Assembly (NCBI GenBank): GCA_041675085.1
Contig: JBAYUN010000001.1
Coordinates: 170,364-234,363 of the forward strand
DNA length: 64,000 nt
Direction of reading: 5' to 3'
Origin: Minisyncoccota bacterium
GTDB taxonomy: Bacteria > Patescibacteriota > Minisyncoccia > Phycocordibacterales > UBA9973
This document shows positions 1-64,000 of this stretch, in pieces (the first letter of the stretch is position 1; every line of letters starts with the position of its first letter). The notes below the pieces were generated by a model. That model ran no database searches. It worked only from the letters and a program-made list of their open reading frames with translations, and had not been told where the DNA came from. The position numbers and the translations under genes are program-made.

Positions 1-693
1 GAGTTCTGTTATCTCAGGATCCGGCATAAATTCTTTCTTGCGAACTCTATCATAAGCAATCTTGCGAGCTAGTCTCTCGGCTTCACGGACTGTGATTTTC
101 TTGTAAACAATTTCTTTAAATAATACGAGTTGTTCTTCGGGATGATCAGCGAGCATTAGTATCGGACGAGTATGACCTTCACTTATTTTACCTTCGGAAA
201 GAGCATTCAATACTTCTTCAGGTAAAGATAATATTCTCAAAGAGTTAGATACATACTCACGACTGCGACCCATTTTCTTTGCGACTTCAGCATGAGTGAA
301 TTTAAATTCACTAACTAAACGAAAAAAGGCTCGCGCGCGGTCAACAGCATTCAAATCTTCACGTTGCAAGTTCTCAAGGATAGCGAGTTCGAGCTTCATC
401 AAAGAACTATCACCTACGCGGATGATTACAGGCACTTGTAAGACTTGAGCAATCTTAGAAGCACGCAGACGTCTCTCTCCAGCAATGAGTTCGTATTCAG
501 TGACGAGTCCACCATCTGCTTTTTCTTTCTCCACACGAGATACAGTCAGAGGTTGAAGGACGCCATATTGTTTTATAGAGTCAGCTAATTCTAAAAGTCT
601 AGCTTCGTCGAATTCACGACGGGGTTGATAAGGGTTCGGTTTGATTTTATCAGTTTCGATCCAGAAAATTGAATTGGAATATAAATTAGACAT
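1..693 (-). CDS. parB: ParB-like chromosome partitioning protein (C-terminus runs off window start)
   Basis: Reverse-strand translation from ATG (rc of 691-693) reads MSNLYSNSIFWIETDKIKPNPYQPRREF...GERRLRA...; ParB box motifs recognisable; not in ORF track because it is open at the window edge. Confidence 0.75.
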   Translation of the reverse strand, partial: MSNLYSNSIFWIETDKIKPNPYQPRREFDEARLLELADSIKQYGVLQPLTVSRVEKEKADGGLVTEYELIAGERRLRASKIAQVLQVPVIIRVGDSSLMKLELAILENLQREDLNAVDRARAFFRLVSEFKFTHAEVAKKMGRSREYVSNSLRILSLPEEVLNALSEGKISEGHTRPILMLADHPEEQLVLFKEIVYKKITVREAERLARKIAYDRVRKKEFMPDPEITEL

Positions 694-798
694 AGATTGA
701 TTTTAGCATAAATATTTTATTTTTTATAATATGGCAATCTGTGAATAAAAAGTGTAAAAGTTGAATAAAAAATTAAAAAATAGTATTATAAACTCATT

Positions 799-880
799 GC
801 CCGGGTGGCGGAATTGGTAGACGCGCACGACTCAAAATCGTGTATCGTAAGGTGTGAGAGTTCGATTCTCTCCCCGGGCA
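799..880 (+). tRNA. tRNA-Leu (anticodon CAA)
   Basis: 82-nt cloverleaf: acceptor gcccggg/cccgggc, D-arm ggcggaattggtagacgc, anticodon loop cTCAAaa, long variable arm, T-arm gagagttcgattctctc. Confidence 0.85.
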
Positions 881-888
881 CAAATAAT

Positions 889-2217
889 ATGAAAAAAAAT
901 AACACATATAGTTCGATAGATTTCGAGGTAAATGGAGGTACTAAATTGTCTGGTAGTATTACAACTAATTTTTCTAAAAATGGTTCTGTGGGATTGCTAT
1001 GTGCTTCACTTTTGAACCGTGGCAATACTACACTCCACGGTATCGCTCGCATCGAAGAGGTTTATAGAGTTATAGAAATCCTAGAGAGCATAGGAGTCAA
1101 AGTAAAATGGATCAAACAAAATTCTGTAAGAATAACTCCTCCAGAAGTTTTTGATCTTAAAAATATCAACATAGAATCTGCTATCAAAACCCGTTCAGTT
1201 ATCATGTTGATAGGTCCAGTGATTCATTATTTAAAATCTTTCTCTCTACCTCACGCTTCTGGTTGCAATCTCGGTAAACGCACCATATCGGCTCATACAT
1301 ATGCATTAGAAGAAGTCGGTATCAAAATCAAAACTACAAACAATAGCTATGATGTAAGTGCAAAGAAATTAAAACCCGCTGACCTTGTCATGTATGAAGC
1401 TGGAGATACTGCTTGTGAGAATATCCTAACTGCTTGTGCTTTGATAGACGGAGTAAGTACTATCAGATTCGCTAGCGCCAACTACATGGTCCAAGAAATA
1501 TGTTTCTTCTTGGAAACTTTGGGAGTTAAAGTCGATGGTATTGGTTCGTCTACTTTAGTGGTACATGGTATCAAAGAAATAAATAAAGATATCGAATACA
1601 CAAACAGTGAAGACCCTATCGAATCTATGATGTTTATCTCTGCGGCTATTGTCACAGATTCAAAGCTCACCATCACTCGTGCTCCGATAGATTTCTTGTC
1701 TTTAGAATTAGAAAAATTAAAAAAGATGGGGCTCAAGTACAAAATCACTAAACAATATTTTTCATACAATGGACGCACTAAACTCGTTGATTTAGAAATA
1801 CTACCTTCTAAATTAATAGCCCTAGAAGACAAGATTCATGCAAATCCATACCCAGGCATAAATATGGACAATCTTCCCTTCTTTGCGCCGATAGCAGTCA
1901 AAGCCAAAGGGGCTACCATGATCCATGATTGGGTCTATGAGAACCGTGCAATATACTTTACCGAACTCAATCGCCTCGGTGCCAACGTCACATTAGCTGA
2001 TCCTCATCGTGTATATATCCAAGGAGGTACAGTCTTAAAACCTGCTCAAGTCGTCTGTCCGCCGGCATTACGCCCTTCTATGGTGATACTTATCGCTATG
2101 CTTGGAGCTAAAGGTGTCTCTATGCTTCGCAACGTTTATATGATCAATCGTGGCTATGAAGAAATAGCAGAAAGATTGAACTCAATAGGAGCTGATATAA
2201 AAATCATCAAGAATTAA
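889..2217 (+). CDS. murA: UDP-N-acetylglucosamine 1-carboxyvinyltransferase
   Basis: Track ORF 805..2217 trimmed to in-frame ATG at 889 because upstream part overlaps tRNA-Leu; MKKNNTYSSIDFEVNGGTKLSGSITTNFSKNGSVGLL... matches MurA N-terminus; about 443 aa. Confidence 0.8.
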   Translation: MKKNNTYSSIDFEVNGGTKLSGSITTNFSKNGSVGLLCASLLNRGNTTLHGIARIEEVYRVIEILESIGVKVKWIKQNSVRITPPEVFDLKNINIESAIKTRSVIMLIGPVIHYLKSFSLPHASGCNLGKRTISAHTYALEEVGIKIKTTNNSYDVSAKKLKPADLVMYEAGDTACENILTACALIDGVSTIRFASANYMVQEICFFLETLGVKVDGIGSSTLVVHGIKEINKDIEYTNSEDPIESMMFISAAIVTDSKLTITRAPIDFLSLELEKLKKMGLKYKITKQYFSYNGRTKLVDLEILPSKLIALEDKIHANPYPGINMDNLPFFAPIAVKAKGATMIHDWVYENRAIYFTELNRLGANVTLADPHRVYIQGGTVLKPAQVVCPPALRPSMVILIAMLGAKGVSMLRNVYMINRGYEEIAERLNSIGADIKIIKN

Positions 2218-2234
2218 TTTTAGAAATTCTACAA

Positions 2235-3101
2235 ATGAAAGAAAAAGTTATTGTAATACTAGGACCAACGGCTATTGGGAAAAGTTCTTTAGCTGTTAAA
2301 ATCGCTCATCTTTATAATGGCGAAGTTATTTCGGCTGATTCACGGCAAGTTTATAAATATCTAGATATTGGTACGGGGAAAATAAGCCCAAAAGAGATGA
2401 ACGGTATTCCCCATTATGGATTAGATTTAGTAAGTCCAAAGAAAACTTATAGTGTAGTTTTATATCAAAAATACGCTCTAAAGAAAATCAAAGATATACT
2501 CAAACGAGGCAAGACTCCTATCATCTGCGGAGGGACAGGATTCTATATTGATGCTGTTACTCAAAACCTCATCTTGCCTACCGTACCTGCGAATCTAATA
2601 TTAAGAAAAGAATTAAATAAAAATAGCACCGAAGAGAATTATAAAATCTTAGTATCTTTAGATAAAGAGCGAGCTAATAATATTGACGCCAAGAACAACG
2701 TACGACTTATCCGAGCGATAGAGATAGCCAAAGTCTTAGGTAAAGTCCCCTCCTTGGCGGTCGAACCGCCAAGTGAAAGTAAATATGAATTTATTAAAAT
2801 AGGTCTGACTCTACCTCAAGAAGATTTATATAAAAACATAGAAAAGCGAGTAAAGATAATGTTTAAGTCTGGACTACTAAGTGAGATAGAAACATTAAAA
2901 AAAATGAAGATAAGTACAGATAAACTCCGCGAATTTGGCTTTGAATATTTCAATCCTACTTTAGAATCTGTAACTTCAGGATCAAAAAAATACGCCAAAC
3001 GTCAGGTGACTTGGTTTAAAAGAGACAAAGAGATAAATTGGTTTGAACCCAAAAATTTAAAAGAAATTAAAAAATTAATAAATCAAAAACTAAAGTCTTA
3101 A
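2235..3101 (+). CDS. miaA: tRNA dimethylallyltransferase
   Basis: P-loop ILGPTAIGKSSLA followed by ISADSRQVYK..LDIGTGK, typical MiaA. Confidence 0.85.
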   Translation: MKEKVIVILGPTAIGKSSLAVKIAHLYNGEVISADSRQVYKYLDIGTGKISPKEMNGIPHYGLDLVSPKKTYSVVLYQKYALKKIKDILKRGKTPIICGGTGFYIDAVTQNLILPTVPANLILRKELNKNSTEENYKILVSLDKERANNIDAKNNVRLIRAIEIAKVLGKVPSLAVEPPSESKYEFIKIGLTLPQEDLYKNIEKRVKIMFKSGLLSEIETLKKMKISTDKLREFGFEYFNPTLESVTSGSKKYAKRQVTWFKRDKEINWFEPKNLKEIKKLINQKLKS

Positions 3102-3115
3102 CTCATTCTCATTTT

Positions 3116-3715
3116 TTATTTATTTTTTGCTTTTTTATTTTTAATTAATTCTACGAATATCGGAACGATAGACAACAAGACAACAACTATCACTACGACG
3201 TGCATATAATCTTTAATACCAGGGAAAACATGGCCAAAGAAATATCCTACCAAGGTTACAGTAGTAGACCAGAGTAAAGAACCAAAGAAACTATATTTCA
3301 AAAACAATAAATAATTCATACGCGCGACTCCAGCTCCAATAGGAGTAAAAGTTCTTACAATAGGCACAAAACGAGATAATACAATGGCCACACGCCCATA
3401 TTTTTCAAAAAAGACTCGAGCTTGCTCGATATTTTTTTCTTTTAAAACTAATCGAAAAAAACTATACTTTCGGAGGTTTGGTAAATATACACCTATCTCA
3501 TACCCTACTACTGCCCCAAAAAAAGTACTAATAAATATCAGAGCAATGACTACATAAATATCCAAAAATCCTGACGCTGCAAAAAGCCCTACAGTAAAGA
3601 GCAAAGAATCTCCAGGCAAAGCAAAGAATATTCCTGATTCTAGAAATACAACTGTAAAAATCCCTACATAACCGTAAGTCTCTAGCAGATAATTTATATT
3701 AAATAATTCAAGCAT
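3116..3715 (-). CDS. DedA/SNARE-associated family membrane protein
   Basis: Polytopic membrane protein with LPGDSLLFTVGLFAASG motif characteristic of DedA. Confidence 0.7.
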   Translation of the reverse strand: MLELFNINYLLETYGYVGIFTVVFLESGIFFALPGDSLLFTVGLFAASGFLDIYVVIALIFISTFFGAVVGYEIGVYLPNLRKYSFFRLVLKEKNIEQARVFFEKYGRVAIVLSRFVPIVRTFTPIGAGVARMNYLLFLKYSFFGSLLWSTTVTLVGYFFGHVFPGIKDYMHVVVIVVVLLSIVPIFVELIKNKKAKNK

Positions 3716-3717
3716 TG

Positions 3718-4386
3718 TTAAATTTTAAAAGGATTAAAATCTGTCTTTTCGTCATAATAATCCTCACTCTCAGTACGCTTGAGAAAAGCTACAACTTTAT
3801 AAGTGACTGGAGTAAACAATACCTCAATCAAAGTTTTAAAAATATAATTTGAAATTATTAGAGTCAAAAGAAGTGATGAAGGCAAAATACCAACGAAAGC
3901 TATAAGTATAAATAAACTACTATCGACTAATTCTCCGACTACTGTCGAACCGATAGTTCTCGCCCAGAGCTTTTTACCACCTGACCAGATTTTCATTTTA
4001 GCGAGCACAAAAGCATTTGAAAAAGAACCGAGAGTATAAGCCACTAGACTAGCGAGTACAATACGAGGAGTGAGTCCCAAGATCTTGTCGTAAGCTTCTT
4101 GATTGCCCCAGTCTGAAGCCGCAGGTAGAGCTCCCACGATTATAAATACCAAAGACATAAGTAAAGCCATAAAGAACCCAAGCCAGATAACTTGTTTGGA
4201 TTTCTTGTATCCATAAACTTCAGTCAAAATATCACCAAAAATATAAGAAAGAGGGAAAAGTAAAGTCCCAGCATCAAAAGTAAAAATCCCAAAATCTACT
4301 ATCTTTGTCGAAGCGACGTTGGATATCAAAAGCACCGACACAAAGAATACAGAAATAATTCCTAAATATTTATAATTTTTATCCAT
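3718..4386 (-). CDS. YhhQ/queuosine-precursor transporter family membrane protein
   Basis: About 220 aa multi-TM, FPLSYIFGDILTEVYGY region resembles YhhQ/DUF165 family. Confidence 0.55.
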   Translation of the reverse strand: MDKNYKYLGIISVFFVSVLLISNVASTKIVDFGIFTFDAGTLLFPLSYIFGDILTEVYGYKKSKQVIWLGFFMALLMSLVFIIVGALPAASDWGNQEAYDKILGLTPRIVLASLVAYTLGSFSNAFVLAKMKIWSGGKKLWARTIGSTVVGELVDSSLFILIAFVGILPSSLLLTLIISNYIFKTLIEVLFTPVTYKVVAFLKRTESEDYYDEKTDFNPFKI

Positions 4387-4397
4387 ATAAAATAGTT

Positions 4398-4970
4398 TTA
4401 TCTTCTACCTAATAAATAATCTGATAACTCACCTATCCCTATTTTTTCTTTTGAAGAATATGGAAAAACTCTATGACCGTAAAGCATATCTTCTATTTTC
4501 TTGAGCTGGTTTTTGTATTGGGAATTTTTAATTTTATCTACTTTGTTAGCTACTACGACTATCTCCCTACCTGCTTCTTCAAGAGATCGTATCATGCCGA
4601 GGTCGTCTTTGGTCGGACCTATCTCGCCATCAATAATAACCACAACGATAGGGTCATGATGTGAATCAAAAAGATACCAATACAAGAGCTTGTTGATACT
4701 TTTCCATTTTTCAAAAGAAGTCTTAGCGAAACCGTATCCAGGCAAATCAATAAAATACACAGAATTATTGATTTTAAAAATATTTAATTCTTGAGTTCTA
4801 CCTGGAGTACTACTAGTGCGAGCGAGATTTTTAACTCCAGTAAAAGAATTAATCAAGCTTGATTTACCAGCATTTGATCTCCCAATAAAAGCCACCTGAG
4901 GCACTCCGTCGTCTAGCATATCGTTGCTACCTTTGACTCCTCTTAAAAATACAGCTGATTTAATCTTCAT
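4398..4970 (-). CDS. engB: ribosome biogenesis GTPase EngB/YsxC
   Basis: G1 motif GRSNAGKSSLINSFTG, DLPGYGFAK, VVANKVDK. Confidence 0.8.
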   Translation of the reverse strand: MKIKSAVFLRGVKGSNDMLDDGVPQVAFIGRSNAGKSSLINSFTGVKNLARTSSTPGRTQELNIFKINNSVYFIDLPGYGFAKTSFEKWKSINKLLYWYLFDSHHDPIVVVIIDGEIGPTKDDLGMIRSLEEAGREIVVVANKVDKIKNSQYKNQLKKIEDMLYGHRVFPYSSKEKIGIGELSDYLLGRR

Positions 4971-4995
4971 ATAAATATCATAACAAAAAAGCGAC

Positions 4996-5020
4996 CTTTT
5001 GTCGCTTTTTTAAAAAATCT
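4996..5020. terminator. Rho-independent terminator hairpin
   Basis: aaaaagcgacc-tttt-ggtcgcttttt between engB start side and mscL stop. Confidence 0.5.
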
Positions 5021-5033
5021 TAATTGTTCCAGA

Positions 5034-5414
5034 TTATTTATTTTTTAATAAATCACGAATCTCTTGCAACAATTCTGTTTCTGTTGGACCCGTTGGCGCA
5101 TCGGCTGGTTTTTCTTTTTTCATTTTATTAATCAAAATATTCATAGGCTTAACAACAAAAAAGAATATTGCACCAGCAACCATAACAAAAGAAATTATTA
5201 CATTAATAAAATTTCCATATTTAAAAGTACTACCATTGATAGTAAAATTAAGACTGCTAAAGTCTGGCAATTTTGCAATTGCAGAAATTAAAGGAGTTAA
5301 TAAATCCGCGACCAAAGATGAAACTACCGCACCAAAAGCTGTACCAATAACAACACCCACAGCTAAATCTACAACATTACCTCTTAATAAGAATTGTTTA
5401 AAATCGTTCAACAT
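5034..5414 (-). CDS. mscL: large-conductance mechanosensitive channel
   Basis: MLNDFKQFLLRGNVVDLAVGVVIGTAFGAVVSSLV typical MscL N-terminus, 126 aa. Confidence 0.85.
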   Translation of the reverse strand: MLNDFKQFLLRGNVVDLAVGVVIGTAFGAVVSSLVADLLTPLISAIAKLPDFSSLNFTINGSTFKYGNFINVIISFVMVAGAIFFFVVKPMNILINKMKKEKPADAPTGPTETELLQEIRDLLKNK

Positions 5415-5540
5415 AAAGTTTTAAATTATTTATAATAAATACATTATACACTTTTTTATAAATAAAAAAAGCCCATATCACTTATAAAGTAATACGGGCT
5501 TCGGGGTCAAAACAAAAATTTAAAGAACTTTTTTTAAAAT

Positions 5541-5562
5541 CAGGTCCACCGGCGTGGACCTG
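5541..5562. terminator. GC-rich perfect palindrome, likely terminator of gene 5679..6413
   Basis: caggtccac-cggc-gtggacctg (9-bp stem) followed on minus strand by AUUUUAAAAAAA. Confidence 0.4.
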
Positions 5563-5678
5563 AACTCTTGTAAAAAGAGCGAAAAAAGAGCGATGGGTGC
5601 TTATGTATAAAATATATACTAAATGAAATTTAAAGTCAAGCTTTAGACTCAAAACCATTAATTTGACAAAAAGTATCT

Positions 5679-6413
5679 TTATTTAATTTTTAGATTGACT
5701 ACTTTATTTTCTACAACTTCATAACTAAAATCTCTTTTTTCTTGCACGTGTCCATCTTCATATACCAGAGACCCAGAGTTAATAGCTAAATCCAAATCCA
5801 TAGAGACTACGTAAAATTTCCCACCCAATACAGGAGATACAGGAGAAAGTTCATTGATATTTTTCCACAAGATTTCTTCGACTGCCTCTCTCTCGTCTAA
5901 ATCACTACATGAGTAATCACGCAAAGTAGTAGAATAATCCACCTTTGTTAAATCTTCATAAGAGTAAGATCCATCAGGATTTTCTTTCATAGCTCCAAAA
6001 CCAATACTTGCATCCCCTTCACCAAAGATAATTCTCAATTGAGATTTCTCTGTCCTACCCTCACCTTCACGAGTCCAGACTGAATCTATGGTTCTACTCA
6101 TAGAATACCTATCTACAGGGGTCACAGAACCTTCAAAACTACCCAAAGACGCGTCTTTCTCAGCTGGCAAGATCTTTAGGTATCCTGTCACAGTTTGATT
6201 TGTATTGTCCAAATTCATTCTTAGGGTAAATTTATCATAAAATCCACTTTCTTGTTTTTCTCCAAATTTTGCAAAACAAAGTGATATAGGTTCTACTACA
6301 GAGACTTCTTCTAAAGGCTCATCTGCTAAAGGAATATTTCCTTTATTTTGAAATACAAAAATAGCAACCAAAATTAACAATAAAGCGATAAGCAAATAAA
6401 ATATTTTTTTCAT
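5679..6413 (-). CDS. hypothetical secreted/lipoprotein-like protein
   Basis: N-terminal signal anchor MKKIFYLLIALLLILVAIFVF; no recognised domain. Confidence 0.5.
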   Translation of the reverse strand: MKKIFYLLIALLLILVAIFVFQNKGNIPLADEPLEEVSVVEPISLCFAKFGEKQESGFYDKFTLRMNLDNTNQTVTGYLKILPAEKDASLGSFEGSVTPVDRYSMSRTIDSVWTREGEGRTEKSQLRIIFGEGDASIGFGAMKENPDGSYSYEDLTKVDYSTTLRDYSCSDLDEREAVEEILWKNINELSPVSPVLGGKFYVVSMDLDLAINSGSLVYEDGHVQEKRDFSYEVVENKVVNLKIK

Positions 6414-6441
6414 ACTACTATTATAGTATAATTAGACCCAT

Positions 6442-6930
6442 ATGAAAACAAACAAAGGTTTTATGACAATAATCATAAGTATTATCGTCCTGACTAGTAT
6501 CGGAGGATTTCTATATTATCAAAATACGCAAAAAATAAATTCTACTGATGAGACAAATCTAGATTCAAACTCCACAATATTAATAGAGACTCAAAACTCA
6601 AATCTTGCACCGAAAGAGATTTTTATTAGAAGAATCACAGAGACAAATAATGCTAAAAATTTTGAAGAAGCTTTAGAAGTTATAAAAAAGTACGATACTA
6701 AAATCCAGATAGTGGAAAACAATTATGAAAATGCAAGCCCAGAAAAGAAACAAGCTCTATACACAATACTCCAAGGATTATTCCCTTCGATTGGAGATTT
6801 AAAAAATATTACTGAAGTTATCGAGAACGACAAAGCCAAAGTCACAGCCGAAACAAAAGACGGCGAAATAACTGCAGACTTTATCAAAGAAGAAGGTAAT
6901 TGGAAAATTTCTGACTTGTACGGATTTTAG
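6442..6930 (+). CDS. hypothetical membrane-anchored protein
   Basis: N-terminal TM, 162 aa, no recognised domain. Confidence 0.45.
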   Translation: MKTNKGFMTIIISIIVLTSIGGFLYYQNTQKINSTDETNLDSNSTILIETQNSNLAPKEIFIRRITETNNAKNFEEALEVIKKYDTKIQIVENNYENASPEKKQALYTILQGLFPSIGDLKNITEVIENDKAKVTAETKDGEITADFIKEEGNWKISDLYGF

Positions 6931-6952
6931 AATTTTTCAAAATTCATAAATA

Positions 6953-6992
6953 AAAAAGAGGTTTCGATTATAATTAATCGAAACCTCTTTTG
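6953..6992. terminator. bidirectional Rho-independent terminator
   Basis: aaaagaggtttcgatt-ataatt-aatcgaaacctctttt flanked by T/A runs. Confidence 0.55.
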
Positions 6993-6995
6993 TTT

Positions 6996-7475
6996 TTAGA
7001 TATATTCCTTGCCATTCCAAACAGCAAACCTATATCCTTTAGTGTCCAAGAACTCTTCAAATAAACTAATAGACTTATCCCCAACACCTCTAAAACCTTC
7101 AAATTTTTTACGTTGCCACAATAAAGCTTCTTTTAGTTTTAAGTTTTTATTATTAAAAAAAAGTTCCATTCTGTTACAGAACTGATTGACAGCTTTATAA
7201 CTATCTTTGTTAACATTTTTTACAGTCAACCTGAATTCATCGACAATATCAAGAAATTCTACTAAGCCTGCTCGCTCTAGCATAGAATTAAAATCTGCAG
7301 TTTTTTTCTTAGAAAGTTTTTTATAAAAATTAAAAGTTACCTTTATATGATTAGGTAAATTTGAGTTTGTAAAATATTCTTTCTTTATATCAGCTTTCTC
7401 ATCTAATATAGAAAGTAATTCATCTTTGCTAATACTCACCACGGTAGGCTTTCCTGCTTTCTTACTAACTTCCAT
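6996..7475 (-). CDS. hypothetical protein with helix-hairpin-helix-like C-terminus
   Basis: FEGFRGVGDKSISLFEEFLDTKGY resembles HhH (RpoA-CTD/PolX-like) motif; weak. Confidence 0.35.
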   Translation of the reverse strand: MEVSKKAGKPTVVSISKDELLSILDEKADIKKEYFTNSNLPNHIKVTFNFYKKLSKKKTADFNSMLERAGLVEFLDIVDEFRLTVKNVNKDSYKAVNQFCNRMELFFNNKNLKLKEALLWQRKKFEGFRGVGDKSISLFEEFLDTKGYRFAVWNGKEYI

Positions 7476-7655
7476 TATTTATTCTTTTTTAAAATGTGAC
7501 GAACAATTTATATCATCCACACCATAACACACATACTTATAAAAGTAAAATATGCTTGGATCTTAAGTGGCGAAAACAATACACAAATTTGACTTATAAT
7601 TTAATTATGGTATCATATAAAAGATATTTATTTTGTACCTCAAAACACACAAAAA

Positions 7656-8150
7656 ATGGGAGCAAGCCTAAAATTCAACAAAGACCAAGTGTCAATCGTA
7701 TTTAGCAATGGAAAAGAATCTATTTTCTTTGAAAGCAAAGAAGAAGCTTTAAATGCTTTAATCGATTGTCACCAAAAATCAAAAATCACAGAGCAAGAAT
7801 TGAACGCGATGGCAACAGAAATAATAAACAGTAGTTTAAAATCGGTACTATTAGAAGAAATGAAAAAAGCTCTTGATCAGATGACAATCATAGTTTCAGC
7901 AAAAAGAAACAAGTCTAATGATGTTTTTGCTAGTTTATGCGGTTGTCGAGGTGCAACGGGAGCCCCTCATGCTTATATATATGACGAAGAGGGAAACCAC
8001 ATAGCACCAACTCCATTTTATTCAAAAATGCAGGGATATGCACACTGTGAAGAGTTATTACAAGATGGCATTATCTCAGAAAAAGAATACATTTCTTTAA
8101 AAAGTGAAATAGATTTACTTAAAATTCCTGAATCACTTCAGGACAATTAA
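7656..8150 (+). CDS. hypothetical protein with SHOCT-like C-terminal motif
   Basis: C-terminus GIISEKEYISLKSEIDLLK resembles SHOCT short C-terminal domain. Confidence 0.4.
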   Translation: MGASLKFNKDQVSIVFSNGKESIFFESKEEALNALIDCHQKSKITEQELNAMATEIINSSLKSVLLEEMKKALDQMTIIVSAKRNKSNDVFASLCGCRGATGAPHAYIYDEEGNHIAPTPFYSKMQGYAHCEELLQDGIISEKEYISLKSEIDLLKIPESLQDN

Positions 8151-8164
8151 AACAAATAGCTTGA

Positions 8165-8200
8165 GTTGGAAATTCTACCGACTCAAGCTATTTTATTTAA
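8165..8200. terminator. bidirectional terminator hairpin
   Basis: atagcttgagttgg-aaattctac-cgactcaagctat then tttattt. Confidence 0.5.
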
Positions 8201-8219
8201 TGTGTTTATAAGATCGAAA

Positions 8220-8813
8220 TCACCTACCAGAAAACAATATTATATTCTTCATCAAAAATGCACCAAGCATAGCCAACAAAAGTAAAGTCAGATAAACAGA
8301 CAATATTTCCAAATAAGAGTACGGCACTGTTTTTAACATACCTAAAATAATAGTAGTCACCCAAGAAGTCATAGATATAGCTCCGCTAATCATGACAAAA
8401 CTAGATCTGTCTCTAAAAGTTTTAGATTTTGTAAATTCTATCTCTTGATGCTTTTTCAAATGAGGCAAATGAATAGTATGGAAAATAATACCATTGATAA
8501 AGATAATAACCACAATACTAACTTTTACTAGAAATTTTTGAGAATTAGCATAAAAAACAGGATCAGTATAAAAAAGCAAAATTCCAGATATAATCAATAC
8601 CAATAATCCAGTCCAAACAACACTACCTCCAAGTCTCATAAAACGCAGCTCTTCTTTATTAATAATTCCATCTTTCACTGTAGCAAAAAACATAATATCA
8701 CTCATAAAAGCTCCACCTGCACCTAAAATTGCCCCAAAAACATGCAAAATTAAATAGATAGTTTTGATATCCAAAAATTCGGGTAACATAAATTTATTAT
8801 AACATAAAATCAA
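8220..8813 (-). CDS. hypothetical polytopic membrane protein
   Basis: Several hydrophobic helices; overlaps dinB stop by 4 nt (ATGA). Confidence 0.5.
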   Translation of the reverse strand: MILCYNKFMLPEFLDIKTIYLILHVFGAILGAGGAFMSDIMFFATVKDGIINKEELRFMRLGGSVVWTGLLVLIISGILLFYTDPVFYANSQKFLVKVSIVVIIFINGIIFHTIHLPHLKKHQEIEFTKSKTFRDRSSFVMISGAISMTSWVTTIILGMLKTVPYSYLEILSVYLTLLLLAMLGAFLMKNIILFSGR

Positions 8814-10042
8814 AGCAATTCTAAAATGACGAACCCTTGACTATTTTCATTAGACCTCTTCCCTCCTAGTGAAGCTGCTCTTTTAATTATATTATTCCCG
8901 AACTTCTTCCTGATCTTGTCGGCGGTTGTCTCTATTGCTAGATTTTTAATTGTTTTCTCTTGTTTGCCAAATAGGTCGAGCGGGGCTTGTTCTTCGCGAA
9001 TTAAATTATGGAGCATGACTCCCGTAGAACGAATTCTCCCCTTTTTAGATACAAGTTTGGGGAGTTCAGTCTCAATCTCCCCCAAGATTTCTCCCGGATC
9101 ACTAGTATATTGTGCCAATTTTACTTCACCAAAATAATATTTGAATTCAGTATTTTTTACAAAGAATGAAACTTTATTGGAAAGAAGACGGAGAGCTCTC
9201 GCCTCTCTGCATGCATACTCAACATTCTCCGATATCTCCCTTTGTATTATTTTTATCTCCGAAGAAGGAGGACGAAAGGTCGCAGTAGATTGAATACTTT
9301 TTTGGTCGCGGGGATCCGTATGACTTTCAACTTTCAATATCGACTCTCCGCCAAGCTCTTTTTTTAAAACCAAAAGCGGTGCAAAGAAATCCCTTTCAAT
9401 TTTATTTTCTGAAAAATTCACAAAGTCATAAGCTGTTTGCATCCCTAACTGTCGTAGCTTAGGGACAGTCCTCCCGCCAATACCCCAAATATCGTCTATA
9501 GGAGTCGCCTTGAGCGCTCGAGCCTCGTCTTCTTTAGAAAGTAACATTACGAGCCCATTAGGCTTCTCGAGTTTAGAAGCGAGCTTAGAGAGGGCTTTGG
9601 TCCTACCGAGTCCTAGAGAATAGCTGACATTGAGTTTGGTTTGTATTTCTTTTTTTAACTCTATTAATAAGTCTCTCTCATTTTTAAAATATCCGACTTC
9701 CCAAGGTTGCACCAAAGCAAAACATTCATCGATACTGTACTCCTCGATTTCAGAAAAGTATGAGGAAAGTATCTCAAAGAGCCTTTTAGCAATATCCCGA
9801 TACAAGTCAAAATGGTGATCCAAGATTACGACTTCTGGGAAAAGTTTTTTAATCTTAAAAACCGGCATACCGCGAGTGATCCCTAGAGCTTTCGCTTCCA
9901 TACTCATAGCTACAGCAATACCTCTATCGGCGCCTACGATGACCGGCTTACCTCGGAGTTCGGGACGAGCCGTAAGTTCACAACTAACAAAGAAAGAATC
10001 TCCATCTATGTGCAGATATAGATTGTCTGATTGATTTTTCAC
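8810..10042 (-). CDS. dinB: DNA polymerase IV (Y-family)
   Basis: LHIDGDSFFVSCE...GKPVIVG catalytic N-terminus; 410 aa. Confidence 0.85.
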   Translation of the reverse strand: MKNQSDNLYLHIDGDSFFVSCELTARPELRGKPVIVGADRGIAVAMSMEAKALGITRGMPVFKIKKLFPEVVILDHHFDLYRDIAKRLFEILSSYFSEIEEYSIDECFALVQPWEVGYFKNERDLLIELKKEIQTKLNVSYSLGLGRTKALSKLASKLEKPNGLVMLLSKEDEARALKATPIDDIWGIGGRTVPKLRQLGMQTAYDFVNFSENKIERDFFAPLLVLKKELGGESILKVESHTDPRDQKSIQSTATFRPPSSEIKIIQREISENVEYACREARALRLLSNKVSFFVKNTEFKYYFGEVKLAQYTSDPGEILGEIETELPKLVSKKGRIRSTGVMLHNLIREEQAPLDLFGKQEKTIKNLAIETTADKIRKKFGNNIIKRAASLGGKRSNENSQGFVILELL

Positions 10043-10180
10043 CTAGTTATTCTACATCAAACGACTCAAATATGCTTGGTTGCAAAATAGGTTAAATACT
10101 TCATAGTAAATCGAATTAGCTTTATTATGGAGCATGTAAAAATAAAAAAGGTAACCTATAGAATAAGTTACCTTTTAGTT

Positions 10181-10375
10181 TTAAATATTTTTTTGAAAAT
10201 GCTTATAATTGTGAATTAAGCCTTTTCTTTTTGCTTCACGAATAGACATAGGTCTACCGCTCGGATAATTATGTTGAGAAACAACCCTTGCGTCAGGGTC
10301 TCTAATAAAAGCTATAGCATCCTCGAACATTTCATAAAATGTTACTCCAAATAAAAATATAATTAATTGTTTCAT
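10181..10375 (-). CDS. small hypothetical protein (64 aa)
   Basis: ORF preceded by promoter-bearing repeat copy 1; hydrophobic N-terminus. Confidence 0.3.
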   Translation of the reverse strand: MKQLIIFLFGVTFYEMFEDAIAFIRDPDARVVSQHNYPSGRPMSIREAKRKGLIHNYKHFQKNI

Positions 10376-10460
10376 GATTAAATATTAAATTGTTAAAAAA
10401 TATTTATTAAGTTCTCTTAATCTCCACTCCTCAAAAGACGGACAAAGAAGAAACTAAGAG

Positions 10461-10546
10461 AACCTAACAAAATTTAACAATTAAATACAGTATCAAAGAA
10501 CTCTACTATTTCAAGTAGAATAACATATTTTAGTATTTTGTCAACT
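10461..10546. repeat. direct repeat copy 1 (promoter/5'UTR module), weaker similarity extends to about 10395
   Basis: About 92% identical over about 85 nt to 13183..13267; contains on minus strand TTGACA-16nt-TATTCT and hairpin tctact-atttca-agtaga. Confidence 0.7.
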
Positions 10547-10648
10547 ATAGAAATGTTCGAATTAGCATTTAAGTGAAATAACAAAAGGCTGAACGTTTTC
10601 ACGAACAGCCTTAATAAATTCTATACTATTTTAACTACTATATAGTTA

Positions 10649-11110
10649 TTACTTTTTACCATTACGAGGTTCGAGTAGTATGTTTGGCGCATCCACCTCG
10701 CCAGTATATACTTTTGTATTACTTTTAGGGTTTTTTGAGAAAAGTTCTAACGTAAATATAGCAGATCCACGTGGCCCTAAAGTTACCATAATTCTAAAAC
10801 CAGTCCAATTATTTTTTTTATCTACATTAATAATATCAATTAAAAAATTAAATAACTTTTCAGTCTTTGTTTGACGAATAATAACTTCGATAGCATAATA
10901 TAATGGCCCTTGACCTAAGTATTCATTGAAACAAAAATAAACATGGTCAGGATTTAATCTATCATGGTCTACAGTGATAAGGAAATCATCTTCAGAGTAA
11001 GTATCTGGAAAATTAAATTGAACCAGAAACATATACCGGGCTTTACCGAATCCTCCAAGTTGTGACGGTCTATAAGGTTCAGCAGGATAAACCTTGGATA
11101 AGTTTTGCAT
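10649..11110 (-). CDS. hypothetical protein (153 aa)
   Basis: No recognisable domain; preceded by repeated element copy A. Confidence 0.45.
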   Translation of the reverse strand: MQNLSKVYPAEPYRPSQLGGFGKARYMFLVQFNFPDTYSEDDFLITVDHDRLNPDHVYFCFNEYLGQGPLYYAIEVIIRQTKTEKLFNFLIDIINVDKKNNWTGFRIMVTLGPRGSAIFTLELFSKNPKSNTKVYTGEVDAPNILLEPRNGKK

Positions 11111-11227
11111 TTTTTATATTTTTTAATTTAAAAAATATGTCTAAGGACAATATCAAATAATCTATACTATATTTTTAGAAAAATAGCAAGTTATTTAACA
11201 GAATAATTCTCACAGAGAGAACAATCA

Positions 11228-11320
11228 AGTTCACAACATTCACAAAGCATGCCCCGCACTAAGCTTTGCTTTAGTGCTAGGGTTCACGAGCGGGCTTGAT
11301 GTTTGGATTTCAGAACTTTT
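11228..11320. repeat. repeated intergenic element, copy A
   Basis: gttcacaacattcacaaagcatgccccgcactaagctttgctttagtgctagggttcacgagcgggcttgatgtttggatttcagaactttt; near-identical to copy B. Confidence 0.7.
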
Positions 11321-11363
11321 AAAGAATCCTGAATTAGTTTTAATTAGTATTAAATCAATTAAA

Positions 11364-12020
11364 TTATTTCCTATTAATCACAATTTCTGAGACTTCCATA
11401 TTTTTAGGTAAATCCAAAATCTGTTTTAATAAAACAGCCAAATCCTCAGGTTTCATCCATTCATCTCCTTTCTCTGTATTGTCTATACCCGTTGCTTTTT
11501 CAAAAAGTTTTGTTTTAAATCCTCCTGGACAAAAACTAATTATCCTATTTGGCTTGCCTTTGAATTCTTCTTGTAAATTTTTAGTGAATCCCCTAACAGC
11601 CCATTTTGAAGCTCCGTAAACAGCTTGATCTACATAAGCTTTCAATCCTATAGTAGATGCTACATTTACAATATCAGTTTTGTCTTCAATAATTTTTTTA
11701 TATAAATTTGATATTAATAATATTTGAGATTTAACATTAGTAGACATTAAACGTTTTATTTCATCTTCAGTAATTTCTCCTAATTTCTGCACAGACAAAA
11801 CACCCGCGCAATTGATTATTGATTCAATAGGTTCATTCATTTTAAGAATCTCATCCGATGCTTTTTTAATTTCTTCTCCTTCACGCAAAGAAACACAAAT
11901 ATTAATATCAGCGTACTCTGATTCTCTTCTAGAAATATTTACAACTTTTTTACCTGCTTCTTTGTATAATTTTGCGACTTGTTTTCCAAGCCCATCACTT
12001 GCTCCTGTTATTATTATCAT
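11364..12020 (-). CDS. short-chain dehydrogenase/reductase (SDR) family oxidoreductase
   Basis: Start set to MIIITGASDGLGKQ (TGxxxGxG Rossmann motif); track ORF extends 11 codons further upstream; YGASK catalytic motif. Confidence 0.75.
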   Translation of the reverse strand: MIIITGASDGLGKQVAKLYKEAGKKVVNISRRESEYADINICVSLREGEEIKKASDEILKMNEPIESIINCAGVLSVQKLGEITEDEIKRLMSTNVKSQILLISNLYKKIIEDKTDIVNVASTIGLKAYVDQAVYGASKWAVRGFTKNLQEEFKGKPNRIISFCPGGFKTKLFEKATGIDNTEKGDEWMKPEDLAVLLKQILDLPKNMEVSEIVINRK

Positions 12021-12063
12021 ATGAGTATTATACCAAAAATACCTTAAATACAAATTTTTTAAA

Positions 12064-12183
12064 GTTCACAACATTCACAAAGCATGCCCCGCACTAAGCT
12101 TGCTTTAGTGCTAGGGTTCACGAGCGGGCTTGATGTTTTGACCCAGTCATTTGAAAGTAACTGGTTAAAATTTCAGAACTATT
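12064..12183. repeat. repeated intergenic element, copy B (with about 31-nt hairpin insertion)
   Basis: Same 76-nt core as copy A, then inserted cagtcatttgaaagtaactgg hairpin, then shared tail tttcagaact. Confidence 0.7.
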
Positions 12184-12199
12184 AATTAGCAGTGACAGC

Positions 12200-12586
12200 C
12201 TAAATACCTTTTTTTATATATAAAGACAATAAATAAATAGGACCAGAGAAAGATAAAACTGCAGACAAAAATAATGAATTAATTCCCAAAACTACTAATA
12301 ATGGGCCTAAAATCATTGTTCCATTAAATAAAATTGTATAACCACTTTTACCAACATCATGAAGCCTACGAACGCTCAAAGCAATAATAGGAGTGATAAC
12401 TAATAAAAAGTAAATTGTACTTAAAATACCACGGCCAGGTATTATTTCAATACCTATAAAACTATCAATTAAACCAAGAATAAAAGTAATGATAAAATTA
12501 AAAAGAATAAAATACCAAAATTCAGGACGACTAGCCTTTCCACTAAAAACTGCATAATTCTTTAAACCGTTAAAATAATGTTCCAT
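12200..12586 (-). CDS. DUF805-family inner membrane protein
   Basis: GKASRPEFWYFILFN... and RRLHDVGKSG motifs typical of DUF805 (YhaH-like). Confidence 0.6.
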   Translation of the reverse strand: MEHYFNGLKNYAVFSGKASRPEFWYFILFNFIITFILGLIDSFIGIEIIPGRGILSTIYFLLVITPIIALSVRRLHDVGKSGYTILFNGTMILGPLLVVLGINSLFLSAVLSFSGPIYLLSLYIKKGI

Positions 12587-12666
12587 AAAATTAAAATAAA
12601 TATTAATACTATAAATTATATATCACAGTAAAAACTAAAACAAACTAAAATATTCTTAATAAATGT

Positions 12667-12707
12667 GCGAGCTTGAGGTTTGGATTTCAGAACTTTTGAG
12701 GAATCAG
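12667..12707. repeat. partial copy C of the repeated intergenic element (3' portion only)
   Basis: gcgagcttgaggtttggatttcagaacttttgaggaatc vs gcgggcttgatgtttggatttcagaacttttaaagaatc. Confidence 0.45.
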
Positions 12708-12804
12708 TTATTATTAAAATTTGTCTGAATGATTTTAGAACTAACTAAAAATAAAAAATCACCTACTAAATTTCGGTGATTTACTCTCTAAAAGAGTTTT
12801 GGAT

Positions 12805-13116
12805 TTAACTTACAAAAGTTGCCCAAAACTGCATTTGTGTTAAAAGTTCCTTCTTTTGTATTTCTACAGAATACAACCCTGGGATCATGCCATGTTTTTT
12901 AAAAAGTGTAAGAAAAGTAATTTTAAAAGTCTCTTCGTCAATTACTTTTACCTCTTTAATAAAAATTTCCTTATTCTCTGTATCTTCAAGTGAAGAATTA
13001 CCCATATTTTCAAAATTTATAATTTCGATACTAATAGGTATATTTTTAGCAAAAGATTCAACAAAACTATCTATAGTTTTGTTAGTTTTCTTAAAATTAA
13101 TAACTAAATTATTCAT
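12805..13116 (-). CDS. hypothetical protein (103 aa)
   Basis: ORF immediately downstream of promoter-bearing repeat copy 2. Confidence 0.4.
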   Translation of the reverse strand: MNNLVINFKKTNKTIDSFVESFAKNIPISIEIINFENMGNSSLEDTENKEIFIKEVKVIDEETFKITFLTLFKKHGMIPGLYSVEIQKKELLTQMQFWATFVS

Positions 13117-13182
13117 GAAAATGATTTTAATTGTTTTAAAAATATTATTGATTCACCTCTAACTCCGTAAAGAAATAGGGGT

Positions 13183-13267
13183 GAACCAACAACATTTAAC
13201 AATTAAATACAATATAAAAGAACTCTACTATTTCAAGTAGTATAACATATTTTAGCATTTTGTCAAC
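13183..13267. repeat. direct repeat copy 2 (promoter/5'UTR module), weaker similarity extends to about 13128
   Basis: On minus strand TTGACA-16nt-TATACT; abuts 3' end of tRNA-Trp. Confidence 0.7.
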
Positions 13268-13269
13268 TG

Positions 13270-13340
13270 CGGGCGATGAGAGAATCGAACTCCCGCCAAA
13301 GGTTTTGGAGACCTTCGTTCTACCACTAAACTAATCGCCC
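13270..13340 (-). tRNA. tRNA-Trp (anticodon CCA)
   Basis: rc reads gggcgat..aaggt-cTCCAaa-acctt..gggagttcgattctctc-atcgccc. Confidence 0.85.
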
Positions 13341-13509
13341 AAACACTCTCAAAGTATTTTTACCATAGGTAAAATCTTGGAGAGTTAAAACGCTAAATAA
13401 TAATATAAGCGTTTTGTAGAAAATACCGAAGTATCTCCTAAAAAGAACTAAACGGTAAGGTGAACCCTACCGTTTAGTTATTATAACAAATAATTTTAAA
13501 AACAAAAAA

Positions 13510-13665
13510 TTATTTTTTGATTTCTTTAAAGACTACAACTTTGCGGAGCTTTCTACTATACTTTTTAAGCTCAAGTTTCTTTACAGTCGTCTTCTTGTTC
13601 TTTCTTGTATAATAAATCTCCTTTGTGTCCTTATTTTGGATTTTTATCAATCTATCTTGTGACAT
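13510..13665 (-). CDS. rpmG: 50S ribosomal protein L33
   Basis: 51-aa ORF below track cut-off: MSQDRLIKIQNKDTKEIYYTRKNKKTTVKKLELKKYSRKLRKVVVFKEIKK; matches the L33 pattern. Confidence 0.75.
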   Translation of the reverse strand: MSQDRLIKIQNKDTKEIYYTRKNKKTTVKKLELKKYSRKLRKVVVFKEIKK

Positions 13666-13709
13666 TTGATTATAATAATATAAAAAGCTTTAAAAAGCAA
13701 CTATAAATC

Positions 13710-14846
13710 CTATTTGACAACCCTTGGCAAAAGAGGGCTCAATTTGGTGACTATTTCGTAGTTGATGGTACCTATAGTCTCGCCTATTTCTTCTGCAGAT
13801 ATAGCTTCTTTGCCCTGCGATCCGATAAATACAGCCTCATCCTCAACTTTGACATCTTTTACATAGTTCACGTCGACGACAGTCATATTCATAGAAATAC
13901 GTCCCAAGATTTTGCATCTCTCTCCACGTATCAAGACTTCCCCTTTATTAGACATACGCCTATCAAGTCCGTCTGCGTACCCTATAGGCAAGATAGCTAC
14001 CTTCGTCTCTTTGTGAGTCATAAAAGTAAGTCCGTAGCCTATAGTCGAGCCAGCCGGTAGAGTCTTGATCAGAGCGATTTTAGTTTTGAAAGATAATACA
14101 GGTTTGAGAACCATTTTCTTTTTATAAAGATACTCGATATGAGTCGAAGGCCAGAGACCGTAGGCTCCGATACCAATACGTACTATTTTATTTAAACCTA
14201 AATTCTTCTCGTAAACTAGTAGCCCTGAAGTCGCTGAGATATGAGTATCTAGATTTTTGTAGCCGTAAGTTTTCGCTAGATCAACAGCTTTTTTAAAAAG
14301 ATTAATCTGCTTTTTAGCATGAGTAAAATTATTGGTATCTTCTATATTTGCAAAGTGAGCATAAATCCCAATGACTTTAATATATTTGGTTTTCTTTAAT
14401 ATTTCAAAAAGTTTGGGTAAATCACTGTAAAGAAATCCCTCACGACCCAAATGAGCATCTATCGGTATGTGGACTTCTATTTTATTTTTTAATTTTGTAG
14501 TTATTAGGTCTAGCTCTTTTAATTGCTCAAAAGAAAATAAAGAAAGTATCGCATTAAGTTTAATAGCCTTACTCAAATCAGCTCGAGCAACGTATCCAAA
14601 AAGAAAGGTCTTTTTCTTGCTAACTTTACGAAGCTTGGATAATTCTTCGATACTATTCACAAAAAAATAATCTACGTAGGTTGCGGCAATTTTAGCAATC
14701 TCATTCTGCCCATGCCCATAAGCATTCCCTTTTATAGCAACAGCTATCTTAGTACCCTTTTTTACGATACGTTTAAATTGCTTGATATTGTGTATCAAAT
14801 TTTGACTCGAGATTTCTATATAAGAAGTAGGTAAATTTTTTGGCAT
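13710..14846 (-). CDS. alr: alanine racemase
   Basis: PLP-lysine motif AVIKGNAYGHG, 378 aa, adjacent to ddl. Confidence 0.85.
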   Translation of the reverse strand: MPKNLPTSYIEISSQNLIHNIKQFKRIVKKGTKIAVAIKGNAYGHGQNEIAKIAATYVDYFFVNSIEELSKLRKVSKKKTFLFGYVARADLSKAIKLNAILSLFSFEQLKELDLITTKLKNKIEVHIPIDAHLGREGFLYSDLPKLFEILKKTKYIKVIGIYAHFANIEDTNNFTHAKKQINLFKKAVDLAKTYGYKNLDTHISATSGLLVYEKNLGLNKIVRIGIGAYGLWPSTHIEYLYKKKMVLKPVLSFKTKIALIKTLPAGSTIGYGLTFMTHKETKVAILPIGYADGLDRRMSNKGEVLIRGERCKILGRISMNMTVVDVNYVKDVKVEDEAVFIGSQGKEAISAEEIGETIGTINYEIVTKLSPLLPRVVK

Positions 14847-14853
14847 TTATAAA

Positions 14854-15831
14854 TTAGGATACACTATTTTGTAATTGATTATCTCTTTCAAATCTCTCTA
14901 TGGCGAGCAAGACAAGCTTGTCTATTAATTCTGTTTTATTTATACCTTTCAATTCAAAAAGTTTAGGATACATACTAATATCAGTAAAACCAGGTAAAGT
15001 ATTTATTTCATTTACATATATCTCTCCTTTTTTAGTCAAAAACATATCAACTCTCGACAAACCTTCACAACATAAAGTTTGAAAAACTTTGATAGCAGTA
15101 TCTTGTAATTTTTTGATATCTGATTTAGATAAATTTTTAGCTGGAATTTCGGTGATAGCTCCGTCGGATTCTATATATTTTGCATCATAAGAATAGAACG
15201 AACTTGTATTCATTATGACTTCTCCTATTGGTGACGCGACTGGACGCTCATTACCTAAAACTGCGCATTCTAATTCTCGCCCGAGAATCATCTCTTCGAT
15301 TAATATTTTAGAATCATATTTAAAAGCTTCTGATAAAGCAGCCGTAAAATCTTTTTTAGATTGGACCTTAGACACTCCCACAGAAGAACCTAAATTTGCT
15401 GGCTTTACAAACATAGGCAAGCCTAAAACAGATTTAGCTTTTTCAAAAGTTAATTTTTGATTATATTTTAAAACTATACTTTTAGCGTTTTTGATCCCTG
15501 CTTCATTAAGTAGTCTCTTCATCACGTCTTTATCCATACCCACAGCACTACCTAAAACCGAAGGACCTACAAAAGGAATATCTAACATTTTCAAAACTCC
15601 CTGCAAAGATCCATCTTCGCCATATGGCCCGTGAATTATAGGAAAAGCTACGTCTAATTTCATAAGTTTATTAAAAGGAATCTTGCCGTCTTTACCTATT
15701 TTAATAGGTGCAACTTCGTATTTATCTTTAGATAAAGCATTGATTATGTTTTTGGCTGAATTTATAGAGACTTCATGCTCTGCGGATTTGCCTCCAAAGA
15801 TAACTCCAATTTTTATTTTTTTAGTAGTCAT
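14854..15831 (-). CDS. ddl: D-alanine--D-alanine ligase
   Basis: ATP-grasp; HGPYGEDGSLQG and EINTLPG motifs. Confidence 0.85.
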   Translation of the reverse strand: MTTKKIKIGVIFGGKSAEHEVSINSAKNIINALSKDKYEVAPIKIGKDGKIPFNKLMKLDVAFPIIHGPYGEDGSLQGVLKMLDIPFVGPSVLGSAVGMDKDVMKRLLNEAGIKNAKSIVLKYNQKLTFEKAKSVLGLPMFVKPANLGSSVGVSKVQSKKDFTAALSEAFKYDSKILIEEMILGRELECAVLGNERPVASPIGEVIMNTSSFYSYDAKYIESDGAITEIPAKNLSKSDIKKLQDTAIKVFQTLCCEGLSRVDMFLTKKGEIYVNEINTLPGFTDISMYPKLFELKGINKTELIDKLVLLAIERFERDNQLQNSVS

Positions 15832-15845
15832 ATAAGATATTATAA

Positions 15846-16577
15846 CTAAATTTTAATAATTACACTTTCTAAATCTTTCGGTACATTTGTGAGATTCTGA
15901 TATCCATTTTTAGTTATCAATATCATATCCTCGATACGCACTCCACCAAATCCTTCAAAATAAACTCCCGGCTCGATAGTCATGACGCAACCTGCAGGCA
16001 ATACGTCTTTAGAATGCGGTTTTAAGTTAGGCCATTCGTGAATCACCGTCCCGACTCCGTGCCCGAGTCCATGAGGAAAAGCATCCATGCCGAATTTCTT
16101 ATCTAGGTAGCTTCGAGCTTCTTTATCTATGACTCGAGCTCTCTTTTCACCTTTAGATATTTTTAGCATTGCTCGGTCCATAGCGTTTAATACTCCAAGA
16201 TAAACTTTCTTTTGCTCTTCTGTAGGTTCTCCGTAAAAATACGTACGAGTCATATCTGAGCAATAGTCGAGTATTGTAGTCCCAAAATCAAACATAATAG
16301 TATCACCTTTTTTTAATTTAGTTTTACCTGGTTCATGATGAATATTTGCAGTATTTTTCCCAAAGGCGACTATCGGCGAGAAAGATAGAACTGGTGCTTT
16401 GTGTTTTACAAAACTTTTCTTGATAAAATCTTGGACGAATATTTCTGTAATACCTAATTTTAGAATCTTTAAAGTATCAGATAAAACTTGCTCGCTTATT
16501 CTTTGAGCTTTGATAATATTATCTAATTCAGCTTTACTTTTCGGAGCTCTCTTTTCGTGGATTAATTTTGTAGTCAT
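15846..16577 (-). CDS. M24-family metallopeptidase (methionine/Xaa-Pro aminopeptidase-like)
   Basis: HGLGHGVGTVIHEWP and EPGVY pita-bread fold motifs; 243 aa. Confidence 0.7.
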   Translation of the reverse strand: MTTKLIHEKRAPKSKAELDNIIKAQRISEQVLSDTLKILKLGITEIFVQDFIKKSFVKHKAPVLSFSPIVAFGKNTANIHHEPGKTKLKKGDTIMFDFGTTILDYCSDMTRTYFYGEPTEEQKKVYLGVLNAMDRAMLKISKGEKRARVIDKEARSYLDKKFGMDAFPHGLGHGVGTVIHEWPNLKPHSKDVLPAGCVMTIEPGVYFEGFGGVRIEDMILITKNGYQNLTNVPKDLESVIIKI

Positions 16578-16628
16578 ATTTTTATTATAACACCTTGTTT
16601 AAAAACCATAAAATGCTAATATTTACGT

Positions 16629-17531
16629 ATGAAAAAAGTACAAGAAATCCAATCAATAATAAATGCAAAAAAGTCAGACGAAGCTGACGTTGTATTAGTC
16701 TCTGCAGCTTATGACAAGACAGCATCAAGTCATAAAGGTACAGTCAATGGACCAAAAAGTGTAATCAAAAATCTAGCTACGCAAATAGAATTCTTTGACC
16801 GCGAATACAAATTAAGTCCAACAGAATATATCAAAACTTCTCACATAGACCTCGGTAATCTAAACACCCTAAAACCAGAAGCCGTCTATCAAAAAATTCA
16901 CAAAGTTACAGACAAGCTCGTAAATGAAGCCAAATTTGTTTTTATTTTAGGTGGAGAGCATTCTGTACCTCTGGGCTTATATAAATCTTTAACCTCAAAA
17001 TACAATCCGAAAGATGTGACTATCCTACAAATTGATGCTCATTTAGATTTACGTAATGATGACTCAGATTATAGTACCAATCCTACTCATCTCGCTCATT
17101 CGACTATAATGCGTAGAGCCCATGAACTCGGATACAATATCTTAAACGTCGGAGCGCGCAGTTTCTCAAATGATGAATATGCATACGTAAATCAAAATAA
17201 AAATATTAAAATTTTTGAATTCGGATATCCAAATAAAATACCAAAAATCGAAGATATTTTAAAATCTATTAAAACTAAATACTTATATATCACTATCGAT
17301 GTAGACGGATTTGATCCTTCTGTGATGCCAGGGACTGGGACTCCTGTACCAGGAGGATTATCTTGGGATTATGGTATGGAGCTATTAGACAAAGCTATAT
17401 CTAAATTTGAATTAATAGGAGCGGATATAGTAGAAGTAAGTCCACAAAAAGAAACAGTCATAACCGAATATTCTTCTGCTCAATTAATATACTCAATAAT
17501 TACTAAGAAGTTTAGAACTAGGTTTAAATAA
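16629..17531 (+). CDS. arginase/agmatinase/formiminoglutamase-family ureohydrolase
   Basis: GGEHSV, DAHLDLR, ITIDVDGFDP, GTGTPVPGGLS metal-binding signatures. Confidence 0.75.
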   Translation: MKKVQEIQSIINAKKSDEADVVLVSAAYDKTASSHKGTVNGPKSVIKNLATQIEFFDREYKLSPTEYIKTSHIDLGNLNTLKPEAVYQKIHKVTDKLVNEAKFVFILGGEHSVPLGLYKSLTSKYNPKDVTILQIDAHLDLRNDDSDYSTNPTHLAHSTIMRRAHELGYNILNVGARSFSNDEYAYVNQNKNIKIFEFGYPNKIPKIEDILKSIKTKYLYITIDVDGFDPSVMPGTGTPVPGGLSWDYGMELLDKAISKFELIGADIVEVSPQKETVITEYSSAQLIYSIITKKFRTRFK

Positions 17532-17542
17532 AAATAATAAAA

Positions 17543-17577
17543 AGCCAAGTGAAATAAATTCAACTTGGCTTTTTTAT
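17543..17577. terminator. bidirectional terminator
   Basis: aagccaagtgaaataaattcaacttggctttttt. Confidence 0.55.
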
Positions 17578-17933
17578 TTTTTTTGTTTTTTATGGTTTTA
17601 ACAACATATTAACCCCCATAAAAGGTGCAAAACAACATATTGCAAATGCACATTTTAGGGTTAAATAAATTGACAGAATTAATCCGATCAAATCGGATAT
17701 TACAGGAAAATCAAATACTTTTTTAAACTCCCGATAAGTATTTAAGGGATTTAAAAAAAGGAAACAATCTTCCCAAACACCACAAAGACTCAGATTTCTT
17801 TTCATGATATAATAAATTTTAAAAAAAATTAAAAAATTTGTCCCTGAAAAAACTCTCAACGAACATTATCAATATTATTGTAGCATAATATATACCTATT
17901 TGTCAAGTTTTGTAGTAGCTTATTTTTCTTGCC

Positions 17934-19019
17934 CTATATCCCATCTTCTTTTAGTTTTTCTATATATTCTCTAGATTTTTTAGAGATTTTATTTGGCATT
18001 TTTATATTTAATTGAATCAAGATATCTCCTCTTTTACCTTTGTTCGGTACACCTTTGCCTTTCACTCTCAAGATTTCATTTATACCAACACCTTCAGGTA
18101 TAGTCACTTCGACTTTACCGTCGAGAGTCTCGAGTTCGTATTTCATACCGAGTAATGCATCCGAGAGTTTAATGTTTAAGTCTGTAGTGAGATCAAATCC
18201 TTCTCTTTTAAAAATAGGATGCCTAGAGACATTAATCTTGATATACAGATCTCCAGTAGTACCTTTTGATACAGCTTCACCCATGCCTGTCATACGGATC
18301 ATTTCGCCGTCGCGAATACCTGCGGGTACATTGATAGTGATTTCTTCTTCTTTGCGGAGGACTCCTTTACCGTGACATTTCTCACAAACTTCTTTTGGAA
18401 CTTGTCCAGATCCAGTACAAGTCTCACACATTTTTGTAGTAGAAATAGTTCCGAGTATTGTACGTTTTGCTTCGTGGATTTTACCTTGACCGTTACAAGT
18501 TTTACAAGTCTCCATCTTGGTCCCAGCTTTTGCTCCGGTCGCTTTACAAGTCTCACAACTAGAAGTCTTAGTGATCAAGACTTTGCGAGTAATGCCGAAT
18601 ACCGCCTCAGAGAAACTGATATTCATCTCAGTAGAGATATCTCGTCCGCGACGAGTTTGAGTGCGTCCTCCGCCTCCACCAAAGAAATCAGAAAAGATAT
18701 CATTCAAGTCGAATTCCATTCCACCATTTTGACCAAAGCCAGAAAAGTCGAAACCTTCAAAGCCGCCAAAACCGCCACCTTGAGGACCGTACCCTGCTCC
18801 GCCCATATTTGCATAGTTTGAGCCGAATTGATCGTATTTAGCGCGTTTTTGGTCATCAGAAAGAGTCTGGTAAGCTTCATTTACCTCTTTGAATTTCTTT
18901 TCATCTCCCTCTTTTTTGTCAGGATGATATTTATGAGCTAGTTTATAAAAAGCCTTTTTGATTTCGTCTTTTGAGGCACTTTTATTAACCCCTAATGTTT
19001 CATAATAATCTTTATTCAT
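17934..19019 (-). CDS. dnaJ: chaperone DnaJ
   Basis: J-domain [11 protein letters not shown]...HPDK, G/F-rich region, four CxxCxGxG zinc-finger repeats; start moved to MNKDYY (track ORF 13 codons longer). Confidence 0.85.
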
Positions 19020-19060
19020 AAAGGATATAATAGCAAATTTATTCAGTTTTTTCAACAAAC

Positions 19061-20563
19061 CTAAATCATAGGCTCAGCCTCGGTTTCTTTTGTTTCTTTT
19101 TGATTTGAGAGATTTTGTTTTTCTTCTTCTCTTTCTTTTCTGTCTCCTTCTTCTGTACGTCCGGCACCTTTTATCGCAGCTTTTTCTTCAGCACTACGAA
19201 TGATAGTAGACTCTTCTTCTTGGATCAATCTCTGAGCGTCACCTTTTGAGATAGCGTATTTACGACGTGAAGCGGCTAGTATCTCATCTCGATACGAAGT
19301 ATGAGTAGGAGGTAGTATACGTAAAGTCTCTGCTGAGAAAGGGTCATAACTCTCTCCGTCGATAGTCATCTTGATATAGAATTCTCCTACAGCAAGGTTA
19401 ATCATATCTTTGACTCCGAAAAGAGGATCGAATTCAGGTTTTAAACGAGTCGCGTCTTCTCCTCCTACACGGAAAGAAATAATAGATCCGACGTTACCTA
19501 GGATAGATTGATAAATCTTTGGTTGGATCTGACCTACGTATTGGTGAGCCATGGTGAGGTTCAATCCGTATTTACGAGCCTCTGATAGAATATTTTCAAA
19601 AGTTTGAGTCACGACGTTTTGGAACTCGTCGACATAAATATAAAAATCTTTACGATCTTTCTCTAGGATATGGGCGCGCTCCATACCGGCTTGCTTGATC
19701 TTGGTCAAGAACATAGATCCAAAGAAAGAAGAATTCTCTTCACCGATTTTACCCTTAGAAAGATTTATCAAAATAATTTTCTGCTCGTTCATCAAAGTAC
19801 TAATATCTATTTTATTTTCTTTTTGACCGAAAATATTGCGGAGCAGTGGGTCAGACAAGAATTGCCCGAGTTTATTCACGAGAGGGATGATCGCGTCAGT
19901 ATCAAATTTCTCAGACCAATCCGCGAATTCGATAGCGAAGAATCTTTTAACCATATCGTCTTGGATGTATTCCACGACTTTCTGACGATAATTTCTATCA
20001 GTAAGCATAGATATCATTCCACGCATCGTCGCATACGGATAGTCTAGAAGCGCCAAACAAGTAAAACGAAAAACGTGCTCCAAACGAGGAGTCCAGTTGG
20101 CACCGAATTGCTTTTGGAAAACTTCAATCAAACCTTGAGTTAATTGAAATTTGAACATAGGGTCGACGTTCGCCAGAGGATTGAAAGAAGCTGGGAAATT
20201 CACGTCAGACGGATCAATAATACAAACGTCTTCAATACGTTCTTTTGGAATATAATCTAGCATTGAGTCTATCACATCTCCGTGAGGATCGATAAGACAA
20301 AGCCCGTGCCCATAAGTGATATCTTGACGCAAGAAAAGCTCGAGGAGTTTAGTCTTACCTACTCCAGACTTCCCTATGATATACAAGTGACGACGACGGT
20401 CGACTCTCTTAAAACCAAAAATGAATTTCTTCTCTTCCAGAGATGCAACGTAATTAGTCCGCCCAATAAAAGAAACCTCCTCAGGTTTTACCTTTCCATA
20501 GACTGGAAGCTCTGGTGGTGGTGGACCGTATTTAATTATTTGAACTCGATTTGGTTTCACCAT
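19061..20563 (-). CDS. TrwB/TraD/VirD4-like (type IV coupling protein family) P-loop ATPase, 500 aa
   Basis: Walker [11 protein letters not shown] followed by CLIDPHGD (compare TrwB GATGTGKS...VIVDPNGD), Walker [10 protein letters not shown], then [13 protein letters not shown] block as in T4CP C-terminal half. Confidence 0.55.
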
Positions 20564-20707
20564 TATTATTTTGAATTTTTATAATTAAAGTATATCATAT
20601 AAAGATACTTGTCCCGTTAAATATAACAATATAATTGTATCATATTTAATAGTAAATGCGGGCAGAGTAAGATAGTCGAATATTTTATTATTTTATTTTT
20701 AACTGGG

Positions 20708-21406
20708 ATGAAGCTACATAGATTTATCGGGGAATTTGATTTATCTGGTGAAAACACAGAAATCACAAATCTTGAAAATATCAAGCAAATAAAGGGTGTT
20801 TTAAGGCTCGACGTCGGAGACTTTTTGATACTTTGCGACGGCAAAGGCACAGAAGCTAAAGTAGAAATAACAGAAATAGAAAAAACTCATATCACTACTA
20901 AAATAGTAGAAAAAACAAAAAAGGAAAATAACTCTAAAAAAGTAAGTCTATACCTAGCAATTCTTAAAAAAGAAAATTTTGAATTAGCTATACAAAAAGT
21001 CGTCGAAATCGGGGTGACTGAAATCATACCGATAATTACCGAACGAACTGTCAAAACCGGACTCAACACAGAGAGATTAAATAAAATCATCCGTGAAGCG
21101 AGTGAACAATCGGGTAGAACTATTTTGCCTATTCTGTACCCTACTTTAAAATTTATAGACGCAATACAAGACGGAAAGAAAAATGAAGGAAAGATATTTT
21201 TTGATTTTACTGAAGACAAAAATAACACGAAGAATACAAATTCAAAAAGTATTAGTATATTTATAGGTCCTGAAGGAGGGTTCACTGAAAAAGAAAATCA
21301 CATAGCTCTCGAAAATGGTTACAAAATAGAATCATTAGGAGAAAATACACTAAGAGCCGAAACCGCAGCTATCGTCGCTACTTATAAAGTAGTAAATAAT
21401 TTATGA
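20708..21406 (+). CDS. rsmE: 16S rRNA (uracil1498-N3)-methyltransferase
   Basis: MKLHRFIGEFDL...; C-terminal IGPEGGFTEKE and LGENTLRAETAAI motifs of RsmE. Confidence 0.8.
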   Translation: MKLHRFIGEFDLSGENTEITNLENIKQIKGVLRLDVGDFLILCDGKGTEAKVEITEIEKTHITTKIVEKTKKENNSKKVSLYLAILKKENFELAIQKVVEIGVTEIIPIITERTVKTGLNTERLNKIIREASEQSGRTILPILYPTLKFIDAIQDGKKNEGKIFFDFTEDKNNTKNTNSKSISIFIGPEGGFTEKENHIALENGYKIESLGENTLRAETAAIVATYKVVNNL

Positions 21407-21409
21407 AAA

Positions 21410-21703
21410 TTATTTACTTTTAGACTCAAGTTTTTCTACACGTGTAGTAAGATTATCAATTCTTCTTTCATAAGAAATACCATCGCCATTTAAAACAGTA
21501 ATACTATTTTTGAATTCTTTGTGTTGTTCGTTGTTATTTTTTATTTCTTTTAAAATTACATCTAAAACACCTTCAACTCTTTCGAAAGATTTAGCTACAG
21601 AACGCATATTGCTTTCAGAATTATTTTCAAAATTCTTTAAAGTTTCTAAAAATAATTTTTCAGTTACGTGTTTTTCAGTTGTTTTTGGAGTTATTTTCTT
21701 CAT
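21410..21703 (-). CDS. hypothetical coiled-coil protein (97 aa)
   Basis: Lys/Glu-rich, heptad-like; no domain recognised. Confidence 0.35.
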   Translation of the reverse strand: MKKITPKTTEKHVTEKLFLETLKNFENNSESNMRSVAKSFERVEGVLDVILKEIKNNNEQHKEFKNSITVLNGDGISYERRIDNLTTRVEKLESKSK

Positions 21704-21743
21704 ATATCAATTATAACAAAACCTAAAAGCTATGCAATATATC

Positions 21744-23450
21744 CTAATACACCTCACTCTGATAACATTTCTCACAATAAACTATCTCTGGTCTCTCTGG
21801 AGCATAACTTGTTTCAAATTCATTATTGCACCCTTCTTTCATGCAAGATCGATGCCAGAGTTTAAATGGATTTCTAAAAAATAGCCTTTCATTCAACCTG
21901 CAATAGAAACAACTTCTCGGTAAAGGTAAATTCATTATTTTATAAAATTTAAATTCGTCCGAAATAACTTTAAAATTTCTTTTACAGTCTATACACTCAA
22001 AAACATTATCAATAAAACTTTCATCTACATTTTCCAAAGAAATAGGGACACCTGTCGACTCAATGGTTTGCTTGCCTGTAGTTTTTTGAATATTGTATTG
22101 AAATTTATAATTTTTATCTAAAATTTCTTTTTCATTTAAAGGGAAAAAATAATTAGCTATAGTTTCATTATATCCAAAATAAGATAATTCAATAGGAAAA
22201 AATTCACCGTATCTATATACGTTTCCTTTTTTATCTACATAAGGCATCTCATTCATATGATTCTTTATCTTCTCCACCATCTCAAAATATTCTTCTTTTT
22301 TATACTGCTTGTTAAAAATACAATAACTTTTATTCTTTAAACCAACACAACCAAATACATACTTACAATTATGGCAATGCATATTGTATTCCAAAAATTG
22401 TGATTTAACTGAAAATAAACCAAATTTATTATTACTGGAATGATCTAGTACTATACCTTCATAACCAAGCTCATGCTCTCCAGAAGTTGTAATATCATAA
22501 CAATCTAAATTTTTACCTCCCTGTTGAATATATTTACAATTTTCTATCTTATCACCAATAAAACAATTTTGAGAATTTTTAGAATTACTTAATAGATCTC
22601 CTGTAACATTTAATGATTGAATTATATGAGCATATTTTCTTGGATATTTTAAAATAAATTCTTTAAATTCTTTCTTTGCTCTTTGCCTACCTTCATAAGT
22701 ATTAAGTTCATAAGTAGACAAAATTTTTTCATATTCTTCTTTAGTGTACTTTTTATTTTTAAAGCAATACTTCTCTCCTCGTAAACCTATACACATAAAA
22801 CAATCTGAACAATTACGACAATCATACAAAAAATCGGAATCTATACAAGATACACAAAAATATGAGCTTTTTAATTTATAACTATGTGAGCAATCTAAAC
22901 AATCATACATCCATTCTGAAGATTCTAAAATACAAGTACAATCTGTCATATTTTTACCGGCTAAAACCATATATCCATAAGAAACATTTTCTATATGCCA
23001 AGAACAAAAAGTCATATAACAGTTTTTAGAAAACCAAGTATCACCAGTATATTCACATTTAATGCTAGCTATGTTGTTATCGTTAACTAAAGCTATGTGA
23101 GGAATTTTATAAATTAATTTATTTAACTGAGAAAAGAAGTTTTCAGAAAAATTATAATCTTTTCCAGATTCAATTCCGTCCCATTTATCACTCCACCAAC
23201 ATTTATTACAATAAATAATTATATTAGATTCAGGAGAATACATTGATACTACGTTCATGTCACAAGAATCACATTTACGATTATATAAAGAAAAATCATT
23301 CCTCCAAGAAGCTCTTCTTTGGAACCTACATTCCGGACAAAAAGTTGGTGGTGGGACTTTTACCTTTTCATAGAAGGAAAAGTCATCACTTTCTATCGTA
23401 AAGTCATTTTGGCAATTCTGGCAGGTTTTCTTTTCGGATTTATATTCCAT
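21744..23450 (-). CDS. cysteine-rich multi-zinc-ribbon protein (568 aa), function unknown
   Basis: More than 50 Cys; N- and C-terminal modules of the form CxxC..F.I...F.FY.K....P..C..CR...R; internal repeats C..C.GL.G.KYC.FNK.Y.KEEY. Confidence 0.55.
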   Translation of the reverse strand: MEYKSEKKTCQNCQNDFTIESDDFSFYEKVKVPPPTFCPECRFQRRASWRNDFSLYNRKCDSCDMNVVSMYSPESNIIIYCNKCWWSDKWDGIESGKDYNFSENFFSQLNKLIYKIPHIALVNDNNIASIKCEYTGDTWFSKNCYMTFCSWHIENVSYGYMVLAGKNMTDCTCILESSEWMYDCLDCSHSYKLKSSYFCVSCIDSDFLYDCRNCSDCFMCIGLRGEKYCFKNKKYTKEEYEKILSTYELNTYEGRQRAKKEFKEFILKYPRKYAHIIQSLNVTGDLLSNSKNSQNCFIGDKIENCKYIQQGGKNLDCYDITTSGEHELGYEGIVLDHSSNNKFGLFSVKSQFLEYNMHCHNCKYVFGCVGLKNKSYCIFNKQYKKEEYFEMVEKIKNHMNEMPYVDKKGNVYRYGEFFPIELSYFGYNETIANYFFPLNEKEILDKNYKFQYNIQKTTGKQTIESTGVPISLENVDESFIDNVFECIDCKRNFKVISDEFKFYKIMNLPLPRSCFYCRLNERLFFRNPFKLWHRSCMKEGCNNEFETSYAPERPEIVYCEKCYQSEVY

Positions 23451-23454
23451 AATT

Positions 23455-25872
23455 CTACTCTCTATCTTCTAATAATCTACGCAAAACTTCTTCGGGAATT
23501 TCTTGTATGTTGCCTTCTGTTAATGGTGGTGGTGTGCCTGTTTTCTCTTTTACTGGTTCAGATTTTATTTCTTGCCCGCCTGCAACATTATGCATAGGAT
23601 TTCGGGCAAGTTTAATCTCTTCTTTTTTCTCTTCTCTTATTTCTTGCCTTGTTTCTATTTTTATTTCTTCTTTTATTTCTGACTTGATTGGTTCTGTTTT
23701 AATTTCAGGTTTTACTTGAGATTCTGTTTTGATTTGAGTATTTACGGGTGGATTTATTTTATTCCCGCCTGCAGAAGCTACTACTTCAGCATTTCGGGCA
23801 GGTTCTATTTTATCCCCGCCTGTAGCATTTCGGGCAGGGGTCACGATAATATCATCTACTTTTTCAGAAATCATATTCCTAAAACTATTCATTAAATCAG
23901 AACTCGCAGAGCGGTCTTTTGAATTTGTTGGATTTTCAATTTTGGCAACTTTTAAATCACTCAAAGAAATACCTTTGTTTATATCGTCATTATTTTTATC
24001 AGGAATGTTTAATCTAGGTTCGGGGATTTTTTCTTTAACTTCTTCTATATCCTTATTATGCAAGGCTATATCCAAGATTTCTTTTAGTCCTAAATTCAAA
24101 CCACTGATTTTAGGTTTTTCGGGTCTGATATGAATAGGGTTCTTTGGTATAACTTTCTCGACAATATTATTTACAAAATTTTTCTTCACAGGTGTAAAAT
24201 TATTTTTAGGAAAATCTGATTTATTTTGAGAATTAAAATTATTGTTTACAACAGGCTCAGATCTATTTTCTTTTTTTACATTAGAATTACTGTCTCCTCC
24301 AGCAAACTCTATACCTAAATCTGCAAGAGGTTTGAAAAATCTAGTCTCATCTTTTTTTAACTGATCAGGAGATACACGAATAGGTTTTATCTCGCCTGCT
24401 TTTATTTTTACAATACAGTCTTTACAGTACACAGCTCGTCCTGGTTCAGGCTTGAAAGGTACAGTAGTCATAGTGCCACAATTCGAACAAACAGTTTCAA
24501 ATTTCTCCCCGTTCGGATTGATAGCTTTGTTATTTTCGCGCGCATTACCGATATCACCGAGCGCCATACCACTCCAATCATTAATCTCTTTTTCGATGTC
24601 CTCTTTGGTACGACAATATAGCTCACGTGAGGATTCGACTACTCTTCTTTCAATATCAAGATTACCACCTTTGACCAAAGGCGCGATAGTCTTTGAAGAA
24701 AAAGGACGAGAAGTAATACCATCTATCATGAGTTTGAGATAAATCTTGTAGTTAGGTAAGTTCACGATATCCTCCGGAGTGAATTCAGGAGCAAATTCTT
24801 TTTCTAAGAAATCCGCATCGTCGGCTCCCACACGAAACACAATCATAGTCCCAACGTTACCGAAAATAGAGTCACGCATAGCACTAGACTCTTTGGTAAC
24901 CAATTGAGCTGTATATTGGTGAGCTACAGTTAGGTTCAAGCGGTATTTACGAGCCTCAGATAGAATCGAGGCAAAAGAGTCGGTGACGAAGTTTTGGAAC
25001 TCGTCGACATATAGATAAAAATCTTTACGTTCTTCTTCAGGAATACGCACACGCTCCATGGCAGCAAGCTGAATCTTGGTAATAATCATACCTCCGAGGA
25101 GCTTAGAGTTGTCTTCTCCAATACGTCCTTTGGATACGTTTACTAAGAAAATCTTGCCTTCATTCATCATGTCAAAAATATTGATAGTACTTTTTGACTG
25201 ACCAACAATATTACGAATAACAGAAGTCGAAAGGAATTGACCAACTTTGTTTTGAATCGGAGCGATAGCTTCATTACGGAATTTATCTTGCCAAGCTTCA
25301 TACTCATGAATCCAAAAAGCTTTGATCACAGGATCTTTCAAATTATTAATTATCTTTTGACGATAGTCTTTGTCTACCAACATACGAGGAATACCAAGGA
25401 GAGTAGTACCAGGAGTATCTAGCAAAGCTAGAATACAATTATTCAAAATATATTCCATACGAGCAGACCAAGCATTCGCCCAGATTTTCGTGAAAATACC
25501 CATAAGCCCCGACGCTACTAAGTGCTTGTATTTGGAATCTACAAGTTCAAGAACATTAAAACCAATATGATACTCAGTATCCGCCGGATTGAAATAAACT
25601 ACGTCTTTAAGTCTATGTTCTGGAATAGCTTGCAAAACTCCTTCGACGAGCTCACCGTGAGGGTCGACTACACACACACCTTCACCATTTAGAATATTCT
25701 GCATGATCATGTTGGACATGAGCACAGATTTACCAGTACCGGATTTTCCAAGAATATAAATATGCTGACGACGGTCGCGACGCTTGATACCAAAAAGAGT
25801 ATTCTTGTCTCTAAACGTAGAATACCCGATATAGGTCAAATCTTTATTTGGTGGCAATTGAGGCAAATCCAT
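23455..25872 (-). CDS. TrwB/VirD4-like P-loop ATPase with central zinc ribbon and long repetitive K/E/P-rich C-terminal tail (805 aa)
   Basis: YILGKSGTGKSVL...VCVVDPHGE, Walker B LYVDEFQNF, ARKYRLNLTVAHQ; zinc ribbon CSNCG...VPFKPEPGRAVYCKDC; tail with ARN-containing repeats. Confidence 0.55.
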   Translation of the reverse strand: MDLPQLPPNKDLTYIGYSTFRDKNTLFGIKRRDRRQHIYILGKSGTGKSVLMSNMIMQNILNGEGVCVVDPHGELVEGVLQAIPEHRLKDVVYFNPADTEYHIGFNVLELVDSKYKHLVASGLMGIFTKIWANAWSARMEYILNNCILALLDTPGTTLLGIPRMLVDKDYRQKIINNLKDPVIKAFWIHEYEAWQDKFRNEAIAPIQNKVGQFLSTSVIRNIVGQSKSTINIFDMMNEGKIFLVNVSKGRIGEDNSKLLGGMIITKIQLAAMERVRIPEEERKDFYLYVDEFQNFVTDSFASILSEARKYRLNLTVAHQYTAQLVTKESSAMRDSIFGNVGTMIVFRVGADDADFLEKEFAPEFTPEDIVNLPNYKIYLKLMIDGITSRPFSSKTIAPLVKGGNLDIERRVVESSRELYCRTKEDIEKEINDWSGMALGDIGNARENNKAINPNGEKFETVCSNCGTMTTVPFKPEPGRAVYCKDCIVKIKAGEIKPIRVSPDQLKKDETRFFKPLADLGIEFAGGDSNSNVKKENRSEPVVNNNFNSQNKSDFPKNNFTPVKKNFVNNIVEKVIPKNPIHIRPEKPKISGLNLGLKEILDIALHNKDIEEVKEKIPEPRLNIPDKNNDDINKGISLSDLKVAKIENPTNSKDRSASSDLMNSFRNMISEKVDDIIVTPARNATGGDKIEPARNAEVVASAGGNKINPPVNTQIKTESQVKPEIKTEPIKSEIKEEIKIETRQEIREEKKEEIKLARNPMHNVAGGQEIKSEPVKEKTGTPPPLTEGNIQEIPEEVLRRLLEDRE

Positions 25873-25944
25873 ACTCTCAATTATAGCAAAAAACCCATTG
25901 CATTTCTACAAGGGTTTTTTGTTAATTACTTTTCTAAAAATTTT

Positions 25945-25973
25945 GCCCTGTCAATCGCGACTGACGGGGTGAA
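25945..25973. repeat. GC-rich palindromic REP-like element, copy 1
   Basis: gccctgtcaatcgcgactgacggggtgaa just 3' of dnaK stop. Confidence 0.5.
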
Positions 25974-25979
25974 GACGAA

Positions 25980-27881
25980 TTATTTTTGTTCTCCTTCTGA
26001 TTCTGGAGTTGATTCTCCGTCTTTAACTTCAGTCGGTTGTTCTTCGACTGTACTACTTTCTTCTTTTGGAGCTTCAGGATTAGCTTTATTCATAGCTTCC
26101 CCAATCTTAGACATTTCACTAGATAATTCTTCTGTAGCTTTCTTGATACTTTCCATATCTGTACCATCTTTCACAGAACGTAGATTTGCAACTTTAGCAT
26201 CTACTTCTGTTTTTAACTCTGCTGGAATTTTACCTTCCGCGTCTTTTAGAGATTTCTCAGCTGTATAAATAATCATCTCGGCAGTATTTTTCACATCTAC
26301 TAATTCTTTTTTCTTTTTATCTTCTTCAGCATTAAGTTCTGCATCTGCTTGCATTTTCTTAATATCTTCATCTTTAAGTCCTGAACTTGCTTCGATACGA
26401 ATAGATTGAGTTTTACCTGAAGCTTTCTCCATAGCTTTCACATTTAGAATACCGTTTGCATCCACATCAAAAGTAACTTCAACTTGAGGAATACCACGAG
26501 GGCTTGGTGGGACTCCATCTAGGATAAATCTACCTAAAGATTTATTGTCACTTGCCATAGGGCGTTCACCTTGAACTATATGAATCTCGACTGAAGTTTG
26601 GTTGTCTGCAGCAGTAGAGAAAATCTGAGATTTAGAAGCCGGGATAGTAGTATTTCTCTCAACGAGTTTTGTGGCGACTCCTCCTAAAGTCTCGATACCG
26701 AGAGATAGAGGGATAACGTCGAGCAATAATACATCACGCACATCTCCAGCCAATACTCCAGCTTGAACCGCAGCTCCGAGAGCTACAACTTCGTCAGGAT
26801 TAATAGATAAGTTTGGAGATTTTCCAAAAACTTTCTTTACTTCTTCTACTATCTTTGGCATACGAGTCTGACCTCCAACCATTATGATTTCGTGAATATC
26901 ATTCATTGTAAATCCTGAAGCAGCTAAAGCCTTTTTAGTGATTTCTATAGAACGAGTTATATATTCGTCAGCAATAGATTCTAATTGAGCGCGAGACATT
27001 TTAAGTAGTAAGTGTTGAGGTCCTTCGGCTGTTGAGGTAATGAAAGGAATATTGATTTCTGTTTCTACGGCTGTAGAGAGTTCAATTTTTGCTTTTTCTG
27101 CAGCTTCATCTAGTCTTTGAAGAGCGAGCTTGTCATTGCGTACATCAACTCCAGAAGTCTTTTTAAATTCTTCTGCGATCCAAGATATAATCTTGTGATC
27201 TATATCACGTCCTCCTAAATGAGAATCTCCATCAGTAGACTTTACTTCGATAACATCGTCCCCAATCTCCAAAACAGATACGTCGAAAGTTCCTCCTCCA
27301 AAGTCATAAACTACAACTTTTTCATTTTTCTTTTTATTGAATCCATAAGCGAGGGCCGCAGCTGTCGGTTCATTGATAATTCTCTTTACATCTAGTCCAG
27401 CGATAACTCCAGCATCTTTAGTAGCTTTTCTTTGAGCATCATTGAAATAAGCAGGGACAGTGATCACAGCTTCGGTTATTTTCTCTCCAGTTTTTGCTTC
27501 GACGTCTGCTTTGATTTTAGATAAAATCATAGCAGAGACTTCCTCAGGGCGCATCCATTTATCTCCGATCATAACCTCGACTCCACCGTCAGTTCCTTTT
27601 TGAATCTTGAAAGACATATTTTTTAAATCTTTCTGAACTTCTGGATCTTCAAAATTGTGACCCATAAATCTCTTGATACCGTAGATAGTATTTTCTGGAT
27701 TTGTTACGGCTTGACGTTTTGCTAGAAGTCCTACAAGTCTATCTCCATTTTTTGCAATAGAAACAATAGACGGAGTAGTTCGAGCTCCTTCGATATTTTC
27801 TACAATCTTTGGATTTCCTCCTTCAATTATAGCGACTGCACTATTTGTTGTACCTAAATCTATACCTATTATTTTTGACAT
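25980..27881 (-). CDS. dnaK: chaperone DnaK (Hsp70)
   Basis: [18 protein letters not shown], 633 aa. Confidence 0.95.
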
Positions 27882-28020
27882 ATTTTTTATTTTAATTAAT
27901 TTATAATAATTTAAATTTATAATTTTTATAAAAAAAATTTTTCTAGAGCCTTATCTTTTATGACTTAACGACGAAAAATTTCTTTTTGTAAAAATTTAAA
28001 ATAATCTATATTTTACTTGT

Positions 28021-28036
28021 TTTTCGCGACCGCGAA
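28021..28036. promoter_or_regulatory. palindrome TTTCGCG-ACC-GCGAAA overlapping -35 region of a TTGTATAAT promoter
   Basis: tttcgcgaccgcgaaa followed 7 nt later by ttgtataat (extended -10) upstream of the PaaX-like gene; divergent from dnaK. Confidence 0.35.
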
Positions 28037-28121
28037 ATACTTGTATAATCTAGTATATATGATAAGATATATCTATGTCAACCCCACTTCGCTTAAGCTT
28101 CGCGGGGCAAAGCAAAAATAT

Positions 28122-28637
28122 ATGCAAAATCAAGACCATTCCAAAAAAATCCTTAAAAAACTAGCAGAAAAGAGAGCTATTTCTATAGAGTCATTAAAAG
28201 ACAAAGAAGACAAGAAAGAGAAATATGCCCTCTCTAGAAGCCTTAAAAACCTCGTAAACAGCGGTTTTGCTCGTATTCATGACTCAGGCAACCAAGACTA
28301 CATAAGCCTCACCAAAGAAGGCAAAAAGAAAGTGCACAGCCTTAACCTCGAGAACGAAAATACCCTAGTGAATACATCTTGGGACGGCTATTGGAGAATG
28401 GTACTTTTAGATCTACCAGAAACCAGAAAAAACGAACGTGAATCTCTACGCTATTTATTAAAAAAAGCAGGGTTTGTATGTCTGAAGAATTCAGTCTGGA
28501 TTTCTCCCCTACCATACGAATATTTATTTGAAAATATTAAAAAAGATTTAGGCTTAACTACTGAGATGATAATCCTAACCACAAACAAAATAGACGCAGA
28601 AACTCAAAAAACTATTTTTGAGAATTTTAAGAATTAA
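28122..28637 (+). CDS. PaaX-family-like transcriptional regulator (short form)
   Basis: Start moved to MQNQDHSKK because track N-terminus overlaps the promoter; wHTH YALSRSLKNLVNSGFARI..ISLTKEGKK then WDGYWRMVLLDLPE...GFVCLKNSVWISP (compare E. coli PaaX WDGKWLLLL...GFGALAPSLMASP). Confidence 0.55.
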   Translation: MQNQDHSKKILKKLAEKRAISIESLKDKEDKKEKYALSRSLKNLVNSGFARIHDSGNQDYISLTKEGKKKVHSLNLENENTLVNTSWDGYWRMVLLDLPETRKNERESLRYLLKKAGFVCLKNSVWISPLPYEYLFENIKKDLGLTTEMIILTTNKIDAETQKTIFENFKN

Positions 28638-28643
28638 TAAACC

Positions 28644-29267
28644 TTATTCCTTAAATTCAAAAACATTCACTCTCGCTGGACGGAGGACTCGGTCACCTAT
28701 TTTATAACCTTTTTGAATAACTTGCGCTATAGTATGATTTTTATCTTTTTCAGTAGTTTCTACCATCTCTAATGATTCATGAATATTCGGATCAAAATTC
28801 TCACCCTCTTGGCCTATCTCTTTGACTCCATATTCTTCAAAAACAGTATTCATTTGAGAGTGAATATACTCTACTCCTTTACGCCAATTCATGTCTACTT
28901 TCTCCCATGCCTCCTTGTTCGCAAAAGCCATATTGAAACTATCCATCACGCTTAAAAAGCGAGAAAGTATCCTCTCGCGCATAGATTCAGAGAACATAGT
29001 CTTTCTATCTTCTTCTTGTTTTTTGTAATTCGCAAAATCAGCTCTCTCTTTTTGCCAACCGTTTAGGTATTCGGTGCGTTCTTTGCGAGCTTGTTTTAAA
29101 TCAAGTCTTAATTTCTTTAATGTTTTATGCAGATCTGCCTCACCGTCATCATTGAATTCAAATTCAACTATTTCTTCGTCTTCTTTTGTATCTGTATTAT
29201 CTGGAATAGTTTTATCGTCGCCTAAATCTAAATCTTCTAATTTTATTTTTTTATCTTCTTCATTCAT
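28644..29267 (-). CDS. grpE: nucleotide exchange factor GrpE
   Basis: FANYKKQEEDRK, coiled-coil N-terminus, C-terminal beta domain GDRVLRPARV. Confidence 0.85.
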   Translation of the reverse strand: MNEEDKKIKLEDLDLGDDKTIPDNTDTKEDEEIVEFEFNDDGEADLHKTLKKLRLDLKQARKERTEYLNGWQKERADFANYKKQEEDRKTMFSESMRERILSRFLSVMDSFNMAFANKEAWEKVDMNWRKGVEYIHSQMNTVFEEYGVKEIGQEGENFDPNIHESLEMVETTEKDKNHTIAQVIQKGYKIGDRVLRPARVNVFEFKE

Positions 29268-29331
29268 ATAGGCATTCTATCACAAAAACACCCAACAAAA
29301 AAGACCTCTTTGAGGGAGATCTTTTTTTGGA

Positions 29332-29742
29332 TTAACGTTTAGACCATTGTGGTGCCTTACGAGCTTTCTTCAATCCGAATTTTCTTCTTTCTTTTGCTCT
29401 TGGGTCTCTCTTTAGATAACCTGGAAGTTTTAATTCTGTACGAATTTCAGGTTCAACTAAAAGTAATACACGAGCGAGTCCGTGGCGTACTGCTTCAGCT
29501 TGAGAATGAGTACCTCCTCCAGTCACACGAGCTTCGATAGACCATTTCATAGGTTTATCACTAGCTTCTAAAACAGTTAGAGGTTCTACTATCAATCTTC
29601 TCTCTTCTTCTGTCTTAAAGTAATCTTTCGCATTATCACCGTTTACGATAAAAGCAGATTTAGTCGCAGGAGTTAAACGCACTCTTGCAGTTGCTGTTTT
29701 TCTTCTACCGACGCTTTCAAAATATTGTTCTTTTTTCTCCAT
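29332..29742 (-). CDS. rpsI: 30S ribosomal protein S9
   Basis: YFESVGRRKTATARVRL and C-terminal KERRKFGLKKARKAPQWSKR. Confidence 0.9.
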   Translation of the reverse strand: MEKKEQYFESVGRRKTATARVRLTPATKSAFIVNGDNAKDYFKTEEERRLIVEPLTVLEASDKPMKWSIEARVTGGGTHSQAEAVRHGLARVLLLVEPEIRTELKLPGYLKRDPRAKERRKFGLKKARKAPQWSKR

Positions 29743-29755
29743 ATAACTTTATTAA

Positions 29756-30127
29756 TTAATCTTCAACTTGTAAATTCTTCATCATTGTTCTTCTAATCTT
29801 ATTATCTGGAAGCATTTTAAAAACAGCAAGACTTACTAATTCTTTCATGCCTTTTGTCGCTTTTGTATAAGTACCGGTTAGGATACGAAGACCACCTGGA
29901 TAACCTGAATATCTAGTATGATATAATTCCTCCAATTTTTTATTAGTTATTTTGATTTTAGAAGCATTCACAACATCCACAGGTGAACCTGAGTATTTAT
30001 GTCTTTGGAAAGATGCTTTGTCCTTGCCAAGCAATACAGCAGCAATTTCAGTTGCAACCCTTCCTAGTGTTTTACCACTCGCATCAATTATTTTTTTGTC
30101 TTCTGTTGTTTTTACTTCTTTTTTCAT
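29756..30127 (-). CDS. rplM: 50S ribosomal protein L13
   Basis: IDASGKTLGRVATEIAAVLLGK typical L13. Confidence 0.9.
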   Translation of the reverse strand: MKKEVKTTEDKKIIDASGKTLGRVATEIAAVLLGKDKASFQRHKYSGSPVDVVNASKIKITNKKLEELYHTRYSGYPGGLRILTGTYTKATKGMKELVSLAVFKMLPDNKIRRTMMKNLQVED

Positions 30128-30149
30128 TTTAGTAATAAATTATTTTTAA

Positions 30150-30503
30150 TTATACAAATTCGATATAAGCCATCTCTGCACTATCTGACTTTCTCGCTCC
30201 TAATTTCAAAACTCTTGTGTAACCTCCTTTTCTGTCTGTGTAATTTGGTGCAATCTTGTCAAAAAGTTTTTTAGTTTCAGCTTTTCTGTTTGCGATCTTA
30301 GACATAACTAGTCTACGCTTTGATAAAGTATCTATCTTAGCGTGAGTTACTAATTTTTCCATAAACGGTCTCAACTCTTTAGCTTTTGCCAAGGTGGTTT
30401 TGATCTTGCCTTTTATTATCAAATTACGAGCAAGAGATTGCATAAGCGCATTTCTTTGGTTTTTATCTCTGCCGAATTTTCTTTTGGTATTGTGGTGTCT
30501 CAT
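30150..30503 (-). CDS. rplQ: 50S ribosomal protein L17
   Basis: MRHHNTKRKFGRDKNQRNALMQSLARNL. Confidence 0.9.
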   Translation of the reverse strand: MRHHNTKRKFGRDKNQRNALMQSLARNLIIKGKIKTTLAKAKELRPFMEKLVTHAKIDTLSKRRLVMSKIANRKAETKKLFDKIAPNYTDRKGGYTRVLKLGARKSDSAEMAYIEFV

Positions 30504-30515
30504 AAAATTTTATTA

Positions 30516-31511
30516 TTATTCTTTCAAATTAAGACCGAACTTGGTCAAAACTTTTTTAATCTCGGTAATTCCTTTCTCGCCGATGCCTTCAACTTCTAAT
30601 AAATCTTCTCTTTTCTTACGAGCAAGACCTCCTAGAGTTCTGATATTTGCACCGTTTAATGCGTTCAAAGTTCTAGTAGATAAGTCCAAGCCATCGATTC
30701 TAGTCTTTAGTACATCAGTGAAGTCATCTCCTTTTTCATCTTCTTCTACAACTTTCTCTTCTTCTTTTTCTTCCTTCTTTGCAGTTTTCTTCTTAGCTTC
30801 CATAATCTCTTCAACTTCTTCTTCTTTGAAATCAACGATAGCCTTAAGTTGATTGATCATGATTACTATAGATTGAGAAAGAGCTTCACGAGGAGTCATA
30901 GTACCGTCAGTCTCGATAGAGATTCTTAGTCTGTTGTGGTTTGTATTGTCTCCTACGCGCATATTTTCTACTTCGTATGAAACTCTACGGATTGGAGTAA
31001 ATATTGCATCTACAGCAATTGTACCGATTTCTACTTTTTCTTTTTGCATCATTTCTTTTGAAATGAAACCTAGACCTTTTTCGATTTTAAGTTCGATGTC
31101 TAGATTGATTTTACCAGTAACGGTAGCAATGTATAATTCAGGATTAAGTATTTCTACTTGTCCACTTGTAGTTATAGATGAAGCAGTTACTTCTTGAGGG
31201 CCTTTTACAGAAAGATTAACAGTTTGAGGTTCGTCTGTATTCATCTTGAAACGAAGTTTCTTTAGGTTCAAAATAAGAACAATGATATCTTCTTTGATAC
31301 CTTCTACTGTTTGAAATTCATGACTAACACCGTCGATCTTTATAGATACAACACTAGCGCCAGGTAATGATGAAAGAATAATTCTTCTAAGAGAATTACC
31401 GAGCGTATGTCCATAACCAGGATATAAACCATCTATTTCAAAAACTCCTTTGTTCCCTTCTTCTAAAACAGCTTTTGGTTTTGAAGGCATAATTATTTTA
31501 TATTCAGGCAT
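30516..31511 (-). CDS. rpoA: DNA-directed RNA polymerase subunit alpha
   Basis: NTD [66 protein letters not shown]. Confidence 0.9.
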   Translation of the reverse strand: [331 protein letters not shown]

Positions 31512-31550
31512 ATTTTATAAAAAATTTAAATAATAATAAATTAAAAAAAA

Positions 31551-32153
31551 TTAACGACTATAGAATTCAAGCACGGCATTTAAATCAAGGAAAGTTTCTG
31601 TATTCTTCGGTTTAGAGACGATTTTTCCTTCCATTGTATTTTTATCAAAAGAAACCCAAGCTGGTGCAGTATAATCTTTAAGTCTAGCTTCTAAGTCAGC
31701 AAAAATCTTTTTTCCTTTTGAACCTTCACGAACTTTAATAACATCTCCAACTTTGATTTCATAAGAAGGCACAGTAACTTTGTGATTGTTTACGATAAAG
31801 TGACCATGAGATACCATTTGGCGAGTCGCACGGCGAGATCCACCTAACCCCATTCTGTAGATAATATTGTCTAAACGAGTCTCAAGTACTTCGTAGAATT
31901 TTTCTGCAGTTCCAGCACCTTTGATTTGTGAAGCTTTCTTAACATAGTTTGAAAGTTGCTTTTCTGAAATACCATAAGAGAATCTGATTTTTTGCTTTTC
32001 GATTAATTGAGTACCGTATTCAGAAAGAGCCTTTGGACGCTTTGTGTTTGGTCCAAAAGTAGCAGTAGTAGCAGAAAACTTTGAAGTTTGACATTTATCA
32101 TAAACTCCTGCTCCTAATCTTTTACAAATTTTAAACTTTGGTTTTGTTAACAT
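31551..32153 (-). CDS. rpsD: 30S ribosomal protein S4
   Basis: LDNIIYRMGLGGSRRATRQMVSHGHFIVNNHKVTVPSYEIKVGD. Confidence 0.9.
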   Translation of the reverse strand: MLTKPKFKICKRLGAGVYDKCQTSKFSATTATFGPNTKRPKALSEYGTQLIEKQKIRFSYGISEKQLSNYVKKASQIKGAGTAEKFYEVLETRLDNIIYRMGLGGSRRATRQMVSHGHFIVNNHKVTVPSYEIKVGDVIKVREGSKGKKIFADLEARLKDYTAPAWVSFDKNTMEGKIVSKPKNTETFLDLNAVLEFYSR

Positions 32154-32185
32154 AATTTTACTTTATAAATTTACTTAATAACTAA

Positions 32186-32617
32186 TTAAACTCTTCTAGG
32201 TTTCTTTGGTTTCGGACCATTGTGTGGTACTGGTGTAGCATCTTTAACTGAATTGATTTCTATGCCATAAGCCATAAAAGCTCTAACTGCTGGTTCACGT
32301 CCTGAACCAACTCCACGGATAACAACATCAGCTTCTTTCACTCCGATATTAGCAGCCTTACCTCCTACGATATCTCCTACTTTACCTGCTGCGAAAGGAG
32401 TACCTTTCTTAGCACCTCTAAAACCAAGACTTCCAGCAGAAGACCAAAATAACGCATTACCAGATTTATCAGCAAAAACAACTTTTGTATTGTTAAAAGT
32501 TGCTTCCACATTCAAAATACCTGAAGTTATTTTTTTCTTTGGTGCTTTCATTGTAGATGGAGCTTTTACTTCTCCTTCTACTTTTTCTTCTTCTTTTGTT
32601 TCGTTTGTTTTTGCCAT
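32186..32617 (-). CDS. rpsK: 30S ribosomal protein S11
   Basis: ATFNNTKVVFADKSGNALFWSSAGSLGFRGAKKGTPFAA. Confidence 0.9.
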   Translation of the reverse strand: MAKTNETKEEEKVEGEVKAPSTMKAPKKKITSGILNVEATFNNTKVVFADKSGNALFWSSAGSLGFRGAKKGTPFAAGKVGDIVGGKAANIGVKEADVVIRGVGSGREPAVRAFMAYGIEINSVKDATPVPHNGPKPKKPRRV

Positions 32618-32628
32618 ATTAGTTAAAA

Positions 32629-33009
32629 TTATGTTTTACTTTCTTTTCTCTTACCTGATGCCATAGTGTTTCTTACGTTGCCACGGACTGTTCTTGAATT
32701 TGTCTTTGTTCTTTGTCCTCTGACTGGTAGTCTCTTGATGTGACGGATACCTCTATGACTTTTAATATCTTTTAATCTTTTGATGTTTGAAGATATTTCT
32801 CTTTTTAGATTTCCTTCTATAGTGATACTTTCAACAATAGTACGGATTTGGTTTTCTTCATCTGGAGTTAAATCTTTAGATTTCTTGCCGTAATCAATGT
32901 TAACTTGATCTAATATTTTTCTTGCTTTAGAAATACCTATACCGTAAAGGCAAGTTAGTCCTATTTCAAGTCTTTTTTCATTTGGTACTGTGATTCCTAG
33001 AATTCTCAT
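32629..33009 (-). CDS. rpsM: 30S ribosomal protein S13
   Basis: MRILGITVPNEKRLEIGLTCLYGIG. Confidence 0.9.
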   Translation of the reverse strand: MRILGITVPNEKRLEIGLTCLYGIGISKARKILDQVNIDYGKKSKDLTPDEENQIRTIVESITIEGNLKREISSNIKRLKDIKSHRGIRHIKRLPVRGQRTKTNSRTVRGNVRNTMASGKRKESKT

Positions 33010-33013
33010 ATAA

Positions 33014-33124
33014 TTATTGTTTTTGCTTATGCTTAGGATTAATACAAATCACCAATAAATGGCGGTTACGTTTAACCATCTTACAATTATCACAAATTTT
33101 CTTTACTGATGCTTTTATTTTCAT
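33014..33124 (-). CDS. rpmJ: 50S ribosomal protein L36
   Basis: 36-aa ORF below track cut-off: [36 protein letters not shown]; canonical position between infA and rpsM. Confidence 0.8.
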
Positions 33125-33241
33125 AAATTTACTATTACTTATATATATTACAAAACAAAACAAATAAGGGATAAGCCTTATTTTTTAAATACTTTTACCT
33201 ATTTAAAACTATAAGTCCTATTATATACTATTTAAAAAAAA

Positions 33242-33463
33242 TTACAACCTTTTTATAATTCTTCCTTTACCACCATAAGGATCTAGCAGAACTTCCACCT
33301 GATCTCCTATTAAAACTTTAATTCTATGCAGTCTCATTTTTCCGCCAAGATATGCTAGAATTTCGTCACCTTCATCTATCTTTACACGAAATAAAGTAGA
33401 AGGTAAAGCTTCGGTTATAAATCCTCTTTTTGTTAGAGGTTTGTCATTTTTTATATCACTCAT
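33242..33463 (-). CDS. infA: translation initiation factor IF-1
   Basis: 73 aa S1-like OB fold, ...RLHRIKVLIGDQVEVLLDPYGGKGRIIKRL. Confidence 0.9.
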   Translation of the reverse strand: MSDIKNDKPLTKRGFITEALPSTLFRVKIDEGDEILAYLGGKMRLHRIKVLIGDQVEVLLDPYGGKGRIIKRL

Positions 33464-33514
33464 TGCAACTAGAATATCATACTAAAATAAATAAATTTAG
33501 TCAAATAATTTGAC

Positions 33515-34819
33515 TTATAACTCTTTAGGATAATTAATTTCTACTTTTATTGCATCGACTTTGTCTGGAATATCGCTCTCCCAGATAGGCTTGATAACTA
33601 GATCAGCTGAATCTATATTTTTATAAGCAGATAGTATGTTATTGAAATCTTTCTTCTTTTTACCTTTTAAATCAGAAAGAATTTTATTTTTTTCAACCAA
33701 AGAAACCACACTAACAGGTCCGACTAATTTGAAAGTAATACTCTTAGTGTCTACAAAAGAGATCTCTTTATCAGAGAGGGAAAAACTCAAATCTTCAAGA
33801 TTTTGAATATAAATATTTCTATCTTTTTCTGCTGGGAATTTAATATTCATAATCTCATTTATAAGATTAGTCTCTTTAAACAAGAAACCGTACAGAGTAC
33901 CTTTGACTGAAAAAGGGACTGTGCCTACTTCAGTACTAGCTTCTTCCAGGTTTGAAGCAAATTTAAAAAATGTAGCATCTTTAAATAAGATATATCCTTC
34001 AGGTAGTTGCTCTCTAGCTTTTTGTAATAGTGTAGTCTGAAGATTTGCCTCCAATTCTTTTCTAGCCAAATCTTGATCCTCTAGATTTACTATTTTCTTC
34101 AAACCTTTGAATCCCCCTGAAATTACAGAAGTTGATCTACCGTAAAATTTGCTAGCTTTTGAAGTATTTTTGAAAGCAGATACTACAAAATCTGTAAGTT
34201 CATCATTATAAGCTTCCCCACTTTCAAGTGCAGTCACACCCACTTCCACTGAACCAGGGATACCCAAATCAGACATTCCAGGGATGGATACTTTTGCATC
34301 AGTTTTATAAATTTTACCTTTTGAGGATTCGAGTCTAGTGTTAATATCGAGAGATTGAGGAGATGACGAATATGCATTATATAGTATGACTTTACCTTTA
34401 GCTTTTTCTTCTACGGCTTCTTCCCCGCCTCCTTGTATATTTTTCTTATCTTCGGCTTCTAGTATCATTAATTGATATGATAACCCTGTCTCATTTACAC
34501 TCAAATCTTTCTTGGCGATTATAGTCTCACTTAAGGTAGTACTGATAATTTTTGGATTTATTGATACATGTGCCCGTGCAAAAAAAGAAGAAAAAGTGAA
34601 AAATAAAAATACAATACAAACAATAGCCAAAATCCATAGACCATAGCTATTTGATTCTTTTGGCTCTCTTACCCTAATCCTAGTAACAACAACCTCTTCT
34701 TCTTTTTCAACTTCTGCAACAACTCTCTTCTTGGGTTTTATTTGTACGTCTTTTTGAATTAAGGTTTCTTTCTTTTGTTTTTTAACTGCTACCATATCCT
34801 GAAAGAAATTTTTGGGCAT
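33515..34819 (-). CDS. hypothetical bitopic membrane protein (434 aa)
   Basis: Single TM near residue 60 (LWILAIVCIVFLFF), large extracytoplasmic domain, no recognised motif. Confidence 0.45.
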   Translation of the reverse strand: MPKNFFQDMVAVKKQKKETLIQKDVQIKPKKRVVAEVEKEEEVVVTRIRVREPKESNSYGLWILAIVCIVFLFFTFSSFFARAHVSINPKIISTTLSETIIAKKDLSVNETGLSYQLMILEAEDKKNIQGGGEEAVEEKAKGKVILYNAYSSSPQSLDINTRLESSKGKIYKTDAKVSIPGMSDLGIPGSVEVGVTALESGEAYNDELTDFVVSAFKNTSKASKFYGRSTSVISGGFKGLKKIVNLEDQDLARKELEANLQTTLLQKAREQLPEGYILFKDATFFKFASNLEEASTEVGTVPFSVKGTLYGFLFKETNLINEIMNIKFPAEKDRNIYIQNLEDLSFSLSDKEISFVDTKSITFKLVGPVSVVSLVEKNKILSDLKGKKKKDFNNILSAYKNIDSADLVIKPIWESDIPDKVDAIKVEINYPKEL

Positions 34820-34828
34820 AATTTTATT

Positions 34829-36007
34829 TTATCTAAGAAAATGATTAATGTAAATTGACTCTATCACCAACAATGAATCTCTCATGGTTTTTTCATTTTC
34901 GAAAGATGCTATACCATGCAAAGCTTCAGTCCCGAGAAATATAATACGGAATTTGGACTCGGTCAGAGTGTATTGATTTAATTGTTCTTCTTTTATTATT
35001 TCAGAAAAGAATGGGGCTAGATTTTGGTCAACTGTAATAAAGATAGTAGCTGGGATAGAGATATCGTGAGATAGATTGTTCAAAGATTCTTGAAAAACTT
35101 TAAGCCAATCGTTTTTAAGAACTTTGATAGAATCATTCAATTTTCTGTTGGCGGATTCGGAGATGTGATTATCTTTATAAGCTTGCAAGAAAGAATTAGC
35201 TTCATCTAGGTGAATATCTAAATCTTTTGCTAATCCCCTTGTTATAAAATTGCATCCCACTGGAAAAGAAACAGAGTCTTTGACCACATTCTTTTTTATC
35301 ATTGAAATATCAGTGACTTCACCTCCAATATTGATCAACAAGAACTTGTCTTGATTGATAAACATATCACGTGCTACCACAAAAGAAGCCATTAAAAATG
35401 AGGAGAATTTAATACTATCTGTATGAAAATGCTGCCCAACTATCTCTTCTACCTTTTTTACAAAATCTTCTTCACTAAATGATATAAAGATAGACATATC
35501 CAGACTCTGAGCTTTTTTATCATTAGGATTATCCACTTCATAACCGTTTAAATTCACACTCATAGTCTTCATCTCTATCGGCAAAATCTTGGTTGTAGAC
35601 TCTCCGTGCTTCGACAAATAATCTTCCATCAATAGACTTATCTCTTTTTGAGTCAAAGTATCGGCTAACTTAGCATTGAAAACAAAAGGAGAATTCTTTT
35701 CGAGTTTGATTTCGCGAGTTTCTGAATGAAACCAAGGCGACGACAATACGCAAAAGACCCTCTCAGGCTTGCCTAGACCTTGTTTGCACATTTTTGCTAC
35801 AACTACCTTTAAAGACCTTAGAGTTAGATTCAAAAAATTCTCAACATTTAATTCTTTTTCGAGTAATACAGTCTCACGAGTTGCATAAATAATCCGAGGA
35901 GTACCTGATTCTTGCATCCATACTAGAGCTCCACCTACAGAAGAAGAACCAATATCAAAAACTAGAACAAGTTCGTCTTTCTTTTTTGTTTTTGAAAAAA
36001 ATCCCAT
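34829..36007 (-). CDS. actin-like ASKHA ATPase (PilM/FtsA-like)
   Basis: N-terminal phosphate-1 LVLVFDIGSSSVGGALV and phosphate-2 LLINIGGEVTDISMI motifs. Confidence 0.4.
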   Translation of the reverse strand: MGFFSKTKKKDELVLVFDIGSSSVGGALVWMQESGTPRIIYATRETVLLEKELNVENFLNLTLRSLKVVVAKMCKQGLGKPERVFCVLSSPWFHSETREIKLEKNSPFVFNAKLADTLTQKEISLLMEDYLSKHGESTTKILPIEMKTMSVNLNGYEVDNPNDKKAQSLDMSIFISFSEEDFVKKVEEIVGQHFHTDSIKFSSFLMASFVVARDMFINQDKFLLINIGGEVTDISMIKKNVVKDSVSFPVGCNFITRGLAKDLDIHLDEANSFLQAYKDNHISESANRKLNDSIKVLKNDWLKVFQESLNNLSHDISIPATIFITVDQNLAPFFSEIIKEEQLNQYTLTESKFRIIFLGTEALHGIASFENEKTMRDSLLVIESIYINHFLR

Positions 36008-36055
36008 AGAGATATTATAACCTTTATGAAATTTTTCTCAAAATAAAAATAAATT

Positions 36056-37813
36056 TTATTCCAAGATTGCTTTGATACGGCGAATACCTGAAGCCACAGC
36101 TTCTTCTTTTTGAATTTTGAATTTGCCTATTTCTTTTGTATTTTGTACATGGGGACCACCACAGAATTCTTTTGATACTGGATTGCCACTTTCGTCTTCT
36201 ATAAAATACAGAGACACAACGTCAGGATACTTTGCTCCGAATTCCATCTCGGCACCTATCTCTTCTGCCTCTTTTAGAGGCATTTCACGACGTATAACAT
36301 TAAGCCCAAGATTGATTTTCTCATTTACAAAATCTTCGACTTTCTTTTTTTCTTCATCGGTAAGCTTGTGATCACAAAGGAAATCGATACGTAAACGCTC
36401 TTCGGTAATATTACTACCTCTTTGTTTAATATTTTTATCTACGATTTGTTGCAACCCTGCTAAAAGCAAATGATGTGCGGTATGAAGACGAATAGTCTTT
36501 TCGTTATGATTAGCCAAACCACCTTTAAACATGCCTGCAGAAGCAGTAGCAGAAAGCTTTTGATGCTCTTCCATTTTCTTTTTGAAGTCTTCAATATCAA
36601 TCTTTACACCTTTCTCGCGAGCCAATTCTTCTGTAAGCTCTATCGGGAAACCATAAGTAGTAAATAAAGTAAAAGCGTCACGTCCTTTTTCGAATTCTTT
36701 CAAGCCATTCTCTAATGTTTCTCTAAATTTACTTTCTTCTTTATCTATTTCTTTTTGAATAATTTCTTGATTAGAAGACAGTTCAGGATAAAATTCTTTG
36801 TATTTTTCTATTACAACCTGAGCTATATAAAACAAAGAACCATGTTTAAAATTCAACATATCTCCGTATCGCACAGCTCTACGAAGTAGTCTACGCAAAA
36901 TATATCCCCTTTGATTATTAGAAGGTATTACTCCGTCCCCAATCATAAAAACACTAGTACGAATATGATCAGCTATTATTCTCTTTAATCTTAAATTCTC
37001 TGTACCATTATCTTTATCTGTAAAACTCTCAATTTTATTAAAAATCTCTATAAATAAATCTGAGTCGTAAGCGGTCTTTTTGCCTTGCATTACTGCAGTC
37101 ATTCTTTCTAATCCTGCACCTGTATCTACGTTTTTCTGAGCGAGCTTACCGACAACTTTACCGTCTTTTTTCTCGTATTCCATAAAGACATCATTCCATA
37201 TCTCGATTACTTTCTCGTCTTTAATAGCCTGTAAAAATTCTTCCTGATTTAAATCTCCCACATTACCCTCCATATCATAAAACATTTCAGAACAAGGGCC
37301 ACATGGACCGTTGTCTCCCGGACTCCACCAATTGTCCTCTCCAGGTAAAGCATATATTCTATTTTCTGGAATTCCTAAACTCATCCAAATATCTTTAGAC
37401 TCTTGGTCATAAGATGCATTCTCATCCCCTTGGAAAATAGTAAAATAAAGTCTATTCACATCGAGACCTAAACCTTCTTCTTTGGAGGTTAAAAATTCAT
37501 AAGACCATTTAATAGCTTCATCTTTAAAATAATCACCCAAAGACCAATTGCCCATCATTTCAAAAAATGAAAAGTGGCGATTGTCTCCGATATCATCCAA
37601 GTCTCCAGTACGGACACATTTCTGAACATCAGCAATCCTGTTACCCATAGGGTGAGCTTGCCCGAGTAGATACGGTACGAGTGGTTGCATACCTGCAGTA
37701 TTAAAAAGTACGGAAGGATCATTCTCGGGTACGAGCGAAGCCGAAGGAATTATTTTATGCCCTCTACTTTCAAAAAATTTTAAAAATCTATTTCGTATTT
37801 CTTCTGATTTCAT
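36056..37813 (-). CDS. alaS: alanine--tRNA ligase, compact 585-aa form
   Basis: Class II catalytic core (FNTAGMQPL...GNRIADVQKCVRTGD...GGPCGPCSE) fused to editing-type HTAHHLL...CGGPH zinc motif; lacks long C-terminal region. Confidence 0.85.
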   Translation of the reverse strand: MKSEEIRNRFLKFFESRGHKIIPSASLVPENDPSVLFNTAGMQPLVPYLLGQAHPMGNRIADVQKCVRTGDLDDIGDNRHFSFFEMMGNWSLGDYFKDEAIKWSYEFLTSKEEGLGLDVNRLYFTIFQGDENASYDQESKDIWMSLGIPENRIYALPGEDNWWSPGDNGPCGPCSEMFYDMEGNVGDLNQEEFLQAIKDEKVIEIWNDVFMEYEKKDGKVVGKLAQKNVDTGAGLERMTAVMQGKKTAYDSDLFIEIFNKIESFTDKDNGTENLRLKRIIADHIRTSVFMIGDGVIPSNNQRGYILRRLLRRAVRYGDMLNFKHGSLFYIAQVVIEKYKEFYPELSSNQEIIQKEIDKEESKFRETLENGLKEFEKGRDAFTLFTTYGFPIELTEELAREKGVKIDIEDFKKKMEEHQKLSATASAGMFKGGLANHNEKTIRLHTAHHLLLAGLQQIVDKNIKQRGSNITEERLRIDFLCDHKLTDEEKKKVEDFVNEKINLGLNVIRREMPLKEAEEIGAEMEFGAKYPDVVSLYFIEDESGNPVSKEFCGGPHVQNTKEIGKFKIQKEEAVASGIRRIKAILE

Positions 37814-37840
37814 ATCTTTAGTCGTGTTAATATATTTAAA

Positions 37841-38302
37841 TTAATTCTCTCCGTCGCCTATCATTTTCTTTAGAGGCTTTTCAAAAATTCCCATAAGCAC
37901 AAAAATCACTAATACAAGCAAAGTCGCCACAATAGCCAAACTATAAAAACCAAATCCAGCGGCCATACCAATACCTGCAGTCACCCAGAGTCCTGAAGCT
38001 GTAGTCAGTCCACTAATATAAGAACCTTTGAGCATAATAGATCCTGCTCCTAAGAAACCTATACCAACGATAATTTGTGAAGCCATACGTGATGCATCAA
38101 AACCCGCAACATTACCATATTTCAACACCAAGGCTTCAGATATAAGGATAAATAATGCTGAACCGAGAGAAACCAAGGCATGAGTCTTCATACCAGCTTC
38201 TTTGTGAACTATAAGCCTCTCGAGACCTATCAGAGCACCCAAAAACACAGCTAATAATAACTTTAAAAGCATTTCACTATTTTGTGCAAAAAATTGTTCC
38301 AT
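37841..38302 (-). CDS. MgtC/SapB-family membrane protein
   Basis: LLKLLLAVFLGALIGLERL...KEAGMKTHALV signature. Confidence 0.75.
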   Translation of the reverse strand: MEQFFAQNSEMLLKLLLAVFLGALIGLERLIVHKEAGMKTHALVSLGSALFILISEALVLKYGNVAGFDASRMASQIIVGIGFLGAGSIMLKGSYISGLTTASGLWVTAGIGMAAGFGFYSLAIVATLLVLVIFVLMGIFEKPLKKMIGDGEN

Positions 38303-38353
38303 TTATTTATTATAGCTTAAAATCAGAAAAAATACAGAAACAACAAAATCAAA

Positions 38354-39535
38354 TTAAACAACTACTCCTCCACCCAAAACTAGCTCAGAATCATAAAAAA
38401 CTACAGACTGACCAGAAGCTACTTTTACAGGTTTTTCAAATACAACTTCAAGCTGATTTTTATTTTTTTTATCATTAATAATTTTACAATTTAAAAATTC
38501 TCCATGATAGCGAATCTGGGCTGTGTAATTTTTATTTTCTTCTGGAGTCTTAGATATCCAGTTTATATTATTTAGTAAAATTTTGTTTTCTGTATTATCT
38601 TCTCCTGTATTTCTTTTTATAGAATAATCTTTATCAGTAGATACAACTAAAATATTTTTCTTAATATCTTTATCTACTACATAATATCTAGCATCGTTTG
38701 CTGTCTTTTTCGTAATATTAAATCCATGACGCTCACCTAAAGTATAAAATACAGCTCCATCATGAGTACCTATCACCTCACCCATAGTATTTAAAACATT
38801 TCCATTTTTAGCTTTAATATAATGTTTTAAAAAATCTTTCAAGTCCACCTGACCCAAGAAACAAATACCCTGACTATCCTTCTTTGCGGCTACAGGGAGT
38901 TTGAATTTTTTAGCCAAAACTCTGACTTGTTTCTTGGTTAAATTACCAATAGGAAATAGAATATTTTTTAACTGTTCTTGTTTTAAAGTCCACAAGAAAT
39001 AGCTTTGATCTTTTGTTGGATCAATACTTTTCCTTAAATAAAAATAGTTTTGGGAATGGTCTGGTTGAGCCGATACTTTTTTAAAATTATGAATCGGCGA
39101 CCCGAGGACCTTTCCAAAACTTTTTTTATTTATGTTCTGAACATAGTGCCCAGTCGCTACATAGTCCGCACCCATCTCTCGTGCTTTATTTAAAAACGCA
39201 CCAAACTTTACTTCGCGATTACACATAACATCAGGATTAGGAGTCCGTCCTGCCTTATACTCATTTATCATATAATCAGCCACTCCCTTTTTGTAAACAT
39301 CTTCAAAGTCAAAAGTAAGAAAAGGAATATCCAAATATGCCGCTACTCGCATAGCGTCGCGACGTTCTTCTTCTTCGTTGCATTCTATAAAATCTGGATG
39401 CCAGGTCTTAATAAAAACTCCTACCACTTCATAACCCTCTTCTTTCAAAAGGGCAGCAGAAACAGAGCTATCAACTCCACCTGACATACCAACGAAAACA
39501 GTCTTATTAAGTTTTTTAGACTTCTTTGTAGTCAT
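38354..39535 (-). CDS. mnmA: tRNA-specific 2-thiouridylase
   Basis: PP-loop VGMSGGVDSSVSA, 393 aa. Confidence 0.85.
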   Translation of the reverse strand: MTTKKSKKLNKTVFVGMSGGVDSSVSAALLKEEGYEVVGVFIKTWHPDFIECNEEEERRDAMRVAAYLDIPFLTFDFEDVYKKGVADYMINEYKAGRTPNPDVMCNREVKFGAFLNKAREMGADYVATGHYVQNINKKSFGKVLGSPIHNFKKVSAQPDHSQNYFYLRKSIDPTKDQSYFLWTLKQEQLKNILFPIGNLTKKQVRVLAKKFKLPVAAKKDSQGICFLGQVDLKDFLKHYIKAKNGNVLNTMGEVIGTHDGAVFYTLGERHGFNITKKTANDARYYVVDKDIKKNILVVSTDKDYSIKRNTGEDNTENKILLNNINWISKTPEENKNYTAQIRYHGEFLNCKIINDKKNKNQLEVVFEKPVKVASGQSVVFYDSELVLGGGVVV

Positions 39536-39549
39536 AGACTATTTATACA

Positions 39550-40488
39550 CTATTTTAAATATTTTTCTATATTATCTCTGTGTTCTTTGAAAGTTCTAGC
39601 AAAATAAGTATCTCCTTTTTTATCATGAATATAATAAAGATAAGGTGAAATTTTTGGATTCATAGCTGCAAGAATCGCTTTCAATCCTGGATTAGAGATA
39701 GGATCATCTGGCAAACCACGCTCTTCGTAAGTAATAGGAGCTACGTCGACTTGTAAAGGCATATTTATCTCTAATCTTTTCCACAAAATCCCAGAGATTG
39801 TCTCTCTATCATTGTCTCCACTAGCTTCACCTTCTATTAGTGAGGCCATAATTAAAATTTCTTTTATTCTCTCGTCTTTATTAGGAAGATTATCAAAAAT
39901 AGAGAAAATCTTTTCAGTTCTTTTGGCGAAATTATTATTCATCATTTTAATCACAACTTCTTCATTATCAGAGCTCAAGAAAAAATACGTGTCTGGAAAA
40001 AAATATCCTTCTTTATCGCGAGACTGATTGATAAAATTGTCTTTATTAAAATTATGCAACTTTACCGCAAAAGTTTCAGCAATTTCAGAGATACTGTAAC
40101 CCTCAGGAATAGTAACTCTAATAGGACTAATACCCTTTTCACCTTTGGCTATTCTATTAGCTAATTCTAAGACAGATAACTTTTCTTTAAATAAATAATC
40201 TCCACTAGAAATATTTTTCTCTCCTCCGAAAATTATAATAAAAGATTCAAAGAAAACTCTAGACTCAATAAAACCTTCATTTTTTAATTTTAAAGATACC
40301 GATCTAACACTAGAACCTTTTTCTATAACAAAAATCTGATCTGTCTTAAAAGAAGCTGGTGCTTGAAATAAGAAAAAATAAAAATAAGAAAACAATAAAA
40401 CTAAAAATACAAACACAGAAATAATAAAATATTTAATTTTATTATTTCTTGTACTTGTATTATTTTCTAAGTTTGGGAAATTCTCCAT
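39550..40488 (-). CDS. mltG: endolytic murein transglycosylase (YceG-like)
   Basis: N-terminal TM, YceG-like domain, C-terminal ISPYLYYIHDKKGDTYFARTFKEH. Confidence 0.7.
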   Translation of the reverse strand: MENFPNLENNTSTRNNKIKYFIISVFVFLVLLFSYFYFFLFQAPASFKTDQIFVIEKGSSVRSVSLKLKNEGFIESRVFFESFIIIFGGEKNISSGDYLFKEKLSVLELANRIAKGEKGISPIRVTIPEGYSISEIAETFAVKLHNFNKDNFINQSRDKEGYFFPDTYFFLSSDNEEVVIKMMNNNFAKRTEKIFSIFDNLPNKDERIKEILIMASLIEGEASGDNDRETISGILWKRLEINMPLQVDVAPITYEERGLPDDPISNPGLKAILAAMNPKISPYLYYIHDKKGDTYFARTFKEHRDNIEKYLK

Positions 40489-40491
40489 AAA

Positions 40492-41778
40492 TTATGTAGG
40501 TAGATTTGTAGGTGGAGAAGCTTCTTTACTTTCAACACGTTCCAAAGTAGGAATTTTCAAGATTTGACCAGGGAAATGCCACAGGGTCGCTATCTCTTCT
40601 ACATTTAATACAAAAGTCGGTTGAGGCTTGTATGCCTTAAAAAACATAGGTGAAATAGGCCAAGGTAAATGCTCCGTATCAAAAAGCTCTTGTCTTAATT
40701 GACCATGATAAAAAGACCGTCCTCGGTATTCACCCAGCATCCTATTTGATAGCTCCATGACCTGCTCTTGGTTTAAAACAGTTATCAATCCACCATACGC
40801 ATCAGCTTGAGTGCCATTTACACGAGTAAAGCTATTCAAAGCAGGATTCGCATATTGTCTAAAAACCAATCTTAAATTACGTCTATTATTAGCATCAAAA
40901 TTTTCTTTTTTAGCAACATAGCAAGTACGCAAACCAACATCAAAACCTATCTTCTGCATCTTTGTACTAATACCTTTCACTTCAGCTTCCACAGCAAAAG
41001 GTGGTCTGACTTTTGTGAGAGTTTCTCCTTCTATAACATTCATGCGTGCATATTTTTCAAAAAGTCTTTCTAATTCTTGTTTAGATTCTTCAACCCAGTC
41101 ATGCTTCTTACCATCTGGTCCAGTAAAAGTATTCTTAGAAGGCCTTATTACCATTTGAAACCACATTTGCTCTCCTTTACCCATAGAAGCAAAAAGTTCA
41201 ATCAAAGGAGAAAGTGGATCAATTTTTAAAGTCTCTTCATCTTGTTCATCAAGTCCAAAATCGGCATAAGTTTTAATAGGATAAGCGTCAGGTTTTTCTA
41301 ATTTCCATTCACAACCATATAAATTCCACTGACTATCTGGAGTTATCTCGTCTACACCAAAAGTATAATCATCAACAACTCTAACTTGAGATTGAGGATA
41401 CTGTGCATACATTTGAGTTTCGATCAATCCTTTAATACGGCTCGGTGTACGAATATAAAAACGTACCTGCCCTTCAATAGATACAATTTCCAAAGAATAC
41501 CAAAACCATACTGCTCCTTGCCAGTATTCCTCACGTCCACCTTTCATACTCCAATGATAAAGAGCATTAGTAAAAAATAATTCCATAGCACGAGGACTAC
41601 GTAAAACCTCACGAGGTGGAATAACTTCCAATAATACATAATCAATACCAGAAATAAAACTCTGCTGGATATAATGCATCCACATAGCCCAAGCCATGCG
41701 ACCCAAAAAATATGTCAGGAATAAAATCCAAACAATATCTGGTATCCAATTAAAAATTTTAATCACAGCATCAAACAT
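40492..41778 (-). CDS. hypothetical membrane-anchored protein (428 aa)
   Basis: N-terminal TM, Trp-rich soluble domain; no recognised family. Confidence 0.45.
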   Translation of the reverse strand: MFDAVIKIFNWIPDIVWILFLTYFLGRMAWAMWMHYIQQSFISGIDYVLLEVIPPREVLRSPRAMELFFTNALYHWSMKGGREEYWQGAVWFWYSLEIVSIEGQVRFYIRTPSRIKGLIETQMYAQYPQSQVRVVDDYTFGVDEITPDSQWNLYGCEWKLEKPDAYPIKTYADFGLDEQDEETLKIDPLSPLIELFASMGKGEQMWFQMVIRPSKNTFTGPDGKKHDWVEESKQELERLFEKYARMNVIEGETLTKVRPPFAVEAEVKGISTKMQKIGFDVGLRTCYVAKKENFDANNRRNLRLVFRQYANPALNSFTRVNGTQADAYGGLITVLNQEQVMELSNRMLGEYRGRSFYHGQLRQELFDTEHLPWPISPMFFKAYKPQPTFVLNVEEIATLWHFPGQILKIPTLERVESKEASPPTNLPT

Positions 41779-41845
41779 AGTATTATTTTATCTTAAATAG
41801 ATAATAAAGTAAAAGAACCTCACTGTTTAGTGAGGTTCTTTTACT

Positions 41846-42880
41846 TTAAACTACGTTATAGAGTCCGTCTTTATTCTTTTTGAAATATTTTGAGTTAGCA
41901 AGATTTACTAAAATTGTATTTTTCTTAAAGTATCTCTCTTTCATAACTTTCTCAACAACATCTTCTTTAGTCATTGGACCTTCTTTTTTGATGATATCTT
42001 TTATCACATCACGAGCGATACCAGTCTTGTATCCCCACTCAGAAAGTGCATAAAGTCCACGTCCCACAAGCACAAATCTACTATCTTTGATAAGCTCATT
42101 GTGAGTCGTTGCGTAATGAGATTTTCTGCCGAAAGTTTTAGAGATAGAATCAGTTACTTCCTTGAAGTGCATTGGAGATCCATGTTTCCTCATAACAAGA
42201 AAAGCATAATCTTTCACTCCTCTAGTGTGTACGTTTTGAGAATTTGATTTACCCCAATCTCCTAGTGGATTCTTGGAAACTGTTTTTGATACAGCGAGCC
42301 ATCTCTTTGCCATTTCATCATTTTTGTAATGATCAGCTACGTCTTTCATTTGGTCGAAAAATCTCTTGATCATTTCTGTTTCAGGGATAAGGTCTTCGTC
42401 TTTTAGTGAAGCATAAAGTTTTTTCAAAGACTCATGAACCTTGTCTGCCATTTCGTCATCCACACTCCAGCGAGTTTTGAAATGATCATCTTCTTTGTGT
42501 TTTTTAAAAACATCTCCTAAAACTAGATAAAAATGAATATGATTTTGAACCGATTTATCTTTAGAGATATGATTCAAGAAATCGTGCTCAGATACTATCG
42601 AACCTAGAGAGTGAATAAGAGTTTTAATTTCTTCAAATAGAGCTTGTTCTGCTTTGAAGGCAGGAGATTTTTTGATTAAATTAATACTATTTTCTTTGAT
42701 TTGTCTAACTCTTTCTCTTGTTATGTTGTATTTTTTACCTATTTCTTCGAGAGTTTTGCGTTCTAGGTCGTTTGGATTTAATCCGAAACGGTTCATAATA
42801 ACATCACTTGCACGTTCTGGTAAGTGAGAGATTATTCTTTTTGTAACTTGTTTTGGCTTAAATGATATTGTGGATGACAT
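41846..42880 (-). CDS. sigma-70 region 4-like HTH plus C-terminal HARE-HTH-like domain protein
   Basis: N-terminus VIMNRFGL...KTLEEIGKKYNITRERVRQIKENSINLIKK (region 4.2-like); C-terminus AFLVMRKHGSPMHFKEVTDSI...DSRFVLVGRGLYALSEWGY (HARE-HTH-like). Confidence 0.5.
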   Translation of the reverse strand: MSSTISFKPKQVTKRIISHLPERASDVIMNRFGLNPNDLERKTLEEIGKKYNITRERVRQIKENSINLIKKSPAFKAEQALFEEIKTLIHSLGSIVSEHDFLNHISKDKSVQNHIHFYLVLGDVFKKHKEDDHFKTRWSVDDEMADKVHESLKKLYASLKDEDLIPETEMIKRFFDQMKDVADHYKNDEMAKRWLAVSKTVSKNPLGDWGKSNSQNVHTRGVKDYAFLVMRKHGSPMHFKEVTDSISKTFGRKSHYATTHNELIKDSRFVLVGRGLYALSEWGYKTGIARDVIKDIIKKEGPMTKEDVVEKVMKERYFKKNTILVNLANSKYFKKNKDGLYNVV

Positions 42881-42960
42881 AATTTTATTTGTTAATTATT
42901 TCTTAATATTAGTATACATTAGATTTAAATTCTGTCAAACTAACTGGTATGTTTTTAAAT

Positions 42961-44772
42961 CTATTTATTTCTATTAGCTTTGATTCTATCCATTTCAGTC
43001 AAAAACTTCTTGCGGAGTCTTACAGACTTTGGAGTAATTTCTAGATATTCATCATTACTCATAACTTCAAGTCCTCTTTCGATACTTAATGTGAAAGCTG
43101 GTTTCAAAACGATCATATCATCAGTACCTGAAGCACGCATGTTTGTAAGTTGTTTACCTTTTACTGGGTTGACTGCCATGTCTTCACCCTTTAAAACGTT
43201 ACCTATAACCATACCTTCATATACCTCTGTACCGTGATCTATATATAATATACCACGTTCTTGTAAATTTGCAAGTGCAAAAGCCACAGCCTTACCAGCA
43301 ATCATAGAAGACATAGATCCATACTCTCTTTTCTTGATTTCTCCAGCATAGTCTTTAAAGCCAATAACACGAGAAGACATGATTCCCTCTCCTTTTGTAT
43401 CTATAATAAATTCTCCTCTATATCCCAATAGTCCACGAGTTGGTATTTCAAAAACAATACGAGCTACGCCATCTTTGTCTTGCATGTCTTTCATAATACC
43501 TTTTCTTTTTCCAATCTTTTCGATAACACCTCCAGAAGACTCTGTCGGTACGTCTATTACCAATTCTTCGTAAGGTTCAGATTTGTGACCAGTTTCATCT
43601 GTCTTGACGATAACCTCTGGTTGAGATACTTGCATTTCAAATCCTTCACGGCGCATGTTTTCGAGTAAAACTGCTACATGCAATTCTCCACGTCCATAAA
43701 CTTTAAAGAAACTCGGACCTGATTTTACTTCACCTTGATCCGGAGAAAAATCTACACGCAATCCTACGTTGATTTCCAATTCTTTTTCCAATCTTTCTTT
43801 GATTTGTCTTGAAGTTACGAATTTACCTTCTTTACCTGCAAAAGGAGAATCGTTCACCAAAAAGTTAAGTGACAAAGTCGGCTCGTCGATAGCTATGTGA
43901 GGAAGCGCTTCTACACTCTCATCAGCACACAAAGTCTCTCCGATATAAATATCAGGAATACCAGCTAGCAATACAATGTCTCCAGATTCTGCCATGCTTA
44001 CGTCTTTACGAGCAATACCTTCGAAAGTAAATAATTTAGTGATTTTACCTACACGTGTACCATTTTCTCCTTTGACAAATATTTGCCCAGCAGAAGAAAG
44101 TTTACCTTTATAGATACGAGCTACAGCCATTCTACCCAAGAAGTTATCATATCCAAGGTTGAAAACTTGTGCTTGCATTTTTTCATCTCCATCTACAGAA
44201 GCTACTGGAACTGTCTCTAAGATCAATTCCAAAAGCGGTGAAAGGTCGGTTGACTCATCACCAATATTTTTAAATGCTTTACCGTCACGTCCGATAGCAT
44301 AGATAGTTTTGAAATCTGCTTGGTCTTCATTAGCACCGAGTTCAAAGAAAAGTTCTAAAACTTCGTCATGAACGCGAGCGATATCAGCTGCTGGTTTATC
44401 TATTTTATTAATAACAACGATAGGCTTTAATCCAAGCTCTAGAGATTTCTTTAATACGAAACGAGTTTGAGGCATAGGGCCTTCTACAGCATCCACCAAG
44501 AGCAATACAGAATCGATAGCACGCAACACACGTTCTACTTCAGAACCGAAGTCGGCGTGACCTGGAGTATCTACGATATTTATCTTTGTACCTTTATAAG
44601 TGATAGAAGTATTTTTTGAATAAATAGTAATACCACGCTCTTTTTCTATTGCATTCGAGTCCATAGAAAGACCTTCGTCTTGAAGTCCTCCGTTTTGCTT
44701 CATTAAAGCATCTGTTAAAGTTGTCTTACCATGGTCCACGTGAGCGATAATCGCAATATTCCTAATATCCAT
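42961..44772 (-). CDS. typA: translational GTPase TypA/BipA
   Basis: IRNIAIIAHVDHGKTTL, 603 aa EF-G-like domains. Confidence 0.9.
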   Translation of the reverse strand: MDIRNIAIIAHVDHGKTTLTDALMKQNGGLQDEGLSMDSNAIEKERGITIYSKNTSITYKGTKINIVDTPGHADFGSEVERVLRAIDSVLLLVDAVEGPMPQTRFVLKKSLELGLKPIVVINKIDKPAADIARVHDEVLELFFELGANEDQADFKTIYAIGRDGKAFKNIGDESTDLSPLLELILETVPVASVDGDEKMQAQVFNLGYDNFLGRMAVARIYKGKLSSAGQIFVKGENGTRVGKITKLFTFEGIARKDVSMAESGDIVLLAGIPDIYIGETLCADESVEALPHIAIDEPTLSLNFLVNDSPFAGKEGKFVTSRQIKERLEKELEINVGLRVDFSPDQGEVKSGPSFFKVYGRGELHVAVLLENMRREGFEMQVSQPEVIVKTDETGHKSEPYEELVIDVPTESSGGVIEKIGKRKGIMKDMQDKDGVARIVFEIPTRGLLGYRGEFIIDTKGEGIMSSRVIGFKDYAGEIKKREYGSMSSMIAGKAVAFALANLQERGILYIDHGTEVYEGMVIGNVLKGEDMAVNPVKGKQLTNMRASGTDDMIVLKPAFTLSIERGLEVMSNDEYLEITPKSVRLRKKFLTEMDRIKANRNK

Positions 44773-44893
44773 AAAATAATATTTCTAAGTTAATTATAAG
44801 TTAATAATTTAATAAGTTTGTATTAAATAAAAAAAGCCCAAAGGCTTAAAATTCAACATATTTATAATAGCACACTTTTTGAAAATAACAAAC

Positions 44894-44920
44894 CATGTCA
44901 GTCGCGACTAACGTGGTAAA
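44894..44920. repeat. REP-like palindrome, copy 3 (degenerate)
   Basis: catgtcagtcgcgactaacgtggtaaa. Confidence 0.45.
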
Positions 44921-44924
44921 TAAA

Positions 44925-44955
44925 TAGCCTGGTAAGCAAAGCTTACCAGGCTATT
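44925..44955. terminator. terminator hairpin for gene 44981..45649
   Basis: atagcctggtaagc-aaa-gcttaccaggctat, 14-bp perfect stem. Confidence 0.55.
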
Positions 44956-44980
44956 TGAAGGATTAATTTTAATCTTCGTT

Positions 44981-45649
44981 TTAAATTTCAAACAACAATC
45001 TTACATCAATAGGATCCTGGATTGAAATTTTTTTCACAATAAGTGAAGCAAGATTATTTTGAGAATTTAATATATTCCAATAATAATCAAAAACTTCTTC
45101 TATACTTTTTTGTAAAGGAACCAAGTATGGTTCACCTTTAAACGCAGGCAAAGGATTACCACTACCACTGTAAGTATTAAGGCAATAACCATATCCATCT
45201 ATGTCTTTTAAATTCCAAAAAGCAAACAATGGTTTTTTACCATGATCACTTTTTCTAATTATAGCTAGTTGATTTTTTAAAGTGCTATTTTCAGAAATAA
45301 TAGTGAGCCCAGCAATTCTGGGCGTATAATTTGGAGCATCTGGTTTATAAGACCATTCGTTTTTAAAATCAATAATTAGATTTTTCCCAAGTAAAGTTTT
45401 TGTATGAGTCCCGTTGCTAACAGCAAAGATATTCTCTATTGAAGGCATTGCATATGTTTCTTGTCGCATAGCCTCATAGACTACCTCATCTGCATTCGTC
45501 TTCATCATCCAAAAAATTTGAACAACAAATTTATTTATAACTCCAATTATTATACCATCTCCTGGATAAGGATTCTGACCTAGTTTGATTGCATTTGTCG
45601 CGGCTGTTTCCGCAGCTTGTAATTTTTGAAAATTTATATCATTTGTCAT
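44981..45649 (-). CDS. hypothetical protein (222 aa)
   Basis: No recognised domain. Confidence 0.45.
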   Translation of the reverse strand: MTNDINFQKLQAAETAATNAIKLGQNPYPGDGIIIGVINKFVVQIFWMMKTNADEVVYEAMRQETYAMPSIENIFAVSNGTHTKTLLGKNLIIDFKNEWSYKPDAPNYTPRIAGLTIISENSTLKNQLAIIRKSDHGKKPLFAFWNLKDIDGYGYCLNTYSGSGNPLPAFKGEPYLVPLQKSIEEVFDYYWNILNSQNNLASLIVKKISIQDPIDVRLLFEI

Positions 45650-45795
45650 GATGAAAAATTTAGTATGTTAAAGAAATATATTCAGATATACAGTACCACA
45701 TTTTACCAAAAAAAGCAAAGCTTCACAAACTTAAATACTAAAGTAACTGAAAAGATGCAAAAAAAATAAAAATATGTTATTTTATATATTGTAAA

Positions 45796-45857
45796 TGCGT
45801 CGGTGGTAGAGCTTGCCCCGTCAGTCGCGACTGACAGGGTGAATCAATTACAACAGA
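45796..45857 (+). other. duplicated 5' half of tRNA-Tyr (acceptor/D-arm and anticodon-stem 5' strand) with REP-like palindrome replacing the D-loop
   Basis: gcgtcggtggtagag + cttgccccgtcagtcgcgactgacagggtgaa + tcaattacaacagac; the same two 15-mers occur in intact tRNA-Tyr 22 nt downstream, separated there by tgg. Confidence 0.5.
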
Positions 45858-45879
45858 CATGTTTAGTCAAATTTAATAC

Positions 45880-45962
45880 GCGTCGGTGGTAGAGTGGTCA
45901 ATTACAACAGACTGTAAATCTGTCGCCTTCGGGCTACGAAGGTTCGAATCCTTCCCGGCGCA
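45880..45962 (+). tRNA. tRNA-Tyr (anticodon GTA)
   Basis: gcgtcgg..acaga-cTGTAaa-tctgt, long variable arm cgccttcgggcta, T-arm gaaggttcgaatccttc, acceptor ccggcgc. Confidence 0.85.
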
Positions 45963-45968
45963 CAACAA

Positions 45969-45990
45969 AATCCCGAAAGGGATTTTTTGC
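45969..45990 (+). terminator. terminator hairpin after tRNA-Tyr
   Basis: aaaatcccgaaagggatttttt. Confidence 0.55.
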
Positions 45991-46173
45991 GTCGGAGCGA
46001 GCCAACTGCTTGGCTCGTGAGAAGGATTCGAAAAGCTTTTCTGTATTTTTAAAAATCTTTGATTTTAAAAAATTAGAAAAGGTATACTGCTCCTGTAAGG
46101 AGAGAAATTCCTTCCCTGTATAATTACTTTTTTTCAACTTGCTGTTTAAATATAAAATAATATAATAAATCAT

Positions 46174-46947
46174 ATGAAAAACTATTATGAGATATTGGGT
46201 GTATCTAAAGACGCCTCGCAAGAAGATATTAAAAAAGCTTACTATGCATTAGCGCATAAATTCCACCCTGACAAAAATAATAGTGATAGCAGAATATTTA
46301 AAAATATAAACGAAGCATACGAGACCCTCTCTAACAAAGAAACAAAAGAAAAATATGATACAACGGTAAATCAGTCAAATAATGACGAAGAGATAATCCA
46401 CACGAACAACTTTGCATCGCTAAAGATTATAGTACTAATAATATTAATATTATTTTTTATTGGGAATTGGTTTAGTAGTCAAAATGATGAAACAAAAAAA
46501 GAAGAAAACAAAGATGCAATTAATTCAGAAACCCTGACAGTTAATGATTTTAAATTTATTAATTTAGGCAAAGATTCAATTACTCAAGATGGTTTAAAAT
46601 TTTCATCAGAAATTGTTGAAAATTTTGGAAATACTATTAACGATAATTTTTGGGGATATGAATATTTAAACAAAAAAACAGAAGGAAATTTTGTTAAATA
46701 TCAATTGAAAATTGAAAATACAGGTTCTTATGAATCAAATATTTTATTAAACATAAATAGTGTAAATGATGAGAAAAATAGAGTATTCAAAACTGAAACA
46801 ATAACAACAACTTGTGGAGAAAAATCAAGCATAAACAATTTGATAGTTAATTTAAAACCAGCAATACCATGTACTATTAACATACTTTTTGAGACATCAA
46901 AAGAATCTGAAGGATTTTTTCTAAATCTTTCATATAGAAAAAATTAA
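46174..46947 (+). CDS. J-domain (DnaJ-like) membrane-anchored protein
   Basis: MKNYYEILGVSKDASQEDIKKAYYALAHKFHPDKN then TM (IIVLIILILFFIGNWF) and a 160-aa extracytoplasmic domain. Confidence 0.7.
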   Translation: MKNYYEILGVSKDASQEDIKKAYYALAHKFHPDKNNSDSRIFKNINEAYETLSNKETKEKYDTTVNQSNNDEEIIHTNNFASLKIIVLIILILFFIGNWFSSQNDETKKEENKDAINSETLTVNDFKFINLGKDSITQDGLKFSSEIVENFGNTINDNFWGYEYLNKKTEGNFVKYQLKIENTGSYESNILLNINSVNDEKNRVFKTETITTTCGEKSSINNLIVNLKPAIPCTINILFETSKESEGFFLNLSYRKN

Positions 46948-46950
46948 TAA

Positions 46951-46988
46951 TTAAAAAATCCCTTATTATTTAATAAGGGATTTTTTAA
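46951..46988. terminator. bidirectional terminator
   Basis: aaaaatccctta-ttatttaa-taagggatttttt. Confidence 0.55.
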
Positions 46989-46989
46989 T

Positions 46990-49680
46990 TTAAACTTTTA
47001 TTTTACTTTTGATCTTAAGATTACTTTTAACCTTACCCTTTTTGATAGTTATGACTAGTTCATTGTTTTTCTCAGTGACTAATATAGTATCTCCTTTTTT
47101 TGCTCCATTTGAAATAATAAAACTAGCGACAGGATTCAAGATTTTAGTTTGAATAAGTCTGTTGAGTGGTCTCGCTCCATAATGCGGATCATACCCTTCT
47201 TTGGCCAAGTAGCTTAAAGCTTCTTCGGTAATATCAAGATTAATACCTTTAACATGAAGTCTTTCTCTCACAACACCAACGCGGATATTGACGATATCTT
47301 TTATAGCTTCTGGAGAGAGTATATCAAACAATACAATCTCATCAATACGATTCAAGAATTCTGGGCGAAAATGGTCTTTGAGAGACCCCATAACTTTTTC
47401 TTTTACTTCTTCATAATTTTGTTTTTCAGAATTATTTGAAAATCCAATAGATTCCATTTTCTCAATAAATTGAGAACCAATATTAGAAGTCATGATGATA
47501 ATAGTATTTTTAAAATTCACTACTCTACCCTTACCATCAGTCATGCGACCTTCGTCTAGCACAGATAACAACATATTGAAAACTTCAGGATGAGCCTTTT
47601 CTATTTCATCAAACAAGACTATCGCATACGGACGATGGCGGACCGCTTCGGTGAGTTGCCCTGCTTCATCGTGACCTACGTATCCTGGAGGTGAACCAAT
47701 AAGCTTAGAGACACTATGACGTTCCATGTATTCCGACATATCAACGCGTATGATAGCCTTCTCATCATTGAACATAAATTCACCAAGGGCTTTAGTGAGT
47801 TCAGTCTTACCTACTCCAGTCGGACCTAAGAAAATAAATGAACCAATAGGTTTATTTGGGTCACTTATACCAGCACGAGAACGACGTATCACATCAGAAA
47901 CACGCACCAAAGCATTATCTTGACCCATAACTCTAGAGCGGAGTTGGTCCTCCATTTTTTCCAATTTATCTCTCTCTTCTTCTAACATTTTAGAAACAGG
48001 AATACCTGTCCAGCGGGCGACAACTTCGGCTATATCCTCTTCGGTTATTTCTTCTTTCAAGATTCGGCGAGTCTTTTGCAATTTCTTTAGACGGATTAGT
48101 TTATTGTCCAATTCTTTTTTCAGAGTTGGTATCTTGCCGTAGCGAATCTCCGCCGCTAGAGATAGGTCTGAACTCATCTCAGCATTTTCCGCATCAACAC
48201 GAAGAGATTCTAAATCTTTTTTAATTGAGCGAATCTCTACTACTATGTTTCTTTCATTTTGCCACTTGAGTTCTAACTCTTTAGTTTTCTCGTAGAGATT
48301 ACCTATTTCAAGATCGATAACTTTAATTCTATTTTTTATTTCTTTGATTTTTTCTTTATCTATCTCAGATAGAGTGACTTCTTTTTTTAGAGCTTCTTTT
48401 TCTATTTCAAAACGCATGATTTTACGATGCGCATCTTCTAAAATTGGAGGTTTATTTTCCAAAGAAATTTTCAAAGAAGAAGAAGCCTCGTCGATAAGAT
48501 CGACAGCTTTGTCTGGTAGAAATCTATTGGTAATATATCGAGAAGATAAATTTACAGCCGAGATAATAGAGTCATCAGTAATACGAACACCATGGAAAAG
48601 CTCATACTTTTCTTTCAAACCTCGTAGTATAGCAATAGCGTCTTCAATACTAGGCTCATCAATATATACAGGTTGAAAACGTCTCGCTAGAGCTGGATCC
48701 TTTTCTATATGTTTTTGATATTCTTTCAAAGTTGTAGCACCTATCGCACGCAATTCTCCACGAGCGAGCGCCGGTTTCAACATATTAGAAGCGTCTAGAG
48801 TTCCTTCAGAACCACCAGCGCCTACGATAGTATGAATCTCATCAATAAAGAGGATTATTTTCCCGTCAGCTTTCTCTATCTCTTTCATGATCCCCTTTAA
48901 TCTCTCTTCAAATTCTCCTCTGTATTTTGTACCTGCGATAAGAGAACCTAGATCTAGAGATACTAATTCTTTATCTTTTAATGACTCAGGAACGTTGCCT
49001 TTTACGATACGCACAGCCAATCCTTCTACCACAGCAGTCTTACCAGTCCCCGCTTCACCTATCAATATCGGATTGTTTTTAGTACGACGAGACAAGATCT
49101 GCATAATACGCATAATCTCATTATCACGACCTATCACAGGATCGAGTTTGTCTTCACGAGCAAGCTTGGTCAGGTTGCGAGTGTATTTTAAAATCATTTT
49201 AAAAGGCTTGCCTGGTGAGACATCAGTAATATTTTGAGTACGTAATTCGTTTACAACTTTTATCACATCATCTTTGATGATTCTAAATTTTGATAAAGTC
49301 TCCCTAGCCTCTCCCGCAACATCAAGCATAGCTAAAAATAAATGCTCCGTCGAAACGAAATCATCTTTCATGAATTCTGCAACTTTTACAGAATATTCTA
49401 TAACTTGCGCCAAATCAGGATTCAAATAAATCTGATAAGCTGGCGATAAAGTTTGTTGCCCTTCAGGATTTTCAATAGCATCTAACACAGAATCAGATAA
49501 CAGTATTGTATCTACTTCTAATTTATCGAGTATAGAATTCACCATACTTTCTTCTTGTAAAATCAAAGCAGTTAAAAGATGCAAAGACGATACATGATTT
49601 TGACCGCGTTCGATAGCGAGCTCATGAGCCTTCTTGATTGCATCTTTTGCTTTGGTTGTAAATTTATTTAATGGTGGCAT
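46990..49680 (-). CDS. clpB: ClpB-type AAA+ disaggregase (Hsp100)
   Basis: Two AAA+ modules (GEAGTGKT; GPTGVGKTE), long middle coiled-coil, 896 aa. Confidence 0.85.
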
Positions 49681-49705
49681 ATGAGTTTAAAGTTAAATTA
49701 TAAAT

Positions 49706-50071
49706 TTATGATGTTGGATTTTCTGGCACTGTAGGGTCTTCTGTTGGTGTTTCTTCGCTCGGTACCTCTACTGGAGGTGGTGGCACTACGACTGGCGTTT
49801 CTTTTACTTCGTTTAGTTTATCTATTAATGGTTTTAAAGCTTTTAAATCGGCAAGTAATTTCTGTTCGTCTTCATTTAGATTACCTGTAGTTTCTACTTC
49901 GACGATTCTCTCTACGGTTTTTTGAACAACTTGAGTTATCGGGTTTTTAATACGGTCTGGAGTTTCGGCTAAAAGAGAATATGTAGTAATACTAGTCGCA
50001 ATAGACACAATAAAACATACCAATATTATAAGTAATATAAATTGCCCTTTGTTTAAATCTTTTATATCCAT
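49706..50071 (-). CDS. hypothetical membrane-anchored Pro-rich protein
   Basis: TM then coiled-coil then VVVPPPPVEVPSEETPTEDPTVPENP tail. Confidence 0.4.
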   Translation of the reverse strand: MDIKDLNKGQFILLIILVCFIVSIATSITTYSLLAETPDRIKNPITQVVQKTVERIVEVETTGNLNEDEQKLLADLKALKPLIDKLNEVKETPVVVPPPPVEVPSEETPTEDPTVPENPTS

Positions 50072-50135
50072 ACATCATTTATAGCACAAAACGAGATAAA
50101 AATTAAGTAAATTTTTCAAACCACAACTTAATAAA

Positions 50136-50172
50136 AAATCTCTAAATATTTATTTTAGAGATTTTTTTTCAA
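50136..50172. terminator. bidirectional terminator
   Basis: aaaaaatctctaaatatttattttagagatttttttt. Confidence 0.5.
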
Positions 50173-50175
50173 ATT

Positions 50176-50571
50176 TTAATTTTTATCTTTTTCTTGCCTG
50201 CCAGTGTCTTTATCGAATTTCATCGTTTCCTCTTCTGAATGAATACCAGTCATATCTCTCAATAAAGTTAATTGTTGTAAAATAGCTTGATAAGATAAAT
50301 CCAAAGATTCATTAGACTTACTTTGAAGATTATCATAAGTCCCTCGATATTCAACAGTTTGATCTAAAGCTGGCAAGTGATTCGAATCAACTACCCCTTC
50401 ATCTGCAATATTTTTATATCCATGAGGTACTTTTTGCAATTTTTCAATTTGGTCAATCATACTACTCAAATTAGCTATTTTAGATCTCATTGTTTCAATA
50501 CCAATCTCAAGACCTCCTTCTTTTACGCTAATTCTTTCTTCTTTCTTAATTTGCATATTTTCCATATTCAT
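50176..50571 (-). CDS. hypothetical protein (131 aa)
   Basis: No recognised domain. Confidence 0.4.
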   Translation of the reverse strand: MNMENMQIKKEERISVKEGGLEIGIETMRSKIANLSSMIDQIEKLQKVPHGYKNIADEGVVDSNHLPALDQTVEYRGTYDNLQSKSNESLDLSYQAILQQLTLLRDMTGIHSEEETMKFDKDTGRQEKDKN

Positions 50572-50676
50572 AAAATGATTATACTACTTTAAAGAAATTT
50601 TTGTCTAGTATTGACATTTTATTAAAGATATAGTAATGTACTAAAAAGGTAACGTTACTTCCTTATAATTTGTAAC

Positions 50677-50728
50677 TATGGGGTGAATTGAACAACATCC
50701 TGAACGCTAAATTGAAACAAATATTCTC
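50677..50728. repeat. 52-bp direct repeat, left copy, flanking cassette gene
   Basis: tatggggtgaattgaacaacatcctgaacgctaaattgaaacaaatattctc. Confidence 0.65.
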
Positions 50729-50757
50729 GGCAATCCTCCGTGTTTGGATAAAATTCT

Positions 50758-51174
50758 TTGAAAATGAAAAATTGGTTCAAATCCAGTAAGACGGTAAAAA
50801 ATCCCGCTCAAGCTGGTGACACGGCACTTGCCTTCTATTATGAAGAAATTGCCAAAAAATTAGGTAACAACAAACAAGGGGCGCCTCATTTTGAGTATGA
50901 GATCCATACGCAAGAACGGGCACCGCTTGATAGTTCTACCGCACAGTTTGCAGTAACGTTATGGGGAGTATCACAAGGATTCAAAATTATAGAATCCAAA
51001 AACGAACCCTCTCTGAAGAAAGCACTACAAAAAGTCGGATTCTCTCATGATGAAATAGTACTCTATTCGCACTGTATCGTAGAATCAGGCACGTTCGCTA
51101 GTGGATATCAGAAAAACGATGTGTATCGTCTGCATTATCAGGATTACAGCGAAATCGTGACAGGTTACTTCTAA
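50758..51174 (+). CDS. hypothetical protein (138 aa) with locally elevated GC
   Basis: ORF sits exactly between the two direct repeats; GC visibly higher than surroundings. Confidence 0.5.
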   Translation: MKMKNWFKSSKTVKNPAQAGDTALAFYYEEIAKKLGNNKQGAPHFEYEIHTQERAPLDSSTAQFAVTLWGVSQGFKIIESKNEPSLKKALQKVGFSHDEIVLYSHCIVESGTFASGYQKNDVYRLHYQDYSEIVTGYF

Positions 51175-51190
51175 ACCTTTAATTATGAAG

Positions 51191-51241
51191 TATGGGTGAA
51201 TTGAATAACATCCTTAACGCTAAATTGAAACAAATATTCTC
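51191..51241. repeat. direct repeat, right copy
   Basis: tatgggtgaattgaataacatccttaacgctaaattgaaacaaatattctc (about 94% identical to left copy). Confidence 0.65.
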
Positions 51242-51307
51242 AGTTGCTTGTTCTGTCAATAAGCTAGTCCTGTATAGTGTTGGGACAATAAATACACACT
51301 TTAGAAT

Positions 51308-51796
51308 ATGAATACTAGCACCAGATTACTATGTATTGCCTCAATACTAACAATTATCTATTTTGTGGTCTTGTATGACCTTTTACAGGTTCCATACGAT
51401 AGAGACATAAATTATCTTGATCAAATTTCTGTAAAGCACTTCGAAACAGAAAAAAATATAGGCATAGTAAAAACAAAATTTTTTGGAGATATTAAAACCG
51501 TTAAGGGAAAATACTCGTTTATGGTAAGTTCCATAGTAACTAGACCAGAAGATGGGAGTATGTGGATACTCCATTCTCTGAAATGGTTTGAAATACTATT
51601 AACCGTGGGATTAATTTGTCTGTTATTACTTGAAAGAAAAGGAGAAGATTTCACGCCTGCTTTTCTAATTTTATGTTTAACAATAACTTTTATTTCATGC
51701 TTATCTTCATCATCATTAAAACCAGATTTTGGTTTTAATGAAATTCTTTTGCTAATATTATTATTAATAAATTTTACTATTAGTAGAAAAAAATAA
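51308..51796 (+). CDS. hypothetical polytopic membrane protein
   Basis: Multiple hydrophobic helices. Confidence 0.4.
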   Translation: MNTSTRLLCIASILTIIYFVVLYDLLQVPYDRDINYLDQISVKHFETEKNIGIVKTKFFGDIKTVKGKYSFMVSSIVTRPEDGSMWILHSLKWFEILLTVGLICLLLLERKGEDFTPAFLILCLTITFISCLSSSSLKPDFGFNEILLLILLLINFTISRKK

Positions 51797-51871
51797 ATCT
51801 TTAAAGCATAGTTTGTGAAAACAAGCTGTGCTTTTTTATTTAACTTTAATTTTGATTACAAGTTTATTATA

Positions 51872-52288
51872 TTATTTTTGAATCATCATTTTCCTGACCA
51901 CTCTTTCCACTTCATAAGGATTTTTAATTGAATCAAAATGTATTTCAAATAAATCTGAGCCCGGAGTATCAAACTTGATAGAACCAACACCTAAAATTTT
52001 CTGAATAAAAGTTTGAGTTACTTCTATATTTTGAATTTTTTCATATTCTGCAAATTTTCTAGAAGTGGATAAGAAATTATATTCGCGAGCTATACCAGTG
52101 TGTAATAGATAATAACTATGAACTTTACGAAAGACTTCTGTTCCTATAATTAAAAGTATTCCAAAAATCAAAAATTGCCAGTAAAAAAATATCCCAGCAA
52201 CAACAGCCAATAGTCCAAAAAAATAAAAATCAAGATATAAAAAACGATGCGGATAAAATTTTTCTAAAACATCTGGTTGGTTATTCAT
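51872..52288 (-). CDS. bacterial PH-domain (bPH_2/DUF304-like) membrane protein
   Basis: Two N-terminal TMs followed by about 80-aa domain, YdbS/YdbT-like arrangement. Confidence 0.5.
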   Translation of the reverse strand: MNNQPDVLEKFYPHRFLYLDFYFFGLLAVVAGIFFYWQFLIFGILLIIGTEVFRKVHSYYLLHTGIAREYNFLSTSRKFAEYEKIQNIEVTQTFIQKILGVGSIKFDTPGSDLFEIHFDSIKNPYEVERVVRKMMIQK

Positions 52289-52291
52289 ATC

Positions 52292-53557
52292 TTATATATA
52301 CCATTTTTTAGTTTTTTTTAAAATCTCAGACATAGATGTGATGACGTAATTCAAACCTTCTTTTGTTGTATCTCTACCGAGAGAAAAACGCAAACTATGG
52401 ATAATCTTGCCTCCGTCTACATGAATAGCTTCTAATACATGAGAATTCTTTTGGTCTCCCGACTTACAAGCACTCTTTTCAGAAATATGAATACCTCGAG
52501 TAGATAATTCTATCAACAATAAATCGCTAGGAATTTGCGGTATGGTAAAGTTTACGTTATTGGGCAGGCGCATAACACTGTCGCCGTTTAAGATTATGTT
52601 TATCTCATATTTCTTAAAAAGATTTTGCATTTTTGCGATGAAGTAATCCCGCAAAGTGACAAGTCTTTTGTTTTCTTTGATTTTCATCTTTTCTGTTAAG
52701 ATCAGAGCTTGCTCTAGTCCTACCACTAGAGGGAGATTTTCTGTACCAGGGCGTATTTGAAATTCTTGATCGCCACCATGATTTACAGGAGACAACTCTA
52801 CACCTCGTTTTTTAAATAAAACTCCTACACCTTTCGGTCCATAAATCTTGCCTGCATTAAATGACAACAAATCTACACCCAAACGCAACACATTAATATC
52901 TAAATAATTTATTGCTTGTGTAGCGTCGGTATGAAAGACTGGATAAAGCTCATGATTATTATTTTTCTTATAGTGACGAATAACTTTAGCTATTTCTCTA
53001 ATCGGCTGAATAGTACCTATTTCATTGTTTGCATACATTACAGAGACAAGTACTGTATTTTCTTTTATTAGCTTTTTTAATTTAGAAGGATCTACTATCC
53101 CATCCTGTTCTACAGGCAGATAGTCCAATTCTATTTTTTTTTCACTCTCCAAAAACTTACATACTTCTAGAATAGACGCATGTTCGATATTACTAATAAT
53201 CACATGAGGAGTTTTAAATTTTTTGGAAGCTAGAGAGACAGTCCCTAAGACTGCAAGATTGTTAGATTCAGTAGCTCCACTAGTAAAAACTATTTCGTCC
53301 ATATGAGCACCCAAAATCGCCCCCACAGAATTCCGAGCCTGAGTCAAGACTTTCATAGACTCAACACCGAGGTTATGAATAGCACTAGGGTTTGCAAAAT
53401 ACTTCTTGAAAGCTTGGTTCATTTTTGACAAAACAACACCATCTAAAAAAGTAGCTGAGGCATTATCTAAATATACTAGCTTTTTTGACTTTGTTTTATT
53501 TAGCTCCTTTTTATTTTTGCTTTTGTTTTGATTTGTATTTTTGTTTGATTTAACCAT
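52292..53557 (-). CDS. cysteine desulfurase (class V aminotransferase, IscS/NifS-like)
   Basis: Lys-rich N-terminal extension then VYLDNASAT...; PLP fold; SxHK-like region NAGKIYGPKGVG. Confidence 0.8.
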   Translation of the reverse strand: MVKSNKNTNQNKSKNKKELNKTKSKKLVYLDNASATFLDGVVLSKMNQAFKKYFANPSAIHNLGVESMKVLTQARNSVGAILGAHMDEIVFTSGATESNNLAVLGTVSLASKKFKTPHVIISNIEHASILEVCKFLESEKKIELDYLPVEQDGIVDPSKLKKLIKENTVLVSVMYANNEIGTIQPIREIAKVIRHYKKNNNHELYPVFHTDATQAINYLDINVLRLGVDLLSFNAGKIYGPKGVGVLFKKRGVELSPVNHGGDQEFQIRPGTENLPLVVGLEQALILTEKMKIKENKRLVTLRDYFIAKMQNLFKKYEINIILNGDSVMRLPNNVNFTIPQIPSDLLLIELSTRGIHISEKSACKSGDQKNSHVLEAIHVDGGKIIHSLRFSLGRDTTKEGLNYVITSMSEILKKTKKWYI

Positions 53558-53581
53558 GAAAATAGTATATATTGAAATTGT

Positions 53582-54037
53582 ATGAATATAAAGCTCGAAA
53601 TTGCTTTTTTTGTTTTTACCCTAATTGCAATCTTTGCAAATTTTTTTTGGATTAAGAAAACAGAAAAAAGATTGAAGAGATTTTTTATGGGCAAAAAAGC
53701 AAAAGACCTTGAAGAAACCTTAATTCATCTAGAAGCAGAACTAGCAGTTTTACAAAAAGCGAAAGAGCAAACAGAGAAAGATTTGATAGTTGTAAACCAA
53801 AAACTTAAAAAGAGTATTAGAGGTTTAGAGACTATCCGATTCAATCCTTTCCCTGACCAAGGTGGCACTCAGAGTTTTGCTATTGGTTTACAAAATGAAG
53901 AAGGAGATGGTGTTGTAATTTCTAGTCTATACAGCAGAGAAAGAATGAGTGTTTTTGCAAAGCCTATCAAAAAAGGTGTATCTGAATATGAATTAACGGA
54001 AGAAGAAAAAGAAGTTGTTTTGAGAGCTAAAGTTTAA
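53582..54037 (+). CDS. hypothetical membrane-anchored coiled-coil protein (possibly DUF4446-like)
   Basis: TM, coiled-coil, then FNPFPDQGGTQSFAIGLQNEEGDGVVISSLYSRE. Confidence 0.35.
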   Translation: MNIKLEIAFFVFTLIAIFANFFWIKKTEKRLKRFFMGKKAKDLEETLIHLEAELAVLQKAKEQTEKDLIVVNQKLKKSIRGLETIRFNPFPDQGGTQSFAIGLQNEEGDGVVISSLYSRERMSVFAKPIKKGVSEYELTEEEKEVVLRAKV

Positions 54038-54043
54038 TTAAAT

Positions 54044-55558
54044 ATGAAAAAAGAAAAAGAAATAATCTCATACGATCCTGAAATAATACGCCCACCTGTG
54101 GTAGTTATTATGGGGCACGTCGACCACGGCAAGTCGACTCTTTTAGACTACCTCAGGAATACAAATATAGTAGATGGTGAAGCGGGAGGTATTACTCAAC
54201 ACATATCTGCTTATGAAGTAACTCATAAAGACGAAAAAAATATTGAAAAGAAGATAACTTTCTTAGACACTCCCGGACATGCTGCGTTTTCTAAAATGCG
54301 TGCACGTGGAGCAAATATAGCGGACATAGCTATCCTTATCGTTTCCGCTGAAGACGGAGTTAAAACTCAAACTATAGAAGCTTGGAAAACCATAGAGGAA
54401 ACTAAAATCCCAGTCATAGTCGCTATTAACAAAATAGACAAACCTCAGGCAAATCTAGAAAAAACCAAAACTGAATTATCAGAAAACGGTATTTATCTAG
54501 AAGACTACGGAGGCACAATACCCTATGCTGCTATCTCAGCTAAAACAGGAGAAGGTGTACCGGATTTATTGTCTTTGATAAACATCGTAGCCGAATTGGA
54601 AGAATTAAAAGCAGACGATGAAAAACTCGCTACTGGTTTTATAATTGAAGCAAACTTGGATCAAAAACGTGGAATAGAAGCTACCATGATAATAAAAGAT
54701 GGTACTCTACGTAAAGGTATGTGGGTGGCATCTAATGATAGTGCTTGTCCTGTAAGAATATTCTTAGATTTTAGAGGCAAAGCTATAGACGAAGCTACTT
54801 TCTCATCCCCTGTGAAGCTTGTAGGATTTGATAAAATGCCAAAAGTAGGTAGTAGATTCTATTCTTTTTCAAAGAAAGAGGACGCCCTTAAACATAAAGA
54901 AGGAGACAAGAATACTTTAGTCCCAGACAAAAAAGATAGAGATTTACCAACCAATAAAAAGATAATCCCTATCATAATCAAAACCGATACTTCAGGCTCA
55001 ATAGAAGCACTAGAAAAAGAAATCGAGAAAATCGAAAACGATAGTGCTATGTTTAAAATCATCCAAAAAGGTGAAGGTATTATCGGAGAGAACGATATCA
55101 AAAACGCTATGGGAACCGAAAACGGTATAGTTTTAGGATTCAATGTAAAGGTAGACAACAATGCTCTAAACCTAGCCGAGAGAATGGGAGTTACTGTACT
55201 TACTTTTGATATAATCTACAAAATGACTGAATGGCTCGAACTTGAAATGGAAAAAAGAAGACCACGAGTCGAGACAACTGAAATCACAGGTAGAGCTAAG
55301 ATCTTGAAAGCTTTTAGTAGAACCAAAGAAAGACAAATCTTAGGCGGTAAAGTACTCGAAGGAAATATCTTGTTAGGTACAGTTAGAATAATGAGAAGAG
55401 ATAATGAGATAGGAAAAGGAAAATTAGTAAACTTAGAAAAAGGAAAAAACAAAACTAGCTCTGTCGAAGAAGGAGCTGAGTTTGGCATGATGATAGAATC
55501 AAAATTAGAAATAGTTGCAGGTGATGTAATAGAAACTTTTTCTATTGTACAAAAATAA
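54044..55558 (+). CDS. infB: translation initiation factor IF-2 (short form lacking N-terminal extension)
   Basis: G-domain [25 protein letters not shown]. Confidence 0.9.
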
Positions 55559-55562
55559 ATTT

Positions 55563-55886
55563 ATGACAGACAGACAAGAAAAAATCGGTGCATTATTAAA
55601 AGAATTAGTAGCCAACTTTTTATTAAGAGAGAATAACAATTCTTCTCTTATTACTGTTACAAGTACTACTGTTTCTTCAGACTTTAAAAAAGCTACTATA
55701 TTTATCACTGTGCTACCTAACGAAAAAGAACACACTGCTCTAGAATTCGCCAAAAGGAAAAGAGGTGAAATGCGAGACTTTATCAAAAAGAATATGGAGA
55801 CCAAAGTTATTCCTTTTATAGACATAGAAATAGACAAAGGCGAGAAAAACAGACAAAGAATTGACGAATTGCTCCGAGAAAAGTAA
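55563..55886 (+). CDS. rbfA: ribosome-binding factor A
   Basis: Immediately after infB; start taken at MTDRQEKIGALLKE (track ORF starts 6 codons earlier). Confidence 0.75.
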   Translation: MTDRQEKIGALLKELVANFLLRENNNSSLITVTSTTVSSDFKKATIFITVLPNEKEHTALEFAKRKRGEMRDFIKKNMETKVIPFIDIEIDKGEKNRQRIDELLREK

Positions 55887-55901
55887 GATTAGTATTTGTA
55901 A

Positions 55902-55973
55902 GGCCTAGTCGCCAAGTGGTAAGGCAAAGATCTGCAAAATCTTTATACGCCGGTTCGATTCCGGCCTAGGCCT
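55902..55973 (+). tRNA. tRNA-Cys (anticodon GCA)
   Basis: ggcctag..aagat-cTGCAaa-atctt..gccggttcgattccggc-ctaggcc. Confidence 0.85.
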
Positions 55974-56040
55974 CATATAGATTGTATTTTTATAAAAAAA
56001 TAGTTAGAATAAGATTTATATAAATATATATTTATAAATT

Positions 56041-56109
56041 GCCCGGATGGATGAAAAGTAAACTGCTTTACTTTTCATCCGAGTAAAACGAGGAGGCCGA
56101 CATCCGGGT
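56041..56109 (+). pseudogene. tRNA-Leu-derived structured element (tRNA-like remnant or small RNA)
   Basis: First 10 nt plus 7 upstream nt identical to tRNA-Leu(TAA) start (taaattgcccggatgg); 8-bp outer stem gcccggat/atccgggt enclosing a perfect 14-bp hairpin (56049..56080) and a 21-nt strand containing aggagg. Confidence 0.35.
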
Positions 56110-56157
56110 AATGGTTTTGTTTACAAAATAAAAAATATGTAATATATTTTTTAAATT

Positions 56158-56239
56158 GCCCGGATGGCGGAACTGGTATACGCGCACGACTTAAAATCGT
56201 GTCTCGCAAGGGATGTGGGTTCGACCCCCACTCCGGGCA
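56158..56239 (+). tRNA. tRNA-Leu (anticodon TAA)
   Basis: gcccgga..cacga-cTTAAaa-tcgtg, long variable arm, gtgggttcgacccccac, tccgggc. Confidence 0.85.
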
Positions 56240-56268
56240 CACAGCAAAATTATAATTTTTGCTAAAAA

Positions 56269-56341
56269 GCGTCCTTAGCTCAGCTGGTAGAGCAGATCCC
56301 TCTTAAGGATAAGGTCGAAGGTTCGATCCCTTCAGGACGCA
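56269..56341 (+). tRNA. tRNA-Lys (anticodon CTT)
   Basis: gcgtcct-ta-gctcagctggtagagc-a-gatcc-cTCTTaa-ggata..gaaggttcgatcccttc-aggacgc. Confidence 0.85.
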
Positions 56342-56365
56342 CAAAGTGCAAATATTGCACTTAAG

Positions 56366-56465
56366 AATGAAAGTTGTTTTTAAAAAACATTGCGCAGGCT
56401 GACGAGCCGAGCATAGCAAATTTTTAGCAAAAAATTATGTGCGTTTTTTAAAAACAACTTTCATT
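56366..56465. repeat. perfect 23-bp inverted repeat with 54-nt GC-rich spacer
   Basis: aatgaaagttgtttttaaaaaac ... gttttttaaaaacaactttcatt; spacer attgcgcaggctgacgagccgagcatagc... Confidence 0.6.
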
Positions 56466-56475
56466 ATAATAAAAT

Positions 56476-56559
56476 TGGGCAAGTGGCGGAATTGGTATAC
56501 GCGTTAGTCTTAGGAACTAATGCCGCAAGGCTTGAGGGTTCGAGTCCCTCCTTGCCCAC
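56476..56559 (+). tRNA. tRNA-Leu (anticodon TAG)
   Basis: tgggcaa..ttagt-cTTAGga-actaa, long variable arm, gagggttcgagtccctc, ttgccca. Confidence 0.85.
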
Positions 56560-56624
56560 ACAGATAAAACATAAAAGCACCTTTATTTAAGGTGTTTTTA
56601 TGTTTATGTAACCTATACATATTA

Positions 56625-56650
56625 CCCCTAGGTCGCGACTCAGGGCTTGA
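56625..56650. repeat. REP-like palindrome, copy 4 (shortened)
   Basis: cccctaggtcgcgactcagggcttga. Confidence 0.4.
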
Positions 56651-56681
56651 CATTTACTCTTGAGTATGCTATACTATAGGT

Positions 56682-57461
56682 ATGAAAAATGTAAACAACA
56701 ATTTAATATTTGCCTTAGGAATCTTAGCTGTTGTGGCTTTCAATATTCTATTCTTATCCCCTACTACTACAAATGCTTATGTAACTCAAGGAGCTTATAA
56801 CACAACTGGAGCATACACTTATTGTGACGGATGTGGAGGAGTTAATAGTAATGCAAACAATAACAGCAACTCTACAATAGCAACTCCAGTCTTGTATTCA
56901 CTATCCCCTACAAACACTACAGTCAATGCAAATACAAAAACTGTGACTATCTTGGGTACAGGCTTCCGCCCAGACTCTATAGCTAGATGGGGCAGCTTCG
57001 ATCGCCCTACTTCATACGTAAACTCAAGAAAACTTATCATGGAGCTAAACGAAGGAGACTTAAAGGCAAAAGGTCAATACTTGGTAACAGTAGTAAACCC
57101 TAGTCCAGACGGTGGAAAGTTCTCAAACTCAAAAGTTTTCACTGTAAATAATACTACAACAGGAGCAGTAGCAGGAGCGAGCACAAAAAACACAACAAAG
57201 AAAGTATCTACAAGTAATACAACAGTAAAGACAGTCGGAGTAGAACTTGATACAGATTCCTCTTTAAACGGCTCTACAGGCTCAATAGACGGTGACAATG
57301 ATAATCTATCAGCAAATGCATCAAGTAGTAATTTCAACTTCATGCCGAGCACTATATTAGGATGGTTAGTACTATTTATCCTAATCTATCTATCAATACT
57401 ATTATTTAGAAAACTTTGGGTCACAGAAGACGACAAAAACAAGCCCTTAAAGCACGCATAA
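56682..57461 (+). CDS. surface protein with IPT/TIG-like domain and C-terminal TM anchor
   Basis: Signal peptide; PVLYSLSPTNTTVNANTKTVTILGTGF...LVTVVNPSPDGGKFS; Thr/Asn-rich linker; C-terminal TM ILGWLVLFILIYLSILLF. Confidence 0.5.
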   Translation: MKNVNNNLIFALGILAVVAFNILFLSPTTTNAYVTQGAYNTTGAYTYCDGCGGVNSNANNNSNSTIATPVLYSLSPTNTTVNANTKTVTILGTGFRPDSIARWGSFDRPTSYVNSRKLIMELNEGDLKAKGQYLVTVVNPSPDGGKFSNSKVFTVNNTTTGAVAGASTKNTTKKVSTSNTTVKTVGVELDTDSSLNGSTGSIDGDNDNLSANASSSNFNFMPSTILGWLVLFILIYLSILLFRKLWVTEDDKNKPLKHA

Positions 57462-57563
57462 AAATTATAAATATATACAAAAAAGTCAGCCTTAAAAGGT
57501 TGACTTTTTTGTTGTTTTATGCTATAGTTTATATGTAATTTGCTCGTTGAAAAATAAGATTTT

Positions 57564-57632
57564 TTGTTAATAAATAGTTTCGACGGAATGATTCTACTCC
57601 TCCCCTATTCTTTCAAAACTATTTATTAACAA
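57564..57632. promoter_or_regulatory. perfect 17-bp inverted repeat (35-nt spacer) ending 16 nt before the ATG of gene 57649
   Basis: ttgttaataaatagttt ... aaactatttattaacaa. Confidence 0.45.
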
Positions 57633-57648
57633 TCAAAATTTTTAAATA

Positions 57649-58575
57649 ATGGAAATATTAATTATTTTAGGATTAATTATTGGAATAGCCTTAGTGCTAT
57701 TTATAAATTTCACTACAGTCGAATCAGGTAACTATAAATTTATAGTTATTGGAGAGACCTACAGTAAAACACTTGATCCTTATACTAGCTTTAGTTTCTT
57801 TGGGTGGTATTGGATTGGTATCAGTTTTTTGTATAAAGTTCATAACTTTCCAATCAACAAATACAAGGTAAATCCAGACCGAAAACCAGATGAGGCGAAA
57901 AGTTGGGTTGTCCATGAAGATGGTGTCATAGTAGACACATTACGCAAAGTGGTAACTCTTCCTATTTTAATGGAAGATGTTGAACTTAAAGACAGAACAA
58001 AGATAAATCTATTACTTAACGTGATACTAGAGTATCGAAATCCTTATATTTTTGTATTTGACCTCAAAGGAAACCCTAGGCCGATTATCAGTATAATTGC
58101 CTCTAAGATAACAAACGAAGTCAACAAGGTAGCAAACTTAACAGCTTTTATTGATTTAGATACAAGCGAGAGCGCAGATTTTTTTAAAGGCTTACTAGAC
58201 GAAAATCCTGCGAACGATGACAATTTGAGCGATTTTAACACATTGCTTTTAAATAAAACTGGCTCAATTGCTAATAGCTTCAATATTAGCGAATTCAATG
58301 CCGACAGAGCTATCTTAGACGCAGCAAACAAAAAAGCGATAGCTGTACTGAATGCTGAAGCTCTAGGTATAGATGCAGAAGCTAATGCCAACTACAAAAG
58401 GCAAGACGCAGTTGCGGAGATTGATTCTTTGATTGAAAGATTAGAGAAAACTGGAGCAAACCCATCAGAAATACTAAAAGCAGTGTCAGATTTAAAACGT
58501 AGCCAAGCCATTGAAAAAACCAAAACTACGACTCTTGTACTAGGTGGAAGTACTGGCACAAATATCAGTACTTAA
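57649..58575 (+). CDS. SPFH/band-7-like membrane protein
   Basis: N-terminal TM, SPFH-like core, C-terminal Ala-rich coiled coil AIAVLNAEALGIDAEANANYKRQDAVAEI. Confidence 0.45.
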   Translation: MEILIILGLIIGIALVLFINFTTVESGNYKFIVIGETYSKTLDPYTSFSFFGWYWIGISFLYKVHNFPINKYKVNPDRKPDEAKSWVVHEDGVIVDTLRKVVTLPILMEDVELKDRTKINLLLNVILEYRNPYIFVFDLKGNPRPIISIIASKITNEVNKVANLTAFIDLDTSESADFFKGLLDENPANDDNLSDFNTLLLNKTGSIANSFNISEFNADRAILDAANKKAIAVLNAEALGIDAEANANYKRQDAVAEIDSLIERLEKTGANPSEILKAVSDLKRSQAIEKTKTTTLVLGGSTGTNIST

Positions 58576-58601
58576 ATTTTTTAATTTTAAAAATTTCAAA
58601 A

Positions 58602-59207
58602 ATGAATGTGTTATATTGGATTATTGGAATTCTAGCTTCTTTTTTTTTGATTTTGATTTATTTCAAATTCATGAAAAATAGAAAAAACCCAAACCTAAAC
58701 ATAAACCTCATCCCAATCCTATACATAGTGGGTTTGGCTGGAGTAGTTTGGTTTATCGCCTCATATTTCTATCCAAATTTTTGGGCCAGATACTATGGAT
58801 CGGATTTATTCTGGCCTAGCATTGTAGCCATGGGAATATGTTTGTTTTTTTCGAGTCACTCATATACAGAAGCAAAAATTGCATTTGTTATAATTATTGG
58901 GTTGATTTTGTATCAATTTGGTGACTACCCTTTTTTAAGAGGAAAACCAAAAAAACCTGAAACTGTCTGGGTTTGGCATGTTAAAATTCCAAAAGTGGAT
59001 AGTGTTCTGATTTACGAAGGTAAACCAACGGGTAGAAAAATTTTTTTACCGAACGATGGTTGGACGCGTATATCTCCAGAATGCGGACTGTCAGTTTCTT
59101 GCAAATCAAAAAACTGGAGCACATCAGAAAATCTGGTTGGTTGCAGCGGAGGAGAGGCAAGTCTGCCTCCTTTTAATGAATGGGTAAAAATATCCATCAT
59201 AGAATAA
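58602..59207 (+). CDS. hypothetical 4-TM membrane protein with Cys-containing C-terminal domain
   Basis: Hydropathy only. Confidence 0.4.
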   Translation: MNVLYWIIGILASFFLILIYFKFMKNRKNPNLNINLIPILYIVGLAGVVWFIASYFYPNFWARYYGSDLFWPSIVAMGICLFFSSHSYTEAKIAFVIIIGLILYQFGDYPFLRGKPKKPETVWVWHVKIPKVDSVLIYEGKPTGRKIFLPNDGWTRISPECGLSVSCKSKNWSTSENLVGCSGGEASLPPFNEWVKISIIE

Positions 59208-59214
59208 AATCAAA

Positions 59215-59250
59215 AAGGCAAAGAATTTTTAATTCTTTGCCTTTTTTTAT
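59215..59250. terminator. bidirectional terminator between convergent gene sets
   Basis: aaaggcaaagaatt-ttta-attctttgccttttttt. Confidence 0.5.
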
Positions 59251-59267
59251 TTTCTTTATTTTAACTT

Positions 59268-59981
59268 TTATATCGAGTTATTTTCTCCTAATACAGATTG
59301 ACTAGAATTTGTATTAGAAGTTGAACCATTATTGGGTGGCAAACTAGGGTCAGTATTTGTACTAGGAGTACTATTTACAGAAGGATTTATTATAGGATCA
59401 AAACCAGAAGTAGTATTGGTATTTGTCGTATTAGGAGGAGGTATAAAAGGATCTGAAGTCTCAATAGGATCTAGATTGTCGTCAATGGGTGTAACTCCTA
59501 TCGGATCAACCTCTACAGGATCAAATTGAGTGCCTGTACCAGTTGTTGTACCTGTAGTAGTTCCAGTACCTGTTCCCGCTCCTGAACCCGTCCCTGTATT
59601 TGTCCCCGTACCAGGAGGATTGAAAGGAATCGTAGGATTGTAATCATTTAGTTGTACAGTCCCCGCTTCTGGATCAATCCCCGTGATATTTAAAGTATTT
59701 AAAACTAAGTTTAGAATACCCCAAACACCCATCATAACAGTCAAACCAATAACTCCATAAAGCATATGATTCTTGCCATTAGTGCGCTCTGTTTCATTAT
59801 CAGCATTTGTTAAGAAAACAAAAACTCCATAAAGAAAATAAGCTATACCAATAGCAAAAAGCAATCGAATCAAAGGATTCACTATCACAGAATTAAAATT
59901 ACCTAAAAAGGAATTAAAATCTGCGTATGCTATATTGGGTAAAAATATTGAAAATAAATCCATAATTTTTATTGTGGACAA
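59268..59981 (-). CDS. TrbC/VirB2-like pilin paralog 6 with Gly/Thr/Pro-rich C-terminal tail
   Basis: Shared two-helix core AYFLYGVFVFL...ERTNGKNHMLYGVIGLTVMMGVWGILN; tail GTGTNTGTGSGAGTGTGTTTG. Confidence 0.45.
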   Translation of the reverse strand: MSTIKIMDLFSIFLPNIAYADFNSFLGNFNSVIVNPLIRLLFAIGIAYFLYGVFVFLTNADNETERTNGKNHMLYGVIGLTVMMGVWGILNLVLNTLNITGIDPEAGTVQLNDYNPTIPFNPPGTGTNTGTGSGAGTGTGTTTGTTTGTGTQFDPVEVDPIGVTPIDDNLDPIETSDPFIPPPNTTNTNTTSGFDPIINPSVNSTPSTNTDPSLPPNNGSTSNTNSSQSVLGENNSI

Positions 59982-60388
59982 TCTACACCAGGAGATTCAA
60001 TACAAGGAATAGAGATTTCAGTATCAGCAACATCTAATCCAACGAAGTTTTTGATGAAGTTAACCAATCCCCAAACAGATACGATAACCATCAACGCAAT
60101 AAGACCGTTGATCATAGCACCCCTTCCTTCAGTCTTTGCATCTTCATCACGAGCAATAGCATAGTGAATAACACCCCAGATAAAGTAGATAACTGCAAGA
60201 GTTATTAATACTGGAATAACATTATTTAAAATTGTAGCAATTCTACAAAGTAGAACGTTGAAAGCGTTCGGGTCTGGAATAGCGAAACAACCAGTTGCTT
60301 GCGCAGAAGCTAGTTGAGGAGCAAGAAAAGTAGCGAACATAAACACAGAACTAACAATCAAACCTAAACTCATTAATTTTTTCTTCAT
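59969..60388 (-). CDS. TrbC/VirB2-like pilin paralog 5
   Basis: Signal peptide ...LASAQA; core AVIYFIWGVIHYAIARDEDAKTEGRGAMINGLIALMVIVSVWGLVNF. Confidence 0.5.
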   Translation of the reverse strand: MKKKLMSLGLIVSSVFMFATFLAPQLASAQATGCFAIPDPNAFNVLLCRIATILNNVIPVLITLAVIYFIWGVIHYAIARDEDAKTEGRGAMINGLIALMVIVSVWGLVNFIKNFVGLDVADTEISIPCIESPGVDCPQ

Positions 60389-60530
60389 ATTTATATTTTT
60401 ATTTATTATTCTGTATTTTGTAATACAGAAAGTTATTTTTAATAATTTATAATTTCTATTTGATTCGACCTTTTTATATTCCTAAAGATTAGGTTAATTA
60501 AATTATATCATACCTATATGTGAAATAAAG

Positions 60531-60920
60531 CTAATTTGTGAATACCTGTGGAATAATACTTATATTTAATCCAAAAGTTCCCCCGAGAATAGCTACCAAC
60601 CCCCAAACAGATACCATCACAGTCAGAGCAATAATCCCCCAAACCATGAATTGCTTGCCCTTTTCACGTTTACCTTCGTCGGCTTCGTTTAGGACGTATT
60701 GCATGACTCCATACAGAAATAGTACGAGAGCTAAAGCAAAAATAAAAGGTACTACAGCCGTATTAATAATACAGATCACATAGTCTACTAGATTATTAAA
60801 TTTAGGGTTTGCAGACAGATTACAACCACCTCCTGTACCTTGCGCATTAGCTAAATAGGGACTGAAAACAATCAGTGTAAAGAAGAGTACAAGGAATAAA
60901 TTTTTAAAAATATTTTTCAT
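60531..60920 (-). CDS. TrbC/VirB2-like pilin paralog 4
   Basis: Signal peptide ...LANAQG; YVICIINTAVVPFIFALALVLFLYGVMQYVLNEADEGKREKGKQFMVWGIIALTVMVSVWGLV (compare VirB2 VNNICTFILGPFGQSLAVLGIVAIGISWMFG). Confidence 0.5.
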   Translation of the reverse strand: MKNIFKNLFLVLFFTLIVFSPYLANAQGTGGGCNLSANPKFNNLVDYVICIINTAVVPFIFALALVLFLYGVMQYVLNEADEGKREKGKQFMVWGIIALTVMVSVWGLVAILGGTFGLNISIIPQVFTN

Positions 60921-60923
60921 AAA

Positions 60924-61454
60924 TTAATTTGGTGTTACTGAGGGTATTATCCTAGTATTGATACCAAAGGTCCCGCCAAGGAGATTTACCAACCCCCAAA
61001 CAGATACCATCACAGTCAGAGCAATAATCCCCCAAACCATGAATTGCTTTCCCTTTTCACGTTTACCTTCGTCGGCTTCGTTTAGGACGTATTGCATGAC
61101 TCCGTACACAAACATGACTAATGCTAGAGAGAATATCAAAGGAACTACTGACAGGTTTAAAATACAACTCGTATAGCTTATAACATCTTGGATTTTAGGA
61201 TTAGTAGCTAAAGAACAACCTACACCACCTCCTCCAGACCCAGACCCACTGCCTCCACCAGCACCTCCTCCTCCATTACCACTCCCGTTATCTCCTCCAT
61301 AATCACAACCTTGTGCTAACCACTGAGCACTACCTACTTCTAAATCAGCACATTGAGCTTGTGCAATATTTGGAGTTGTAGTTAGAAAGACTGAAAAAGA
61401 AAGGACGAACAACATTAACAAAGGTAACAAATTTTTTTTAAATATATTCTTCAT
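60924..61454 (-). CDS. TrbC/VirB2-like pilin paralog 3 with Gly-rich insert
   Basis: Core about 120 nt near-identical to paralog 4; N-domain GGDNGSGNGGGGAGGGSGSGSGGGGVGC with 4 Cys. Confidence 0.5.
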   Translation of the reverse strand: MKNIFKKNLLPLLMLFVLSFSVFLTTTPNIAQAQCADLEVGSAQWLAQGCDYGGDNGSGNGGGGAGGGSGSGSGGGGVGCSLATNPKIQDVISYTSCILNLSVVPLIFSLALVMFVYGVMQYVLNEADEGKREKGKQFMVWGIIALTVMVSVWGLVNLLGGTFGINTRIIPSVTPN

Positions 61455-61466
61455 AAATTTTAATTT

Positions 61467-61868
61467 TTATAATGATAAAACTGTCTCTGATATTAATTGT
61501 GCAATAGCCCAAGAACCCAAGAGTATAGCAGCTCCGATAACGGTATAAAGTAAAGCGTCCTTGGCTTCTTTGATCTTATCAGGCTTGCCTATAGCAGTCA
61601 CAAAAAGGAAACCAGAATATATAATAGCTATAGCTACTAGAGGGATACCTATTTTGATAATACCTTCGAGAATAGTCTTTACAAAATCTTGTACATTATT
61701 TGCCTTAATAGGATTATCAATAGTAACAGCAGCTGTAGGAGTATTAGGTCCAGATCCAGTTGATTGAGCTAAAGAAATAACAGGAGAGAAAACAATCAAA
61801 CCAAAAACCAAAACTAATAATATGCTTGCTAGATAATTCTTTTTAAAATTCATATTAATATTATACAT
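61467..61868 (-). CDS. TrbC/VirB2-like pilin paralog 2
   Basis: Signal peptide ...ISLAQS; IGIPLVAIAIIYSGFLFVTAIGKPDKIKEAKDALLYTVIGAAILLGSWAI. Confidence 0.5.
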   Translation of the reverse strand: MYNINMNFKKNYLASILLVLVFGLIVFSPVISLAQSTGSGPNTPTAAVTIDNPIKANNVQDFVKTILEGIIKIGIPLVAIAIIYSGFLFVTAIGKPDKIKEAKDALLYTVIGAAILLGSWAIAQLISETVLSL

Positions 61869-61871
61869 TAT

Positions 61872-62318
61872 TTAAAATCCAATCCAAGCACCATCATAAC
61901 CCAACACAGATAAAATAGTACTAATTATCAACCAACAAGCGGCTATGATGATAAGCCCCTTGGCTGTATTCCAAAATATACTTTTTGCTTTTTCTCTTTG
62001 GGAAGACTGACCTCCAGAAAAAAGAAGCAAGAATCCCGCATACGCGAAAGCAATAGCTGCCAGGGGTAAAGCAAGCACAGTAAGAATAAAATTGATAATT
62101 TTATTTATCATAAATAAAAAATAATTGAAATCGCAAGGATTAATAATTGCCCCATCTTTATCTTTGTCATTACCACAAGGAACTAACCCACCCAAAGAAC
62201 GACTAGTTGATGAAGTAGATTCGTCTTTTAGAGTACTTTGAGCAAATGCTAAAAATGGATTCATTAATAAAAATCCTACTACATACAAAGACACAAAAGT
62301 TTTTAAAAAAGTTTTCAT
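61872..62318 (-). CDS. TrbC/VirB2-like pilin paralog 1
   Basis: Signal peptide ...LAFAQS; Cys pair PCGNDKDKDGAIINPCDF; core LALPLAAIAFAYAGFLLLFSGGQSSQREKAKSIFWNTAKGLIIIAACWLI. Confidence 0.5.
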   Translation of the reverse strand: MKTFLKTFVSLYVVGFLLMNPFLAFAQSTLKDESTSSTSRSLGGLVPCGNDKDKDGAIINPCDFNYFLFMINKIINFILTVLALPLAAIAFAYAGFLLLFSGGQSSQREKAKSIFWNTAKGLIIIAACWLIISTILSVLGYDGAWIGF

Positions 62319-62325
62319 ATTTCTA

Positions 62326-63624
62326 TTATCTTGTATTAAATATTAAAGTATTAAGGCGATTATTGGCTGAAAATATAGCGTCTTGAGGCTTCTTTGCATT
62401 AGACAAGACTTCTTCTACCATAGCTCTAAAGACATTAGACGAATCAGAAGGTGAAGGATCTAACCAACTACGAGCAAACAAACTTGAAGAATAAAATACT
62501 GGGAAATAAGAATCTTTTCGAGCTTCTGCTAATAGATCACGACGTGCTGGAGGTACAAATTGAGAATTACTATACTCTTTTGCAAAATCACCAGAAGATA
62601 ATGCAGTCACAGCTGCTAGAGAGGCCGATAAATTTTTAGTAAATGATGATACTGCTATACCTGTCACTCTCGCAGAAGTGACTTTGTTATTAGTATTTCT
62701 TATTTGAGGTATGGTCGTTACTTGAAAATCTTGATTTGGATTTTTGTCTAACAAAGTTTTAAGGTCACTAGCAAAACCAAAATAGAAAACTAAATCTTCT
62801 TTGCTAAAAGCATCAATAGACATAGGCAAAGAACGGTTCCAAGAATAATTTGGTTTTAACGGGTTAGAGAAACTAGTATAAAAATCCAAGGACGAAGCTG
62901 TATTAGTATTGCTCTCGAGAGAGTTATCTAAACTTGACCTCAGTAATCCATTCTGCTCCCCTGTTATGGTACTTCCTGTTTGCATAAATAATGTAGCTAA
63001 AATATCTTTGGCATACGAAACATTGGCATATTGACCTAAAGCAAAAGCACTTTGAGTTATTTGTTGTGAGTCATCTTTCTTGGTGAAAGTATTTGAAAAA
63101 TCGTAAAATTCATCCCAATAAACAGGAGGATAGACTACATTATTTGAATCCAGCATAGACCTATTGTAATACATAACCATTGGATCGATAGAAATAGGAA
63201 AAGCTAATACACCCTTAACATTTAAGAAAACTTCACCAGCACCAACAAAAGTATTTTTGAAATTTATCAAAGGATAACTAGTATAGGGTATTGGATAAAT
63301 TTTATTCTGATATTTAAAAGCAAGATTATCAGGCAAAAAGAATAAATCTGGACCCTTACCTACAGCCATAGCTTCTAGTAATTCTTGATCAAAATTTTGA
63401 GGAATGATACTAACGTATTTTACATTGTAACTCTTGCCTTGATTAAATTTAATTAGTAAAGGATTTACAACGCTCGATGGCGCTGTACCCCACATAGTCA
63501 CAGTCCCAGTAGGACCGGTATTAACAGCTTTATTTTCAAGGTCGATAAATCCAGCAAAAACGAAAACACCCAAGACCCCTCCGAAACCCAACAAAGCTAT
63601 AATCACAAGTTTAAAATTATTCAT
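62326..63624 (-). CDS. extracellular solute-binding-protein-like (SBP_bac_1 fold) membrane-anchored protein
   Basis: Signal anchor; GTVTMWGTAPSS...NVKYVSIIPQNF..GKGPDLFFLPDN...LAFPISIDPMVMYYNRSML..PPVYWDEF parallels the MBP-type SBP N-lobe. Confidence 0.5.
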   Translation of the reverse strand: MNNFKLVIIALLGFGGVLGVFVFAGFIDLENKAVNTGPTGTVTMWGTAPSSVVNPLLIKFNQGKSYNVKYVSIIPQNFDQELLEAMAVGKGPDLFFLPDNLAFKYQNKIYPIPYTSYPLINFKNTFVGAGEVFLNVKGVLAFPISIDPMVMYYNRSMLDSNNVVYPPVYWDEFYDFSNTFTKKDDSQQITQSAFALGQYANVSYAKDILATLFMQTGSTITGEQNGLLRSSLDNSLESNTNTASSLDFYTSFSNPLKPNYSWNRSLPMSIDAFSKEDLVFYFGFASDLKTLLDKNPNQDFQVTTIPQIRNTNNKVTSARVTGIAVSSFTKNLSASLAAVTALSSGDFAKEYSNSQFVPPARRDLLAEARKDSYFPVFYSSSLFARSWLDPSPSDSSNVFRAMVEEVLSNAKKPQDAIFSANNRLNTLIFNTR

Positions 63625-63625
63625 A

Positions 63626-64000
63626 TTATTTATTTTCTTTTATATCTTTAATAAAAATCATACCATAGTGATGATTTCCTGCTAAAATATCTCGCTCCCA
63701 CACAAGTCCTTTTTGCTCAAGCATTTTATGAGCATCATCTCTTTTGATAACTCTATGTTTATGCTTACCAAGTACAAGCGAGTCCATTTGTGGATCTATC
63801 AATAATAATTTTCCTCCAGGTTTTAAAATACGATAAGCCTCTTCTAAAAAATTATGCTTGTCTTCAATTTGAAAAAGTATATTAGAAGCTATAACCCTAT
63901 CGGCAATATTAGCACCCAGCTTGGTGCCATGTTTCTTTTCTATATCTCCATGAAAGCATTCTAGATTTGATAGATACGCGTCTTTAGCTTTATGACGAAT
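63626..64000 (-). CDS. class I SAM-dependent methyltransferase (N-terminus beyond window end)
   Basis: rc translation ...ILKPGGKLLLIDPQMDSLVLGKHKHRVIKRDDAHKMLEQKGLVWERDILAGNHHYGMIFIKDIKENK*. Confidence 0.55.
   Translation of the reverse strand: MRHKAKDAYLSNLECFHGDIEKKHGTKLGANIADRVIASNILFQIEDKHNFLEEAYRILKPGGKLLLIDPQMDSLVLGKHKHRVIKRDDAHKMLEQKGLVWERDILAGNHHYGMIFIKDIKENK

Follow-up and report, generated by a model that had tools for sequence, protein, structure and literature searches.

An array of six tandem genes at positions 59268-62318 of the window (the whole 64,000-nucleotide stretch of DNA that was analysed) probably encodes T4SS pilins of the Patescibacterial VirB2/TrbC-like type (PF18895), belonging to old, positionally fixed classes that would form a filament or channel for epibiotic host contact. 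To judge from its GyrA, which is 80-97% identical to that of Nomurabacteria/Paceibacterota MAGs, the host is a Paceibacteria/Nomurabacteria-type member of the ultra-small Patescibacteria, and the relatives of both GyrA and the SBP-like protein encoded beside the array are named Nomurabacteria or Paceibacterota. Here, we describe the array and its relatives, and weigh the proposed function against alternative readings of the same genes.

The array consists of six consecutive, co-oriented open reading frames on the minus strand, termed p1 to p6 in transcription order (table 1). An earlier model-made description, hereafter the sequence-only reading, had claimed that the six share one architecture, and open reading frames and hydropathy analysis agree on this: in all six products the leader is followed by a variable segment and by two hydrophobic stretches (Kyte-Doolittle 19-residue means of 1.97-2.64) with a charged loop between them. 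The common leader ending that it described holds for p1-p5, in which a hydrophobic N-terminal leader ends A-x-A and is followed by Gln (in p1, AFA followed by Q); p6 differs in having a short class-specific leader, MDLFSIFLPNIAYA (ending PNIAYA) followed by D, that is kept in p6 orthologues. Its term 'Cys-containing' for the segment after the leader fits four of the six proteins, because Cys pairs are present in p1, p3, p4 and p5 and absent from p2 and p6. In p1, the pair lies in a loop, LVPCG...NPCDFN, accompanied by the two hydrophobic helices, while p5 has one pair N-terminal and one C-terminal. The Gly-rich insert of p3 and the long tail of p6 are as claimed; the insert sits in the N-terminal variable segment, and the tail comprises 130 aa, is Gly/Thr/Pro/Asn-rich and is missing from most p6 orthologues. 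For p6 the ATG at 59963 is the likelier start, in agreement with the public gene call. In an AF2 model of p2, a disordered segment separates the leader helix from a helical hairpin (residues 53-91/96-132), and the core pLDDT is 70-85.

Table 1. Positions of the array genes, the conversion tract and other features of the window.
Feature	Positions	Strand	Description
p1	61872-62318	-	148 aa; PF18895 26.5 bits; first array position also in orthologues of related loci
p2	61467-61868	-	133 aa; no Cys; PF18895 30.6 bits; PF04956 29.4 bits
p3	60924-61454	-	176 aa; class B; four Cys; PF18895 33.4 bits
p4	60531-60920	-	129 aa; class B; paralogue of p3; PF18895 27.1 bits
p5	59969-60388	-	139 aa; class A; PF18895 33.0 bits; PF04956 22.5 bits (sub-threshold)
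p6	ORF 59268-59981; from ATG 59268-59963	-	231 aa from ATG; PF18895 31.3 bits
Conversion tract, p3 copy	60987-61103	-	end of helix 1, charged loop and most of helix 2 (GVMQYVLNEADEGKREKGKQFMVWGIIALTVMVSVWGLV)
Conversion tract, p4 copy	60594-60710	-	likely donor
SBP-like gene	62326-63624	-	432 aa; PF13416 (SBP_bac_8) 55 bits; membrane-anchored orphan
AT-rich spacer between p4 and p5	60389-60530	-	142 nt; only long gap in the array
Terminator-like hairpin	59212-59246	.	bidirectional, intrinsic; 16-bp stem; between p6 stop and convergent gene
T4CP-like ATPase	19061-20563		T4CP family matches
T4CP-like ATPase	23455-25872		T4CP family matches

The VirB2/TrbC-type pilin identity put forward in the sequence-only reading is borne out by profile searches. 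PF18895 (T4SS_pilin; curated gathering threshold 26.6 bits) matches all six proteins at 26.5-33.4 bits, five of them above the cut-off and p1 short by 0.1 bit, and public precomputed annotation concurs on these assignments; the layout of the family, a leader and then a pair of hydrophobic helices linked by a short polar loop, is seen in the hydropathy of the six and in the AF2 model of p2. The cut-off of PF04956 (TrbC/VirB2; 27.9 bits) is passed by p2 only, over model positions 7-98 of 98, and p2 is the array member closest to classical TrbC/VirB2; p5 and p1 (14.8 bits) fall below it, and p3, p4 and p6 gave no match in the PF04956 search. The hairpin core of all six also covers about 70 of the 80 positions of NF045849, the NCBIfam family of Mycoplasma ICE pilin-like proteins (Mbov_0395/MMCAP2_0565), at 15.8-32.5 bits and E values of about 1e-6 to 1e-8 (best 5e-8); because all scores lie below the equivalog cut-off of 40 bits, the six proteins are related to this family but are not members of it. 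NF045849 comes from a wall-less/monoderm element of the MPF_FATA type, and Patescibacterial VirB4 is related to that class (PMC12102498). An hhalign comparison of 368 related domains with seven annotated plasmid VirB2/TrbC proteins is colinear over 63 columns (E=0.0032, at a probability of only 9.9%), and the A-x-A leader end followed by Gln is common to five of the six genes and to those seven proteins.

Similarity to solved pilins, on the other hand, is not significant: a profile search of the PDB returned spurious rhodopsin helices only, and Foldseek against the PDB gave no match with E below 0.8. The two-helix hairpin is a generic fold. One could suppose that the products are not T4SS pilins and that the name of PF18895 is a misnomer in this lineage, the proteins being small two-helix membrane or envelope proteins that remain in the membrane and work with the adjacent SBP, for example in an uptake or envelope-organising module. 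The surroundings of the array are partly in keeping with such a role. The SBP-like gene, which had been noted as preceding the array and does match PF13416, encodes a protein with an N-terminal hydrophobic anchor (KD19 2.71); it lies 7 nt from p1 on the same strand, and is found directly upstream of the array in all 63 related loci, while no ABC permease gene was found in the 64-kb window. Furthermore, VirB4, VirB3, VirB6 and TrsD were sought in the window and in 10 kb on either side (about 84 kb of the 529-kb contig) and none was found, so that a T4SS apparatus in this genome is inferred from its lineage; by contrast, the seven fetched VirB2/TrbC genes all adjoin virB3. Elsewhere in the phylum, 1,948 assemblies have both virB4 and a VirB2-like gene, and in 813 of these the two are not close together (PMC12102498). 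VirB4 itself was found in the majority of Patescibacterial genomes, and in Paceibacteria its gene usually lies close to dnaA (PMC12102498). Since gyrA and ftsJ are conserved beside the array as strictly as the SBP gene, however, synteny alone shows no functional link to the SBP. The score of p2 above the curated TrbC/VirB2 cut-off, the matches of all six to a conjugative-element pilin-like family, and the presence of homologous arrays within a T4SS cluster, where they are essential, in S. epibionticum (PMC10633639) likewise speak against a non-pilin function, which we regard as improbable.

The dispersed T4SS-like or pilus apparatus that the sequence-only reading envisaged is retained only in part. 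The two ATPases that it likened to coupling proteins do have T4CP family domains above the cut-offs (TrwB_AAD_bind 48.3/30.0, T4SS-DNA_transf 42.3/25.8 and TraG-D_C 30.2/24.9 bits), but neither has a transmembrane segment (no 19-residue window with a Kyte-Doolittle mean above 1.2), and nothing links them to the array, from which they are about 35 kb distant among dnaK, dnaJ, grpE and an rRNA methyltransferase gene. Patescibacterial genomes carry approximately two such ATPase genes each, mostly away from virB4, and one that was tested is non-essential (PMC12102498). Two neighbouring assignments were not sustained: the convergent 259-aa protein, taken for IPT/TIG, matches NCBIfam CoaZ_rpt_PGGG (72.8 bits) and no Pfam IPT/TIG model, and sequence searches of Pfam, NCBIfam and the PDB gave nothing in favour of an SPFH identity for the 308-aa protein.

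Comparison with 63 related genomes places the array in a fixed setting, with the order gyrA-ftsJ-SBP-array in 63 of 63 loci and a modal array order of p1 p2 [A+B] A p6. The genes are assigned to five old, positionally fixed classes, namely p1, p2, B (p3 and p4), A (p5) and p6; a closer relative is found in another genome than in the same array for 345 of 365 domains. Pilin domain fusions occur in 33 related genomes, as 32 two-domain reading frames and one three-domain reading frame, of the types A+B and also A+A+B. The number of copies at the B position differs among relatives. In a conspecific strain, most of the differences fall in the variable N-terminal segments: amino acid identity falls to 85.5% for p1, 89% for p2 and 52% for p3, against 98-99.6% for GyrA, FtsJ and SBP. 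Between these strains, the variable segment of p1 has a dN of 0.146 versus 0.005 for the core, together with an 11-codon indel, while p3 is represented by a different allele with a dS above 0.9.

Such variation is what would be expected if the six were major subunits able to replace one another, each expressed on its own or in shifting proportions and serving antigenic or host-range variation, as proposed for Bartonella and Anaplasma; the idea was raised in PMC12102498, and gene conversion between B copies (see below) would also suit it. The virB2 arrays of Bartonella and Anaplasma phagocytophilum resemble the present one in combining tandem amplification with variation in a host-dependent bacterium (PMC12102498), but they are read as lineage-specific expansions, whereas the classes described here are old and hold their array positions across genomes down to 65% GyrA identity. 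Class-specific features are conserved in them (PNIAYA in the p6 leader, LVPCG...NPC in p1), and the conversion homogenises the conserved core and leaves the variable parts unshuffled. Alternative use also fits poorly with the A+B fusions, because these force two classes into one polypeptide. The dN/dS values also speak against this reading, since none reaches 1 for any gene or partition (0.11-0.28 for whole genes, 0.20-0.83 for the variable segments). That the array is a repertoire of alternative pilins is thus unlikely, and the 'diversifying repertoire' of the sequence-only reading applies to the N-terminal segments rather than to the classes.

The near-identical tract shared by p3 and p4, with diverged remainders, was described correctly apart from slight shifts of its ends: it spans 117 nt with 1 mismatch, between flanks that are 62% and 60% identical. 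None of 100,000 permutations gave a run as long, either with all sites or with third-codon positions alone (P<1e-5). In their flanks, p3 and p4 are each nearest to their positional orthologues in the related locus L094 (0.68-0.88); inside the tract, p3 and p4 of the window are 0.99 identical to each other and 0.82-0.86 to those orthologues, and the tract is thus incongruent with orthologue relationships. The gene-conversion tract is real. Because the loop peptide NEADEGKREKGK is also present in p4 of L094, where p3 has NDADESKKAKGK, the sequences suggest that conversion ran from p4 to p3. The window derives from a MEGAHIT-style metagenome contig (k141_557398) and different p3 alleles exist in conspecific strains, so one may ask whether the tract or the p3/p4 duplication arose by chimeric joining of strain variants during assembly. 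The tract, however, would not collapse in assembly, being shorter than the final k-mer of 141, and two Logan assemblies made independently from different read sets (contigs L002 and L093) stop exactly 30 nt (k-1, with k=31) into the tract sequence, as at a true repeat. Moreover, six-gene arrays with both p3 and p4 are found in L005, L094 and L095, and in L005 (0.92 vs 0.53) and L094 (0.84 vs 0.60), too, p3 and p4 resemble each other most in this segment. An assembly artefact is therefore extremely improbable.

Transcription would run from the upstream orphan SBP gene through the array and stop at the hairpin downstream of p6; the 7-nt spacing between the SBP gene and p1 indicates that the two are probably co-transcribed. 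Within the array, p3 and p4 are separated by 3 nt. The p4-p5 spacer contains an extended -10-like motif, TGATATAAT, at 60510-60502, which matches the consensus only and may be an internal promoter; the promoter scan was not above shuffled expectation. Terminator-like sites number nine in the region versus 3.0 +/- 1.8 in shuffled sequences.

The array is another example of the Patescibacterial VirB2-like arrays of tandem PF18895/PF04956 genes, a system that is already known, since such arrays have been described (PMC10633639, PMC12102498 and PMC12857230). A survey by Quinonero-Coronel et al. (2025, PMC12102498) lists 441 arrays of 2-11 VirB2-like genes in 383 Patescibacterial assemblies, most abundant in Microgenomatia and Saccharimonadia. 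The present array has in common with these the detection criterion and the tandem layout, as well as a low mean identity within the array, about 32% here versus 25% in the survey; p3 and p4, 67% identical overall, exceed the reported maximum of 54% because of duplication and conversion. A term search of that paper finds no mention of an SBP link, of pilin domain fusions or of 'gyrA'. Candidatus Southlakia epibionticum ML1 (Saccharimonadia; SEML1_0006-0019; Wang et al. 2023, PMC10633639) also has six tandem divergent VirB2-like genes, with the same leader and helical-hairpin architecture in a monoderm Patescibacterium, and a review describes its six VirB2-like pilins as conserved in structure and divergent in sequence (PMC12857230). 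These pilins lie inside a T4SS cluster and form a series that is essential by Tn-seq, as shown for ML1 only (PMC10633639), whereas the present array, in Paceibacteria, stands alone after gyrA-ftsJ-SBP and is known from sequence alone. Agrobacterium VirB2 and IncP TrbC (PF04956), which are subunits of conjugative T4SS pili, resemble the present products in being small propilins whose long leader ends A-x-A before Gln and is followed by two hydrophobic helices with a short polar loop, but each is encoded by a single gene beside virB1/virB3/virB4 of a diderm T4SS, as opposed to six genes here, and the PF04956 cut-off is failed by five of the present six. Cyclisation and lipid-containing pilus structures are known for classical VirB2/TrbC systems only.

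In the mechanism that we propose for the pilin array, the products would enter the cytoplasmic membrane via the Sec pathway, and the leader would be cleaved after A-x-A, leaving Gln as the mature N-terminus in p1-p5. The mature protein is predicted to be a two-helix hairpin whose two termini lie outside and whose charged loop faces the cytoplasm or the lumen. By analogy, a monoderm-type T4SS whose genes lie elsewhere in the genome would pull subunits from the membrane, and these would polymerise into a pilus-like filament or channel lining for contact with the host cell; this function is proposed because of the analogy with VirB2/TraA pili and the essential pilin series of S. epibionticum. Patescibacteria are not known to display a pilus of this type. 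Subunits of different classes may be neighbours in a single heteromeric assembly, the one basis for which is that A+B domain fusions recur in relatives. The N-terminal segments and C-terminal tails, which would face outward, differ from strain to strain through substitutions, indels and imported alleles. The loop and helix-2 segment of class B is held uniform by repeated gene conversion. A bolder and doubtful extension is that in Nomurabacteria/Paceibacteria five obligatory classes form one heteromer, with fusions marking neighbours, that is used with the SBP for both host contact and uptake, its N-terminal segments recombining between strains and its lumen-side loop kept uniform by conversion; we know of no conjugative or T4SS pilus that is heteromeric with fused subunits. 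To a system already described in Patescibacteria, the 63 related genomes add new detail: a fixed gyrA-ftsJ-SBP context, five old classes, domain fusions and N-terminal segments that vary between strains.

Six consecutive minus-strand ORFs, p1 to p6 in the order of transcription, occupy positions 59268-62318 in the ORF list of the window, and hydropathy analysis shows them to share a common plan: a hydrophobic leader at the N-terminus is followed by a variable segment and then by a pair of hydrophobic stretches, with a charged loop in between. This confirms the six-gene array and the shared architecture described in the sequence-only reading, and two lineage HMMs run against all ORFs of the window find no further pilin genes besides these six. 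The leaders of p1-p5 end in A-x-A followed by Gln, while that of p6 is short and ends in PNIAYA followed by Asp; this very short form (M-D-L-F...P-N-I-A-Y-A, then D; 12-16 aa) is conserved in p6 orthologues and lacks a basic n-region, in contrast to the leaders of the other pilin classes. The variable segment had been called Cys-containing, which holds for p1, p3, p4 and p5, where Cys pairs are present, but not for p2 and p6, which have none. The genes lie in tandem with intergenic gaps of 3-12 nt, except that p4 and p5 are set apart by an AT-rich spacer of 142 nt, and a terminator-like hairpin follows p6 (see table). The shorter form of p6 agrees with the public gene call and removes an overlap with p5.

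Coordinates of the pilin array, its surroundings in the window and fused pilin ORFs in related loci
Feature	Sequence	Positions	Strand	Remarks
p1	window	61872-62318	-	ORF list
p2	window	61467-61868	-	ORF list
p3	window	60924-61454	-	ORF list
p4	window	60531-60920	-	ORF list
p5	window	59969-60388	-	ORF list
p6	window	59268-59981	-	ORF list; 231 aa from ATG at 59963
Terminator-like hairpin, bidirectional, 16-bp	window	59212-59246	.	3' of p6
VirD4/TraG-family ATPase	window	19061-20563		T4CP families above threshold
VirD4/TraG-family ATPase, 805-aa	window	23455-25872		T4CP families above threshold; C-terminal treble-clef zinc finger PF23477
tRNA cluster (Cys, Leu-taa, Lys-ctt, Leu-tag)	window	55902-56559		just upstream of CoaZ-repeat gene; ordinary
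Convergent 259-aa protein	window	56682-57461		CoaZ_rpt_PGGG (NCBIfam), 72.8 bits; C-terminal membrane anchor
308-aa neighbour protein	window	57649-58575		no match in Pfam, NCBIfam or PDB sequences
Pilin fusion ORF	L008	16176-16988		two-domain
Pilin fusion ORF	L012	14948-15760		two-domain
Pilin fusion ORF	L042	16072-16989		three domains

The proteins belong to a recognized pilin family. All six match PF18895 (T4SS_pilin) with 26.5-33.4 bits against a cut-off of 26.6, a threshold that only p1 fails to reach, by 0.1 bit; p2 additionally exceeds the cut-off of PF04956 (TrbC/VirB2) with a full-length match (29.4 versus 27.9 bits). Profile searches with T4SS pilin and TrbC/VirB2 models therefore support the TrbC/VirB2-type identity that had been proposed. 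The VirB2 segment cited in that proposal is correct (99.2% match to annotated virB2), and the leaders of annotated VirB2/TrbC proteins likewise end in A-x-A followed by Gln. Sub-threshold matches to NCBIfam NF045849 (Mbov_0395, a pilin-like conjugal transfer protein of Mycoplasma ICEs) are found for all six proteins (E 5e-8 to 8e-3), and suggest that the VirB2-like genes may have arrived with a monoderm MPF_FATA-type system rather than having been co-opted from diderm T4SSs. Similarity to experimentally studied pilins is weak: a profile of 368 related domains is colinear with seven annotated plasmid VirB2/TrbC proteins over 63 columns (E=0.003, with a probability of only 9.9%). The AF2 model of p2, built on an alignment of six sequences only, predicts a helix for the leader, then a stretch of disorder, then a helical hairpin (mean pLDDT 66.7, with 70-85 in the hairpin core). 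A PDB search with a sequence profile of the six paralogues brought up nothing but transmembrane helices of rhodopsins (E of 0.03 or higher), matches that are judged spurious, and Foldseek found no PDB match to the AF2 model (pLDDT 66.7) at E < 0.8; a helical hairpin does not tell families apart.

An array of this kind was already described by Wang et al. (PMC10633639), who showed that the T4SS and the pilin series are essential in S. epibionticum, the single species tested. Quinonero-Coronel et al. 2025 (PMC12102498) used PF04956 and PF18895 to survey 3,035 Patescibacterial genomes; 383 assemblies were reported to contain 441 arrays in all, each of 2-11 pilin genes, with a mean within-array identity of 25% and a maximum of 54%. 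A 2025 review (PMC12857230) describes six VirB2-like pilins that are divergent in sequence and conserved in structure, and speculates on a pilus for host exchange. The array in the window is a known, already published kind of system, and the core interpretation of the sequence-only reading is supported.

Related loci were gathered through GyrA, which is encoded 1.5 kb upstream of SBP, the gene that precedes p1. The window is part of a 529-kb ENA metagenome contig, and its GyrA is 97% identical to that of one MAG and 78-86% identical to many from genomes named Candidatus Nomurabacteria, Paceibacterota or Paceibacteria. An HMM of the six hairpin cores was run on the ORFs of 80 such loci. Three or more pilin genes are present in 63 of them, and in each of these the array directly follows gyrA-ftsJ-SBP, while the loci that lack an array are mostly truncated contigs. 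Complete arrays have five genes (39 loci), six (13) or seven (2), and six pilin domains are the commonest number. When the domains are labelled by best match, their order proves conserved: p1 and p2 come first, followed by a middle part that varies and is of B type (p3/p4), an A type (p5) and finally p6. Nearly all domains (345/365) are nearer to a domain from another genome than to those of their own array; the cores of window p1, p2, p5 and p6 are 62-82% identical to orthologues elsewhere as against 30-38% to their array neighbours, and only p3 and p4 are mutual closest relatives. Class marks are conserved, among them PNIAYA in the leader of p6 and the motif LVPCG...NPC in p1. The pilins thus fall into five old, positionally fixed classes. 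A long Gly/Thr/Pro/Asn-rich C-terminal tail on p6 is confined, among the related loci, to the lineages of the window, L003 and L094.

In 32 related loci the third array gene encodes two complete pilin domains in one ORF, and in one further locus three. The two-domain fusions consist of a leader, an A domain, a linker of about 20 aa and a B domain without a leader of its own, a layout that would be topologically coherent because both termini of the hairpin are predicted to lie outside. As is commonly argued from gene fusions, subunits of types A and B would touch each other once assembled. A term search of the survey text (PMC12102498) finds fusions mentioned only for VirB3-VirB4; the fused multi-domain pilins, the five fixed classes and the strict gyrA-ftsJ-SBP linkage in Paceibacteria go beyond what the survey reported.

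Global alignment of p3 and p4 reveals a near-identical block within otherwise diverged genes: 117 consecutive nucleotides (60987-61103 versus 60594-60710) contain one mismatch, while the flanks are 62% and 60% identical and the last 300 nt hold 71 differing sites. When the variable sites were permuted 100,000 times, no run as long arose. Third-codon positions alone gave the same permutation outcome (40 in a row with at most one difference, versus 36% difference overall), so the tract is not explained by selection at the protein level. In its flanks, window p3 is nearest to p3 of the related locus L094 (0.75/0.68) and window p4 to L094 p4 (0.70/0.88); the duplication is therefore older than the divergence of these lineages. 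Within the tract, window p3 and p4 are 0.99 identical, as compared with 0.82-0.86 between each and its orthologues. An assembly artefact would offer another source for the shared tract, and can be dismissed with near certainty: at 117 nt the tract is shorter than the assembler k of 141, and two independent Logan contigs from other read sets end exactly 30 nt (k-1) into the shared sequence, as contigs from a k=31 graph do at a genuine repeat. The gene conversion between p3 and p4 proposed earlier is accordingly upheld by the tract itself, the permutations and the orthologue comparison.

The loop peptide of L094 p3 is distinct (NDADESKKAKGK) and that of L094 p4 equals the window sequence (NEADEGKREKGK), which points to conversion from p4 to p3. 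The same segment is the most alike part of p3 and p4 in L005 (0.92 versus about 0.53 elsewhere; 86-nt tract) and in L094 (0.84 versus about 0.60), and homogenisation of the loop and helix 2 is therefore recurrent. This recurrence is also new relative to the survey, and the p3/p4 pair exceeds the maximum within-array identity reported there. A Cys-rich N-terminal module, 'QC...W.AQGC', is seen on p3 in the window (60924-61454) and a similar motif on p4 in L094 (12571-13149); the B genes may have swapped N-modules, although the motif is short and the evidence weak.

Variation among close relatives is concentrated in the N-variable segments, which lie between leader and hairpin core. Comparison with L003, from a different species with about 86% nucleotide identity to the window, gives dN/dS of 0.11-0.28 for the pilins, SBP and the convergent surface protein, versus 0.04-0.10 for housekeeping genes; the pilin values are higher yet still low, and the pilins therefore evolve faster while purifying selection still acts on them. 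A single B gene in L003 corresponds to two in the window, and between L003 and the window identity declines gradually, with no sharp recombination boundary. L093 is a conspecific strain (GyrA 99.6% and SBP 98.8% amino-acid identity, dS about 0.16), and its pilins are only 85.5% (p1), 89% (p2) and, over the available part of p3, 52% identical to those of the window. The divergence jump starts directly after the SBP gene (L093 11307-12551 versus window 61100-62318). In p1, dN is 0.005 in the hairpin core as against 0.146 in the N-variable segment, where dS reaches 0.75 and L093 carries an 11-codon insertion. In p2, whose N-segment also differs in L093, dN/dS is 0.61 in leader and N-variable segment pooled and 0.07 in the core; p3 in L093 is a wholly different allele (dS > 0.9). 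No partition reaches a dN/dS of 1 in the L003 and L093 comparisons (gene-wide as given for L003, N-variable segments 0.20-0.83), and positive selection, for which a test in the variable N-domains had been suggested, is not found. Because dS is raised as well, import or conversion of sequence is indicated rather than selection on point mutations. A 'diversifying' pilin repertoire had been envisaged; this describes the exposed N-segments between strains, as seen in L093, but not the paralogue set as a whole, with its old fixed classes. That the array is a repertoire of alternative pilins is, in our estimation, unlikely, and assembly of the classes into one heteromeric structure is preferred.

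The surroundings offer no T4SS partners: Pfam scans and precomputed annotations covering the window and 10 kb beyond each end contain no VirB4, VirB3, VirB6 or TrsD genes, and the remaining content of the window is small-genome housekeeping (ribosomal proteins, chaperones, tRNA synthetases and cell-wall enzymes). Rfam and tRNA scans yield seven ordinary tRNA genes and nothing else. The two VirD4/TraG-family ATPases had been read as parts of a dispersed apparatus, for which we find no evidence of service to the array; both lack any hydrophobic or transmembrane segment and are set among grpE-dnaK...dnaJ chaperone genes. About two such ATPase genes occur per Patescibacterial genome, seldom near virB4, and the one tested is non-essential (PMC12102498). 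Directly downstream of the 805-aa ATPase gene, a 568-aa ORF (21744-23450) has no Pfam match, and its Cys-rich N-terminus carries CxxC pairs (MEYKSEKKTCQNCQ...CPECRF...) and is zinc-ribbon-like. Small ORFs of 153-244 aa that run in series at 5679-8813 and 10649-11110 are likewise without a Pfam family on record. Next to the array, the labels 'IPT/TIG' and 'SPFH' could not be substantiated for the 259-aa protein, which matches CoaZ_rpt_PGGG, or for the 308-aa protein.

The product of the SBP gene (62326-63624), separated from the array by a 7-nt gap, is of SBP_bac_8 type with an N-terminal membrane anchor. No ABC permease partner lies nearby, and the SBP homologues listed, all with at least 50% identity, come from the same lineage. 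The gene stands directly upstream of the array in 63/63 loci, and the pilin-like proteins could form a T4SS-independent membrane module working with SBP. Since gyrA and ftsJ are conserved just as strictly, a functional link between SBP and the pilins is unproven, and we regard such a module as improbable. The account that we consider reasonably likely is of T4SS pilins that assemble heteromerically and act at host contact. Knowledge of VirB2/TraA and the genetics of S. epibionticum suggest that the pilins would be inserted by Sec and their leaders cleaved after A-x-A, leaving the termini outside and placing the charged loop towards the cytoplasm or lumen; the pilins would then be extracted and polymerised by a monoderm-type T4SS whose genes would lie elsewhere, for a role at host contact. 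Heteromeric assembly of the classes, and co-transcription of the SBP gene with the array, are proposed from the present data only.

Patescibacteria, which live attached to host cells, account for a large part of the uncultivated bacteria. Pilin arrays are shown here to reach Paceibacteria, where they form a module that stands alone and keeps strict synteny. The comparison supplies testable constraints, namely fixed old classes, inter-class fusions, hypervariable exposed segments and a loop homogenised by conversion, and these are relevant to the question of a heteromeric assembly that is conserved inside and variable outside.
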